The notes under the pieces: model-generated
What the model saw: only the letters and a program-made list of their open reading frames with translations
Told to the model about the DNA's origin: nothing
Database searches by the model: none
Source: an uncultured Rickettsiales bacterium
Lineage (GTDB): Bacteria > Pseudomonadota > Alphaproteobacteria > Rickettsiales > UBA1997
DNA length: 61,466 nt
NCBI GenBank assembly: GCA_905478245.1
Contig: CAJQHT010000009.1
Coordinates: 1-61,466 of the forward strand
Direction of reading: 5' to 3'
Program-made: the position numbers and the translations under genes
Shown: piece after piece, positions 1 through 61,466 of the stretch
Position numbering within the stretch: the stretch's first letter is position 1
Layout of the letters: every line of letters starts with the position of its first letter

Positions 1-702
1 TAAAGGTTTAGTTGATTCATCAGGATTCGTTATATCATTTATTAATGTTTGATTTGGATTTCTAAGTTTTTCTGCTGTTTGGTGTATTTTTATATCCTCT
101 ATGATCTCTTCAAGAGTTTGATTTTCTAGATCTGGATTTTGAGTATAATTATTTAGCTTTATCTCCAGCACAGAATTAGGAGAAGCCTTTTCAACGTATT
201 CGGTTGGGTCAATAACAGTATCGGGCGTAAGAAAAATACTCAAACCACTTTTAGCTTCTACCCCTGTTGTATTATTAATTATTACATCAGTGGCATCCTG
301 ATTTATCCATGAAATATGAGAGTGAATTCCTGTACTTTTTCCTGTATTTCCTGTAACTCCTAAGATAGTTCCTTGTGGTACTGAAACCCCTGTCACAATG
401 CTGGAATCAATAGAGTCTAAATGACCATATACTATACTAGTTCCATTTTCTAATTTAACTGCAACAAAATTACCTAATGTACTACTGTTTCCATAGCGAA
501 TTACCTCTCCATTAAGCATCGAAATAGTATTGCGATCAGTAGCGCCTCCAACCCCAAAGTCAATTCCCGTATGAAATGCTGTTCTACCAGTTTCTGGATC
601 TGATCTAAAACCATAATTACTTGTTATGTTGCCATTATTTACTGGATTTAACAATCCCTCTAAGTTAAGTAATTCACCATTTTTTCCGTAGTAGTCCGCC
701 AT
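1..702 (-). CDS. M23-family Zn metallo-endopeptidase domain protein with C-terminal extension; runs off the window; no signal peptide; candidate antibacterial effector
   Basis: Manual translation from ATG at 702: MADYYGKNGELLNLEGLLNPVNNGNITSNYGFRSDPETGRTAFHTGIDFG...YGHL...GNTGKSTGIHSHISW. HxxxD and HxH M23 motifs present; frame open to the window edge; not in the ORF track. Confidence 0.9.
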   Translation of the reverse strand, partial: MADYYGKNGELLNLEGLLNPVNNGNITSNYGFRSDPETGRTAFHTGIDFGVGGATDRNTISMLNGEVIRYGNSSTLGNFVAVKLENGTSIVYGHLDSIDSSIVTGVSVPQGTILGVTGNTGKSTGIHSHISWINQDATDVIINNTTGVEAKSGLSIFLTPDTVIDPTEYVEKASPNSVLEIKLNNYTQNPDLENQTLEEIIEDIKIHQTAEKLRNPNQTLINDITNPDESTKPL

Positions 703-713
703 AGTTTCTTTAA

Positions 714-1472
714 TTATTTATTTAAATATGTTACTATACAATTTTCTGATCTCAGAAAAAGGTTTTCTTTATTATTGGAGTTATTACAATTTGCAGCCAA
801 AAGATTTTTGTTATTACTATTGATTTTTTTTAAACAAAATTCTGAACCATTAACTTTTATTACCGGCCGTTTATCAATATCATACATATATTCATATGTA
901 GCAAAATGTTGTCCGTTGTAATATATAAGATTTATGCGAAAAAAACCAAAGTCTATATCGCTCACTTTTAAAGAATCATCATGGTATTTGAACGCCATTT
1001 CCTTAAATTTGTAATAATTATGATTTTTACTATAACCTAAGTTATATTGCTCATAATCCTTTTCTTCATAAGCTATCTTGTACTTATTGATAAATGAGGC
1101 AATCAAGCAGCTACCCTTATCCTCAATGAGAAGTTTTTGATTTGTTAAGAATTTGTTATCAAATACCAGATCTACAACATTACCACTATTAACTTCTAGC
1201 AATAAATCTAAACCTTTATCTGTTTTAAGTTTATATTTCCCGTCTTGAAACCTTTTTGGAATCCAATCATTGGCTCCGGCACATTCAACGAAAGCTTTAC
1301 CATTAAATATATAAAACTTTCCCTTTTTAGACTCATTCAAACCACAATCATAAAATAGTTTGCGCTTACTTGAGCCAATCTCTCCAGTAAAATAATACTG
1401 ACTCCAATCTTCCTTAGCGCTAATTGGAAAACTAAATAATAAAAATGTAAAAATTAAAAATTTTAGCTTCAT
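714..1472 (-). CDS. Exported hypothetical protein with Sec signal peptide; putative immunity partner of the downstream M23 protein
   Basis: ORF track 714..1499; the internal ATG at 1472 gives MKLKFLIFTFLLFSFPISA-KED, a classic signal peptide. Stop lies 11 bp before the M23 start. Confidence 0.7.
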   Translation of the reverse strand: MKLKFLIFTFLLFSFPISAKEDWSQYYFTGEIGSSKRKLFYDCGLNESKKGKFYIFNGKAFVECAGANDWIPKRFQDGKYKLKTDKGLDLLLEVNSGNVVDLVFDNKFLTNQKLLIEDKGSCLIASFINKYKIAYEEKDYEQYNLGYSKNHNYYKFKEMAFKYHDDSLKVSDIDFGFFRINLIYYNGQHFATYEYMYDIDKRPVIKVNGSEFCLKKINSNNKNLLAANCNNSNNKENLFLRSENCIVTYLNK

Positions 1473-1622
1473 TTTGTTATAAAAATTATAATTTATCAAA
1501 TTTGCAAATAAGAATTATATCAGCTAATCTTTGAGCTGCTTTATCTCCATTTTCGTCTTTATTTTCTTCTTTACTAATAAAAACTTCTGTAATCAAGAGG
1601 TGAATTGATTATTTATCTAATA

Positions 1623-1680
1623 ATACCATTTTAACTTCTAAACATTTTAACTTTTAATTAGTTAAGTTGTTAAATGGTTT
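1623..1680. mobile_element. Short degenerate MITE, ATACCATTTTAACTTCTAAA subfamily
   Basis: The same 20-mer occurs at 61246 and in reverse at about 60229-60248; degenerate right arm TTAAATGGTTT. Confidence 0.55.
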
Positions 1681-1684
1681 TTTA

Positions 1685-1714
1685 ATTATAGCAAGTTTTG
1701 TTTTTTAACTACAA
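1685..1714 (-). promoter_or_regulatory. Putative sigma70 promoter of cassette 1
   Basis: Minus strand TTGTAG-N18-TATAAT with extended -10 (TGCTATAAT); similar sequence at about 3996-4035 upstream of cassette 2. Confidence 0.5.
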
Positions 1715-1743
1715 GATAAATCATTAATATTTTTTGCCCGTTA

Positions 1744-1770
1744 AAAACTGTATCATTTTGATACAGTTTT
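1744..1770. promoter_or_regulatory. Palindromic site AAAAC-TGTATCA-TTT-TGATACA-GTTTT
   Basis: Perfect 12-bp arms; the core recurs at 4063, 25443-25501 and 40077-40156. Confidence 0.7.
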
Positions 1771-1825
1771 GTTGAAGAAGATATTTTACTAAATTACTGA
1801 ATTTGTTATCTTTTTTGTTTTTATG

Positions 1826-1886
1826 AGACCTCTGCATAACTGAAGTAGTTTGGTTTTTGGTTAATTAATCAGTGTTGCATGAGTCT
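1826..1886. mobile_element. 61-bp AGAC-ended MITE (termini resemble Rickettsia RPE-1) truncating the adjacent ORF
   Basis: Imperfect 18-bp TIR AGACCTCTGCATAACTGA / TCAGTGTTGCATGAGTCT; it encodes the last residues (RLMQH*) of ORF 1869..2903. Confidence 0.6.
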
Positions 1887-2903
1887 TTTTATTATAATTA
1901 TATTATTTATTAAACTTGCTATGCCATCTCCTGTTGTAAATAATTTATTAGCTTGATTCATATAACCATCTACAAATTCTTTTGTTACATCTGCTGCTTT
2001 TTCTGTCATTTCTACTACGGCAGAAAGTAATGCTTTGGTGCCGTCTTTGAGAGTAGTCATTACTCCTTCTTTTTGAATAGTGTTTATATTGCCATTACTA
2101 TCCTCTACTGTAAATATTGCTTCTTGCTGTGATATAGCATTACCATTTTTATCTATATATTCTGGATTTTCTGCTAATAATCCTGAGTTTTTTAATGGAT
2201 CTTCTTGTTTATTTCCTTTTGATAGGGAAAATTCATCTTCGTTTATTTTAATTTTAATAGATTTGCTATCCTCTGAAACTAAAGAACTGTTAGAAATAGC
2301 ATCCTTTGCTATTTTGTCATTCGAATCTAAAAAACCTTCTGTTTGAATAGATATACCATCTTTATTTTGAGAAATTTCTGCGCTTGAAGATTGGCCATCG
2401 GGGGAGATTTGAGTTATAAGTGAATTTTGCTGATCATTTAATATGTCTTTTGTGTTGGCAATAGCTCTATCAATACCAGCCCCAATCTTTCCAATACCCA
2501 TTCCAACATTTTGGGCAATTTGGGCATATAATCCTCTATCAACATTGCTTAGTAAAATTTCCGCCTTATTATCTCCAAATAAACCAAATGTTTTGGATGA
2601 CACTTGAACCATTTTATCAACAACATATTCTAGAGTTGGACCGGTATATGCTTGCAACACAGCACCAGTTCCCGATGTTAATTTTAAGGTAAATTCTGAA
2701 ATATTTTGATTATCTGTTTTTGTTTGATTATAGATTAGATTATAATTAGTAACAACATCCATTCCAGCAAGAAACTCTCTTGTCTCAATTGAAATTAGAT
2801 TATTTTCATAGGCATATTGCTGACCTTGATATAATTTATCTCCTATCCAATTTAGAGTTTTGTCTAATTTGCTTTCTTGGATATTATTATTTGTGTTAGT
2901 CAT
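1869..2903 (-). pseudogene. Probable 3'-truncated remnant of a larger signal-less protein (putative effector)
   Basis: 344-aa ORF with no signal peptide; the stop codon lies inside a MITE; it starts 8 bp after the Sel1 lipoprotein gene. Confidence 0.55.
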
Positions 2904-2911
2904 ATTTTAAT

Positions 2912-3766
2912 TTATTTAATGGTATTGTTAAATTTAATATTTTCTACTTTTTTTAAAGCTTCATTCATATCTGGCACGAAATCAGGGTTTTCTTTAAGCC
3001 ATTTTTTGATTCTAATTTTTGCCTCTTCTATCTGAGACTTAGTCATAAAAGATTCTAATTTATCTAAAATTTTTTGAGCTGTTTCCTGATTTTTCCTTAT
3101 ATCAGTTCCGTGACCATCATGATATGTGCCATAGTTATTTTTTTCAAGAAAAAACCATTTATAGGCTTCTGGGAAATATTTTGGCACTTTTAAATCTCCG
3201 TGCTTGCCTGTAGAATATGCAATCCCTAAAGAAGCATATCCTGCAATACTTCCATACAAAGCAGCCTCTCTTGCCATTTCCCAAGATTTTTCGTAGTTTG
3301 GATTATTAAGATTTAAAGCTTTGGGCTGAATTCTATAAGAATTAGACATTGCGATATATGCACCCCCTATATCCTTTTTATCATAGATTTTAATTAATTT
3401 ATTAAATTCTGCTTTTGCTTTAGCATTTCCGTTTAAATGAGAAGAGTATAAAAATGACAATACATCATCTCTTTGAGATGGATTGCCATCTTTATCAGTT
3501 GAAAATTGACCTATCATCCCCATCCAATATTGAGCATCAGCATTACCATTTTCTGCAAGATTTTTGCATTCATCTAGATAGGGATTCCATTTTTTAAGTT
3601 CAAAACTTAATTTATGTTCATCTTCTACAGCTTTATGATAGAATTCTTCACATTTTTGAATTTTCTCATCTATTGATAGATTAGCAATATTCTCTTTTTT
3701 ACTACAGGCAGATAGTATTATTAAAAAAGATAATATTAGATAAAAAAAAGACTTAATTAGCGACAT
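2912..3766 (-). CDS. Sel1-like-repeat lipoprotein (putative immunity protein)
   Basis: Lipobox LSAC; SLR-type motifs AENGNADAQYWMG, ASLGIAYSTG...EAYKWF, and the C-terminal MTKSQIEEAK typical of Sel1 proteins. Confidence 0.8.
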   Translation of the reverse strand: MSLIKSFFYLILSFLIILSACSKKENIANLSIDEKIQKCEEFYHKAVEDEHKLSFELKKWNPYLDECKNLAENGNADAQYWMGMIGQFSTDKDGNPSQRDDVLSFLYSSHLNGNAKAKAEFNKLIKIYDKKDIGGAYIAMSNSYRIQPKALNLNNPNYEKSWEMAREAALYGSIAGYASLGIAYSTGKHGDLKVPKYFPEAYKWFFLEKNNYGTYHDGHGTDIRKNQETAQKILDKLESFMTKSQIEEAKIRIKKWLKENPDFVPDMNEALKKVENIKFNNTIK

Positions 3767-4062
3767 ATTATTGATATTTTATTATGATTATTGGTATCAT
3801 TTCTAAATTTAATTATAATTATATTAATTTATTTAATTTTCATAACCATTATTAAACTACCACCATGATTTAAAGAAATTGATCCAAAAATCGATCAAAA
3901 AGAAACTTCTATAATCAATATGGTGATTGATTTATCTATTTTAAGATTACCTATAAATTAACAAAATTCTGCTGATTTATAAATAACCTCACTTAAATTA
4001 TTAATAGTTTATTTTTTAACTTACAACAAGAAAATATTTTATTAGTTATTATGATTTAAATA

Positions 4063-4079
4063 TGTGTCAAAATAATACA
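4063..4079. promoter_or_regulatory. Degenerate copy of the TGTATCA-N3-TGATACA palindrome
   Basis: TGTGTCA-AAA-TAATACA (15/17 including the spacer), with palindromic ATA/TAT flanks. Confidence 0.55.
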
Positions 4080-4082
4080 TAT

Positions 4083-4450
4083 GTAGGTTTGATCCTATGT
4101 GTTCGCCCGCTGTTCCATTTATCCTCGGTTGGCTACGGGCAGACACATAGGTCTGCCCCTACAATTGATCCGTTGTTTTTTTATTGTCAGTTTTCTTCTA
4201 GCGTAATAATTTATGTTGTAAAAGATGTTTAAGTTGGTTTCCGCTGGGGACGTAGAGCCTTAAGGTTGACGGTAATTTTCTGTTGCAGAAGATGCTTAAG
4301 CGTAAGGCTCTGCGTTCTTAAGATAGGAATAATGTAGGTTTGATCCTATGTGTTCGCCCGCTATTCCATTTATCCTTGGGTTTCTACTCAGCAGACACTT
4401 CAGGTCCGCCCCTATAATTGATCCGTTGTTTTTATGTCATTGGTTTTGGA
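4083..4450. repeat. Cluster of GTAG-type REP doublets (REPIN-like), two units about 251 bp apart
   Basis: The reverse complement of 4137-4162 is GTAGGGGCAGACCTATGTGTCTGCCC (GTAG + hairpin), paired with an inverted degenerate copy at 4083. The unit repeats at 4334-4415. A second IR ACGTAGAGCCTTA/TAAGGCTCTGCGT lies at 4250-4315. Confidence 0.75.
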
Positions 4451-4571
4451 TGCAATATAATTGATCCGCTATTTATTTATAATATTAATCTTTACTGGAG
4501 ATATTTAATATTGCCACTAAGATTATGACAACAAGACTAGTAATAATAATTGTTAATAAATAATCCATAAA

Positions 4572-5180
4572 TTATAAATTGATTATTTCTTTTCTTAATT
4601 CTTTAATGCCCATATTTTTATTACTGCTAGTTAGAAGAATTTTTGGATGTAAGGCTGGGAATTTTACTGATTCTTTTTCTAATTTATTTTTAATTTGCTG
4701 AAGCGGATATTCTTTCAATTCATCAATTTTAGTTAAAATAATTTGATAGCTAGCAGCCAGACTATCAAAAATATTCATCATTTCCCTGTCCTTATCCAAT
4801 AAACCTCTTCTGGAATCAATTAAAATAAAAATTCTTTTTAGATTGGTTCTTTTGGCAAAATATTCATAACTTAATTTATCCCAAGATGATATTTCTTTTT
4901 TTCCTACCTTAGCAAAACCATATCCTGGCATATCAACTAAGTTTAATTTTTCTTCTAATTCAAAGAAATTTAATTGTCTTGTTCTGCCTGGGGTTTTGGA
5001 AGTAAGGGCAATTTTTTGATTTACTAAAGCATTGATTAGGCTAGATTTTCCAACATTAGATCTGCCAATAAAAGCAATTTCTGGCACATAAGAGATTTTA
5101 ATTTGATCAAATTTGCAAGCTCCCATAATAAACTTACATTTACCTTTGAAGAAATTATCAACATTACTTACTTTAATCAT
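4572..5180 (-). CDS. engB: Ribosome biogenesis GTP-binding protein YihA/YsxC
   Basis: [29 protein letters not shown] motifs. Confidence 0.95.
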
Positions 5181-6378
5181 TTTTACTTATATCTAATTTA
5201 TCAAATATTTCTACCAAAGCCAGAACTAAATCTTCAATCATTTTATCACTATGTAGCGGAGTTGGCACAATTCGAAGTCTTTCTGAGCCAATTTCTACAG
5301 TTGGAAAATTGATATTTTGAATATAAATATTATAATCATTTAATAATAATTCTGAAACTTTCTTGCACTGTGCTGCGTCACCTATAATTATAGGAATAAT
5401 ATGAGAATTATTATCTAAAATTCTAATTTTATTATTTTTTAATGCTAATTTTAACTTATTAACTCTTTCTTTATGCTTTTCTCGCAGCTTATTATTATTT
5501 TTTAAATATTTTACATTATGCAATATTGCCTGAGCTGTCATTGGCGGCATGGAAGTTGTAAAAATAAATCCGGGAGCATAAGATCTAATGGCGTCAATCA
5601 TCATTAACGAGCCAGTTAAATAACCACCAACCCCACCATAGGCCTTGCCAAAAGTGCCTTGAATAAAATCTAAATCTTTAAATAATCCATTCTCACCACT
5701 AATTCCAGAACCATCTTCACCATAAAGCCCAACACCATGAACCTCATCAACATAAGTTAAAGCATTATATTTCTTTGCTAAATCAATAATTTCCTGCATT
5801 TTACCAAAATCTCCATCCATAGAATAAACCGATTCAAAAATAATAATTTTTGGCTGATTATTATCATATTTTAAAAGCATATTTTCTAAATCAACCATAT
5901 CATTATGTTTAAAAATATGTTTTTTTAGACCGCTATTTTTAATACCATGTATAATTGAAGCGTGGTTTTTCTCATCAGAAAATATAACTAAATCAGGTAT
6001 AATTTTTGCCAAAGCTTTAATTGACGATTCATTTGCCACATAGCCAGAAGAAAATATAATGGATTTTTCTTTTTTATGCAAATCTGCAATTTCATTTTCC
6101 AATTCAACCAAAGGATGATTGGTTCCAGAAATATTTCTAGTACCACCACTGCCAATACCAAATTGATGCGCAGCATCGCAAGCCTCCAGAATTGCATTTT
6201 TATCCTGACCAAGTCCAAGATAATCGTTAGAACACCAAACAGTAATTATTTCCTGGTTTTTATTATTAATAGCATGCGGAAATTTACCGCATAATCTAGA
6301 AATATTTAAAAATTCCCGATAATTATCCTGTTTTTTTAATTTATTTATTGAATCTGTAAAAAATTGTAAATAATTCAT
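5173..6378 (-). CDS. hemA: 5-aminolevulinate synthase
   Basis: [38 protein letters not shown] (PLP lysine), FIFTTS. Confidence 0.95.
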
Positions 6379-6404
6379 TAATTTTATCTTTCTAGGGAAA
6401 TTTC

Positions 6405-7043
6405 TTAAAAATCATTAAATTCTACTGAATTTAAAAAGTGATTTAACTGTTTAAACGCTCCTGATCTATGGCTAACTGATTCCTTATCTTTATATTCTAT
6501 CTGGGCAAATGTTTTATTTTTAAAAATATTAGCGATAAAAATTGGATCATATCCAAATCCTTTGCTTCCTTTAGCCGGAAAGGTAAGAACACCTTCAACC
6601 TTACCCTCAAAAGATTTATGATTATTACTAACAGGATTAAAAATTGTTAAATTACAAATAAAACTGGCTATTATCTTATTATTTTCTAAATTAATTGATT
6701 TTTTTTCCAACTCTGCCGCAATTTTATTAAAAGCCAGGTTAAAATCTCTCTTTCCTGTTACCTCATCAATCGCCCAGCGCGCTGAGTGAATTCCAGGCTT
6801 GCCATCAAGAGCATCTACACATAGGCCAGAATCATCCGCCAAAGATAATAATCCAGTTTTATTAGCGTAATATTTAGCTTTTATTAATGAATTTTGGGCA
6901 AAATCCTTACCATCTTCACGCGGCTCTTCTAATTTATATTCAAATGTAGGGATGCAGGTAAAGTTAGAATTTTGAAGCAAAGAGGAGATTTCATCGAATT
7001 TACCTTTATTTCCTGTTGCAATTAATATCTTCGCAGATTTCAT
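6405..7043 (-). CDS. rdgB: Non-canonical purine NTP pyrophosphatase (HAM1)
   Basis: [31 protein letters not shown]. Confidence 0.95.
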
Positions 7044-7064
7044 AGCTCTTTATTAATGGATCTA

Positions 7065-7158
7065 ATGTCATTTTCCATTTCTAAAGCAAATTAAGATTAA
7101 TAAGCAACCTAACTTTATATTTTTTGCTATATTACTCATTAAAAATGGGAAATGGTAT
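7065..7158. mobile_element. ATACC...GGTAT family MITE, internally deleted copy
   Basis: Ends ATGTCATTTTCCATTT / AAAAATGGGAAATGGTAT; the internal CTAACTTTATATTTTTTG is shared with the 52812 copy. Confidence 0.65.
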
Positions 7159-7223
7159 AAATTATCTACAGAAAATGTAGTTTTGACGTAAAGTAAAGAA
7201 TAAAATTCTATATTTAAAAAAGA

Positions 7224-7358
7224 TTAAGCACTAAGAACTTTTCTGCCCTTTGCTCTTCTTCTATTAATAACGGCTCTACCACCTACTGTTTCCATTCTGG
7301 ATCTAAAACCATGTCTTCTTTTACGTACCAATTTACTTGGTTGAAATGTTCTTTTCAT
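7224..7358 (-). CDS. rpmH: 50S ribosomal protein L34
   Basis: Manual translation [44 protein letters not shown]; below the ORF-track cutoff. Confidence 0.97.
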
Positions 7359-7676
7359 CTTAAGATAAAATTAAATTTAAAAAATTAAGAAATCTACTTT
7401 CTTTTTAAAGCCTTCTTACTCAAGCACCATATTTCTTAAAAATATTCCTTAAAAATAAACAAATAATATTATTTATTAAAGAAGAAATTTGGCACAATCA
7501 AAGCATTGTAAATCAAATTTTTATAAAATCAAGAAGAATCAGACCAATGCCGAATGCCGAATCTCATTCTTTAATATTTAAGAATAGGGATATTTGAAAA
7601 TATACTACTCGCTTTCATCTATTCTTAATAATCAGGGGCTACCCCTTCCCCCCCCACTCCACGAGGTTTTTCTTTA

Positions 7677-9533
7677 TCACCCTCCTCCTAGAGAAAGATC
7701 TGAAGATGTACTACTCCTCCGACTCGAAGAAGCTGATGAAGGTGCAGCTGAAGGACGAGCACCTAATTCAATTGCTTGATTTATAGCTGCTTTAGCTTTG
7801 ACTTGGTTACTTATCATCATCTCACTTAAAGCAGAAAAATTATTAGCTGGAGTAGTGCTTCTTTCTTCTGCGTCAGCTGTTCCCTCTGAGGAGGCAGATT
7901 TAGATGATGGCTCGTTATTTGGAGCAAATATAGCAGATTTATTGATACTATTATCGCATGAGAACATTCCTTGATCTTTTACAATAAAAGATACCCTGCT
8001 TTCTTGATGAAAAAATTCTGCTAGCTCCTTTGGATCCATGTCGTTAACTGAAGTTTGATTTGTGACTCCTTTAGCGTCATATCTTATAATATCAGTAACG
8101 ATCCAACCTTCCAATAGATCAACATGACCAACAGTATCTTCACCTGCTTCACCTTCACCACATTTCTTAAATCTTTTAACACCGGGTGAAAAAATCTTAT
8201 TTATTTTTAAACCCTCCCCCTTAATAATTTCAAACAATACCCCTATACCACGATAAGGAGTGGTTGGATTAGGCTTATCTTTGTTAAACTCTATTCCTTT
8301 TTTAAAATTCTGCAAATCCGCTGTCTCTTTTGCAGCAGGTTCTGCCGCTTTTACACCTGCACTGTGCTTTGTTTCTTTGTCCTTTCTTTTTGGAGATGGA
8401 GCAGCTGATGGTTCATCATTGATATAATCCACAATTTCTGCTGGTATTTCTGCTTCTGTTGGCGGCGGTGTTATTCCTAATTTTTTAACCAGATCTTCAC
8501 GAACAGCTTTAATGCCATTGAGATCTAAATCATTCCAATTATTCTTACCCTTTTCACGATATTCAATAAGATTAACACCACTCCATTCACCTCCTTTGAT
8601 TCTAAACTCACATTGAGCTGAATTCATTTTTAACTCAAAAAAAGTATATTCACCTAATCTCTTACATTCACCATCCTGACCGCGTTTGCTTTTTACTGAA
8701 AACTTTTTTTGATTTTTTGCATCTCTTACCCCATTCGCTATATAATCACCATCTTCTATGTAAATTTCCTTATTATATTCTATTGTATCACGAATCTCTT
8801 GCGTAATTTCCTCGGGATTTTTATCAAAATTTATCAGTTGTTCAGTACCAACCCCCTGAATATACATACTCTTACTATTATGGAGTAATATATATTTTCT
8901 TCCACCATTACTCCTAATGTTATATTTATTATAACCACTAACACCCTCTATAGCCCTAGACTCAAGACCCAAAGATTCTAAAAATCTAGTGTCTCTTTTA
9001 ATCATAGTGTGTGCTTGATTTCTCAAGTCAGCTAATTCCACTTGCCTCATCACATCAACATAAAGCTGTGGAATCTCCCCTGAATCTTTTAAAGATGTAA
9101 GTTTCGTACCGTTACTATGAAAAATAGCATCCAAAGAATCATCTACTCTTCCTGTAAATTGAAAATTATCACTGTCAATCTTAAAATAAGTCCAACCGCC
9201 TCTTATTATTGTTCCAAAAATGCCAGGATTTTTATTTACCAAATCTACTATTTTGTTTATTTGGTTTTGAACACCTTCCCCACCTTTCTTTTTCTTAACT
9301 GTCTCTAAAATCAATTTCCGAAGGTTAGCAAAATCCTCTTCATTTAAATCTTGCGGTTCACCAGCATCATTATAAATCACCATACGTCTTTGATTTAAAT
9401 GAAAGGCATAAACCTTCTCCCGACTATCATCACCAGTAACCCAAAACTGTTGCCATCCATTGTCCTCCGCCCTTTGAAGAGCAAAAGCTGCCTTATGCTT
9501 TTTAATTAGCTCAACTATTTCATCAAAAGTCAT
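7677..9533 (-). CDS. Hypothetical 618-aa protein with N-terminal repeats, a degenerate PDZ-like region and a Ser-rich tail; candidate secreted effector
   Basis: Long ORF, visibly GC-richer than its neighbours; PYRGIGVLFEI..GLKINKIF resembles the PDZ GLGF-loop and beta strands; PSAAPS occurs twice. Confidence 0.75.
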   Translation of the reverse strand: MTFDEIVELIKKHKAAFALQRAEDNGWQQFWVTGDDSREKVYAFHLNQRRMVIYNDAGEPQDLNEEDFANLRKLILETVKKKKGGEGVQNQINKIVDLVNKNPGIFGTIIRGGWTYFKIDSDNFQFTGRVDDSLDAIFHSNGTKLTSLKDSGEIPQLYVDVMRQVELADLRNQAHTMIKRDTRFLESLGLESRAIEGVSGYNKYNIRSNGGRKYILLHNSKSMYIQGVGTEQLINFDKNPEEITQEIRDTIEYNKEIYIEDGDYIANGVRDAKNQKKFSVKSKRGQDGECKRLGEYTFFELKMNSAQCEFRIKGGEWSGVNLIEYREKGKNNWNDLDLNGIKAVREDLVKKLGITPPPTEAEIPAEIVDYINDEPSAAPSPKRKDKETKHSAGVKAAEPAAKETADLQNFKKGIEFNKDKPNPTTPYRGIGVLFEIIKGEGLKINKIFSPGVKRFKKCGEGEAGEDTVGHVDLLEGWIVTDIIRYDAKGVTNQTSVNDMDPKELAEFFHQESRVSFIVKDQGMFSCDNSINKSAIFAPNNEPSSKSASSEGTADAEERSTTPANNFSALSEMMISNQVKAKAAINQAIELGARPSAAPSSASSSRRSSTSSDLSLGGG

Positions 9534-9583
9534 CGTTATATCTTAAATTTATTTAAATTAATAATTTATCTTCTAAAGAGTCT

Positions 9584-10294
9584 TTATGTAATAGCAGTAA
9601 CAAAGGCCTTTTCTAAAGTATTTTCTTTATGAATTTTCTTAAATTCGCTAGGTTTACCCACAAAAATTAATTTTGCTTTATCCAATATAGCTACCCTATC
9701 ACAAATCTCATCAACATCAGATAAAACATGAGAGCTAAAAAATATAGAATTATCCTCACTTTTATACTTAACTAATTGATCTTTAAGATTAATTCTGGCA
9801 ATAGGATCAAGTCCACTCATTGGCTCGTCTAAAATAATTAAATTTGCTTTACTTAGGAAAGTTCCAGCGAGGCCTAATTTCTGTGTCATGCCCTTAGAAT
9901 AGCTAGATATTTTAAGATTTAAAGCTGATTCATCTAAATCCAATAATTGAACCATTTTTACTGCCTCATCCTGATTGAGATCTTGTTTATGTAGGCCAGT
10001 AACAAATTTTAAGAATTCCATGCCTTTTAATTGCATTGAAGGGTGAAATTTCTCTGGCAAATAAGCAACATCTTTACGACTTTTAGGAAGTATAACTGAT
10101 TCACCAAATAATTCAACATTACCTTGATCTTGATTTAGTAAGTTCAGAATTATTTTAATGGTAGTAGTTTTTCCAGCTCCATTTAAGCCAACAAAGCCAA
10201 AAATTTCTTTTTTCTTAACTTCTAAATTAATATCGTCTAAAACTTTATTTTTTCCAAAAGATTTATGTAAATTTTTTATTTTTATTCTAGGCAT
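9584..10294 (-). CDS. ABC transporter ATP-binding protein (ABC-2 type)
   Basis: GLNGAGKTT, YSKGM signature, LDEP, H-loop SSH. Confidence 0.92.
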   Translation of the reverse strand: MPRIKIKNLHKSFGKNKVLDDINLEVKKKEIFGFVGLNGAGKTTTIKIILNLLNQDQGNVELFGESVILPKSRKDVAYLPEKFHPSMQLKGMEFLKFVTGLHKQDLNQDEAVKMVQLLDLDESALNLKISSYSKGMTQKLGLAGTFLSKANLIILDEPMSGLDPIARINLKDQLVKYKSEDNSIFFSSHVLSDVDEICDRVAILDKAKLIFVGKPSEFKKIHKENTLEKAFVTAIT

Positions 10295-10298
10295 AATT

Positions 10299-10742
10299 TT
10301 ATTTTAACTTACTAATAATATTATTAATTCCAATAATGGCAATTTCATAGCCAAAATCCCCAAAACCAGATATAACAGAATTTACTACATCCGATATTAC
10401 AGAATTTTTTCTAAATTCCTCGCGGCTAAAGATATTAGAAATATGTATTTCTACTTTTGGCTTTGAGAAAAGCTCTAAAGCGTCACGAATTGCAATAGAG
10501 GTGTGAGTGTAAGCAGCAGCATTAATAATAATCCCGTCAAATTTATTCACAGCATTTTGAATTGATTCGATGATATCGCCCTCAAAATTACTTTGAAAGA
10601 ATTCGATATCTAAATTCAAATTATTAGCTAATTTTTGACAATTTTGTTCAATTTTAGACATGGAAGAATCGCCATAAATTTCCTTATCGCGATGATCAAG
10701 CATATTAAGATTTGGACCATTAATAATTATAATTTTAGTCAT
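10299..10742 (-). CDS. aroQ: Type II 3-dehydroquinate dehydratase
   Basis: INGPNLNML, FQSNFEG, INAAAYTHTS, EIHISN..REEFR. Confidence 0.95.
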   Translation of the reverse strand: MTKIIIINGPNLNMLDHRDKEIYGDSSMSKIEQNCQKLANNLNLDIEFFQSNFEGDIIESIQNAVNKFDGIIINAAAYTHTSIAIRDALELFSKPKVEIHISNIFSREEFRKNSVISDVVNSVISGFGDFGYEIAIIGINNIISKLK

Positions 10743-10753
10743 TATTTTTTATG

Positions 10754-11509
10754 TTATGAACGTTTTAATTTAAAATAAGTCAATATTGATATAGGAATAG
10801 AACTTACATATAAAAATGCCAAGACAATCAGAGTAATCCAAGGCTGCGTCACTAGGCCAACTATTATTAATCCCATAATAATTAAAGTTACATAAAGATA
10901 TTCATTATTAATTGAAATTGTTTTAATTGAAAATGTTGGTATAGTGCTAGCTAAAAGAACAGCTAAAACAAGAACATATAAAGCAATATTTTCAGCAGAA
11001 GAAAATATCGAATTATAACCAAATTCATAAGAAAATATTATTGGCAATACAGCTAAAACAGCTCCACATGGAGCAGGTATGCCATAGAAAAAATATTTTT
11101 CTAATTTTTGCTCAGATCCATCTGCTTTTTCAATATCAACATTAAATCTAGCCAACCTAATTGCCATACAAACAGCAAAAAATAAAACCATTGCCCAATC
11201 TAAAACATAAATATCATTATATTGATTAATCCAAATATAAATTATTAGCACTGGCACAATGCCAAAATTAACAAAATCAACTAATGAATCTAATTGTGCA
11301 CCAAAATTACTGGAAGAATTTAAGAAGCGAGCTAAACGGCCATCTACACCATCTAAAAATGCCGCAATAAATAAAAAGGAGATAGCTTGAACAAAGGATT
11401 CCTCAATTGCAAATCTGATTGCTGATAAACCAATACATAAACCAAATAAAGTAACTAAATTTGGCAAAACTTTTGCTAAATTGAAAGATTTATCTTTTTT
11501 TTGAATCAT
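10754..11509 (-). CDS. pssA: CDP-diacylglycerol--serine O-phosphatidyltransferase
   Basis: LPNLVT, DGVDGRLAR...FGAQLDSLVD (CDP-alcohol phosphotransferase motif), RLARFN. Confidence 0.92.
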   Translation of the reverse strand: MIQKKDKSFNLAKVLPNLVTLFGLCIGLSAIRFAIEESFVQAISFLFIAAFLDGVDGRLARFLNSSSNFGAQLDSLVDFVNFGIVPVLIIYIWINQYNDIYVLDWAMVLFFAVCMAIRLARFNVDIEKADGSEQKLEKYFFYGIPAPCGAVLAVLPIIFSYEFGYNSIFSSAENIALYVLVLAVLLASTIPTFSIKTISINNEYLYVTLIIMGLIIVGLVTQPWITLIVLAFLYVSSIPISILTYFKLKRS

Positions 11510-11637
11510 AATTAAATTTTTAGTTGTATTTGATATAAGTATAAAATATCATAAAACTCACTATCTCTAAAGCAAATTAGAACCTAATTCATTTTGCTGA
11601 TAAATTAAATAAAAAGCAACAAAAAACAAATAATTTT

Positions 11638-13695
11638 ATGAAAAACAACCAAACATTATCTCAAAACATGGCAAATGCTGTCAGATTCTTATCTATTGAT
11701 GCAGTTCAAAAAGCCAATTCTGGACATCCAGGAATGCCAATGGGTATGGCAGATGTTGCTACTATATTATTTAATGAATTCCTAAAATTTAATGTTAGTG
11801 ATGCAAAATGGGCTGATCGTGACAGATTCATCCTTTCTGCTGGTCATGGCTCTATGCTTTTATACTCACTATTATATTTAACAGGATATGAAGATATAAA
11901 TTTACAAGATATTAAAAGTTTTCGTCAACTTGGCTCTAAAACAGCTGGCCACCCTGAATATGGTGAATTAGAAGCTATAGAAACCACAACTGGTCCACTT
12001 GGTCAAGGTCTTGGTAATGCTGTTGGCATGGCCATTGCTGAACAAATACAACAAGAAAAATTCAGCAAAGATTTAGTTGATCACAAAACTTACTGCATCG
12101 TTGGAGATGGTTGTTTAATGGAAGGAATTAGCCAAGAATCCATTTCAATTGCTGGTCATTTAGCTCTTTCCAACTTAATTGTATTATGGGATAATAACAA
12201 TATATCAATTGATGGTGAACTTCATATTGCCACCTCAGAAAATACCAAATTAAGATTTGAGGCTTGTAATTGGAATGTTATAGAAATTGATGGTCATAAT
12301 TACGATGAAATTAGATCAGCTCTAAAAAAAGCACAAAATTCTGATAAGCCTGTGATGATTTCCTGCAAAACAACTATTGCTTACGGCTCTCCTAATAAAG
12401 CAAATTCTGCCTCCTCACATGGATCTCCACTTGGAGACGAGGAAATTACAGCTACTAGAAAAAATCTTGGTTGGGATCATGCGCCTTTTGAAATACCAGA
12501 AGATCTACTTAAAGAATGGAGAAAAGCAGGCTTAAGAGGTGAAACAGAATATAGCAAATGGCATACAAGACTAGATAAATCAATCTTAAGAGCAGAATTT
12601 TATCGTTTACAACAAAATGAATTGCCTGATTTCAAATCAAAATTAGAAAAATTTAAACAATTAACATTTTTAGACAAACCTCAACAAGCTACCAGAAAAT
12701 CATCTAATGATACATTGGAAGCTCTATGTGAAGCAATTCCTGAACTTATAGGTGGATCTGCAGATCTTACCGGGTCTGTTTGCACTAAAACCAGCTCAAT
12801 GAGCGCCATCTCTAGGGATAATTTTTCTGGCCGCTATTTACATTACGGCGTCAGAGAACACGCGATGGGTGCAATCATGAATGGCTTGGCTTTACATAAA
12901 GGTGCTATTCCTTACTCTGGAACATTCTTAGTATTCTCTGATTACATGAAGCCAGCAATTCGTCTTGCCGCTTTAATGAAATTACAAATAATTTATATCT
13001 TAACTCATGATTCTATAGGTCTTGGCGAAGATGGTCCAACTCATCAACCAGTTGAACATCTTGCATCCTTAAGATCAATACCTAATTTAAATGTTTTCAG
13101 ACCAGCTGATGCTGCAGAAGTAGCAGGCTCTTTTGAACAGGCCCTAATACATAAAAACACTCCTTCTGCTATAGTTCTTACCAGGCAAAATGTTGGTTAT
13201 TTCAGAAATGAATATAACAAGCAAGGCTTTGGTCAATATGGTGCTTACATAATATCTGATACAGCGCTTGATATCGAGCCTGATGTCGTAATTTTAGCAA
13301 CTGGCTCAGAAGTTCAAGTTGCCATAGAAACTAAAGATATATTACATAAAAAAGGTTTTGCGGTTAGAGTGGTTTCAATACCTTGCGTTGAAATATTTGC
13401 TAAGCAAGATAAATCATATCAAAATCAAATTCTTGGACCAAGAAGCATCTTAAAAGCAGGAATTGAAGCTGGAATTTATCAAGGTTGGCATCGTTACTTA
13501 GGTAGTGATGGTATATTTATTGGCATGGAAGGTTTTGGCGCCTCTGGAAAAGCAGAGGATTTATTTGAGCATTTTGGCATTACCGCTAAAAATGCTGCCG
13601 ACAAAATTTCTGCTGAACTTATCTCCAGAAGAAAAAGGAAAAAACGTCATATCAAAGAATTTCAAGAAGATACTGATCTTGAAATGGCAGCATAA
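11638..13695 (+). CDS. tkt: Transketolase
   Basis: SGHPG, DRFILSAGH, GDGCLMEG, GVREH, GEDGPTHQ. Confidence 0.97.
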   Translation: MKNNQTLSQNMANAVRFLSIDAVQKANSGHPGMPMGMADVATILFNEFLKFNVSDAKWADRDRFILSAGHGSMLLYSLLYLTGYEDINLQDIKSFRQLGSKTAGHPEYGELEAIETTTGPLGQGLGNAVGMAIAEQIQQEKFSKDLVDHKTYCIVGDGCLMEGISQESISIAGHLALSNLIVLWDNNNISIDGELHIATSENTKLRFEACNWNVIEIDGHNYDEIRSALKKAQNSDKPVMISCKTTIAYGSPNKANSASSHGSPLGDEEITATRKNLGWDHAPFEIPEDLLKEWRKAGLRGETEYSKWHTRLDKSILRAEFYRLQQNELPDFKSKLEKFKQLTFLDKPQQATRKSSNDTLEALCEAIPELIGGSADLTGSVCTKTSSMSAISRDNFSGRYLHYGVREHAMGAIMNGLALHKGAIPYSGTFLVFSDYMKPAIRLAALMKLQIIYILTHDSIGLGEDGPTHQPVEHLASLRSIPNLNVFRPADAAEVAGSFEQALIHKNTPSAIVLTRQNVGYFRNEYNKQGFGQYGAYIISDTALDIEPDVVILATGSEVQVAIETKDILHKKGFAVRVVSIPCVEIFAKQDKSYQNQILGPRSILKAGIEAGIYQGWHRYLGSDGIFIGMEGFGASGKAEDLFEHFGITAKNAADKISAELISRRKRKKRHIKEFQEDTDLEMAA

Positions 13696-13716
13696 GAAAT
13701 TATTATAAGAAAATAT

Positions 13717-14349
13717 ATGGAAGAATTAAAATATTTAAAATCTGGCTATCAAAGATTTCGTGAAAAATATTTTAAAAATGAAAATACAATTTTTCAGAAT
13801 TTAGCCATAAGTCAAAATCCCAAAGCCTTAATTATTGGCTGTTCTGACTCCAGGGTTGATCCTGCTATTATAATGGATTGCAAACCAGGAGATCTATTTC
13901 TAGTTAGAAATGTTGCCAATTTAGTGCCGCCTTACGAAGCTCCTGATAATGGCTATCACGGCACTAGTGCTGCCTTAGAATTTGGAGTATGTCACCTTGA
14001 AGTAGAGCAAATTATAATAATTGGACATAGCTCTTGCGGTGGCATTGCTAGTTTATTTGAAAATAATAAGCAAAATAATCAAGATTTAACTTTTATCAAT
14101 AAATGGATGGATTTAGTTGCCAACTTATGTCATCATGATTCAATTGATGAAATTCATGATCAAAAGAATAAAATAAATCAATGTTCCAAATTGGCAATTA
14201 TAAATTCTCTTGCTAATTTAAAATCATTTCCATGGATAAAATCAAGAATCAATGATGGCAAGTTAAATATTCACGGCTGGTATTTCAACATCAAAACTGG
14301 AACAATAGAACAATATGATTCCAAGCTAGATAAATTCCAGGAATTATAA
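13717..14349 (+). CDS. Beta-class carbonic anhydrase
   Basis: CSDSR, RNVAN, GHSSCGG Zn ligands. Confidence 0.95.
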   Translation: MEELKYLKSGYQRFREKYFKNENTIFQNLAISQNPKALIIGCSDSRVDPAIIMDCKPGDLFLVRNVANLVPPYEAPDNGYHGTSAALEFGVCHLEVEQIIIIGHSSCGGIASLFENNKQNNQDLTFINKWMDLVANLCHHDSIDEIHDQKNKINQCSKLAIINSLANLKSFPWIKSRINDGKLNIHGWYFNIKTGTIEQYDSKLDKFQEL

Positions 14350-14404
14350 AATTAAATTTACATTTTACCTTGCAAATTTAATATATTATGTTAATATTGC
14401 TAGG

Positions 14405-15604
14405 ATGTATAAAAGAGAAATCACCAAACAAATTATAAAAAAACTAGAAACAAACCCTGCTATAGCTATTCTTGGTCCACGCCAAATAGGAAAAACTACA
14501 CTTGCTTTAGAAATAGGCAAAAAGAGAGATTTTATTTATCTTGACCTTGAAAATCCAGAAGATTTTCAAAAACTTAGAGATCCCAAACGTTATCTTGATC
14601 TACATTCTGATAAATTAGTTATTATTGATGAAATTCAACGATATCCAAATTTATTTATGTCTTTACGTGGCATTATTGATGCAAGACGTCGTGAAGGTAA
14701 AGGAAATGGACGTTTTCTTGTATTAGGTTCTGCTTCTAACGATCTTTTAAAACAAAGCTCAGAAAGCCTTGCAGGACGCATAAGTTATTTAGAACTTTCA
14801 GGGCTGAATCCTTTTGAAATTGAATCATCACATGGTAAATATTTCAATCAACTTTGGATTCGCGGAGGATTTCCAAATAGCTATTCTGCATCAAGCGATA
14901 TTGACAGTAATGAATGGCGTAGAAATTTCATTAAAACATATCTAGAGCGTGACATTCCTCAACTTGGCTCTCACATACCAGCCACAACATTAATGCGTTT
15001 TTGGACAATGCTTGCTCATTCACAAGGAGAGTTACTAAATGCATCAAAACTTGCTAGTTCACTTGGTGTAAAAAGTGTAACAATTAATCGTTATCTTGAT
15101 TTAATGGTAGATCTTTTGCTTGTTCGTAGACTTGAGCCATGGCATGGTAATGTTAAAAAACGGTTAGTAAAATCTCCAAGAGTTTATGTAAGGGATAGCG
15201 GCATAGTGCATACTTTATTACAAATATCTAATTATGAACATTTATTAGGCAATCCAGTTTTAGGAAAAAGTTGGGAAGGTTTTGTCATTGAAAACATCAT
15301 TTCCACCCTACCTTCAAATATACATTCATTTTTTTATAGAACATCTGCTGGAGCAGAAATAGATTTATTGCTAGAATTAGGTCTTAATAATTATTGGGCA
15401 ATAGAAATTAAATCCAGCAAGACACCAAATATAAAAAAAGGATTTCACATAGCCTGTGAAGATTTAAATGTTAAACGTAAATTTATTTTATATGCCGGAG
15501 AAGACAGTTTTTTTCTTGGAAATAAAACGCTTATGATTTCCCTTCCTCTTTTTCTGCAAGAAATAAAGAAAGAACTTTGGCATAATAGCATTTCCCATTT
15601 TTAA
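14405..15604 (+). CDS. AAA+ ATPase (AAA_14 / DUF4143 type) with C-terminal PD-(D/E)xK-like domain
   Basis: GPRQIGKT, IIDEIQ, LGS, ESLAGR, GGFP, KSPRVY, EIDLL..AIEIK. Confidence 0.88.
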   Translation: MYKREITKQIIKKLETNPAIAILGPRQIGKTTLALEIGKKRDFIYLDLENPEDFQKLRDPKRYLDLHSDKLVIIDEIQRYPNLFMSLRGIIDARRREGKGNGRFLVLGSASNDLLKQSSESLAGRISYLELSGLNPFEIESSHGKYFNQLWIRGGFPNSYSASSDIDSNEWRRNFIKTYLERDIPQLGSHIPATTLMRFWTMLAHSQGELLNASKLASSLGVKSVTINRYLDLMVDLLLVRRLEPWHGNVKKRLVKSPRVYVRDSGIVHTLLQISNYEHLLGNPVLGKSWEGFVIENIISTLPSNIHSFFYRTSAGAEIDLLLELGLNNYWAIEIKSSKTPNIKKGFHIACEDLNVKRKFILYAGEDSFFLGNKTLMISLPLFLQEIKKELWHNSISHF

Positions 15605-15640
15605 AATGGGTTAAAATAATAAATAATCTAACTTCATATT
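15585..15640 (+). mobile_element. Left arm of an ATACC-family MITE that supplies the stop codon of the AAA ATPase
   Basis: ATAGCATTTCCCATTTTTAAAATGGGTTAAAATAATAAATAATCTAACTTCATATT closely matches 52812-52867. Confidence 0.75.
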
Positions 15641-15643
15641 ATA

Positions 15644-17883
15644 TTAAAACACAATTTTATATTTTAAAGATGCAGAGTGGCTAGTAAATCCAGAACCATT
15701 CTTTAAATCATATTTAATACTTAATGAATTATCATCATCTGGAATGGTAAATTCTATACCTACATTAAGAAGGTTCTCAATTAGATCGCTACTTGTTGTT
15801 GTTACTGATTTTCCGCCAGCAACAAAGCCCAACTCAGAAACACTACCCTCAGTTTTAAGATTTCTAATCCAGCCAATATTTAATTTTGGAAATATTTGAG
15901 CATTATCAAGATCTATTTTTCCATGTATATTATAATTAAGAATTGAAGTAAGTGTTTCAAGATCGCGACTTTTAAACTCTAAGCCAAGAGCGCCTTTTTC
16001 TTGATAATCATCAGTTATTAAATAACCATATCTAAGTGAAAGACTAGGTCCTGCTAAAAACTTACTAAACATTTTTCTATTATGTCCCATGGTAATTTGA
16101 GCACCCATTTCCATTGAATTATATTTTGCAGAAACTTGTTCTGTAGTGGAAGTACTATCCATCAATCTTGTAGATTCATTTTTATTAAAAGCAATATTGG
16201 CAATTTGTTCATTATAAAAACCAATATTACCTTTTTTGAAATTATGTTGATATAATGATAATTGTATTGAATTAACATCAGTATTTTGATTATTTGTTGA
16301 ATCACTTTCCACGCTAGCATTTGCGTAAGTAACTGCCCCGCCAATAATTGAATATTTACTATCATTTACTTTTCTCAAAATATCATAACCAAAAACCAAA
16401 CCATAAGTTTTAGAATCATATCCTGCCTCACCATTTCTTTTCCTTTGAATTGCCGAACCACCAAAAACCTGACCCCAAACACCAAATTCATCATTTATAT
16501 TATTACCAGATGAATAGCCAGATTCACTATTACTGCCATATATATCAGAATTAGATTCAGAATTTGATGTTGCCACAGATTTAGCGAACGAATTATGATT
16601 ACTAACTACATCTGCAGATTGAGCTGAAATCGCAAGAGAGGAAAGACCTACTTCATTATTATGGCTAATATCAAGAGATTCCGTAACATCATTCAAAGTT
16701 TTTTCATCTGATATTTTATAAATCTCATCAGAAAGTGACTCAAAACTAGCATTTACAGCTTTCAAACTAATAATGTTTTCTGTAATTATTAGGGTTGATT
16801 CATCTAAATCATTTGCGGAATCTAATTCTGTTTTTATTTTCAAAACATTATTTTCATACAATAAAGTAGATGCTAGTAAAAATGAATTATCAATTACACT
16901 TATATTATCTGCTGCTTTATAAGATGTTATCTCATCAATTATTTCATATGAAGCATCCGCAGCCAGATCATTAATATTGGAATAATCTATATCAATTACA
17001 CTATTAGAATTAAGATTAACACTCGCTGCAGAAATTAATGCATCCTGACTTACATCAATATTTAATTTACTCTTCCCCTTTAATGTCAAATTATTTGTAT
17101 AAATATTTTGTTTGAATATTGCCTCTGTAGCACTAGTTCCATCGCCAATATTAATAGTTCCAAATTTATCTGAACTAGTTCCAATTGTAGCAGCAATTGT
17201 TTGAGCACCATCAGTTCCAGAAAGAGTAAGAGTTCCTGTATCATCAATAGTACCATCTTTAATTATACCAACATCAGTCTTATTTGTTCCTGTTTTTGAT
17301 TCAATATCTCCCGATATATTAAGAGTAACATTATCAGCACCAATAATATAAGAAGATTCATAATAAATAGATAAATTATTAACATAAACATCTTGTTCCA
17401 ATGCTGCTCTTGTTCCGCCTCTTATTATAATATTACCAAAATTCGTTTCAGAATCTCCAATTACAGAATCAATTATTTGATCACCTCCTTTTGAAAAAGT
17501 AATAGATGCATCCTTATCAGAAGTTTGATCATTAATTAAAGTAGCATAAATATTTTTCTTGAATGTTACTCCATTGTTATTTGTATTACTAATATTAATA
17601 GCTCCAAATTTAGTTGTATCGGTTCCAATTGCAGAATTGATTGTTTGAGCGTCAGTTCCAGAAAGCGTAAGAGCTCCACTTCCTGATGTTTCACTATTAG
17701 TTCCACCTGTAACATCAAGATTAGCTCCATTAAATGTAAATAGATTATCATTAGTTGTTAAATTTGTAACATAAATATCTTTATTAAATATTGCTCCAGC
17801 GTTATTGCTTATATTGATAGTTCCAAAATAATCTGAAGCATCATCTTCATTATTTTCTCCAATCTGAACATTAATTGTTTGAG
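15644..17883 (-). pseudogene. 5'-truncated autotransporter (beta-helical passenger repeats + C-terminal beta-barrel)
   Basis: Repeats GxLTLSGTDxxQTI...FGxINI; barrel from GVWGQVFG to terminal YKIVF; no signal peptide; the ORF-track start (TTG at 17896) lies inside the IS terminal repeat. Confidence 0.85.
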
Positions 17884-17942
17884 GGGACCGTCGCAAATCA
17901 AATCCAAATAATTTCTTAATTTTGTAATATTTTTACTTGCAT

Positions 17943-17987
17943 AAAACAGCTATTAAGCTAGTATTTATCTAGCTTAATAGCTGTTTT
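17943..17987. repeat. Perfect 19-bp-arm hairpin in the IS leader
   Basis: AAAACAGCTATTAAGCTAG-TATTTAT-CTAGCTTAATAGCTGTTTT. Confidence 0.85.
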
Positions 17988-18022
17988 TTACATATTTTTT
18001 ATTAAATAATTGGGAATTTAAT

Positions 18023-19050
18023 ATGTCCCGTCAAATAGAAATGATTTGTTTAGAAGAATTAGTTCCAGATAGTCACATTTACAGAAAATTCAAAGAATTA
18101 TGGAATTTTTCTGAGATGGAAAAAGAAATGAGTAAGATGGAAGCTAATTCAGATCATAAAGGCTATGGGGCTTTTAGATTATTTCTATGTCTCCTAATTC
18201 AATTTGCAGAAGATCTGAGTGATAGGGAATTAGAGAGATATTTAGAAGATACTAATTCAGCTAAATGGTTTTGTAACTTTGGATTAGTTGAAAAGACCCC
18301 AGACCACAGCGTCTTTGGCAATGCCAGAAAAAGAATTGGAACCAAAAGATTATCCACAATATTCAATATTCTAAAAGACCAATTAAAAGAGAAAGGCTAT
18401 ATGAATGAGGTATTCACATTTATAGATGCCTCTCACCTAATATCCAAAGCAACATTATGGAAAGAAAGGGATGAAGCTATCAAAAAGAAATACGAAAAAC
18501 TAAATAATGAAATCCTTCCCAAATTTACTAAAGACAAACAAGCTGACTTTACTTATAAAAATTCTGTTTATTTTATTGAATAAGTTGCAAACGCTTCGCT
18601 TATTGTGGCTGTAAAGGAGGTAATAAATTCTGGTATGGCTTTAAGAAGCACGCTTCTGTTGATATGCAATCTGGCATGATCAATAAAGTAGCTATCACCA
18701 AAGCTAGCACAATAGATTCAAAAGGAATGAAACACGTTACCCCAGAAAGTGGAGCTGTTTACGGCGATAAAGGATATTGTGACAAGAATGCTAAAAAAGC
18801 AGTAGCTAAAAGAAATCTTCATCTAGCTGCTATGAAAAAGAATAATATGATAGGTAAGAATAAAGATCTTGATAAATGGTACTGCAAACTTAGATCTCCT
18901 TATGAGAGAATATTTTCTAAAACAAATCACAGAGTTAGATATCAAGGAATTCAAAAGAATCAATTTACTGCTTTTATGGAGAGTATAGCTCATAACTTTA
19001 AGAGAATGATTATTTTAGATGAGCTTTATCCACCACCAAATACAGCTTAA
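18023..19050 (+). pseudogene. IS5-family DDE transposase split into two frames
   Basis: LSDRELE, TPDHS, FIDASH in ORF 1; GCKGGNKFWYGFKKH, YGDKGY, RSPYERIF in the second frame; an extra segment of about 56 bp at 18551-18606. Confidence 0.88.
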
Positions 19051-19224
19051 AGCAAGGATTCACTGCGTCCAGGACGCATAAAAACTAAGAAAAATCAAAA
19101 AATTAACTAAAAATCAAAAATATTTATAAAAATATGGTGAATTTCTGACGAAATTCACTGAGATATTAAGAAATTTAAACTTTTTTAGAAAAATTTAGAA
19201 GAAAGCTGGGTTTGCGACGGTCCC

Positions 19225-19299
19225 TTTATAGATTTTTATCAAAAAATATGAAGTTAAATTATTTATTATTTTAAACTATTTAAAGATGGGAATTGATAC
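19225..19299 (-). mobile_element. ATACC-family MITE arm starting in the rarA stop codon and cut by the IS
   Basis: Reverse complement GTATCAATTCCCATCTTTAAATAGTTTAAAATAATAAATAATTTAACTTCATATTTTTTGATAAAAATC matches 52812-52881. Confidence 0.75.
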
Positions 19300-20588
19300 T
19301 AATTAGAACTTCTAAGATTTTGCCAATAATTTATTCTTTTTGATATTTCTCTTTCAAAACCTCTATTATTTGGACGATAATAATTTGGTCTTTGCTTGGT
19401 TTTTTCTAACATTTCGCCGGGAAAATATTCTTGACCAGAAAAACAATGAATGGTATCATGGTCGTAAATATAATTCTCTTTAAAGCCTTGATCCTTCATA
19501 AATTTAGTTGGAGCATTTAAAATATGCTTAGGTGGAGAGAAATTATTATAAATTTTAGCATCACTAAAGGCTTCTTTATGGGCTTTATAGCAAGCATTTG
19601 ACTTAGGTGCAGTAGCGCAATATATAGCTGCATTTGAAATTGCATAATCCCCCTCGGGAGATCCTAAAAAATCATAGGCTTCTTTTGCGGCAATTGCCTG
19701 CAATAACGCATTTGGATCAGCATTACCAATATCTTCACTAGCAAAACGTACTATTCTTCTTAAAATGTAATGCGGATTCTCGCCAGCTGCCATCATTCTA
19801 GCCAAATAATAAAGAGCTGCATTTACATCAGATCCTCTTAAGGATTTATGAAAAGCACTAATTAAACCATAATGACCATCTTTATCTTTATCATAATTTG
19901 CTGATTTCTTTTGCACCAGCTCTAATAATTGATTTCTATCTATTTCTTGCTTTAAATTATAATTAGATAATTCTTCACATAAATTAATTAAATATCTAGC
20001 ATCCCCGCAGCATAATGTGACTAATTCTTTTTTTGCTTCTAAATTAAGTGGCAATTCTTTTTTAAAATATTTCTCGCATTTTTGAATTATTTCCATAAGA
20101 TCTTTTTCAGCTAATGCCTCTAAAATAACCACGCGACAACGTGAAAGAAGTGCAGAATTTAATTCAAAAGAAGGGTTTTCAGTAGTGGCTCCAATTAAAA
20201 TAATTGTACCATCTTCAATAAAAGGTAAAAATAGGTCTTGCTGAGATTTATTAAGATAGTGAATTTCATCTATAATTAAAATTGTGTCTCTTTTTTCAAA
20301 TTCCTTTCTATTTTTTGCATTTTCAAAGATTTTACGAAACATAGAGCTGTTAGAATTTGTTGCTAGCAATATTTCAACATAATAAGAGCCAATGTTAGCT
20401 AAATTTTTTGCAATTGTAGTTTTACCACAGCCGGCAGGACCATATAGAATAATTGACGGAACTTTACCGACCTCCATCACTGCAGATATAATGCCAGAAT
20501 TACCAAATAAATGTTTCTGCCCTATTATATCACCAAAATCAATTGGTCGTAAAATCTCTGCTAATGGCTTGTTATTTATTTCATTCAT
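19299..20588 (-). CDS. rarA: Replication-associated recombination protein A (MgsA)
   Basis: PLAEILRP, GPAGCGKT, DEIH, GATTENP, SAFHKSLRGSD, ASEDIG. Confidence 0.95.
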   Translation of the reverse strand: MNEINNKPLAEILRPIDFGDIIGQKHLFGNSGIISAVMEVGKVPSIILYGPAGCGKTTIAKNLANIGSYYVEILLATNSNSSMFRKIFENAKNRKEFEKRDTILIIDEIHYLNKSQQDLFLPFIEDGTIILIGATTENPSFELNSALLSRCRVVILEALAEKDLMEIIQKCEKYFKKELPLNLEAKKELVTLCCGDARYLINLCEELSNYNLKQEIDRNQLLELVQKKSANYDKDKDGHYGLISAFHKSLRGSDVNAALYYLARMMAAGENPHYILRRIVRFASEDIGNADPNALLQAIAAKEAYDFLGSPEGDYAISNAAIYCATAPKSNACYKAHKEAFSDAKIYNNFSPPKHILNAPTKFMKDQGFKENYIYDHDTIHCFSGQEYFPGEMLEKTKQRPNYYRPNNRGFEREISKRINYWQNLRSSN

Positions 20589-20732
20589 TAATTAGTTGAT
20601 AATTTGAAATTTATTTATTAAAATATTTTTTTATAATTCAACTTTAATAAATCTTTTAAAACAAGACATCCTTTTAAAGAAAAGCAAGGAAGCTAAAAAT
20701 ATAAATTTATCCAATATTAATTCTAAATAAGA

Positions 20733-21278
20733 ATGAGTAAAGCAATTTCTAAAAATAACAAGGAAAAAATACCAGATAAATCTAAAAGAGATTTTGTTAC
20801 CACAACTGCCTACGCAACAGCCGGAGTAGGAGCTGCCTGCCTAGCACTACCAATGATTGATTCAATGAATCCAGCAGCCGATGTTGCCGCCCTTGCCTCT
20901 GTAGAAGTCAATATTTCAAATATTAAAATTGGCGAAGAGAAAAAAATTATGTGGCGCGGAAAACCCATTTTTATCAAAAGAAGATCAGAATCTGACATAA
21001 AATCAGCTCAAAACACTGCTTTAGAAGAATTAAAAGACCCTCAAACAGATGCTGATAGAGTTAAAAAAGACAAAGAAGAATGGCTTGTTACAATTGGCAT
21101 ATGCACTCATTTAGGCTGTGTACCAATGGGAAATGCCGGTGAATATAAGGGTTGGTTTTGCCCTTGTCACGGTTCAGTTTACGACACTTCAGGACGCATC
21201 AGAAAAGGCCCTGCACCAAAAAATCTTGAAATACCCCCTTATCAATTTCTTGATAATAATACAATTAAAATAGGATAA
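20733..21278 (+). CDS. petA: Ubiquinol-cytochrome c reductase Rieske subunit
   Basis: Tat-like KRDF; CTHLGC; CPCHGS. Confidence 0.97.
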
Positions 21279-21280
21279 TT

Positions 21281-22522
21281 ATGGCCGGAAAAATTGAAAA
21301 TGACTTAGAAAAAAGCTTAGTTGAAACATCTAAGACTGCAAAATGGATCAACGATAGACTACCAATAATTTCTTTTATTGAAAATACCTTCTTAAAACAC
21401 CCATATCCAAAAAATTTAAGTTATTTTTGGAATTTTGGCTCAATACTCGGCATAGCATTACTTGTACAAATAATCACTGGAATTTTACTTTCCATGCATT
21501 ATATTCCAAACACTGAAATGGCCTTTGAATCGGTGGAACACATCATGAGAGACGTTAGATATGGCTGGCTTTTACGCTATGCTCACGCTGTTGGTGCTTC
21601 CATGTTTTTTGTGGCAGTTTATATTCATATGGGTCGCGGATTATTCTTTGGTTCCTATAAAGCTCCTCGAGAACTAATCTGGTGGTTTGGTATTATTATC
21701 TTCTTACTTATGATGGCAACTGCATTTATGGGCTATGTTCTACCTTGGGGTCAAATGAGCTTTTGGGGCGCTACGGTCATAACCAATCTATTCTCTGCTA
21801 TTCCTGTAATTGGAGAATCAATAGTAACATGGCTTTGGGGTGGTTATTCGGTTGATAATCCAACTTTAAACCGCTTCTTTGCTTTACATTACTTACTACC
21901 ATTCATAATTGTAGCAATGGTATTACTTCACCTTATAACATTACATAAATCAGGATCAGCTAATCCCAGCGGCGTTGAGATTAAAACCAAAAAAGACATT
22001 ATACCTTTTCATCCATATTTTACCATTAAAGACATCTTAGGATTTTGTGTATTTTTTATAATATTTGGCTATTTTCTATTCTTTTATCCAAACGCATTAG
22101 GACATCCAGATAATTACATACCAGCTAATCCAATGGTTACTCCAGCTCACATTGTTCCAGAATGGTATTTTTTACCTTTTTATGCAATTTTAAGAGCAAT
22201 ACCAGATAAATTAGGTGGTGTTTTAATGATGTTTGGCTCAATTATGATATTATTTGTTTTACCTTGGCTGGATACCAGTAAAGTAAAAAGTGGAATCTAC
22301 AGACCGGTATTTAAATGGGTTTATGCTGTTTTTGTTGTTAATTTTATTATTTTAGGGTGGTTAGGTCAAGCTCCAGCCGAGGGGGTCTACATTATAGCAT
22401 CCAGAATAGCAACATTTTATTACTTTGCTTACTTCTTGCTAATTTTACCTTGGCTTGGAAAAAATGAAAAAACTTTACCCCTGCCAGAATCAATTGATGC
22501 GGATTATAAAAAACATCATTAA
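21281..22522 (+). CDS. petB: Cytochrome b
   Basis: [22 protein letters not shown]. Confidence 0.98.
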
Positions 22523-22537
22523 ATTGAATTAATATTT

Positions 22538-23305
22538 ATGAAAAATTTACTAAAAATAATATTTATATTCTTAGCTTTTAATGCAAATGTTTTAGCATCT
22601 GGCGGTGAGAATTCAGCCCTAAAACCAAAACAATTAAAATGGGAATTTGATGGTTTCTTTGGTCGCTTCGACAAATCCTCAATTCAAAGAGGTTTTCAAG
22701 TTTATAAAGAAGTTTGCTCATCTTGCCATGGAATGAAATTATTCTCCTATAGAAATCTTGAAGCAGCTGGTTTCGATAAAGAAGAGGTAAAACAAATAGC
22801 TTCTGAATATCTTATTATGGATGGCCCTAATGATGAAGGTGAAATGTTTGAAAGATTAGCTTTACCATCAGATAAATTTGTTGGACCATTCGAAAATGAC
22901 AACGCTGCCAGAGTAGCAAATGGAGGGGCGCTTCCTCCCGATTTATCCCTTATAACTAAATCCAGACCAGACGGACCAAATTATATATATTCACTAATCA
23001 GAGGCTATAAAAAAGCTCCGGAACATTTTGAACTAACAGAAGGAAAATATTATAATCCTTATTTTGAGGGCAGACAAATTGGCATGATGCCACCATTAGA
23101 AGATGATGAAATAGTTGAATATCAAGACGGAACTTACGCTACAAAAGAGCAAATGACAATAGATATTGTTAATTTCCTGCAATTCGTAGCCGAAGGAGAA
23201 ATGGAGGCCAGAAAAAAAATGGGTATAAGATCCACTTTATTCTTAATTATATTAACCATATTATTTGCAATTGCCAAAAGAAGAGTTTGGAGTAAAGTAA
23301 AATAA
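22538..23305 (+). CDS. petC: Cytochrome c1
   Basis: Signal peptide, CSSCH, PPDLS, C-terminal TM helix. Confidence 0.96.
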   Translation: MKNLLKIIFIFLAFNANVLASGGENSALKPKQLKWEFDGFFGRFDKSSIQRGFQVYKEVCSSCHGMKLFSYRNLEAAGFDKEEVKQIASEYLIMDGPNDEGEMFERLALPSDKFVGPFENDNAARVANGGALPPDLSLITKSRPDGPNYIYSLIRGYKKAPEHFELTEGKYYNPYFEGRQIGMMPPLEDDEIVEYQDGTYATKEQMTIDIVNFLQFVAEGEMEARKKMGIRSTLFLIILTILFAIAKRRVWSKVK

Positions 23306-23321
23306 CCAATAATTAAAAATT

Positions 23322-23861
23322 ATGTCATTTAAATTTGAAAAAGAAAATTTAAAAAAAGTAGCAGATATTCTAAAAAAATATCCAGAAAATAGAAAAAAAT
23401 CTGCTGTAATGCCTTTGCTCGACTTAGCTCAAAGACAAAATGCCAATCATATCACGAAGGAAATAATCTCTTATATCGCTTCAATGCTTGATATGGCAGA
23501 AATCAGAGTCTATGAGGTGGCAACATTTTACTCAATGTATAATTTAAAACCAGTTGGTAAATATTTATTACAAATCTGCGGCACAACACCTTGCATGCTA
23601 AGAGGAAGCGCAGATTTAATCAAATTATGCAAAGAAAAATTTAATATTGGTCTAAATGAAACTTCAAATGATAAATATTTTACCTTAAAAGAAGTTGAAT
23701 GTTTAGGAGCCTGTGTTAATGCTCCCATGGTTCAAATTAATGATGATTATTATGAAGATTTAAATGTCGAAAACTTTGAAGCAATATTAAATAATTTAAA
23801 AAGCGGGAAAGCTGTTAAAATAGGATCCCAAACTAATAGACAATGCTCAAAATCAATTTAA
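23322..23861 (+). CDS. nuoE: NADH-quinone oxidoreductase subunit E
   Basis: EVATFY, CGTTPC, ECLGACVNAP [2Fe-2S] ligands. Confidence 0.95.
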   Translation: MSFKFEKENLKKVADILKKYPENRKKSAVMPLLDLAQRQNANHITKEIISYIASMLDMAEIRVYEVATFYSMYNLKPVGKYLLQICGTTPCMLRGSADLIKLCKEKFNIGLNETSNDKYFTLKEVECLGACVNAPMVQINDDYYEDLNVENFEAILNNLKSGKAVKIGSQTNRQCSKSI

Positions 23862-23876
23862 ACAATTTAACTAATT

Positions 23877-25415
23877 ATGAAATCTAATAATTTAAGCAAA
23901 TTAGCAACAAAAAGAGTTGAAGCCACAATGGGTGGTGGTAAAGATCGAATCAAAATTCAACATTCAAAAGGAAAGCTAACCGCTAGAGAAAGAATAGAAG
24001 TTCTCCTAGATCCAAATTCATTTGAAGAATATGGCCTGTATGTTGAACATAGATGTAATGATTTTAATATGGAGAAAAAGAAACATGCTGGCGACGGTGT
24101 TGTTACTGGTCAAGGAACAATAAATGGTCGATTAGTTTTTGTTTATAGTCAAGATTTTACAGTTATGGGAGGATCTCTTGGTGAGGCTCATGCAAAAAAA
24201 ATCTGTCGCATCATGGATAAAGCTGTCACAGTAGGAGCTCCAATAATTGGTATTAATGATTCCGGAGGAGCTAGAATACAAGAAGGTGTCGATTCCCTTG
24301 GCGGCTTTGGTGATATTTTTCAAAAAAATATTGATGCCAGCGGAGTTGTGCCTCAAATCTCATTAATCATGGGGCCATGTGCTGGTGGCTCGGTATACTC
24401 ACCAGCTTTGACTGATTTTGTTATAATGGTCGAAAAATCATCTTACATGTTTGTAACTGGTCCTGATGTAGTAAAAACAGTTACCCATGAAGACATAACT
24501 CAGGAAGATTTAGGTGGAGCCAAGGTTCACACTGAGAAAAGCGGAGTAGCTCATTTGGCTTTTAAAAGCGACATCGAAGCTTTACTTCAAGCAAGAAGAT
24601 TAATTAATTTCCTACCTTTATCCAACAAAGATAAAGTTCCAGAAGTTCCAAATTCAGATACAGCAGATCGCCTAGATGTTTCTCTTGATACATTAATTCC
24701 TGATAATTCAAACCAACCTTATGATATGGGTGAATTAATCGAAAAAATTGTTGATGAAGGAGACTTTTTTGAAATACAGCCAAATTACGCCAATAATATT
24801 ATTATCGGCTTTGGCAGATTAGAGGGTAGTACCGTAGGTATTATAGCGAATCAACCAATGAATCTAGCGGGATGCCTCAATATTGAGGCCAGCGAAAAAG
24901 CAGCGCGCTTTATCAGATTTTGTGATTGCTTTAATATTCCAATAGTTACTTTTGTTGACGTTCCAGGTTTCTTGCCAGGTAAAGATCAAGAGCATAACGG
25001 CGTCATTCGTCACGGTGCCAAACTTTTATATGCTTATGGCGAAGCTACTGTGCCAAAGATTACAGTAATTGCTCGAAAAGCCTATGGTGGTGCTTATATT
25101 GTTATGAATTCCAAACATTTAAAGGGTGATATAAATTACGCTTGGGCCGATGCTCAAATTGCAGTAATGGGGCCAGAAGGGGCTGTAGAGATTATCTCTA
25201 GAAAAGAAATTAAAGAAAATCCAAATTCAAAAGATCAAATAGTTAATGATTATAGAGAGAAATTTGCCTCACCTTTTGTAGCAGCTTCTCGTGGATTTTT
25301 AGATGAAGTCATAAGACCTAGAAATACTAGAAAAAGAATCTGTAAATCTTTGCAAATTCTAAAAAATAAAGAAGTAACAAAGCCTTGGAAAAAACACGAT
25401 AACCTACCTTTGTAA
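23877..25415 (+). CDS. pccB: Propionyl-/acyl-CoA carboxylase beta subunit
   Basis: [40 protein letters not shown]. Confidence 0.93.
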
Positions 25416-25442
25416 AATAATAAAGAATAGATTGCATCATAC

Positions 25443-25501
25443 TGTATCATTTTGATACAGTATGTATTAATTTAATACATATTATGTATCATTTTACTAC
25501 A
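25443..25501. repeat. Triplet of TGTATCA-N3-TGATACA palindromes
   Basis: TGTATCATTTTGATACA (25443), TGTATTAATTTAATACA (25463), TGTATCATTTTACTACA (25485); between convergent pccB and ompR. Confidence 0.8.
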
Positions 25502-25517
25502 TAACTTAACGCTGAAT

Positions 25518-26186
25518 CTATTTCTGCAAAATATAACCATGACCACGCACAGTTTGTAAAAAATTTGGCTGTTTTGGGTTATCTTCTATTTTACGGCGCA
25601 AGCGCGTAATTTGCACATCTATACTTCTTTGATCAACATTGTTACAAGATTTAGATAATTCATCTCGTGAAATTTTCTTACCCAAATTCTGACAAAGAAT
25701 TTTTAAAATATTCGCCTCGCTTTCAGTAATATGAATATAATCATCATTCTTTTTTAACCTCACATCCTCTGAATTAAAAATAAAATTACCAAATTTATAA
25801 TTTGCAGATGTAAGATTATAAGATGTTTTTCTATTTAGAATATTTTTTATTCTTAGTAAAAGCTCTTTAGGCTCAAATGGTTTTGCCAAATAATCATCTG
25901 CTCCAGCTTCCAAGCCTTCAATTCTATCTTCAATCTCAGCCATGGCAGTTAACATTAAAATTGGTATTTTATTATTATTTTTTCTTAGATCCTTCGCAAA
26001 TTCAATACCGCTTAAATGAGGCATCATAACATCCAGCACTAAAATATCAAAATCCTTCTTATTAATAATTTCTTTTGCCTCTAGGGCATTTTTTGCTAGA
26101 TTAACAATAAAATTATTATCTTCTAGAAACTTACCTAAAAGGCTTCTTAGCCTAGTATCATCGTCTATAACAAGAATTTTATTCAT
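25518..26186 (-). CDS. ompR: OmpR-family response regulator
   Basis: IDDD, LDVMMP, GADDYLAKPF, RSIDVQITRLRRKIE, TVRGHGY. Confidence 0.9.
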   Translation of the reverse strand: MNKILVIDDDTRLRSLLGKFLEDNNFIVNLAKNALEAKEIINKKDFDILVLDVMMPHLSGIEFAKDLRKNNNKIPILMLTAMAEIEDRIEGLEAGADDYLAKPFEPKELLLRIKNILNRKTSYNLTSANYKFGNFIFNSEDVRLKKNDDYIHITESEANILKILCQNLGKKISRDELSKSCNNVDQRSIDVQITRLRRKIEDNPKQPNFLQTVRGHGYILQK

Positions 26187-26358
26187 GATTTATAAAAATA
26201 TTTATTTTAAATTAATAATTACTATCTTATAATGTAATTAAATTCACCTTTAAAATGATTAATATTTTACCATTTAAAAATCATTCACGAAGTAAATCCT
26301 GATATTATTATAAAAATACCAGGAATAAATGTAAACTAATATATCTTAATTAATTAAA

Positions 26359-27243
26359 ATGCTCAATAAAATAATAGATGGAAAATCTATAGCCGCTGAT
26401 TTACAAAAAAACATTGCAATTGAAGTAGAAAAAATTAAAAAAGATTATGCAATTATACCATCTTTAGCAGTAATCTTAATAGGAAACGATCCTGCAAGTA
26501 AGGTTTACGTTGGCAGTAAGGAAAAAGCGGCTCACAAAATTGGCATGAATTCCATTACCTATAAATTATCTTCTGATATTACACAAGAAGAGCTAATTAA
26601 CAAAATCGAAGAATTAAATAATAATAATAAAATACATGGTATTTTAGTACAATTACCCCTTCCTAAACATATTAATACAAACACCATTATTCACACCATT
26701 GATCCTAAAAAAGATGTAGATGGATTTCACGTAATTAATGTAGGAAAATTATCAATTGGTCAAATCTCTGGTCAAGACAAAGCCTTAATACCATGCACAC
26801 CCCAAGGATGTCTTCATTTAATGAAATCGGCACTTGGCAACGATTTAAAAGGCCTGGATGCCTTAGTAATAGGTACCTCTAACATTGTTGGCAGGCCATT
26901 AGCTCGCTTACTAATGCTTGAAAAATGCACCGTAACCATAGCCAATTCAAGAACAAAAAATCTCAAAGAAAAATGCTTAAATAGCGACATAATAATAAGC
27001 GCGACAGGAGTATCCAACCTCATCACTTCAGATATGGTAAATGAAAATACAACTATTATTGATGTTGGAATTAATCGCATAACCTTAGAAGACGGTACCA
27101 GTAAATTAGTTGGAGACGTTAATTTCAGTGAATTAATAAAAAAGGTAAAATTTATAACCCCGGTTCCAGGAGGTGTTGGCCCTATGACTATTTCTTATTT
27201 ACTAAAAAATACCTTAGAATCTTGTAAAAAATTTATAACTTAA
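26359..27243 (+). CDS. folD: Methylenetetrahydrofolate dehydrogenase/cyclohydrolase
   Basis: YVGSK, GILVQLPLP, KDVDG, PCTP, TPVPGGVGPMT. Confidence 0.97.
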   Translation: MLNKIIDGKSIAADLQKNIAIEVEKIKKDYAIIPSLAVILIGNDPASKVYVGSKEKAAHKIGMNSITYKLSSDITQEELINKIEELNNNNKIHGILVQLPLPKHINTNTIIHTIDPKKDVDGFHVINVGKLSIGQISGQDKALIPCTPQGCLHLMKSALGNDLKGLDALVIGTSNIVGRPLARLLMLEKCTVTIANSRTKNLKEKCLNSDIIISATGVSNLITSDMVNENTTIIDVGINRITLEDGTSKLVGDVNFSELIKKVKFITPVPGGVGPMTISYLLKNTLESCKKFIT

Positions 27244-27249
27244 TATAGA

Positions 27250-27963
27250 ATGAAAAAAAATAAAAATAACGAAAACGAAACAGATTTCACCTCTAAAGAA
27301 ATTGAAGAGAGAATGATAATGCGCCAAATGAAAGAGGACATCAGAAAAGAGAAAATACGCGCTATTTTAGCAAAATATAGAAAAAAAATTATTGCTATTT
27401 CTTCTATAGCCATTTTAATTATTTCAACTTTTATATTTTATGAAATTTATGAACATAATAAAAGCGTCAAATATTCAAAGCTTCTACATCAAGTTCTTTT
27501 TCTAGAAAATACAGGGCAAAATGAGGATATTACACAAACATTACATAAAATATTCGAAGATCGCTCCGCTCCAAATTCTATAAAATCTCTTGCCCTAATG
27601 AAATACGGATCCAAATTAGTTGCAGAAAATAAAATAGAAGAAGCTGTTGAAACCTATATAAAAGCTAGTCAAATTAAGAATTCAGATCATTATTTTACAG
27701 ATCTAGCTGGATTATTAGCAATAAAATCCATGATTGATAGTGGTAATGTAGAATTTTATGATAAAATAAATGACCTAATATCAAAATTTGAAAAAGAAAC
27801 CATGGCATTAAAATCTTTTATCTTAGAGCAAAAAGCTATTTTCAACTGGATTCAAGGAGATAAAAAAGCAGCTTACGATATATTTTACAATTTATCGCTT
27901 GATGTTGAAGCTCCTAAGGCTTTAAAAAATAGAGCTCTAGAATTTAGCAAAATTGTAAAATAA
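27250..27963 (+). CDS. YfgM-like single-pass TPR-type membrane protein
   Basis: N-terminal TM plus helical periplasmic domain; conserved position upstream of bamB. Confidence 0.7.
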   Translation: MKKNKNNENETDFTSKEIEERMIMRQMKEDIRKEKIRAILAKYRKKIIAISSIAILIISTFIFYEIYEHNKSVKYSKLLHQVLFLENTGQNEDITQTLHKIFEDRSAPNSIKSLALMKYGSKLVAENKIEEAVETYIKASQIKNSDHYFTDLAGLLAIKSMIDSGNVEFYDKINDLISKFEKETMALKSFILEQKAIFNWIQGDKKAAYDIFYNLSLDVEAPKALKNRALEFSKIVK

Positions 27964-27997
27964 TATTAAATTCTTTACCCATGCTATTTTCCATCTA

Positions 27998-29293
27998 ATG
28001 AAAATGATTCATAAAATTATAAATTTTATTAAGATTGTACTATTTTTTACAATTTTAATCTCTTGCTCCAAAAAAGAACAAATTCAAGATGCTATTTCTA
28101 TTTTTCCAGATCTTAACATCATTCAACTAGATGATTCCCTAAAAGAAAAATCAATAAAACTACCCCAGCAGCAAGAAAATGACTCTTGGACAGGCAGAAG
28201 TAATATTGCTAATCTTCTAAATATTGAGAATTTCTCTTTTTCTGATAAAATTAATGATTCAGATTCATCTATTTATAGTTATAAATTTCTAGGCAAAAAC
28301 CATAGAGCGTCACCACCAATTATTCATAAAAATACCGCCTATTTAATTGATCATAAAGGCAGAATTACTTCCTTTGATTTAAAAAATAACAAAAAAAATT
28401 GGCAAATAAAACCATTTAAAACAAAATTTAAAAATGGAAAGATATATCTAAATAATGGTAAATTATTTGCCACTTCCGGCTATAATTATTTAGCAGCTAT
28501 CGATATTGAAAAAGAATCTGTTTTATGGTCCAAAAAAATTAACTCTTTAATCATTTCTGCGCCCATTGCCAGTAAAGAACAGGTTCTAGCAATCACCTCT
28601 GACAATAAAACATATGCTTTTAATGCAAATAATGGTAATATTAACTGGATTCATGAAGCGATCGATAAAAATACCGCAATCCTAGGAGCCTCTGATCCTG
28701 TTTTTTACAAAAATCATGTTTTTAGCTCTTATTCTTCTGGGGAAATATATGTTTTGAATCAAAAAAATGGAGAAATTGGCTGGTTTTATAATCTAAACAT
28801 CAATAAAGCAATTAATTCTGATTTTATTTTAAATGACATTGACAATGTCCCAATTATTAAAGACGATATTATTTACGCCGTTGGTAATGGCGGTCTAATG
28901 ATGGCCATTAAAATTAATAATGGCGCTGTTTTATGGAAAAGTAAAATAGCTTCAATTTCAGATTTCTGGATTGTAAATGATTTTATTTATTTAATTGATA
29001 GTGATAATAATTTATTATGTTTAGACAGAAAATTTGGCAAGGTTAAATGGCACGCTCAATTAGATAAGAATATTGATGATAAAATTACCTATCATGGTCT
29101 TATTATGGCTGGAGATAATTTAATTTTATCCAACTCAAATAAAGAAATACTATTAATCTCACCAAAAAACGGAGAAATTTTACAAAGAAAAAAATTCTGG
29201 AATAATTTTTATCACAGCCCAACTATTGCTAATAAGAAAATATATTTTAATATTTTGGGAAAATTTACCAATAAATTACTTATATTAGAATAA
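27998..29293 (+). CDS. bamB: BamB-like PQQ beta-propeller lipoprotein
   Basis: Lipobox LISC; repeated A...G...W propeller motifs. Confidence 0.75.
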   Translation: MKMIHKIINFIKIVLFFTILISCSKKEQIQDAISIFPDLNIIQLDDSLKEKSIKLPQQQENDSWTGRSNIANLLNIENFSFSDKINDSDSSIYSYKFLGKNHRASPPIIHKNTAYLIDHKGRITSFDLKNNKKNWQIKPFKTKFKNGKIYLNNGKLFATSGYNYLAAIDIEKESVLWSKKINSLIISAPIASKEQVLAITSDNKTYAFNANNGNINWIHEAIDKNTAILGASDPVFYKNHVFSSYSSGEIYVLNQKNGEIGWFYNLNINKAINSDFILNDIDNVPIIKDDIIYAVGNGGLMMAIKINNGAVLWKSKIASISDFWIVNDFIYLIDSDNNLLCLDRKFGKVKWHAQLDKNIDDKITYHGLIMAGDNLILSNSNKEILLISPKNGEILQRKKFWNNFYHSPTIANKKIYFNILGKFTNKLLILE

Positions 29294-29301
29294 TTCACAA
29301 A

Positions 29302-31899
29302 ATGATAAATTTACCAAAGAAATATAAACATTTCGATGCAGAAAAAAAATGGCAGAATTTTTGGTCTGAAAATAAAATCTATAAATGGGAGAAGGACCTA
29401 CCGCGTGACCAAACCTTTGTTATAGATACTCCTCCACCAACTGTTTCCGGTGTTTTACATATGGGTCATGTATTTTCCTATGTGCAAGCTGATTTTATTG
29501 CACGCTATCAAAGAATGAAGGGTAAAACAGTTTTTTACCCAATGGGATTTGATGATAATGGCCTTCCAACCGAAAGATTAGTGGAAAAGGTTAAAAAAAT
29601 TCGAGGTGTCGATATGGATCGAGCCGATTTTGTTAAAGAATGTCAAAGCGTAGTTGATGAAGCTGAAGAGCAATTTGAAGAATTATTTAACTCAGTAGCA
29701 TTATCAGTTGACTGGGATGAAAAATATCAAACCATTTCAGCACAATCACAAAAAATATCACAACTTTCTTTCATCGATCTATTCAATAAAGGTCTTGTTG
29801 AAAGAAAAATGGAGCCGGTTTTATGGGACATCGTTGACAGAACAGCTCTTTCACAAGCTGATCTAGTTGATAAAGAAAAACCTAGTGCAATGCATTACAT
29901 AAAATTCTCTATCTTAGATAATGATCAAGAAATTACCATTGCAACCACCCGCCCCGAGCTTCTATCTGCATGTGGCGCCGTTATTGTTAATCCAGAAGAT
30001 GACAGATATAAAGATTTAATCGGCAAAAAAGCCATAACTCCATTATTTGGCGTCAAAGTTGATATTATTGCCGATGAAATGGCACAAATCGATAAAGGAA
30101 CAGGAGCGGTAATGTGCTGTACTTTTGGTGACGAAACCGATATCTTATGGTGGAAAAAATATAATTTACCTTTAAGGTTAATTTTATGTAAAGATGGAAA
30201 AATAACCGATCCAGATTTAACAAATTTAGATATAATTGAATTTGAATCTGGCCAATTAGATAAAAATAATGTTATCAATTTAGCAGATACTAAGAAATAT
30301 TTTACTCAAATAGCTGGTTTAAGCTATAAAGAAGCTAGAAAAATTACAATTTCTTTAATAGAGCAAAAAAATCTATTAGTAAAATCAGAGGATATTACCC
30401 ATAATACCAAATGCGCCGAAAGATCAGGAGTGCCAATTGAAATCTTAGTTGTACCACAATGGTTTATCAAGATTCTTGACATTAAAGAGCAATTAAAAGA
30501 AAAGGCCGCTGAATGTAATTGGTATCCTCATTTTATGAAGGTCAGAATTGATCAATGGATTGATGGAATTTCTTGGGATTGGTGTATTTCAAGACAACGC
30601 TTTTTTGGCGTACCCTTCCCTATTTGGTATTCTAAGAAAAAAGGAGAAGAAGGCAAAATATTAGTTGCAAACACTGATCAATTGCCATGCGATCCATTAA
30701 AAGCTCTACCTAAGGGCTATAAGGCCGAAGAGATAGTAGCAGAAACTGATATTATGGATACCTGGGCTACATCTTCTGTTTCTCCGCAATTATCGTCTCA
30801 TGGCATTACAGAAAATCTAACTAGTAATGCTGATATAGAGCGTCATAAAAAACTATTTCCCGCTGATCTACGCCCCCAAGCTCATGAAATCATTAGAAGC
30901 TGGGCCTTTTATACAATAGTTAAAGCCTATCTTCATGAAGAAACTATTCCATGGCTCAATTTAATGATATCAGGTTGGTGCTTAGCATCTGATAAAACCA
31001 AAATGAGCAAATCAAAAGGCAATGTTATAACTCCAAATGCTTTAATAGAAGAAAAAGGCAGTGATGTTGTGCGCTACTGGGCCTCAACCTCACATTTAGG
31101 ATGTGATACCGCTTATAGTGAAGATGTCTTAAAAATAGGTGGCAAATTATTAAATAAATTATTCAATGCTGCTAAATTTACTTGTACTAATTTTGACTCT
31201 TTACAATACAAGCCAAAAACAGTAATTTTAGACATTAAAGAAAATCTAATTTTTAAAAAATCAGATTTATGGATTTTAAGCAAATTACATAAAATAATTG
31301 CAAAATCTGAAGCAGAATTTGAAAAATTCGAATATGCTAAAGCCAGAGAAGCAGTAGAAGATTTCTTCTGGAATGATTTTTGTGATAACTACCTAGAAAT
31401 AGCTAAAGTTAGAGCTTATGGAATTAAGGCACAAAAATATGAAAATATTGATTTAACTAATGAAGAAAAAACTAACATCATTAAAGCACAACAAAGCGCT
31501 TTAATAACTCTATATCACTGCCTAGAAACACTTTTAAGACTATTAGCGCCATTCATTCCTCATCTATGTGAAGAATTATTTCAGGCAATTTTTAATCAAG
31601 ATAATACCTCTTTATCAATCAATAGCAGGGGTTCTTGGCCAAATTTAGAAGATCATTATAAAAATGATGAATTAGCAAATAATACTAAATCCATGCTGGA
31701 AGTAATTAGTCATATCAGAAAATTTAAATCAGATAATAATATTTCACTTCGAACTCAATTGAAATCCTTTCAGATTCACAGTAATTCTAATTTTGATGGA
31801 TTTCTAGAAGATTTGCGTGATGTTACTAACGCTCAAGAAATTATTGTCAATAAAACCAAAAATAATCAAGTAGAAATTAACTCTATTACATTATTATAA
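29302..31899 (+). CDS. valS: Valine--tRNA ligase, archaeal-like type seen in Rickettsiales
   Basis: DTPPPTVSG-LHMGH, WCISRQR, DTWATS, RPQAHEIIRSW, KMSKS. Confidence 0.96.
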   Translation: MINLPKKYKHFDAEKKWQNFWSENKIYKWEKDLPRDQTFVIDTPPPTVSGVLHMGHVFSYVQADFIARYQRMKGKTVFYPMGFDDNGLPTERLVEKVKKIRGVDMDRADFVKECQSVVDEAEEQFEELFNSVALSVDWDEKYQTISAQSQKISQLSFIDLFNKGLVERKMEPVLWDIVDRTALSQADLVDKEKPSAMHYIKFSILDNDQEITIATTRPELLSACGAVIVNPEDDRYKDLIGKKAITPLFGVKVDIIADEMAQIDKGTGAVMCCTFGDETDILWWKKYNLPLRLILCKDGKITDPDLTNLDIIEFESGQLDKNNVINLADTKKYFTQIAGLSYKEARKITISLIEQKNLLVKSEDITHNTKCAERSGVPIEILVVPQWFIKILDIKEQLKEKAAECNWYPHFMKVRIDQWIDGISWDWCISRQRFFGVPFPIWYSKKKGEEGKILVANTDQLPCDPLKALPKGYKAEEIVAETDIMDTWATSSVSPQLSSHGITENLTSNADIERHKKLFPADLRPQAHEIIRSWAFYTIVKAYLHEETIPWLNLMISGWCLASDKTKMSKSKGNVITPNALIEEKGSDVVRYWASTSHLGCDTAYSEDVLKIGGKLLNKLFNAAKFTCTNFDSLQYKPKTVILDIKENLIFKKSDLWILSKLHKIIAKSEAEFEKFEYAKAREAVEDFFWNDFCDNYLEIAKVRAYGIKAQKYENIDLTNEEKTNIIKAQQSALITLYHCLETLLRLLAPFIPHLCEELFQAIFNQDNTSLSINSRGSWPNLEDHYKNDELANNTKSMLEVISHIRKFKSDNNISLRTQLKSFQIHSNSNFDGFLEDLRDVTNAQEIIVNKTKNNQVEINSITLL

Positions 31900-31921
31900 T
31901 TGCTAAATATAAATCTTATTT

Positions 31922-32977
31922 ATGAGGCCATCAAAAATTCTTAGATCACTTTCTTCTGCTACCGCTCTTAGGCAAAATATTCACAACTTCATAATAGCCA
32001 GATCACTTTCCTCAACCACTTCTAACGATAAGGATATTCACACTTTACAAATACCCAAAATCGTATCTGAAATTATCCATGACAGAGCTAATAATCTCTT
32101 AAGAGTTGCCAATGATTCCTTGGTACAGATGAAAAATCCAAATCACGAAACTTTAAATCGTATTGCCAAAAAAGAACTATCTGACATTTTAAAAGCAAGC
32201 CCAGAACTTCATGAAGAGTTTCAATATATAAAAGAGAACAGATTTAAAATCATTGAGATTAACGGATGGAATCTTCCTGAGTTCAAACTAGAAAATTTAC
32301 CTAAAAATGCAAAAGATTTAGAAAATCCAGCTTTCATCAAAAATATAATACCCGCTCAAATCTTATTACATATGTTTAATCAAGGTCTTGGAATAGAATT
32401 GGCAGAAAAGGGAGCTTTTAATAGTTTTGTATGCCCACTTGATTCCAGGTCACTAACTCAAGGAAATGGAGAGCTGGATTGGCATAGAGACGGATGGCAG
32501 ATGAGCGAGCGTTATAAAAATTTTGAACAATATATCAGCTTAATAGGAGTCTTGGGTCAAGAAGGAGTCCTAACACAAGTCATTACCTCTGGCGATATTA
32601 AGAAGCATTTCGAAGAAATAGAACGAAAAGATATTTTACAAGCATTATCGCAACCATATATTGTGTCCCGAGAAGATTTTCTATATGTTAAGAAGCCTGT
32701 TCTCTCAAAAGACGAGGGTATTAATTTTTCCAGCAGGGCTGCAAAATCATTTATTTGCGAAAGTGACTTTCAAATGGAGGCATTAGAACATCTTGTACAT
32801 TATCTAGAAAATGCAGAACCCACATATAGTACAGAACTAGAAAATGGAAAAATGATTGTAATTGACAATAGTAAAGCCATACACTGCAGAAAATTTGAAG
32901 ACCCCAATACAAAGATCAGTGCCAGAATGGCAATAAGGGGATTTGGGGATCAGAGCGAAGACAAAGCCATTAGATAG
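31922..32977 (+). CDS. TauD/clavaminate-synthase-like Fe(II)/2-oxoglutarate dioxygenase with a presequence-like N-terminal extension
   Basis: LDWHRDG (HxD) and IVIDNSKAIHCR...R (DN..HxR and distal Arg); first 35 aa are Arg/Ser/Leu-rich with no acidic residue. Confidence 0.7.
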   Translation: MRPSKILRSLSSATALRQNIHNFIIARSLSSTTSNDKDIHTLQIPKIVSEIIHDRANNLLRVANDSLVQMKNPNHETLNRIAKKELSDILKASPELHEEFQYIKENRFKIIEINGWNLPEFKLENLPKNAKDLENPAFIKNIIPAQILLHMFNQGLGIELAEKGAFNSFVCPLDSRSLTQGNGELDWHRDGWQMSERYKNFEQYISLIGVLGQEGVLTQVITSGDIKKHFEEIERKDILQALSQPYIVSREDFLYVKKPVLSKDEGINFSSRAAKSFICESDFQMEALEHLVHYLENAEPTYSTELENGKMIVIDNSKAIHCRKFEDPNTKISARMAIRGFGDQSEDKAIR

Positions 32978-32987
32978 TATCAAAATC

Positions 32988-34226
32988 CTAAATTTCAAAT
33001 CTAATCATTTCATCATAGCTTGGCCTTCTTCTAATAATCTCAAAATTCTTACCATCAATCATAATTTCTGGTATTAACGGGCGAGAATTATATTCATTAG
33101 ACATTGAGGCACCATAGGCACCACAAGAGTAAAGAGCAAGAAGATCTCCTTGTTTTGGATCGATCAATAAACGATTCTTGGCCAATATATCGGTAGTTTC
33201 GCAAACCGGACCTGCAATGTCAAATCTTTTAGCAGCTCCATTCTTTTTGCTAATCTGAACTAACTTATGATAAGAATCATAAAGGCCAGGGCGCATTAAA
33301 TCGTTCATTGCCCCATCAATTATTAAAAAATCTTTAAAATCCGTATGTTTATGATAAATAATTTGCGTAATTAAAGCGGCACTATTACCAATCAAAGCCC
33401 TACCAGGAGCAATGGTCACGGAAACACTCAACTCTAAAGCAATATCTTTAATTATCTTCGCATATTCTTCTATAATTATTGGATTCTCGTCATTATAAAT
33501 GATTCCAACGCCACCACCAAAATCAAGACTTTTAATATCAAAGCCATTTTGGCGTAGAGTTATACATAATTCTTTAATTTTTGCAAAAGCATTTTTAAAT
33601 GGCTCTAAAGATGTGATTTGTGAACCAATATGAGTAGCAATTCCATGAATTTTAATATTAGATAATTTACTAGCTTTTTCATATAAATCTTCAGCCAAGT
33701 GAATGTCAACACCAAATTTATCACCCTTTCTGCCTGTTGAAATTTTATCATGAGTTTTAGCATCAACATCAGGATTAACTCTTAAAGAAAATTTAGCAAT
33801 CTTGTCAATTTTACGCGCAACCTCATTAAGTAAATATAATTCAGGCTCAGATTCCACGCTAAACTCCTCAACTCCTTCATTTAAAGCATATTCAATCTCA
33901 TCAGCTTTTTTTCCCACTCCAGCAAAAACAATATTTTTTGGCTCAATTCCAGCCTTAATTGCACGATAAATTTCACCTTTTGAAACTACGTCAATGCCTG
34001 CACCCATCGCTGCAAATATTTTAACAATATTTATATTAGGATTAGCTTTAATAGCATAGCAAATCTTATGATCAATTTCCTTAAAAGCATTATAAAAAAC
34101 TTGATAATTTTCAATAATATTTCTTCTACTGTAGCAATAAAATGGAGTACCTACTTCTTTAGCAATATCAGATATTTTTAGCCCTTCTACTGATAGCTGA
34201 TCATCTATAAAATTAAAATACTTCAT
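32988..34226 (-). CDS. lysA: Diaminopimelate decarboxylase
   Basis: YAIKAN, LRVNP...KFG, HIGSQ, GPVCETTD, GAYG, YNSRP. Confidence 0.96.
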   Translation of the reverse strand: MKYFNFIDDQLSVEGLKISDIAKEVGTPFYCYSRRNIIENYQVFYNAFKEIDHKICYAIKANPNINIVKIFAAMGAGIDVVSKGEIYRAIKAGIEPKNIVFAGVGKKADEIEYALNEGVEEFSVESEPELYLLNEVARKIDKIAKFSLRVNPDVDAKTHDKISTGRKGDKFGVDIHLAEDLYEKASKLSNIKIHGIATHIGSQITSLEPFKNAFAKIKELCITLRQNGFDIKSLDFGGGVGIIYNDENPIIIEEYAKIIKDIALELSVSVTIAPGRALIGNSAALITQIIYHKHTDFKDFLIIDGAMNDLMRPGLYDSYHKLVQISKKNGAAKRFDIAGPVCETTDILAKNRLLIDPKQGDLLALYSCGAYGASMSNEYNSRPLIPEIMIDGKNFEIIRRRPSYDEMIRFEI

Positions 34227-34341
34227 TTACTTTATAATATTTATTAGTTAGTATTAGGCCACTCATTAAAGATGGACTTTGGTATAGCGCCAGAATCAAT
34301 ATTTAAAATGATAATTAATATAATAATAATAATCAATCAAA

Positions 34342-36036
34342 TTGCACAAGGTGAGCAAGAAAGAGGGCAGCTTAAATTTTAAAATAAATCAAATAAATTT
34401 TACCGTAGGGGATTTAGAGGGTAATTATGATAAAATAAAAACAGAATATAATAATTCTCAGAATAAAGATTTAGATTTAATAATTTTTAGCGAATTGTCA
34501 TTAAGTGGCTATCCACCTGAAGACTTACTGCAAAAAGAATATTTCATCAAAGAAATTGAATTAAAAATTAATGATTTATGTAAAATCACTAAAAATAAAC
34601 ATACCGCAATTATCATTGGCGCCCCATTATTTTTCTTAAGTCGCTTTGAAGAGAAATTTTTACATAATTGCGCTTTATTAATAGAGGATGGAGAAGTAAA
34701 AAAAATTGCGGAAAAAAATAATATACCGAATCAGGGCATATTCGATGAAAAAAGATATTTTAAGGCTGGCAATAATTTAAAAATTATAAATTTTAGAGAT
34801 TTTAATATAGCAATGCTTATTTGCGCTGATATATGGTCAAAAAAGAACGCCTTTCTATTGCAAAACAAAGATCTTGATGCTGTGATCGTTATTAACGCTT
34901 CCCCTTTTAGTGTGGAAAAAATTAAACAAAGACATGATGTTACCATGGAATTTGTAAATTTACTCAAAACTCCATTAATATATGTTAATCAAGTTGGAGG
35001 TCAAGATGGTGTAGTTTTTGATGGATCTTCATTTGTCTTAGATAAAAATGGCAATAAAATTATTCAACTAGCTGAATTCTCTCAAGATAGTCAAATATTC
35101 AACATTAGCCATGACGGACTTATTAACGATCAAAAAGAACCTATAGCAACAGTCGTAGATATTAATCAAGAACTACATAGAGTTTATAATTGCTGCATTT
35201 TAGGGATAAGAGACTATCTGGGTAAAAATGGTTTTCAAAAAATTATTATTGGCATGAGTGGCGGCATTGATTCAGCTCTTTGTGCCGCTATGGCAGTTGA
35301 TGCAATTGGCTCTAAAAATGTTAAATTAATGGCCCTGCCCTCAAAATTCAATTCTAAAACTAGCTTTGATGACGCTATCTCGTGCAGTAAGAATCTTGGA
35401 ATTAAATTAGAATCCATAGAAATTAATAATATATTTTCTAGCTTTAATAATGCCTTATCACAACAATTTTCAGGCAAAAAGAATGATTTAACCGAAGAAA
35501 ATCTGCAATCACGAATTAGAGGTAATATTTTAATGGCATTATCTAATAAATTAGGCCATTTATTACTCTCAACTGGCAATAAATCAGAAATGGCAGTTGG
35601 CTATGCCACAATTTATGGAGATATGTGTGGAGCCCTTAACCCACTTAAAGATATTTATAAAAGCGATATTTTTGAATTAGTAAAATGGAGAAACAACAAT
35701 ATCCCAAATATTTCAATTTATAGAAAGAAAAATATTATACCCCAAAATATTATCATAAAAGAACCAACCGCAGAATTAAGAGATAATCAAAAAGATAGCG
35801 ACTCCCTGCCAGAATACGAAATTCTAGATAAAATATTATTTCACATAATAGAGGGGGAAAAATCAATAGATAACATTATAAATCTTGGTTTTGCAACAAA
35901 TATTGTAAAAAAAGTTGCAAATTTATTCTATAAAAGCGAATATAAAAGAAAGCAATCGGTAATTGGCATAAAGATTTCTGAAATGTCTTTTGACAAGGAT
36001 CGAAGATATCAAATTACTAATAAATTTTGGAGATAA
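34342..36036 (+). CDS. nadE: Glutamine-dependent NAD+ synthetase (start uncertain: TTG 34342 or GTG 34351)
   Basis: Nitrilase-like N-domain (ELSLSGYPPED, IC.DIW) plus SGGIDS, TGNKSE, PTAEL. Confidence 0.95.
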   Translation: MHKVSKKEGSLNFKINQINFTVGDLEGNYDKIKTEYNNSQNKDLDLIIFSELSLSGYPPEDLLQKEYFIKEIELKINDLCKITKNKHTAIIIGAPLFFLSRFEEKFLHNCALLIEDGEVKKIAEKNNIPNQGIFDEKRYFKAGNNLKIINFRDFNIAMLICADIWSKKNAFLLQNKDLDAVIVINASPFSVEKIKQRHDVTMEFVNLLKTPLIYVNQVGGQDGVVFDGSSFVLDKNGNKIIQLAEFSQDSQIFNISHDGLINDQKEPIATVVDINQELHRVYNCCILGIRDYLGKNGFQKIIIGMSGGIDSALCAAMAVDAIGSKNVKLMALPSKFNSKTSFDDAISCSKNLGIKLESIEINNIFSSFNNALSQQFSGKKNDLTEENLQSRIRGNILMALSNKLGHLLLSTGNKSEMAVGYATIYGDMCGALNPLKDIYKSDIFELVKWRNNNIPNISIYRKKNIIPQNIIIKEPTAELRDNQKDSDSLPEYEILDKILFHIIEGEKSIDNIINLGFATNIVKKVANLFYKSEYKRKQSVIGIKISEMSFDKDRRYQITNKFWR

Positions 36037-36039
36037 ATT

Positions 36040-36519
36040 ATGACAAATAACTTAAATTATGCAGGATTTTGGAGAAGATTATCAGCTAGTCTCATTGATA
36101 TATTAATTAGCTTACCAATTTTAATTTCCATCATCTATTTATTTGGATTAGAAAAATATCTAGAAATAACCATAGATGATAACTTTAATTCCTATGCCAA
36201 AAATCAATATTTTATTCTAAATAGATTGTTAATTGACCTAATTTCAATTACCGTTGTTGCGACCTATTCTATTTTATCAATATCATCTACAAAACAAGCA
36301 ACAATTGGCAAAAGAATATTCAATATTTATGTCACTGATATTAATGGAGAAAAACTTACAAGATTAAAGGCTACAAAAAGATTCTTTGCCTCAATATTTC
36401 TAACCACGATAACATTGGGAATTGGCTTACTTATAATAGCATTTACCAAGGAAAAGACAGCACTTTACGATATTTTATGTGCCACAAGAGTAATAAGAAG
36501 AGCAAATAATAATGAATAA
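36040..36519 (+). CDS. RDD family membrane protein
   Basis: YAGFWRR..A.LID, QATIGK, LYD...TRV. Confidence 0.88.
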   Translation: MTNNLNYAGFWRRLSASLIDILISLPILISIIYLFGLEKYLEITIDDNFNSYAKNQYFILNRLLIDLISITVVATYSILSISSTKQATIGKRIFNIYVTDINGEKLTRLKATKRFFASIFLTTITLGIGLLIIAFTKEKTALYDILCATRVIRRANNNE

Positions 36520-37858
36520 TAGGAAAATTAGATGCAGATTTGCCCCCTCCCCAACGGGATATTTACATATTGGCAATATCAGAACTGCTATTATAAATTA
36601 TTTATTTGTTAAAAAAAATGAAGGAGAATTTCTGCTGCGTTTTGACGATACAGATGAGCAAAGAGTAAAAGAAGAATATAAAGAAGCCATCATTGAAGAT
36701 ATGAATTGGCTTGGCCTAAATCATGATCAAAATATTATTCAGCAATCGCAAAGATTAGAACTTTATCAAAAAGCAAAAAATAAATTAATTGAATCTAATC
36801 GCATTTATGAATGCTTTGAAACAGCTGAAGAGCTTAATTTACAAAGAAAAAGTCAAACCATAAATGGCCAAAGACCAATTTACGATAGAGCAGCACTGAA
36901 TTTAACTGACCAACAAAAAGAAAATTTCAGAAAAGAAGGCAGAAAATCATATTGGCGCTTTTTATTAAAAGACCAGATCACATCTTGGCAGGACGGTGTT
37001 AGAGACAATATAAAATTTGAAGGTTTACATTTTAGTGATCCGGTAATTATACGTGAAAATGGCCTACCAACCTATACTTTTTGCAGTGTTGTTGACGATA
37101 TTGATCTTAACATTACCGACATCATCAGGGGCGAAGACCACATCACCAACACCGCCATTCAAATTCAAATATTTCAGGCATTAGAAGCAGAAAATATTCC
37201 AAATTTCTCACATTTAGCCCTTGTTAAAGCTAATGAAGGCAAGATCTCTAAAAGAATAGGTGGTTTTGACATCAGATCTTTAAGAAAAGAGGGATTTGAA
37301 GCCTTATCCATCATAAATCTACTGCCGCAAATAGGAGTCTCAAAAAGCTTAGAGGTAAAATCTGCTATTGAAGAATTAATAGCCAATTTTAATCTAAAGA
37401 ATTTTAGCAAATCAGCCACAAAATATAATTTAGATGAATTAAAAAATATTAATCAAAAATTATTGCAAATCTTACCATTTTCAGAAATTGAAAAATCTCT
37501 TAAAAATTCTAATATTAATCTTAATATCAGTGAAGAGTTTTGGCATAATATTAAAAATAACCTTGAATTTCTACATGAAGCACAAGATTGGATAAATATT
37601 TGTCAAAATAATCTGCGTCACCAACATCAAAAGGAAGATTTCGAATTATTAAAAACAGCTAAAGATAATCTTCCACAAAAAATAGACCAAGATACTTGGC
37701 AAATTTGGATCAATAATATCAAGCAAAATAGTAATAAAAAAGGCAAAGAACTCTTTATGCCCCTTAGACTAGCCCTCACCGGCAAGGAAAACGGTCCAGA
37801 ATTAAAAAACATCTTACCTCTTATAAAAAGAGAGGAAATTTTAGCAAGATTAACTTAA
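36512..37858 (+). CDS. gltX: Glutamate--tRNA ligase
   Basis: RFAPSPTGYLHIGN, RGEDH, KISKR. Confidence 0.94.
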   Translation: MNNRKIRCRFAPSPTGYLHIGNIRTAIINYLFVKKNEGEFLLRFDDTDEQRVKEEYKEAIIEDMNWLGLNHDQNIIQQSQRLELYQKAKNKLIESNRIYECFETAEELNLQRKSQTINGQRPIYDRAALNLTDQQKENFRKEGRKSYWRFLLKDQITSWQDGVRDNIKFEGLHFSDPVIIRENGLPTYTFCSVVDDIDLNITDIIRGEDHITNTAIQIQIFQALEAENIPNFSHLALVKANEGKISKRIGGFDIRSLRKEGFEALSIINLLPQIGVSKSLEVKSAIEELIANFNLKNFSKSATKYNLDELKNINQKLLQILPFSEIEKSLKNSNINLNISEEFWHNIKNNLEFLHEAQDWINICQNNLRHQHQKEDFELLKTAKDNLPQKIDQDTWQIWINNIKQNSNKKGKELFMPLRLALTGKENGPELKNILPLIKREEILARLT

Positions 37859-37871
37859 AAAATAAAATAAT

Positions 37872-38207
37872 ATGCTTTTAAAATTATTATTAAAAATTTG
37901 GCCGTCATTTATTCCAATAATTAGCTATATTTTATGGATTATTATTCAAGGCATGATTCAAAATTATCTCAAAAAGAAGCAATTTATTGAAGCAGAATTT
38001 GAAGAATTAGATAAGAATGGCAAAAAAATCAAAAAAAATGATCATTTTTCCTTAAAAAACCCTAGATTTATTGCAATCATCTATTTAAGCCTAGCATTTA
38101 TGATTTTCTCTTTATTATTTTTTGCAATTTTTGAGAAGCCACAAAAGGGATCTTATGTGCCAGCTAAGAATGAAAATGGTAAAATAATACCCTATAATAT
38201 CAAATAA
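37872..38207 (+). CDS. Small two-TM membrane protein
   Basis: Two hydrophobic segments and C-terminal YVPAK.ENGKIIP; tightly spaced within an operon. Confidence 0.7.
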   Translation: MLLKLLLKIWPSFIPIISYILWIIIQGMIQNYLKKKQFIEAEFEELDKNGKKIKKNDHFSLKNPRFIAIIYLSLAFMIFSLLFFAIFEKPQKGSYVPAKNENGKIIPYNIK

Positions 38208-38212
38208 ACCTA

Positions 38213-40045
38213 ATGCCACCCTTAGACAAAGTATTAATATCCGTTCAGGAAGCCCAGATAACTTTTGGTAAAACTACTCTTTTCGAAAATTTAAATTTCA
38301 ATATTCATAGTAATAGCAAAATATGTCTCATTGGTAAAAATGGCGCTGGGAAAAGCACCTTAATGAATATAATTTCAAATAAATACGAATTAGATAGCGG
38401 TAAAAGAATTGAAGTGCCAAATCTTACCATTGGCTATTTAGAGCAAGAAATTCAATTTGATAATAATCAGAAATTATTTGATTATTTATTTCTAGGATTA
38501 GAAAAAGAAGAGCAAATAGATGAAAATTCCTATATTATTGAAGCTATGGCTCATAATTTAAAGATAGATATTAATAATATTATGGGAAATTTATCAGGAG
38601 GACAATTAAGAAGAGCGGCGCTGGCAAAATCCCTAATTCAAGATCCAGATCTATTATTACTAGACGAACCAACAAATCATCTTGATTTTGAATCAGTAAA
38701 GTGGCTTGAAAATTACTTAAATTCCTATAATGGTACTTTTCTTTGCATTAGTCATGATCGCACATTCTTAAAAAATATTTCTAATAAAGTATTCTGGCTT
38801 GATAGGGGAAATGTTAGAGTTTGCCCAAAAGGATATAGTTATTTTGAAGAATGGTCAAACATGCTATTAGAGCAAGAAAGTAGAGAATTACATAATCGTA
38901 AAAGTATTTTATCTCTAGAGGAAGAATGGGCAAATCGAGGAGTTAAGGCTAGAAGAAAAAGAAACGTTAGAAGAATAGATGAAATGAGAACAGAAAAAAG
39001 CAAATTAGAATCTGATCTAAGTTCATTTAGAAAAGCTACCCGAAAGCTAGAAATAAAAGAAATTAAGGTTAGTGATTCTTCAAAAATTATTGCCACTTTC
39101 ATCAAGGCTAATAAAGAATTTCAAAATGAACAGAAAAAAGAGATTATTTTAAATAATTTTAATCTAAAAATTATGAAAGGTGATAAAATTGGAATTCTTG
39201 GCAATAATGGCTCAGGAAAAACAACATTTCTAAAAATGTTAATTGGCGAATCAGAGCCAGATTCAGGTAAAATAAAATTAGCCAAAAATATTGATATTGC
39301 TTATTTCGATCAAAAAAGATCAAATTTAAAAAGTGACGAAAGCCTAAAAAAGAATTTATGCCCAAATGGCGGAGAATATATCGAGGTAATGGGGAAAACT
39401 AGGCATGTTTGCGGCTATTTAAAAGATTTTATGTTTGATCCAAAAGCTGCGTCAGAACAAGTTAGTACTCTTTCTGGTGGGCAAAAAAATCGCTTAATGC
39501 TAGCCAAAGTTTTAGCTAATCCTAAAAATTGCCTGATACTTGATGAACCAACCAATGATCTAGATATGGATACACTGGATATGCTAGAAGAGATATTATC
39601 AAATTATAAAGGTACATTATTGGTAGTTAGTCATGATCGTGATTTTTTAGATAAAACTATTAATAAAATCCTAGCCTTTAATGGCAATGGCGATATTAAA
39701 TATTATGGCGGAAATTACAGTGATTATGAACAATATATTAAAGAAAAAGAGTTAGAATCCAATAGCCAATCAGAAAATATTAAAAACAACATAAATAATA
39801 ACAAAAAAACAAAAACCGCAACAAAGAAACTAACCTATAAATTACAATATGAGCTCGACAATATACCTAAAGAAATTGATAAATTAAATCAAGAATTGGA
39901 GCAAATAAATCAGAAATTTCTTGATCCTGAATTTTTTGCAGATAATAATTCTGAATCACTATTAATGAAATCAAAAAATATAAGTCAAAAAATTGAAGAT
40001 CTGGAAAATAGATGGCTTGAATTAGAAGAAATGAAAGAGCAATAG
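38213..40045 (+). CDS. uup: ABC-F family ATPase, Uup-like
   Basis: Two ABC domains (GKNGAGKS/LSGG/DEPTNHLD; GNNGSGKT/LSGG/DEPTNDLD) and the C-terminal KKLTYK..EL coiled coil. Confidence 0.85.
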   Translation: MPPLDKVLISVQEAQITFGKTTLFENLNFNIHSNSKICLIGKNGAGKSTLMNIISNKYELDSGKRIEVPNLTIGYLEQEIQFDNNQKLFDYLFLGLEKEEQIDENSYIIEAMAHNLKIDINNIMGNLSGGQLRRAALAKSLIQDPDLLLLDEPTNHLDFESVKWLENYLNSYNGTFLCISHDRTFLKNISNKVFWLDRGNVRVCPKGYSYFEEWSNMLLEQESRELHNRKSILSLEEEWANRGVKARRKRNVRRIDEMRTEKSKLESDLSSFRKATRKLEIKEIKVSDSSKIIATFIKANKEFQNEQKKEIILNNFNLKIMKGDKIGILGNNGSGKTTFLKMLIGESEPDSGKIKLAKNIDIAYFDQKRSNLKSDESLKKNLCPNGGEYIEVMGKTRHVCGYLKDFMFDPKAASEQVSTLSGGQKNRLMLAKVLANPKNCLILDEPTNDLDMDTLDMLEEILSNYKGTLLVVSHDRDFLDKTINKILAFNGNGDIKYYGGNYSDYEQYIKEKELESNSQSENIKNNINNNKKTKTATKKLTYKLQYELDNIPKEIDKLNQELEQINQKFLDPEFFADNNSESLLMKSKNISQKIEDLENRWLELEEMKEQ

Positions 40046-40076
40046 CTCTTAACACTCAGCCTCATCTTTAAAAATA

Positions 40077-40156
40077 TGTATCAAAATAAGACATTATGTA
40101 TTATTTTGATACATAATACTATATTGAGACAGAACAATATGTATCATTTTGATACA
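40077..40156. repeat. Cluster of TGTATCA-N3-TGATACA palindromes
   Basis: TGTATCAAAATAAGACA (40077), TGTATTATTTTGATACA (40097), half-site TGAGACA (40125), perfect TGTATCATTTTGATACA (40140). Confidence 0.8.
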
Positions 40157-40187
40157 TATTAAAAAAATAAAGAACATAAACCTGTCG

Positions 40188-40221
40188 CCAATCAATAATA
40201 AAAAAACGGATCAACTATAGG
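40188..40221 (-). repeat. Remnant of the REP-unit tail seen at 4411-4443
   Basis: CCAATCAATAATAAAAAAACGGATCAACTATAGG versus the reverse complement of 4411-4443, CCAATGACATAAAAACAACGGATCAATTATAGG. Confidence 0.55.
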
Positions 40222-40228
40222 AATAAAT

Positions 40229-41065
40229 CTAAGCAATTTGCATGGCTGAAGCAGTTTGATCTTTTTGATCTTTTTGTTCCACCCTCTCAACTTCATTAAC
40301 CTTAGTTACTTTATTTGAAGGCTCAGCTGTACTAATATCCAATCCCGCTTCTGATGCTGTTCTTTTAGGGCGTGATTTTTGATCATTTTGTATGGCAGAC
40401 TCTGTCAATATAGGATCATTTGGTTCATTAGTCATTATAGGAAGGGGTAGTTTTTTTCCTTCTGCAATACTATTATTCCTACGACTAATACATTCGTTTA
40501 CCTCCTCAAAAGACTTATACTTACAATATTGTATAATAAATTCATATCCAAATTTATCTTGCTTATTAATACATAAATTTACCAATTCTTTTACTTTAGA
40601 ATTATTATCATGATTTAAAAAAACATTTAACTGCTTTGATTTATTAATCGATAAATAATCCATAATTATCCCCTTGACACCTGTAACAGAAATATGATCA
40701 AAAACTAATTCACTCACCTTACTTTCATAATTTTCAACTGAAATTTGAGAAGAATCTTCATAGCCTCCAGTAAGAAGTGGTAAATTATCAAAAATATGAT
40801 CTAACGCCCGCCATTTATAATAAAACTTTGTAGCAACCATTATATCTGTGAATTGCCTATAATTATTTCTTGTTACACCCCTACTCCTTAAAGCATTGCG
40901 AAAGTCATTAATATTTTCTTGCACAAATGGTAATGCAGCATTTTCTTCAGAAAATAAATAATTAAAATCATTATAAAAATCCTTAACTATACTATTTAAT
41001 TCTATTCTGAGGAATCGTATTTCTTGCGCTGGACTTAATGTTTTTGAATCTGTTGTTTTTGGCAT
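40229..41065 (-). CDS. Hypothetical protein with a charged, disordered C-terminus; candidate effector
   Basis: 278-aa ORF coupled to rlmH; no recognised family. Confidence 0.75.
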   Translation of the reverse strand: MPKTTDSKTLSPAQEIRFLRIELNSIVKDFYNDFNYLFSEENAALPFVQENINDFRNALRSRGVTRNNYRQFTDIMVATKFYYKWRALDHIFDNLPLLTGGYEDSSQISVENYESKVSELVFDHISVTGVKGIIMDYLSINKSKQLNVFLNHDNNSKVKELVNLCINKQDKFGYEFIIQYCKYKSFEEVNECISRRNNSIAEGKKLPLPIMTNEPNDPILTESAIQNDQKSRPKRTASEAGLDISTAEPSNKVTKVNEVERVEQKDQKDQTASAMQIA

Positions 41066-41071
41066 TTTATA

Positions 41072-41533
41072 CTAATCCTTATGATATGGATGATTATTTA
41101 TTATAAGATATGAACGATATAGCTGCTCCGATAACATTGCGCGAACCATCATATGTGGGAAAGTCATTTTTCCAAAAGAAATTATTTTATTTGCTGATTT
41201 CTTAATGTCATCACTTACTCCATTAGCCCCACCAATTATAAAAGATAAATCCTTTATTGCTTGATTTTGGAATTTGACAATATTATTTGCAAATTCTCGA
41301 CTAGTGATATTTTCTCCTTTTTCATCAAGTAAAATAATTTTGCTATTTTGTGGTATTTTATTCATAATTAATTGTGCTTCTTTATTTTTAACTTCATCAT
41401 TACTACCAAAAGCCTTACTATTTATTTCAATTAAATTAATTTTAGTTTTAGTTTTTTTAATATAATCAAAAAATAATGACGAATAAGAACAGTTTTTTTT
41501 AAACTTCCCTATTGTTATAATATTTATTTGCAT
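41072..41533 (-). CDS. rlmH: 23S rRNA pseudouridine-1915 N3-methyltransferase
   Basis: LDEKG, FIIGGANG, SFGKMTFPH, EQLYR, HPYH. Confidence 0.96.
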   Translation of the reverse strand: MQINIITIGKFKKNCSYSSLFFDYIKKTKTKINLIEINSKAFGSNDEVKNKEAQLIMNKIPQNSKIILLDEKGENITSREFANNIVKFQNQAIKDLSFIIGGANGVSDDIKKSANKIISFGKMTFPHMMVRAMLSEQLYRSYLIINNHPYHKD

Positions 41534-41614
41534 AGAGGATAATATTATTGTAATTTAATTTTAAATATGATATTATCTTATCTTTAATAAAGATCCATAT
41601 ATAAATTTATCATT

Positions 41615-42112
41615 ATGAGTAAAATTGCAATTTACCCTGGCAGCTTTGACCCAATTACATTTGGCCATCTTGATATAATAAAAGGCGCCTTAAAAATTGT
41701 TGATCATTTAATTATCGCAGTTGCTAAAGATAATAATAAAAACCCCCTATTCTCTTTAGAAAAAAGGGTAGAAATGGTACAAAATGAGATTAAGGGTTTA
41801 ATTCAAAATAATAAAATAATCAAAGTTAAGGCATTTGATGGCTTGCTAGTCAATTTCGCCGCTCAAAATAATTCCAAAATTATTATCCGTGGATTAAGAG
41901 CTGTCTCTGATTTTGAATATGAATTTCAGATGTCTGGCATGAATTCTAAATTAAATAATGATATTCAAACAATATTTTTACCAGCCTGTGAATCAACACA
42001 ATTTATTGCTTCCAAACTCGTAAAAGAAGTCGCTAGATTAAACGGTAATATTGATGAATTTGTTTCAAAAAATGTTAAAAAAGAGTTAAATGACATCTTT
42101 GGCAAAAAATAA
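41615..42112 (+). CDS. coaD: Phosphopantetheine adenylyltransferase
   Basis: YPGSFDPITFGH, RGLRAVSDFEYE. Confidence 0.97.
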   Translation: MSKIAIYPGSFDPITFGHLDIIKGALKIVDHLIIAVAKDNNKNPLFSLEKRVEMVQNEIKGLIQNNKIIKVKAFDGLLVNFAAQNNSKIIIRGLRAVSDFEYEFQMSGMNSKLNNDIQTIFLPACESTQFIASKLVKEVARLNGNIDEFVSKNVKKELNDIFGKK

Positions 42113-43088
42113 AGATAAAAAACTAATATGGGTTTTAAAAGATGATCGGCCCGGGAATTATTCTCAAGCAATATCACTAGCTAAATCACTGAATTTTCCC
42201 TATAAAATCAAAGAAATATCCTACAATAAATTAGCAATTTTGCCAAATTTCCTAAAATTTAGCAAATTATCAACTATCAATCAAAATTCTAAAAATAACT
42301 TAATCAAGCAAAAAGAAATACCTGATATCATCATTTCTGCCGGCAGAAGATCAGCTCTTATTGCTCTTGACTTAAAGAAAATTTATTCAAATGTTTTTTT
42401 GATAAATATAATGAATCCCGGGAAAAAGTTAATTAAAAAATTTGATTTAATTATTGCACCATTTCATGATAATTTAACAAATAAAAATGTTATATCCATC
42501 CCTGGAGCCTTTACCTATAATGATCAAGATTTAATTGATCAAGAATATAAAAAATTTTCTAATATTTTTAATAATATAAAATCACCAAAAATAGCCTTAT
42601 TAATTGGCGGCTCTTCTAAAAATGCTAAATTTAATCAGAGTGATATCGTTAATTTCAAGAATGTAATTAATAATATCTCTAATAATATGAAGGCTAATCT
42701 ACTTGTTACAACTAGCCGCAGAACTGATGATTTCATTACTGATGAATTATCAAAATTAGATAATATTAGTTATTTTTTTAAGTGGCAAGAGCAGAAAGAA
42801 AATCCATATTATGCAATTTTAAAAGCAGCGGATTATATAATTACAACAGGAGATTCTATTTCAATGTGCTGTGAAGCTATTAATTTCCAAAAACCATTAT
42901 ATATTTATTTAGGAAATAATTTATGCTCGAAAAAACATCTATTATTTCATAAAAATCTTTTTAAATTTACTAATGCTAAAGAATTATCAAATAATCTAAA
43001 TATTCTCAAAGAAACAAAAGCAATTTCTAACTTTAATCTAAATGAAATTATAGATTCAATTAAAAGAAATATAAAAAATCAATTTTAG
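42090..43088 (+). CDS. ELM1/DUF1022-family glycosyltransferase-like protein
   Basis: WVL.D.RPGN.SQ, PDIIISAGRR, LIGG, TTSRRT, NPY, TGDSISMCCEA. Confidence 0.85.
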   Translation: MTSLAKNKDKKLIWVLKDDRPGNYSQAISLAKSLNFPYKIKEISYNKLAILPNFLKFSKLSTINQNSKNNLIKQKEIPDIIISAGRRSALIALDLKKIYSNVFLINIMNPGKKLIKKFDLIIAPFHDNLTNKNVISIPGAFTYNDQDLIDQEYKKFSNIFNNIKSPKIALLIGGSSKNAKFNQSDIVNFKNVINNISNNMKANLLVTTSRRTDDFITDELSKLDNISYFFKWQEQKENPYYAILKAADYIITTGDSISMCCEAINFQKPLYIYLGNNLCSKKHLLFHKNLFKFTNAKELSNNLNILKETKAISNFNLNEIIDSIKRNIKNQF

Positions 43089-43311
43089 GAGTGATGTCAA
43101 ATTCACAGATAATAACAAAAGATTTCTTGGATAAATTATTAAAATAAAATCATCATTATAACTATATCTCACAAGGCTTTTTATAGACTTTTATTAAAAC
43201 ATATAGAGTTAGATTGATTATTAATTTTAACCTACTTTAAAAGCTAAGAAATGTTATTAAAGATAAGGTCTAGCATTATTCTTTTGACATTCATAAAAGC
43301 AATAATCTTGA

Positions 43312-43340
43312 TTGACTTTATTTCACTTCTAATTTATAAT
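43312..43340 (+). promoter_or_regulatory. Near-consensus sigma70 promoter upstream of virB6
   Basis: TTGACT-N17-TATAAT about 105 bp before the start. Confidence 0.55.
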
Positions 43341-43444
43341 TTATCTTTAATACTAAAGACCAATTATGAGTTGGTATTAAATCAAAAATTCAAAAAGACA
43401 TTACGTTTTTCAAGAATTTTCTTAAATTATATATTTATTTCACT

Positions 43445-46400
43445 TTGCAAAAATTTAATAATTTAACATCAAAAATTAAATCTTGGCGCAATATAGTCCT
43501 AACCACCCTTCTTCTTGTAGTCTCTTCTTGTGACTGGGTTGGTACTTATGTCGAATGTATTGAAGCGGATGATTTTGGGGAATATAAATATGAAACGGTT
43601 AGAGTTTATGCCAAAGGAGGCACTGCTAATTGTGACTATAACGAATCATTAACTATTGATGAATTAGGACCAATTCTTTCTGAATGTCTATATCGTTCAT
43701 ATACAGCAGTCGACAGCACTGTGTATCCAGGAGGATGTCTGGATACTACCATATCAGCTAGCGATGGTACAGCTTGTGTTAATAGCTGCATAGCAGAATG
43801 TAACTATTTGGCACTTTCCTCTGGAGATGAACCATACTGGGAGGCAACTGATATAGATTTCATAATGGAGCCTAATACTGAAATTACCATAAAAGCCACT
43901 GGCACAATGAGTCTAGAAACAAATACCGAATATGGTCCGTTCAAGGTCTATTCTGACATTAAAGAATTACACATCAAAGATAGTAACGGGGATGATAAAC
44001 CAACCATGCTAATACCAGGAAGCACTTTTATACCAGAATTTAAATTTAACAATTTAACAGATGATGACAAAACTTATTCAGTAAATAATTTAGCAGACAT
44101 CTACAATGCCGCAACAAGATTATTTGCATATCTTGATAATTACACCCAAAGAGATTCTTCTGACTGGAGTTGTCATTATACCGATCTCACTTGTCGTGAT
44201 GCAAACTGGGATTCAATTGGGTACAATGGTTCAACTTCAACAAATTTTAATTTTGATAAATTATTATTATCCAGCGACTTTGATCCAGCAGCAGAAGGTT
44301 ATATAAACTTAGGAAATATATCATCTTCATTCACAATCCCATCTTCAAATGACTATTATAAAATAGCACTTAAAAATAATGCTCCGGATAGCATTAGTTC
44401 TGATTGCGCTGGAAATTTAAATATTTCCAACATAGGGGATCTAACAATAAATGGAAATTGGAAAGAATTTTATGTTAAACCAGGTGATATTGTCTCCAAT
44501 AGCGGCAATTCTGAACAATTTTATTATTATGATGAAGGTGATGGAAGCTACGATGGAAGCAATGATTTTCCTGTTTTAATCACAGAGCCAGATACCAACG
44601 TTCAATCCGGACAAGCTGTTGCAACAATTTATGGCGATAATAACCTTTCCAGCGGAAGTGATAATTTTACATTTACTTCTAATGGTTCATATAATACAAG
44701 CATAGAATTAACAAGCACAGGAGCTGAGGAATTTAACTTACTGAATGAAGGAGGAAGTACTACCATGGCTCAATTCATTACAGATAATATAAGCGCTATA
44801 AAATCAGGAGATTGTAATAATTCTTTTTATAAATATACACTCTTACCACTAAATTCTTTTACAGTTAGTCAGGATACTTCAGGATTTTTAAAATTCAAAC
44901 AACTTAATCATAAAGAAAATGAAGGAGATCTATCAACCGGCATAACCAACTCATGTGATTTTAATTTAAAAATTCTAACTAAAGAGTCAACTTATGAATA
45001 TAGTGATAGAACATCTTCTGATTATAATATTTCCGTAACAGGCAACTCAAATGGTAGTGAAAACTGGACAAATGAAGAAATATTTGTTAGAAATGGTCAA
45101 ACTATTTTATATGATTCTTATTATTACGATGACAACGATGATTTATGGAAATGGCAAACTAATAACTATATTAATAATCATTTTAATTGCGGATTTGGCG
45201 TAAAGGTAAAATTCGAACCAAGGCCAGCGATATTTTGCAGTGGTACCGAGACACGTACAGATATCGTATCCCCAAGCTGTAATGTAGTAAACGGTCAGTG
45301 CGACAGCTATAATAGCCTTTGTTTAGGTACACCCTGCGGATCTGATCAAACGATTTGGGATGTTTATCAGGATAAAAGTTTGTGGAGTAGCACCACGGGA
45401 AGAAACGAAACTTTCAACGGTTGCTATGATTCATCAGAAACATTTTGTATGGATTATGATACCTCATGTCAAGACAGCACTGACTGTCAACAATTTTCTG
45501 ACGCAGATGGGAATCAAATTGATGATGCAGATACTAAATGCATAGAATGCAAGAATATTAGATATTCAGAGATTACTTATCAAGAAATTAATCAAGATCT
45601 ATGCTATAATATTGACGATTATAGTGATAGTTTAGAGGTTTTCCTTTCCTTGTCAGATTCAGATACAAATAAAAGTTCTCATAAAATAGAATCATTTGAT
45701 ACTTCATTCGGTAATTTTTCTGATTTTACTGAATCTACTAGTGGAGGATATTATATATTAGATACTTCCATGAATTCATCAGGAAATCTAAAATTTTTAT
45801 ATATAGCAGGTGAAGCTTTAAGCTCAAATAATTATTTCAAAAATCTAGATAATCAATATCAAGGAAATTCAGGAAATTATGAAATCAAAATAAGTGGTAA
45901 TGAGAATTTCTTTAACGGCGGTAAATTAGAGGCACATCTTTGCTTTGATGCAAAAGATGGTGATGACAACTGGGAATATAGATGCTCTCAAAATAATATT
46001 ACTAATAGCATATCTGATCGTATCGTTGATTTGGAAAACCCATCAAATTCTAACTACCTATTTGATTCTAGTGGATATTTATTCACAGAAGGAAATAATG
46101 AATCAATAAAAGAATATTACGAATTTCCTAAAAACATAATTAGCACAGATCCAGAGAGTAATAATTACTCAAAATATCAAAATCTAAGATTAACTTTCAA
46201 AATTAACGATGATAAAAGAGGTAATTGCACAGGAAGCAATGGAAGCTGGTCTGACTGCACCAATAGCACTACTGATGCAAACTGTAATTATGTAAAATTT
46301 GAGAATCCTTATTACGATGATAAAACTGATAGTAATAAAAATGTTATATGCCATGATTCAGGTGCTCCTACTACTGATAATAATGGCAATCAATGTGAAG

Positions 46401-49027
46401 CACAATATTACTGCGCAAGTAAATATGCTGATAATAGCGGCTATTATGATATCCGAATTCAGGCACCAAAGAATGAAACTGATTATATGGATATTCCAAC
46501 TAAAATCATTAATCCCTTAATAGCCTTAATGGATGGAGACAAAGATAATGCCGGATATGTCGAAAGAGTTTACAAATCCATTGTTGCTGATTCTAATTTT
46601 CAGACTATTGCAAAATTAATTTTTACTTTAGCAATAGTATTTTATGGTATTGGTTATTTTATGGGTGTTAGCGAATTTACAAAATCAGAATTAATAATCA
46701 GGATATTTAAAGTTGGGCTAATTTATTTCTTTATTGGAGAAGGTGGCTGGGATGCCTTTAATAAATATTTTGTTTCATTCTTTAAAGATGGGGTAGATTT
46801 TCTAACATTTATGATGGCTAGTTCATTTAGCGATTCTGAAGATTTAACGGCAGCTATAGCAAATAATGATTTTAGCAATAAGGGAATATTATTTAGCAGT
46901 GTCAATGACGTACTAAATATGCTAGTATCTGGACCAGTAATACAAAAAACTACATCTCTTTTATTTGCAAGCTTGTTTGGATGGGCATATATGTATTTAA
47001 TTGTCATGGCTTTCTTCATATATATAGGCGCGGTAGCAAATGCTATCTTAATATATATCACAGCACAAATATTCATCTCAATTCTTTTTCTAATTGGTCC
47101 ATTATTCTTTTTATTCTTATTTTTCAAACAAACGCAGGGCATGTTTGATAAATGGCTAACTCAATTAATTAGTTTTTCTCTACAGCAAATCTTACTACTC
47201 ACAACATTAGTATTTTTTAACATGATGATGTATGAAGTTATTAAAATGGCTCTTGGATTTAGAATATGCTGGGATTCAGTTTGGGTAATTAACATTCCTT
47301 TCAGATTAGTGCTTCTTTCATATTGGTATCCAGCATCATTACCTCCGTCAATCGATGATCAAAGTGCAGCTGGAGATATTGGGATTAATACCGGCATTCC
47401 ATCATTCTTCTCAATTTTATTTATATGGGTTATAGCAAAACTCATGGCTCACTTTATTACTTTTATGGTCACCATTGCAACCGCTATTTCTGGCGGGATC
47501 TCATCTGCAACCATTGCCTCTGGCGTACAAGGCGCTGCTTCCGCAGCCATGAAAGAAGTTAAAGCTAGTGGAGCTTATAAAAAAACAATTGAAGCTGCTA
47601 ATGATGCCGTCAGTGGAGCAGTAAGAGAAGGCATGGCAACAATAGATAATAAACTTTTTGATTCTGGTGCAAAAGCAGATAAAGAAAGAACTGATTCAGA
47701 GAAAATGAGAGGCGCGATCCCTTCAATGAAAGAAGCTGGTAAAAATGCCGTTGATAAATTCAAAAAAACTTCAGAATATAATAACATGTCAAAAACAGAA
47801 CAAAAAGACAAACTAAAAGAAGTTGCAGAAAAGGCACAAAGAAGTAAAGCAGAATCTCTAGGATTTGATGAAAAAGCAACAAATAAAATAATGAAAGGAA
47901 AAATTCCTAACAATGATCGAGACCTTCTTGGTGCAGCGAAAAACGCAATAAATACAATAAATTTTGATCAAGAAAATAAGAATATTGACACCGGCTTGAC
48001 CTCATCACAATTAAAAGATCTTAAAGACAATACTGCTACAGAAGATGGTAAAAAGAAAATAGATAAAAAAATAGAAAATCATGAAATACAAATGAAAGAA
48101 CAAGGAACGTTCGAAAAACGCGCAGATGAATTTGAAAGAAAAGCCAGAAAAGCAAAAGCAGAAAATAGAAAGATGGATCAAATAGGAAATTTAGCAGGAG
48201 AAAAAGCTGCAAAAACAGCACAAGGAGCTCAAGAAATTACAGAAGGAGTTGGAAGGAGTATTTTGGGATCAGTAGGCGGTGTCTTGGGGGGAGTTGCAGG
48301 AGCATTTAATGGCGTTTATAGAGGAGGGTCTAGCGCATATAATAAACATGAAGGCCTTACTGCTATTGCCGCTACTATTGCCGCAGGATCTCTTGGGCTC
48401 CTTCGAGGAGGGGCTGCTGGAGCTGAAGCTGGGGCTAAACTTAGCTCAACAAAATTTAAAGAAAATATGGACGATATAGCCTTTGACCCTCTAATGAGAA
48501 AATCAGATAATGACCTTAAAGCGCATTCAGACGAAAGACAGGAAAGGGCAGACTTCCAGCAAGGACTTGAAGGTGGAGAAAGGCCAAAAAACCAATCGAA
48601 GGAAGATTATGCGGCGACAGAAATTGGCAGGCTTGACGCACAAGAAAAGATGCTGCTTAAAAGTAAAACTCCAGAAAACAACGAGACAATAGAAAGTAAA
48701 ATTGGGCTTATTAATGAAAAAAGAGATAAACTTATAAAAAAGCATCCCGACCTAGGCCAAAACATAAGCAACAAATCAGAAGAAGCACACTTAGCTGCAC
48801 AATCTAAAGATGCAGCATATCGAGCAAAAACAGCTCCACCGCCAGTAGACAAAAAGCTTCAAGACACTATAACATCATCAAGCTCACCAACAAGTACCGC
48901 TAAGTCTGCATCGTCGTCATCATCCACATCGCCAGCAACAGAATTAAGTCCGGATGCCAAGAGGGATGACGAGATAAATGATCAAACACAAGCCCTAAAC
49001 GATCCTAACCAAGATAATGACCTATAA
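43445..49027 (+). CDS. virB6: Giant type IV secretion VirB6/TrbL-family protein (Rickettsiales RvhB6-like), 1860 aa
   Basis: Lipobox-like VSSC; CIEADDFG N-terminal motif; polytopic VirB6 region (GPLFFLFLFFKQTQGMFDKWL..LISFSLQ); charged cytoplasmic tail. Confidence 0.88.
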   Translation: MQKFNNLTSKIKSWRNIVLTTLLLVVSSCDWVGTYVECIEADDFGEYKYETVRVYAKGGTANCDYNESLTIDELGPILSECLYRSYTAVDSTVYPGGCLDTTISASDGTACVNSCIAECNYLALSSGDEPYWEATDIDFIMEPNTEITIKATGTMSLETNTEYGPFKVYSDIKELHIKDSNGDDKPTMLIPGSTFIPEFKFNNLTDDDKTYSVNNLADIYNAATRLFAYLDNYTQRDSSDWSCHYTDLTCRDANWDSIGYNGSTSTNFNFDKLLLSSDFDPAAEGYINLGNISSSFTIPSSNDYYKIALKNNAPDSISSDCAGNLNISNIGDLTINGNWKEFYVKPGDIVSNSGNSEQFYYYDEGDGSYDGSNDFPVLITEPDTNVQSGQAVATIYGDNNLSSGSDNFTFTSNGSYNTSIELTSTGAEEFNLLNEGGSTTMAQFITDNISAIKSGDCNNSFYKYTLLPLNSFTVSQDTSGFLKFKQLNHKENEGDLSTGITNSCDFNLKILTKESTYEYSDRTSSDYNISVTGNSNGSENWTNEEIFVRNGQTILYDSYYYDDNDDLWKWQTNNYINNHFNCGFGVKVKFEPRPAIFCSGTETRTDIVSPSCNVVNGQCDSYNSLCLGTPCGSDQTIWDVYQDKSLWSSTTGRNETFNGCYDSSETFCMDYDTSCQDSTDCQQFSDADGNQIDDADTKCIECKNIRYSEITYQEINQDLCYNIDDYSDSLEVFLSLSDSDTNKSSHKIESFDTSFGNFSDFTESTSGGYYILDTSMNSSGNLKFLYIAGEALSSNNYFKNLDNQYQGNSGNYEIKISGNENFFNGGKLEAHLCFDAKDGDDNWEYRCSQNNITNSISDRIVDLENPSNSNYLFDSSGYLFTEGNNESIKEYYEFPKNIISTDPESNNYSKYQNLRLTFKINDDKRGNCTGSNGSWSDCTNSTTDANCNYVKFENPYYDDKTDSNKNVICHDSGAPTTDNNGNQCEAQYYCASKYADNSGYYDIRIQAPKNETDYMDIPTKIINPLIALMDGDKDNAGYVERVYKSIVADSNFQTIAKLIFTLAIVFYGIGYFMGVSEFTKSELIIRIFKVGLIYFFIGEGGWDAFNKYFVSFFKDGVDFLTFMMASSFSDSEDLTAAIANNDFSNKGILFSSVNDVLNMLVSGPVIQKTTSLLFASLFGWAYMYLIVMAFFIYIGAVANAILIYITAQIFISILFLIGPLFFLFLFFKQTQGMFDKWLTQLISFSLQQILLLTTLVFFNMMMYEVIKMALGFRICWDSVWVINIPFRLVLLSYWYPASLPPSIDDQSAAGDIGINTGIPSFFSILFIWVIAKLMAHFITFMVTIATAISGGISSATIASGVQGAASAAMKEVKASGAYKKTIEAANDAVSGAVREGMATIDNKLFDSGAKADKERTDSEKMRGAIPSMKEAGKNAVDKFKKTSEYNNMSKTEQKDKLKEVAEKAQRSKAESLGFDEKATNKIMKGKIPNNDRDLLGAAKNAINTINFDQENKNIDTGLTSSQLKDLKDNTATEDGKKKIDKKIENHEIQMKEQGTFEKRADEFERKARKAKAENRKMDQIGNLAGEKAAKTAQGAQEITEGVGRSILGSVGGVLGGVAGAFNGVYRGGSSAYNKHEGLTAIAATIAAGSLGLLRGGAAGAEAGAKLSSTKFKENMDDIAFDPLMRKSDNDLKAHSDERQERADFQQGLEGGERPKNQSKEDYAATEIGRLDAQEKMLLKSKTPENNETIESKIGLINEKRDKLIKKHPDLGQNISNKSEEAHLAAQSKDAAYRAKTAPPPVDKKLQDTITSSSSPTSTAKSASSSSSTSPATELSPDAKRDDEINDQTQALNDPNQDNDL

Positions 49028-49757
49028 AACAAATATCAATTTAACCAGCCATCTATTTGAAATTAGAAAAAGATTGATTCAAATAATTATTTTTTTTCTT
49101 TGTTCATTTTTAATATCATATTATTTTATTGAACAAATTTATAATTTTTTACTCAATCCTTTACTTTTAACTTACGGCGCAGAAAGTGGTAAAAGAATTA
49201 TTTATACCGGCCTAACAGAAGCTTTCATAACTTATGTTCGCCTGGCATTCTTATCGGCCCTATTTTTAAGTACTCCTTTTTTATTAAGTCAGATTTATTT
49301 ATTTATTTCTCCAGGTCTTTATAAGAAGGAAAGGAAATTAATGTTATTTTTATTAATCTCTATACCATTATTATTCTTATTGGGAGCTATATTATTATAT
49401 TATTTCATTTTACCTATAGCATTCAAATTTTTTATTAGCTTCGAATTATCTGGTAATTTAAACTCTATTCCAATTGAGTTAGAGGCTAGAATTAGTGAAT
49501 ATTTAAGTTTAATAGTAAAATTAATTTTTGGCTTTGGCTTCGCTTTTCAAATACCAGTTTTTTTATTAATTTTAGTGAAAACAGAATTAATCACTATAGA
49601 ATCATTAAAATCTAAACGTAAATATTGGATTTTATTAATTTTTATTTTGGCAGCTATATTAACTCCTCCTGATATATTTAGCCAAATATTTTTAGCAATT
49701 CCTATGATATTATTATATGAAGTTGCCTTATTAATCGCAAAAAAGATAGTTAAATGA
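49017..49757 (+). CDS. tatC: Twin-arginine translocase subunit C
   Basis: HLFEIRKRL, FISPGLY, FQIP, LTPPD, LYE. Confidence 0.95.
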   Translation: MTYKTNINLTSHLFEIRKRLIQIIIFFLCSFLISYYFIEQIYNFLLNPLLLTYGAESGKRIIYTGLTEAFITYVRLAFLSALFLSTPFLLSQIYLFISPGLYKKERKLMLFLLISIPLLFLLGAILLYYFILPIAFKFFISFELSGNLNSIPIELEARISEYLSLIVKLIFGFGFAFQIPVFLLILVKTELITIESLKSKRKYWILLIFILAAILTPPDIFSQIFLAIPMILLYEVALLIAKKIVK

Positions 49758-50038
49758 ACAATAAAAACAACGAAATTGATCAAATACAGGATAAAATTCT
49801 AGGTCCAAGTAAATATTCTAATTCAAAAAAGAAAAAACAAAAAACAATCATTAAAAAAGATCCCAAGATTTCCAAGCAAAATCACGATTTAAAAGTTAAA
49901 ATTAAGAATTTACAAAAAGAAATTACAAGAATTAATGATTCTAACGGTAGCGATGTTAAAAAAGAAACCCTAGAAAAGAAATTAGCAAAATTAATTAAAT
50001 TAAATAAAGATATTTTTAAAAAATCTTTAAAAGAGTAA
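49754..50038 (+). CDS. Small basic coiled-coil hypothetical protein
   Basis: ATGA overlap with the tatC stop; Lys-rich 94 aa. Confidence 0.55.
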   Translation: MNNKNNEIDQIQDKILGPSKYSNSKKKKQKTIIKKDPKISKQNHDLKVKIKNLQKEITRINDSNGSDVKKETLEKKLAKLIKLNKDIFKKSLKE

Positions 50039-50049
50039 TTTATAATATA

Positions 50050-50712
50050 ATGATTTTAGCGGTTATAATTAGAGATTTAAAATTAGCTTACAGCAAAATA
50101 GGGCAATTATTTAATTCTGTTATATTTTTCTTTATTACAGTTAGTGTTTTTGCTTTATCATTTACTAAATCTCAAATTATCAATGATTTATCAAGCCAAA
50201 TTGCCATTATTTGGTTTTGTTTGTTATTTTCAATCATGCTTAGTGTTAATAACTTTTTAAAAGATGATTATAAAGACGGCACCTTGGAGCAAATATTAAT
50301 AAAACAAAATGAATTTGAATTTTTTATTTTAGCAAAATTAATTGCAAATTGGTTAATTTACTGCTTACCTTTAATATTATTTATTCCTTTAATAATGTTA
50401 ATTTTAAAAATAAATTTTGATATTTGGTTAAATATTATTATTATTGCCATTATTTCCACCTTAATCATCAATTTCATTGGATGTTTTTGTGCCTCTTTAA
50501 TTTTAGCAAATAATAAAAATGAATCCTTACTGGCAATATTAATTTTACCATTAATAATTCCGGTAATTATTTTTGCAAATAGCGCCTTTATAGATACACA
50601 TCTCAATAATTTCATTGATGCAATAATTTTCCTAGGTTTTATATTTAGCTTCATCGCTCCTATTTTAATTTTCGCCACTAGCTTTGCCATAAAAATCATT
50701 ATCAGAAATTAA
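50050..50712 (+). CDS. ccmB: Heme exporter protein B
   Basis: RDLKLA, DDYKDGTLEQ, LAK..NW, ILILPLIIPVIIF. Confidence 0.9.
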   Translation: MILAVIIRDLKLAYSKIGQLFNSVIFFFITVSVFALSFTKSQIINDLSSQIAIIWFCLLFSIMLSVNNFLKDDYKDGTLEQILIKQNEFEFFILAKLIANWLIYCLPLILFIPLIMLILKINFDIWLNIIIIAIISTLIINFIGCFCASLILANNKNESLLAILILPLIIPVIIFANSAFIDTHLNNFIDAIIFLGFIFSFIAPILIFATSFAIKIIIRN

Positions 50713-50740
50713 AAAATATTTAAAAAAGCTAATTTAATTC

Positions 50741-50798
50741 TGGACAAATAAAACTATATATAGTAGTATTATGTCCAGTATCTTACTAGATATTGTAT
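50741..50798 (+). promoter_or_regulatory. nrdA promoter with tandem NrdR boxes
   Basis: AAACTATATATAGTAG (50751) and TTACTAGATATTGTAT (50783), 32 bp apart, match the CwAtATaTwG core; box 1 overlaps TGGACA-N17-TAGTAT. Confidence 0.8.

Positions 50799-61466: not shown

Follow-up and report, generated by a model that had tools for sequence, protein, structure and literature searches.

Two gene pairs at a contig end

The window analysed here covers positions 1-61466 of contig C9 (G000:C9:1-61466) from an uncultured marine Rickettsiales bacterium, and the genes of interest lie at its beginning, where the reading frame of an M23 peptidase-like protein is open at the contig end. The open reading frame list confirms four minus-strand ORFs, all found where the original prediction had placed them and arranged, as it had described, in two same-strand pairs in which an exported protein is followed by a signal-less one at a spacing of 8 nt (lipoprotein and ORF344) or 11 nt (signal-peptide protein and M23 ORF). 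An N-terminal hydrophobic segment is present in both upstream proteins, and none was found in either ORF344 or the M23 ORF. The features are as follows.

1..702, minus strand: 5' part (residues 1-234 of 457) of the M23 head ORF, comprising the M23 domain and a linker
714..1499, minus strand, likely start ATG at 1472: exported signal-peptide protein, a candidate immunity protein, identified by its ORF and N-terminal hydrophobic segment
1500..1583, minus strand: junction relic (tail and stop of a former putative toxin-head ORF), identified by DNA identity to contig C43
1869..2903, minus strand: ORF344, a short complete putative toxin-head ORF in which an N-terminal domain (residues 1-216) is followed by module A and a tail of 20 residues
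1932..2255, minus strand: module A, residues 217-324 of ORF344, identified by DNA identity to the copies on contigs C56 and C43
2912..3766, minus strand: lipoprotein of 284 aa with lipobox LSAC, directly upstream of ORF344, a candidate immunity protein
3789..4086, minus strand: conserved leader, non-coding, that precedes the first gene of the array

The M23 ORF matches the Pfam family PF01551 (E=3.6e-14, 53.1 bits against a cut-off of 28.7), and in an alignment with the solved chain 3slu_A its HTGID and HSH motifs fall on HTGID and HLH, which carry the zinc ligands HxxxD and HxH; the predicted intact M23 domain running off the window is thus borne out. Public contigs reach 471 nt beyond base 1 of the window, and the remainder of the ORF could be recovered as proposed: the complete protein, P0001, is short (457 aa), is 100% identical to the M23 ORF across all 234 residues and continues beyond the contig end with LysM, module A, a short tail and a stop. 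Pfam detects M23 (50.7 bits, over the cut-off of 28.7) and LysM in P0001, and a metagenome scan found no relatives of it. The possibility raised at the outset, that this ORF encodes a housekeeping hydrolase conserved in synteny, does not hold, since G001, a genome of the same genus, retains EngB and a synthase at the syntenic site with no cassettes beside them, and the best M23 match in G001 is only 30% identical.

The signal-peptide protein upstream of the M23 ORF belongs to no Pfam or NCBIfam family, has no relatives save itself among 5.8 billion proteins and resembles the C43 partner gene in the signal peptide only; its best ESM Atlas score (0.82, to NTF2/SnoaL-like clusters) is below 0.9 and is a lead only. 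Complex prediction for the M23 head of C43 and the partner encoded upstream of it, using alignments of 6 and 18 rows, returned a score of 0.00 and 'no answer', which speaks neither for nor against pairing. Four cysteines are invariant in the 6-row alignment of the M23-partner family, and two of them are still invariant in the 18-row alignment.

ORF344 is a complete 344-aa protein without a Pfam family. Its N-terminal domain is predicted to be helical; the AF2 model, based on 5 alignment rows, has a mean pLDDT of 38.9 and no recognisable fold for the head, and the best ESM Atlas score of the head is 0.81, below 0.9 and again a lead only. The adjoining gene had been described as a Sel1 lipoprotein, and of this description the lipoprotein part stands, with lipobox LSAC at residue 18. 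The Sel1 assignment fares less well: a Pfam search found no Sel1 repeat (PF08238) even at E<=5, the only match being TPR_27 at E=0.028. The AF2 model of the lipoprotein is all-helical (mean pLDDT 70.3), and the top 11 Foldseek matches are Sel1-like repeat proteins with TM scores of 0.19-0.34, of which one alone has E<=0.001 (best E=5.1e-4), lending weak support to a helical-repeat, Sel1-like fold.

A shared module, a recurring junction and a common leader

The focal genome contains at least six cassettes (two on C9, two on C43, one on C56 and one on C33), and window positions 1-4086 are one of at least two arrays in which an exported partner gene is followed by a toxin head. The search suggested by the original prediction, for paralogues with differing N-termini, was rewarded, as these share a C-terminal module and each lies behind an exported gene. 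The C56 ORF, for example, carries a class-3 lipase head and is cut at the contig end. The conserved segment, which we call module A, is common to all cassettes and to the giant proteins discussed below, and the window copy is 91.5% identical at the DNA level to that of C56 and 93.2% to that of C43, with unrelated heads. We propose that it serves as a recombination handle. The region shared by the two window proteins spans residues 336-396 of P0001 and 246-301 of ORF344 (52% identity, E=8e-12); the weak motif resemblance noted earlier after the N-terminal domains falls in no significant alignment.

ORF344, P0001 and a 348-aa ORF of C43 all stop just past module A, and Pfam finds nothing in the tails or C-terminal parts of the short ORFs. 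Positions 1429-1583 of C9 are 84% identical in DNA to 2100-2272 of C43, a stretch that comprises the end of a live head ORF and the start of the next exported gene. When translated, the relic in the 1500-1868 gap shows the same tail motif and then a stop, and abuts the start of the signal-peptide gene. This junction of tail, stop and next signal peptide recurs at cassette borders.

The leader is common to four cassette loci, with identities of 99.5% to C43 1-197, 87% to C56 516-814 and 79.5% to C33 22906-23142. A promoter and terminator scan of positions 1-4600 gave 24 sites against 27.4 expected, which is not above chance. That C43 is a mere strain variant of the C9 array could be weakly rejected, as the array contigs have the depth of their flanks while the shared leader has about 2x that of its neighbours in public contigs, bearing in mind that contig depth is not copy number.

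Giant RTX relatives, secretion genes and head-partner pairing

The short ORFs of the window line up collinearly with residues 1 to ~400 of giant proteins (2300-2700 aa) encoded in related Rickettsiales MAGs. These are built from a variable N-terminal head, module A (residues ~270-400 of their open frames), one hydrophobic segment, ~30 RTX stretches (24-38 per giant by Pfam) and a C-terminal tail that has an acidic residue followed by hydrophobic residues at its end. The heads are M23 domains, a glucosaminidase fragment or unknown folds, some with LysM, and a gene for a small exported or membrane protein lies ahead of each. For example, residues 1-299 of the giant P0022 (2462 aa, 31 RTX stretches) align to residues 1-317 of ORF344 with 39% identity. 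No RTX repeats (PF00353) were found in ORF344 or P0001, and the short ORFs, which end at the junction after module A, have no C-terminal secretion tail. Since they have neither, they are probably not delivered themselves, contrary to the original prediction, which had taken the two window 'effectors' to be delivered toxins.

Type I secretion system (T1SS) genes adjoin giants in the genomes G022, G013 and G140, with ABC, HlyD and TolC genes beside some giants. An intact array in G140 runs from a truncated head ORF through a partner gene, a full-length M23 giant and an OMP gene to TolC and ABC genes; the truncated and the downstream full-length gene share 1134 nt at 95.7% identity and have unrelated heads. 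Similar arrays lie upstream of an intact full-length gene in several genera, and this persistence is one of several observations that make it unlikely that recombination during genome reduction broke up giant RTX genes and left the short ORFs as debris, with neither the ORFs nor their neighbours having a present function. The head ORFs are also intact, with complete M23 zinc ligands in the window and with HxxxD and HxH kept in five of the six cassette M23 heads (that of G133 is without HxxxD), the partner genes are intact and retain their export signals, and a junction that recurs is unlike random breaks. Decay would nevertheless account for the missing body in all three fully known short ORFs, the degraded relic between 1500 and 1868, the aberrant tail of an RTX frame on C56 (3-425) and the head fragment of only 100 aa on C33. 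This account overlaps the one we prefer, in which short ORFs are orphan heads, the sole difference being whether the pieces are still used.

Four RTX ORFs of the focal genome run off contig ends with their 5' side open, three of them counted as 5'-truncated RTX bodies; those of C2, C38 and C64 end in the tail motif common with the giants. As the focal assembly yielded neither a full-length giant nor a copy of the region just past module A, the link from head to RTX body in this organism rests on the relatives. Its T1SS operon (C40 8202-12837) is 74-91% identical to that of G022 and encodes a PrtD-type ABC protein (TIGR01842, 640 bits against a cut-off of 510), a membrane-fusion protein (TIGR01843, 412 bits, over the cut-off) and a TolC that falls short of the NCBIfam cut-off (166.6 bits against 225) and is 74% identical to the G022 TolC, itself a match to Pfam OEP. 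No cassette lies next to this operon on its contig, which counts against our preferred explanation. A search for the HlyC acyltransferase gave no match in 5 genomes and is uninformative, as the control likewise gave none in 14 reference genomes.

The original prediction had left delivery open between the rvh T4SS and a T1SS. The relatives, with heads and module A fused to RTX bodies and T1SS genes adjacent, lead us to favour the T1SS, and for rvh we have no evidence past its presence in the genome. In the T4SS alternative, the short signal-less proteins would be effectors delivered in the manner of X-Tfe/X-Tfi pairs in Xanthomonas, and the recognition signal would be module A or the tail. The immunity-first layout does resemble X-Tfi/X-Tfe, two VirB4 paralogues and VirD4 are encoded, and short proteins without a T1SS tail would need another route if they were exported. 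However, module A is internal to T1SS-type RTX giants and is not a C-terminal domain, the tails give nothing in Pfam and no T4SS genes were seen beside cassettes at the loci examined, and we consider this alternative highly improbable.

We compiled a table of 23 cassettes, each head with its upstream protein. The heads are N-terminal and the partner genes upstream in all 23, the gap between partner gene and head is <=47 nt in 20, and an N-terminal hydrophobic segment occurs in 21 of the upstream proteins and in none of the heads. Head type and upstream-protein type agree in 17 concordant pairs where 2.0 are expected, and none of 10,000 shuffles reaches 17, a co-variation of adjacent genes that is also expected under simple co-inheritance. 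Both window pairs break this pattern. The C-terminal half of the lipoprotein is homologous to exported proteins upstream of other toxin heads (hhalign 97.9%), and no relation could be detected between the ORF344 head and the heads partnered by that family, module A alone being aligned by hhalign (probability 9.8%); the M23 ORF has a unique partner without relatives. From these sequences and their arrangement we infer that the upstream exported proteins are candidate immunity proteins and that the heads may have antibacterial activity.

Some features of the giants are reminiscent of LapA-type surface RTX adhesins that anchor themselves. The N-terminal part would then remain in the envelope of the producer, where the LysM and M23 heads would anchor the fibre by binding or locally remodelling the producer's wall, restrained by the upstream proteins, and the short ORFs would be leftovers of variation in a host-attachment adhesin. 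The Ig-like, cadherin-like and He_PIG domains of the giants are typical of adhesins, several heads include the wall-binding LysM domain, T1SS substrates emerge C-terminus first so that the N-terminus leaves last, and attachment to host cells is the way of life of some Rickettsiales relatives. Yet the high diversity of the heads, which include a lipase and many unrelated folds, is unexpected for an anchor, and it is conflict systems that are characterised by features such as head-specific exported partners, displaced heads in tandem and recombination tracts that are nearly identical. An adhesin thus seems rather improbable.

The explanation that we judge moderately probable is that the cassettes are part of a polymorphic family whose members are giant RTX proteins with predicted T1SS export, forming a mirror-image polymorphic toxin system in which the short ORFs are displaced heads. 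The short head ORFs would be 'orphans' upstream of a secreted gene, not exported because they are without the RTX body and secretion tail, and their partner genes would be kept as immunity against kin firing the matching head. Through homologous recombination at module A, an orphan head could be transferred to the secreted gene, which would change the weapon. Once exported in full length via the PrtD-type T1SS, the toxin would engage the envelope of its target with the hydrophobic segment and RTX body, and its head would degrade wall or lipid in the periplasm of this other bacterium. Proteins released by a T1SS end up outside the cell, and the head would still need to cross the outer membrane of the target.

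Implications and comparison with known systems

A more far-reaching proposal, plausible though short of probable, is that giant RTX proteins of T1SS are an unrecognised class of interbacterial weapon in reduced-genome aquatic Rickettsiales, with a body that carries the head into the periplasm of a rival and a head that is switched from silent upstream cassettes of head and immunity gene. We found no published description of such a system. Reduced-genome aquatic Rickettsiales are usually seen only as parasites of eukaryotes, and the analysis suggests that tiny-genome members fight other bacteria with swappable weapons. If so, small-genome, host-associated Rickettsiales keep an antibacterial arsenal, which bears on competition inside or on a shared host; type I secretion would join the routes used by polymorphic toxins, and the cassette-swapping logic of CDI and Rhs systems would work mirrored when the secretion signal is C-terminal. 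The unannotated exported proteins are candidate inhibitors of M23 peptidases and lipases, and whether the conserved module A has a role in processing, translocation or recombination only is testable.

The X-Tfe/X-Tfi pairs of Xanthomonas and Stenotrophomonas likewise set periplasm-acting wall or lipid hydrolases, as the heads here may be, beside a gene for an immunity protein that is exported or a lipoprotein. The XVIPCD signal of X-Tfes for VirD4 is C-terminal, whereas the conserved part here lies inside T1SS-type giants and we found no linkage to a T4SS. The giant RTX proteins of PrtD/AprD- or HlyB-type T1SS, including MARTX, share with our system the RTX nonapeptide repeats, the adjacent ABC, HlyD and TolC genes and the modular effector domains, and their C-terminal tails, like those of the relatives' giants, end in acidic and then hydrophobic residues. 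The enzymatic heads described here differ in being putatively aimed at the bacterial wall or lipid and not at host cytosolic proteins, and in being polymorphic and paired with exported partners; the window's own ORFs differ further in having no RTX repeats at all.

The CRCT/CRCA modules of Rickettsia (PMC9111745, PMC11077975) are also candidate interbacterial toxin/antidote modules of Rickettsiales that are often cryptic or fragmentary, and their secretion route, T1SS or T4SS, is given as uncertain. In these modules, haemagglutinin-like proteins bear CDI/Rhs-like toxins at the C-terminus and the antidote lies downstream, in contrast to the N-terminal heads, RTX bodies and upstream partners seen here, and we saw no sequence relation to them.

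A close parallel is with CdiA-CT/CdiI and Rhs systems (Zhang et al. 2012, PMC3482391), which, in the sections of that survey available to us, combine a conserved delivery body with toxin domains that vary and have a tightly linked specific partner gene. The same sections do not list RTX/T1SS among the polymorphic-toxin routes and mention RTX proteins as host-directed toxins only; here, the body is an RTX/T1SS protein. Instead of a C-terminal toxin with a downstream immunity gene, the cassettes have the mirrored order, with an N-terminal toxin, an upstream partner and orphans upstream of the full gene. The exchange of a variable domain on a conserved body by cassettes is nonetheless seen in both, here in the 91-93% identity of module A and the 1134-nt tract of G140, and in both systems the tandem displaced cassettes keep a stretch of the conserved body that may act as a handle for recombination.

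The window array and the completed M23 protein

The four ORFs of the original prediction, two exported-protein genes each closely followed by a signal-less ORF, are all found on the minus strand in the layout described:

3766-2912, minus strand: lipoprotein with lipobox LSAC
2903-1869, minus strand: ORF344, a 344-aa ORF, 8 nt downstream of the lipoprotein gene
1499/1472-714, minus strand: signal-peptide protein
702-1, minus strand: M23 ORF, 11 nt downstream of the signal-peptide protein gene

We refer to the variable N-terminal domain of a signal-less ORF as its head and to the exported-protein gene upstream of it as its partner. The M23 domain is well supported by Pfam (E=3.6e-14), and in alignments to solved M23 enzymes its HTGID and HSH motifs fall on the zinc ligands. 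The focal assembly comprises 67 contigs (1.41 Mb, ~30% GC) and the window opens contig C9; therefore, the M23 ORF runs off the contig end. Its remainder, the recovery of which had been proposed as a check, is provided by P0001, a 457-aa protein from a large protein collection with 100% identity to all 234 window-encoded residues, which continues beyond the window with a LysM domain (Pfam), a copy of module A (the conserved segment that follows the heads) and a short tail. Given this full-length match ending in a short tail, the M23 protein is complete, short and devoid of RTX repeats. The C-terminal residues of P0001 are the same as those of a complete 348-aa ORF on contig C43. Four runs of one marine metagenome study, possibly the source sample, recover 86-94% of the window; public contigs of three runs extend it beyond base 1 by exactly 471 nt, and a joint to window ~2045, in the module A of ORF344, is recorded in all four. 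An extension ending in a repeated copy of module A would give such a joint.

The M23 protein also does not behave as a housekeeping hydrolase conserved in synteny, the outcome that the original prediction had set against itself. In a genome of the same genus (G001), EngB and a synthase are syntenic, unrelated genes occupy the site of the array, and the best M23 match has 30% identity and belongs to conserved ~400-500-aa M23 genes, which the focal genome also carries, on C49 and C60.

A ~100-120-nt element, repeated two or three times in tandem, bounds the cassette array at window 4078-4500, where public-contig depth spikes to 100-200x. The element forms a stable hairpin (-37.6 kcal/mol for 4078-4200), is similar to the palindromic elements of Rickettsia, and occurs in 29 copies of at least 80 nt on 12 contigs; six of these copies lie no more than 400 nt from a contig end. 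At the EngB/synthase gene boundary (5001-5200), public-contig depth is 28-56x as against 5-12x around it, and all four runs show loose ends at 5043 and 5076; this may be a conserved stretch common to other organisms, or a repeat. A 618-aa ORF at 7677-9533, with higher GC (0.32-0.38) and low-complexity ends rich in Ser, Ala and Pro, has no family that is obvious by eye.

Paralogous cassettes and their leader

Paralogues with variable N-termini, which the prediction had suggested looking for, could be found behind exported or transmembrane (TM) protein genes on three further contigs, with a common module A. C43 (3514 bp) has the same layout with other genes, viz., an exported protein, an M23 and module A protein (348 aa), a second exported protein and an M23 ORF open at the contig end. 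On C56, the gene for a TM protein is followed by an ORF of at least 642 aa with Lipase_3, LysM and module A, which is likewise cut by the contig end; C33 has a TM protein gene together with a head fragment of 100 aa. Copies of module A in the focal genome are 91.5-93.2% identical in DNA, and the heads are unrelated. Upstream of all four cassette loci, an AT-rich leader of ~270 nt with internal inverted repeats is kept:

window 3789-4086
C43 (L045) 1-197
C56 (L044) 516-814
C33 (L048) 22906-23142

The leader may be a shared promoter or operator; a promoter scan did not rise above chance. The first 197 nt of C43 are 99.5% identical to window 3789-3985, and its last 127 nt are the reverse complement of window 1-127. 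In one public run (X1), contigs over the window array have depths of 4.9-8.2 against 5.75 for the flanking chromosomal contig, and the shared leader has about twice the depth of either, though contig depth is not a copy number; since the array thus matches its flank and the leader is doubled, the depths weakly favour two loci over two strains for the window array and C43.

At C56 3-425, directly before the next cassette's leader, an RTX-repeat frame with an aberrant non-RTX tail looks like a truncated body left behind by cassette insertion. At C33 21755-22558, ~800 nt upstream of the C33 cassette, is an ORF whose repeats are, by eye, of textbook Sel1 type. The exact product of C43 2199-2822 (P0007) is recorded on nine database contigs, the longest of 25,273 bases, which means that the C43-type array exists in a longer assembly.

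Giant RTX proteins, short forms and type I secretion

Module A was detected in 24 of 126 family genomes, from 8 of 17 genera, and in 12 of 251 genomes sampled evenly across the order (4 of 39 sampled families). In relatives, giant open frames (1204-2705 aa) carry it at residues ~270-400. Pfam identifies 9-38 RTX stretches per protein in seven such frames (24-38 in the five complete ones), together with He_PIG, Big_9 or cadherin-like domains and serralysin-type C-terminal regions; their N-termini carry M23 and LysM (G004), a glucosaminidase fragment and LysM (G001), or no match. Exhaustive searching of 1.84 billion representatives with ORF344 gave only 25 proteins; one is an RTX giant of 2462 aa, in which residues 1-299 align to ORF344 1-317 (39%), so the unassigned head of ORF344 also heads a giant. 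The only strongly hydrophobic stretch of each giant lies at ~480-620, just after module A.

ABC, HlyD and TolC genes adjoin the giant in G022 and G013, and the focal type I secretion (T1SS) operon on C40, with a PrtD-type ABC protein, is 74-91% identical to that of G022. Four RTX ORFs occur in the focal genome, each 5'-open at a contig end, and three of these have one common C-terminal tail; the one on C2 has 68% identity to residues 1128-2704 of the G022 giant. The original prediction had named the rvh type IV secretion system (T4SS) or a T1SS as delivery route. The T1SS, linked to giants in relatives, is the most likely; as for T4SS delivery, its genes are present in the genome, but nothing else points there.

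ORF344, the 348-aa ORF of C43 and P0001 are collinear with the first ~400 residues of the giants, and stop within ~10-25 residues of where homology ends. On C43, the stop of the head ORF and the start of the exported gene that follows overlap, and a relic of this junction abuts the signal-peptide gene in the window gap 1500-1868 (84% DNA identity, C9 1429-1583). The well-assembled genome G140 carries, on one strand, a giant's end, a small exported protein, a truncated head ORF of 981 aa with 21 RTX motifs, an M23-type partner, a full-length M23 giant of 2541 aa, and OMP, TolC and ABC genes. Heads of the truncated and full-length genes are unrelated, and a recombination tract of 1134 nt is common to both at 95.7% identity. 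Similar arrays occur in G133, G086 and G136. The truncated ORFs end in a common motif in G140, G133 and G136 and differently in G086.

Partner genes and comparison with known toxin systems

We tabulated 23 cassettes from nine genomes, as hand-picked loci rather than a census, leaving out G065 and the giants of G013 and G001, the latter two for want of a clear upstream ORF. An N-terminal hydrophobic segment is present in 21 of 23 upstream proteins and in none of the 23 heads, and the intergenic gap is at most 47 nt in 20. When heads (trimmed ahead of LysM or module A) and upstream proteins (without their first 35 residues) were clustered independently, their types were concordant in 17 pairs against 2.0 expected, a value reached in 0 of 10,000 shuffles, though co-inheritance of neighbouring genes would produce concordance anyway. 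One exported family, with 15 unannotated database members, precedes M23 heads in 5/5 cases; four of its cysteines are invariant in a 6-row alignment and two in an 18-row alignment. The M23 head of G133 at C33 (L039) 449-1018 is without the HxxxD zinc-ligand motif in the alignment and its partner gene is intact; it may be an inactive head kept together with its partner.

Both window pairs are exceptions to this concordance. A database search found no relatives of the window M23's partner. The C-terminal half of the lipoprotein belongs to a partner family (hhalign 97.9%), and the ORF344 head is not of the matching type. As to the Sel1 assignment made in the original prediction, this lipoprotein has no Pfam match to a Sel1 repeat, and all top 11 Foldseek matches of its usable AF2 model (mean pLDDT 70.3) are Sel1-like repeat proteins, with low TM-scores. 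Thus, a Sel1-like fold is plausible but not established.

The evidence best supports a polymorphic toxin system in mirror image, built on a T1SS/RTX chassis, of which the window would hold displaced head-plus-partner cassettes, with heads perhaps switched between genes. Directly observed are the architecture, the paralogy, the junctions, the recombination tracts, the export signals and, in relatives, the linkage to T1SS genes. Competing readings are delivery by the T4SS, simple gene decay and an adhesin that anchors itself. We infer an antibacterial target from the M23, LysM and lipase domains and the glucosaminidase fragment; partner genes would confer immunity, and the short forms would not be secreted, the window ORFs being probably stored rather than fired. 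The core idea of the prediction, an antibacterial polymorphic toxin locus, was right in kind, with antibacterial action and immunity as its conjectural parts.

The full-text literature, as far as it was accessible, yielded no account of polymorphic heads at the N-terminus of RTX/T1SS proteins, combined with upstream partners and arrays of orphans. The system seems to be a variant of polymorphic toxins not described so far, though an earlier description may lie in subscription journals or supplements. In the accessible text of the respective sources, the RHS-like toxin of an R. felis plasmid is without RTX repeats (PMC4316617), and RTX is mentioned only for host-directed toxins (PMC3482391). 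Polymorphic toxins are defined there by their C-terminal toxin domains (PMC3482391), whereas the heads described here are N-terminal, on RTX/T1SS proteins; likewise, the CRCT/CRCA modules of Rickettsia are C-terminal (PMC9111745, PMC11077975, as far as accessible), in contrast to N-terminal heads with upstream partners.

Follow-up and report, generated by a model that had tools for sequence, protein, structure and literature searches.

A 17-bp palindrome arrayed at gene ends in an uncultured Rickettsiales bacterium, the probable unit of a lineage-specific REP/BIME-like repeat family

The stretch of DNA analysed here (the window, 61,466 nucleotides) is contig C9 of an assembly from an uncultured Rickettsiales bacterium, which comprises 1,407,879 bases in 67 contigs, with a G+C content of 30.2% and a completeness of 98.66%. 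The gene content of the genome is alphaproteobacterial (5-aminolevulinate synthase, the bc1 complex and an autotransporter weakly matching rickettsial OmpB), and the DNA of the window is also present in marine metagenome runs. Within the window, a gene encoding a pccB-like carboxyltransferase (propionyl-CoA carboxylase beta chain-like; 23877..25415, + strand) is convergent with a gene encoding an OmpR-family response regulator (25518..26186, - strand). The former matches NCBIfam TIGR01117 with an E value of 3.6e-234, below the curated cut-off, and its nearest Atlas clusters carry the name propionyl-CoA carboxylase beta chain, while the best NCBIfam match of the latter is OmpR PRK09468 (E 7.8e-63, 212 bits, cut-off 331).

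The gap between these two genes holds a full triplet (25440..25503) of the 17-bp palindrome TGTATCA-N3-TGATACA, beginning 27 bp past the stop codon of the pccB-like gene and lying 16 bp short of the 3' end of the OmpR-family gene. The three units are located at 25443-25459 (perfect), 25463-25479 and 25485-25501 with linkers of 3 bp and 5 bp, and the region 25432-25501 reads TTGCATCATAC-TGTATCATTTTGATACA-gta-TGTATTAATTTAATACA-tatta-TGTATCATTTTACTACA. The triplet was detected with an nhmmer triplet profile at E 1.8e-12, and its two strands fold with -17.7 and -20.8 kcal/mol (z -4.0 and -5.0). A promoter-like TTGCAT-N18-TACAGT, pointing antisense into ompR, had been proposed to overlap the first unit in an earlier note on this DNA; these letters are indeed present at 25432-25461, but no site was found by a sigma-70-like promoter scan of 25300-25650. 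Searching the whole window against Rfam gave no match at the gathering score. One 151-nt contig of depth 2 from an RNA library covers 25427-25577 and may be DNA carry-over.

A second array (40077..40156) was found between a gene encoding an ABC-F ATPase (Uup/EttA-like by profile match; 38213..40045, + strand) upstream and a convergent orphan ORF downstream (40229..41065, - strand), for which no NCBIfam or Pfam family and no tblastn match in the congener G001, one other species of the genus, was observed. This array consists of a doublet (40077-40093 and 40097-40113, 3-bp linker) and a perfect unit at a distance of 43 bp (40140-40156), and the stretch between them is probably a decayed unit. 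Its nhmmer E values are 1.4e-6 and 0.013, and its two strands fold with -26.4 and -27.2 kcal/mol, each at z -6.3 and with the doublet as one long hairpin, so that z for the two arrays lies between -4.0 and -6.3 on either strand. Two solo units are both in co-directional gaps. The perfect one (1749..1765) lies 103 bp past the 3' end of ORF 1869-2903(-) and forms, with its flanks, a hairpin of -12.4 kcal/mol (z -6.2); the degenerate one (4063..4079) is of the variant TGTGTCA...TAATACA, has an nhmmer E value of 0.39 and folds weakly (-2.4 kcal/mol, z -1.2). Like the orphan ORF of the second array, those beside the solo units could not be assigned to any Pfam or NCBIfam family. Fragments of IS5/IS1182/IS982-like transposases are also present in the window (18023-19047).

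When the window was searched for the unit with the pattern TGTATCANNNTGATACA, up to two mismatches being allowed, nine sites were found against 0.35 expected (sd 0.61), and none of the 100 dinucleotide shuffles that served as background reached nine. The motif is therefore far in excess of the background frequency that was considered in the earlier note. All eight sites at four loci described there are present, including the three perfect copies (1749, 25443 and 40140); the site at 40097 has one mismatch, and those at 4063, 25463, 25485 and 40077 have two each. The spacings it gave also proved correct (20 and 22 bp in the first array, 20 and 43 bp in the second), and the convergent 3' ends on either side of both arrays are borne out by the strands of the flanking genes. 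A ninth site with two mismatches, at 870 within an ORF, is probably a chance match.

Across the whole genome, the same pattern gave 100 sites with up to two mismatches (9 perfect, 34 with one mismatch and 57 with two), compared with 4 sites for the same pattern read backwards, and the share of chance matches among the 100 is about 4-8. The sites form 57 clusters, 9 of them genic by a simple ORF model: 23 units stand alone, and there are 8 doublets, 25 triplets and 1 cluster of four. About 90 genuine units are present at about 50 places in the 1.41-Mb genome.

The arrays contain one to four units, and the commonest form is a triplet of 59-60 bp with a fixed design: unit, 3-bp linker, unit, 5-6-bp linker, unit, in either orientation, giving unit-to-unit distances of 20 bp and then 22-23 bp. 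The triplet profile found 52 non-overlapping places in the genome at E<=10, with 33 copies at E<1e-3, merging to 32 loci, and 23 copies at E<1e-8. Twenty-three triplets could be aligned over their full length (about 60 bp), the linkers being conserved and the flanks not, and their consensus is TGTATCAwwwTgATACA-tta-TGTATtawwwTAATACA-TAtTa-TGTaTcAwwwTaATACA. The consensus unit in this alignment is TGTATCAWWWTGATACA with A/T-rich flanks, and the unit measures 17 bp, or 21-23 bp with its flanks. Spacings of 41-43 bp represent triplets with a decayed middle unit. The recurrence of one kind of unit, with shared linkers and spacing, at 32 loci points to copying and not to an independent origin of the arrays. 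The median pairwise identity of the copies is 75%, and the best pair (95%) is taken to be segmental duplicates sharing a flank (C29 and C38). The copies are old, with no sign of recent activity.

Among 69 aligned units, positions T1 G2 T3, T5, A7, T11, A13 and A15 C16 A17 are nearly invariant (TGT.T.A / T.A.ACA), and variation is found at positions 4, 6, 12 and 14, with transitions in most units. G2 and C16 persist despite the 30% G+C of the genome. At the 3-nt centre, 37 units have AAA, 22 have TTT and the other 10 a mixture, and the orientation of the centre varies freely within arrays; flips of a whole centre would be the product expected of hairpin-templated inversion. No compensatory change was observed in the stems, where 387 of 483 cells are Watson-Crick pairs compared with 395.6 (sd 4.2) when the right arms are shuffled. 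Pair 4-14 comprises 10 G-T, 9 A-C and 1 G-C, and in the frequent variant TGTGTCA...TAATACA two of the seven pairs are non-Watson-Crick. In an alternative register, the right arm of one unit pairing with the left arm of the next, no covariation was seen in two copies compared by eye. The invariant positions, together with the absence of compensatory change, suggest that a sequence-specific protein, and not pairing alone, constrains the units. The pattern of conservation would fit recognition by a protein, cooperative binding of a dimer being one possibility.

The simple ORF model comprises 1250 ORFs, which cover 89% of the genome, and leaves 678 gaps between co-directional, 157 between divergent and 137 between convergent genes. 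Under this model, 17 loci were placed in convergent gaps, 13 in co-directional gaps and none in divergent gaps, with 2 more at contig edges making up the 32. By count, P is 6e-8 for the excess in convergent gaps and 0.005 for the absence from divergent gaps; by length, the latter has P = 9e-5. From the array to the nearest 3' end the median distance is 9.5 bp, and 29 of the 30 placed loci have a 3' end within 45 bp. At 7 loci an ORF extends a few bases into the array, and of the 13 arrays in co-directional gaps 12 are closer to the upstream stop than to the next start. This placement matches that reported for REP elements and is the opposite of that of an operator set.

The flanking genes are mostly core housekeeping genes from many unrelated families. 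About four fifths of them have a homologue in the congener, equal to the share genome-wide (1039 of 1250, with 211 ORFs lacking one). An all-versus-all blastp of 66 flanking ORFs gave links only among ABC ATPases and within one repeat-protein family, and the idea of a gene family travelling with the arrays was rejected. The arrays C29, C38 and C64, which lie beside the repeat-protein family, are segmental duplicates. Arrays as marks of synteny breaks were likewise rejected, since the 11 of 31 element loci found syntenic with the congener are about what is predicted from control gaps (synteny in 25 of 100 such gaps that are convergent and in 181 of 356 that are co-directional).

There are 43 sites with up to one mismatch in the present genome, none in the congener G001 (whole genome, 1,621,144 bases) and 0-3 in each of 29 further relatives. 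The 7 two-mismatch sites of G001 are at chance level, and nothing better than E 0.62 was found there with the nhmmer profile. In the six syntenic gaps that were aligned with G001, neither a unit nor a module in place of the array was observed; these gaps are too diverged for insertion borders to be defined. A scan of one genome per species, the genome itself excluded, gave 47 stretches with the doublet pattern, none from a relative, and viral contigs gave 5 single doublets.

A metagenome scan, in which 80 of 100 matching stretches were examined, gave five related contigs, all from one assembly, with 71-91% identity to the genome in their best matches (four contigs lie at 82-91%; in the fifth, L210, the flank adjoining the array is 83% identical). 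Their source, as judged by these identities, appears to be a closer relative and is here called the sister lineage. All five contigs carry arrays at orthologous gene ends and all these sites are filled, indicating that the family predates that split. At C27, where both lineages have three units, the 59-bp triplets do not differ, and the sister has a 10-bp insert after its triplet. At C53, also with three units in both, the copies differ at 5 sites, which all correspond to unit positions 6, 12 or 14, and 190 bp of right flank is identical; differences between orthologous copies thus fall at the same variable positions as those among the copies of this genome. Unit number has changed at the remaining three of the five loci: two units here and three in the sister at C60, three units plus a MITE here and four units without the MITE at C48, and three here and four in the sister at C35, where the neighbouring gene differs. 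The four-unit arrays of the sister are two doublets (3-bp linkers) placed 6 bp apart. One contig of the sister lineage is rearranged beside an array. At these loci the family has stayed in place and changed by gain and loss of units. Neither a pair of empty and filled sites with clean borders nor a target duplication was found among the six congener gaps and the five sister loci, and no presence/absence variant was found in two DNA runs bridging both window arrays.

We consider it probable that this 17-bp palindrome is the repeating unit of an untagged, AT-rich family of extragenic palindromes, REP/BIME-like in nature and specific to the lineage. Like REPs and BIMEs, it is a short, imperfect and species-specific palindrome in many dispersed extragenic copies, which occur singly, as dimers or in clusters with fixed linkers, and its presence and unit number differ between related genomes. 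In Di Nocera et al. (2013; PMC3733652), the gaps between convergent and unidirectional ORFs are given as the usual location of REPs, and all 30 placed loci here are in convergent or co-directional gaps. It differs from the GTAG, RAYT-linked elements in that the unit is 17-23 bp long, AT-rich and almost fully symmetric, and in that its copy number is modest, at about 90 units. No GTAG or CGTC tag was found in the 23-copy alignment and no cognate Y1 (HUH) transposase (RAYT) in the assembly. As neither the GTAG tag nor a RAYT was found, the family is not of the RAYT-linked GTAG class.

Nor does the family belong to the CGTC class. CGTC-tagged REPs are described in Di Nocera et al. (2013; PMC3733652) as common in alphaproteobacteria, including Rickettsia and Wolbachia, and as having no dedicated transposase. 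The present arrays resemble them, as far as that text describes them, in being extragenic hairpin arrays of alphaproteobacterial hosts, some of which are intracellular with small genomes, and in having no dedicated transposase, but the units here are without CGTC and unrelated in sequence. A literature search on Rickettsiales and REP repeats, conducted by topic and not by unit sequence, found no such repeat in a Rickettsiales-like genome.

Under the REP/BIME-like reading, the arrays would have been copied from one ancestral element by a mobilising activity that may now be lost, unassembled or of an unrecognised type. In the assembly, no Pfam match was observed for Y1_Tnp PF01797 (RAYT/IS200), DEDD_Tnp_IS110, the TnpB zinc ribbon or DDE_3 (IS630), while PF01797 was matched in 6 of 14 reference genomes as a control; with 67 contigs, repeated genes, for example a transposase in unassembled repeats, could be hidden. 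Among the four alternatives of the earlier note, binding sites of a recombinase or transposase in a mobile repeat come closest to this reading. Copies would then survive where insertion is harmless, at the 3' ends of genes, and would be transcribed as 3' tails, in which perfect units may fold into hairpins of 11-12 bp. By analogy with REPs, such hairpins may act as weak terminators, as 3'-end stabilisers or as insulators between convergent genes, and a sequence-specific protein would keep the units constrained.

The main rival to a REP/BIME-like family is that the arrays are phased sites for the OmpR-family regulator encoded at 25518-26186, with the bound protein forming a roadblock or an insulator at the ends of genes, or with the arrays acting as its sink. 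We regard this as unlikely, and it is compatible with the repeat having spread as mobile DNA. Each unit would provide two inverted GATACA-type half-sites, and a triplet six of them, spaced at 9-11 bp along the same face of the helix. For E. coli OmpR, PMC5438342 gives the motif KWWGTTACAT and the repeat GTTACATTTTGTTACAT; read from its second base, the unit (GTATCATTTTGATACAT) matches this repeat at 14 of 17 positions, and its half-site matches the motif at 9 of 10. The recognition helix of the regulator (RSIDVQITRLRR) differs by one residue from that of E. coli OmpR (RSIDVQISRLRR, chain 1opc_A), and the regulator, encoded beside an array, is the sole winged-helix protein of the OmpR family found by blastp among the ORFs of the genome, where no paralogue of its C-terminal domain was found either. 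The spacing of the units (20-23 bp) also recalls ompF and ompC, in which three 20-bp OmpR sites adjoin each other at about two helical turns. Moreover, ACA, T11 and A13 are invariant and positions 12 and 14 variable, both among the copies and between orthologous copies, and the stems are without compensatory change, as would be expected of sites read by such a protein. Since the unit was compared with many known motifs, one near-match is likelier than the raw odds suggest, and the half-site likeness and the OmpR-type helix stand here as resemblance only.

Against the regulator stands first the placement, with none of the 30 placed loci in a divergent gap and the arrays hugging stop codons, whereas the sites of ompF and ompC lie in promoters. 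Dimers of the family bind direct repeats, but the good half-sites here form inverted repeats, and where OmpR sites have the critical AC, the second half-site of a given strand has TC; direct half-sites in promoters, conserved with the regulator, were not found. The orthologue in the congener has the same helix and wing, yet that genome is without units. The E. coli consensus with up to three mismatches occurs at background level, 20 times here (10 of them in the elements) compared with 18 in the congener, and the orientation of the centre varies freely within arrays. It is quite doubtful that the repeat has seeded about 30 gene ends with six OmpR-type half-sites each, parking the single regulator at the ends of housekeeping genes as a signal-dependent roadblock or insulator or as a buffer, in a small genome with few canonical terminators.

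That the triplet is a very small MITE, bounded by the outer units as terminal inverted repeats and by TA as target duplication, and moved in trans by a DDE transposase, seems improbable. Many copies have TA at both sides, but TA simply extends the palindrome, so a target duplication is indistinguishable from it, and terminal repeats are trivially present because each end is itself a palindromic unit. MITEs are plentiful in the genome, one 170-bp family having 254 terminus matches, and the genome contains IS5/IS1182/IS982-like transposase fragments; the subterminal region of the 170-bp MITE and the unit also have the 10-mer CTGTATCATT in common. On the other hand, solo units, doublets and four-unit arrays are a poor fit to a transposon with fixed ends, no IS630-type DDE_3 gene is found in the assembly, no full-length element bounded by units was observed, and the ORFs between 1749 and 4063 are without a Pfam family. 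The simpler idea, also considered in the earlier note, that the unit is an internal part of a known MITE was rejected, as the units lie outside the termini of the abundant 170-bp family (254 terminus matches). Some MITEs have landed beside arrays (C48, C61, C67, C30 and C16).

The arrays could alternatively be purpose-built bidirectional terminators that evolved in place and were selected for their RNA hairpins, which is very unlikely. Their position at gene ends and in convergent gaps would suit this function, and perfect units with their flanks give stable hairpins (11-12 bp, about -12 kcal/mol, z -6.2), and a single long hairpin is formed by a doublet whose centres are opposite. The unit at 25438-25464 is the sole terminator-like site in 25300-25650, by a loose scan, and tops the 16 such sites in 22000-41999 (9.3 expected), most of which are inside genes, few canonical terminators being seen at gene ends in that region. 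Of the 44 units in co-directional gaps, 31 have a U-rich centre when read in the direction of the upstream mRNA (background share 0.475, p about 0.002, the units of one locus not being independent in this test), and by locus the count is 14 versus 5, a modest hint of a strand-linked effect on the centre. However, G.U pairs do not clearly outnumber A.C pairs in the mRNA sense (30 versus 19, p 0.15), and no regular U-tract follows the units in the 23-copy alignment. The stems are AT-rich, with Watson-Crick pairing below the shuffled expectation and no compensatory change, and the triplets are oriented in the sense of the upstream gene in 5 cases and antisense in 4. The unit, linkers and spacing shared by 32 loci point instead to copying, and the congener manages without arrays.

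Finally, orphan operators of deleted autoregulated toxin-antitoxin/XRE modules, or a regulon of such cassettes, as proposed in the earlier note, would suit units that are palindromic, dimer-sized and phased and that have some orphan ORFs as neighbours, but are hardly credible, since the flanking genes are diverse and mostly housekeeping, share no family and have congener homologues as often as genes genome-wide, no HTH, antitoxin or toxin-antitoxin gene lies beside the four window loci, the six aligned congener gaps hold no module, none of the 30 placed loci is in a divergent (promoter) gap, and the shared linkers indicate copying from one element. As to the pccB-ompR gap itself, the orthologues of the two genes are on separate contigs in G001, and neither is followed by a unit. 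Of the interpretation in that note, the motif itself, its excess over background and its phasing at about two helical turns were upheld, and the operator, the regulon and the antisense promoter were not.

The host is a reduced, AT-rich and probably host-associated marine alphaproteobacterium, and families of short palindromic repeats occur in many bacteria. The present family is small enough for copy-by-copy study, and its conservation points to recognition by a protein and not to stem pairing. If the likeness to OmpR sites is not real, it would be an ordinary REP-like repeat, usable as a strain marker, and a caution against taking phased palindromes for operators. If the likeness is real, it would be a case of mobile DNA spreading the binding sites of a two-component regulator to the ends of genes.

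In the window, copies were found of an abundant miniature element (MITE) of about 170 bp (7141, 15585, 19282, 34268 and 52736-52830), the ends of which read ...AAAGATGGGAATTGGTAT and the terminus of which was matched 254 times genome-wide. The copies frequently adjoin one another or flank palindrome arrays, and the 10-mer CTGTATCATT is common to the subterminal region of the MITE and the 17-bp palindrome unit (TGTATCA-N3-TGATACA).

A G+C-rich palindromic repeat was also found at 4085-4190. One of its stems, GGCAGAC-N6-GTCTGCC, occurs 12 times in the genome and the other, GGCGAAC, 8 times; the repeat had no Rfam match at the gathering score, and a stretch resembling it was observed near position 4770 of contig C14 of the same genome.

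Directly beyond the autotransporter gene 15647-17896 (minus strand), a long classic hairpin with an A-run and a T-run was present at 17944-17990 (AAAACAGCTATTAAGCTAG...CTAGCTTAATAGCTGTTTT), so canonical bidirectional terminators do exist in this genome. The IS5/IS1182/IS982-like transposase at 18023-19047 is broken across two ORFs and is probably a decayed insertion sequence. The gene encoding an AAA_14/DUF4143 ATPase (14405-15601) had no homologue in the congener, one other species of the genus, and the 1860-residue ORF at 43445-49024 had no NCBIfam family.

Among the stretches from doublet-pattern scans of one genome per species and of metagenomes (L008-L053 and L151-L230, for example L154, L178 and L185), a distinct TGTAT...ATACA palindrome, arranged as a tandem pair 6 bp apart, was observed in many Bacteroidales/Prevotella genomes and metagenome contigs. 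This pair may be an operator of an unrelated regulator.

In L210, a metagenome contig of the sister lineage, the orthologues of the genes at C49 13603-14346 and C35 13696-14505 are convergent neighbours with a 4-unit array between them, whereas in the window's own genome the two genes lie on separate contigs and only the C35 gene has kept the array, and this difference is a rearrangement adjoining the array. Three further arrays of this genome (C29 177-236, C38 990-1048 and C64 37751-37808) have as neighbours genes that are paralogues within one family of large repetitive proteins, pieces of which are 65-91% identical, and the C29 and C38 arrays also have a common flank. The three arrays are read as segmental duplicates rather than separate insertions.
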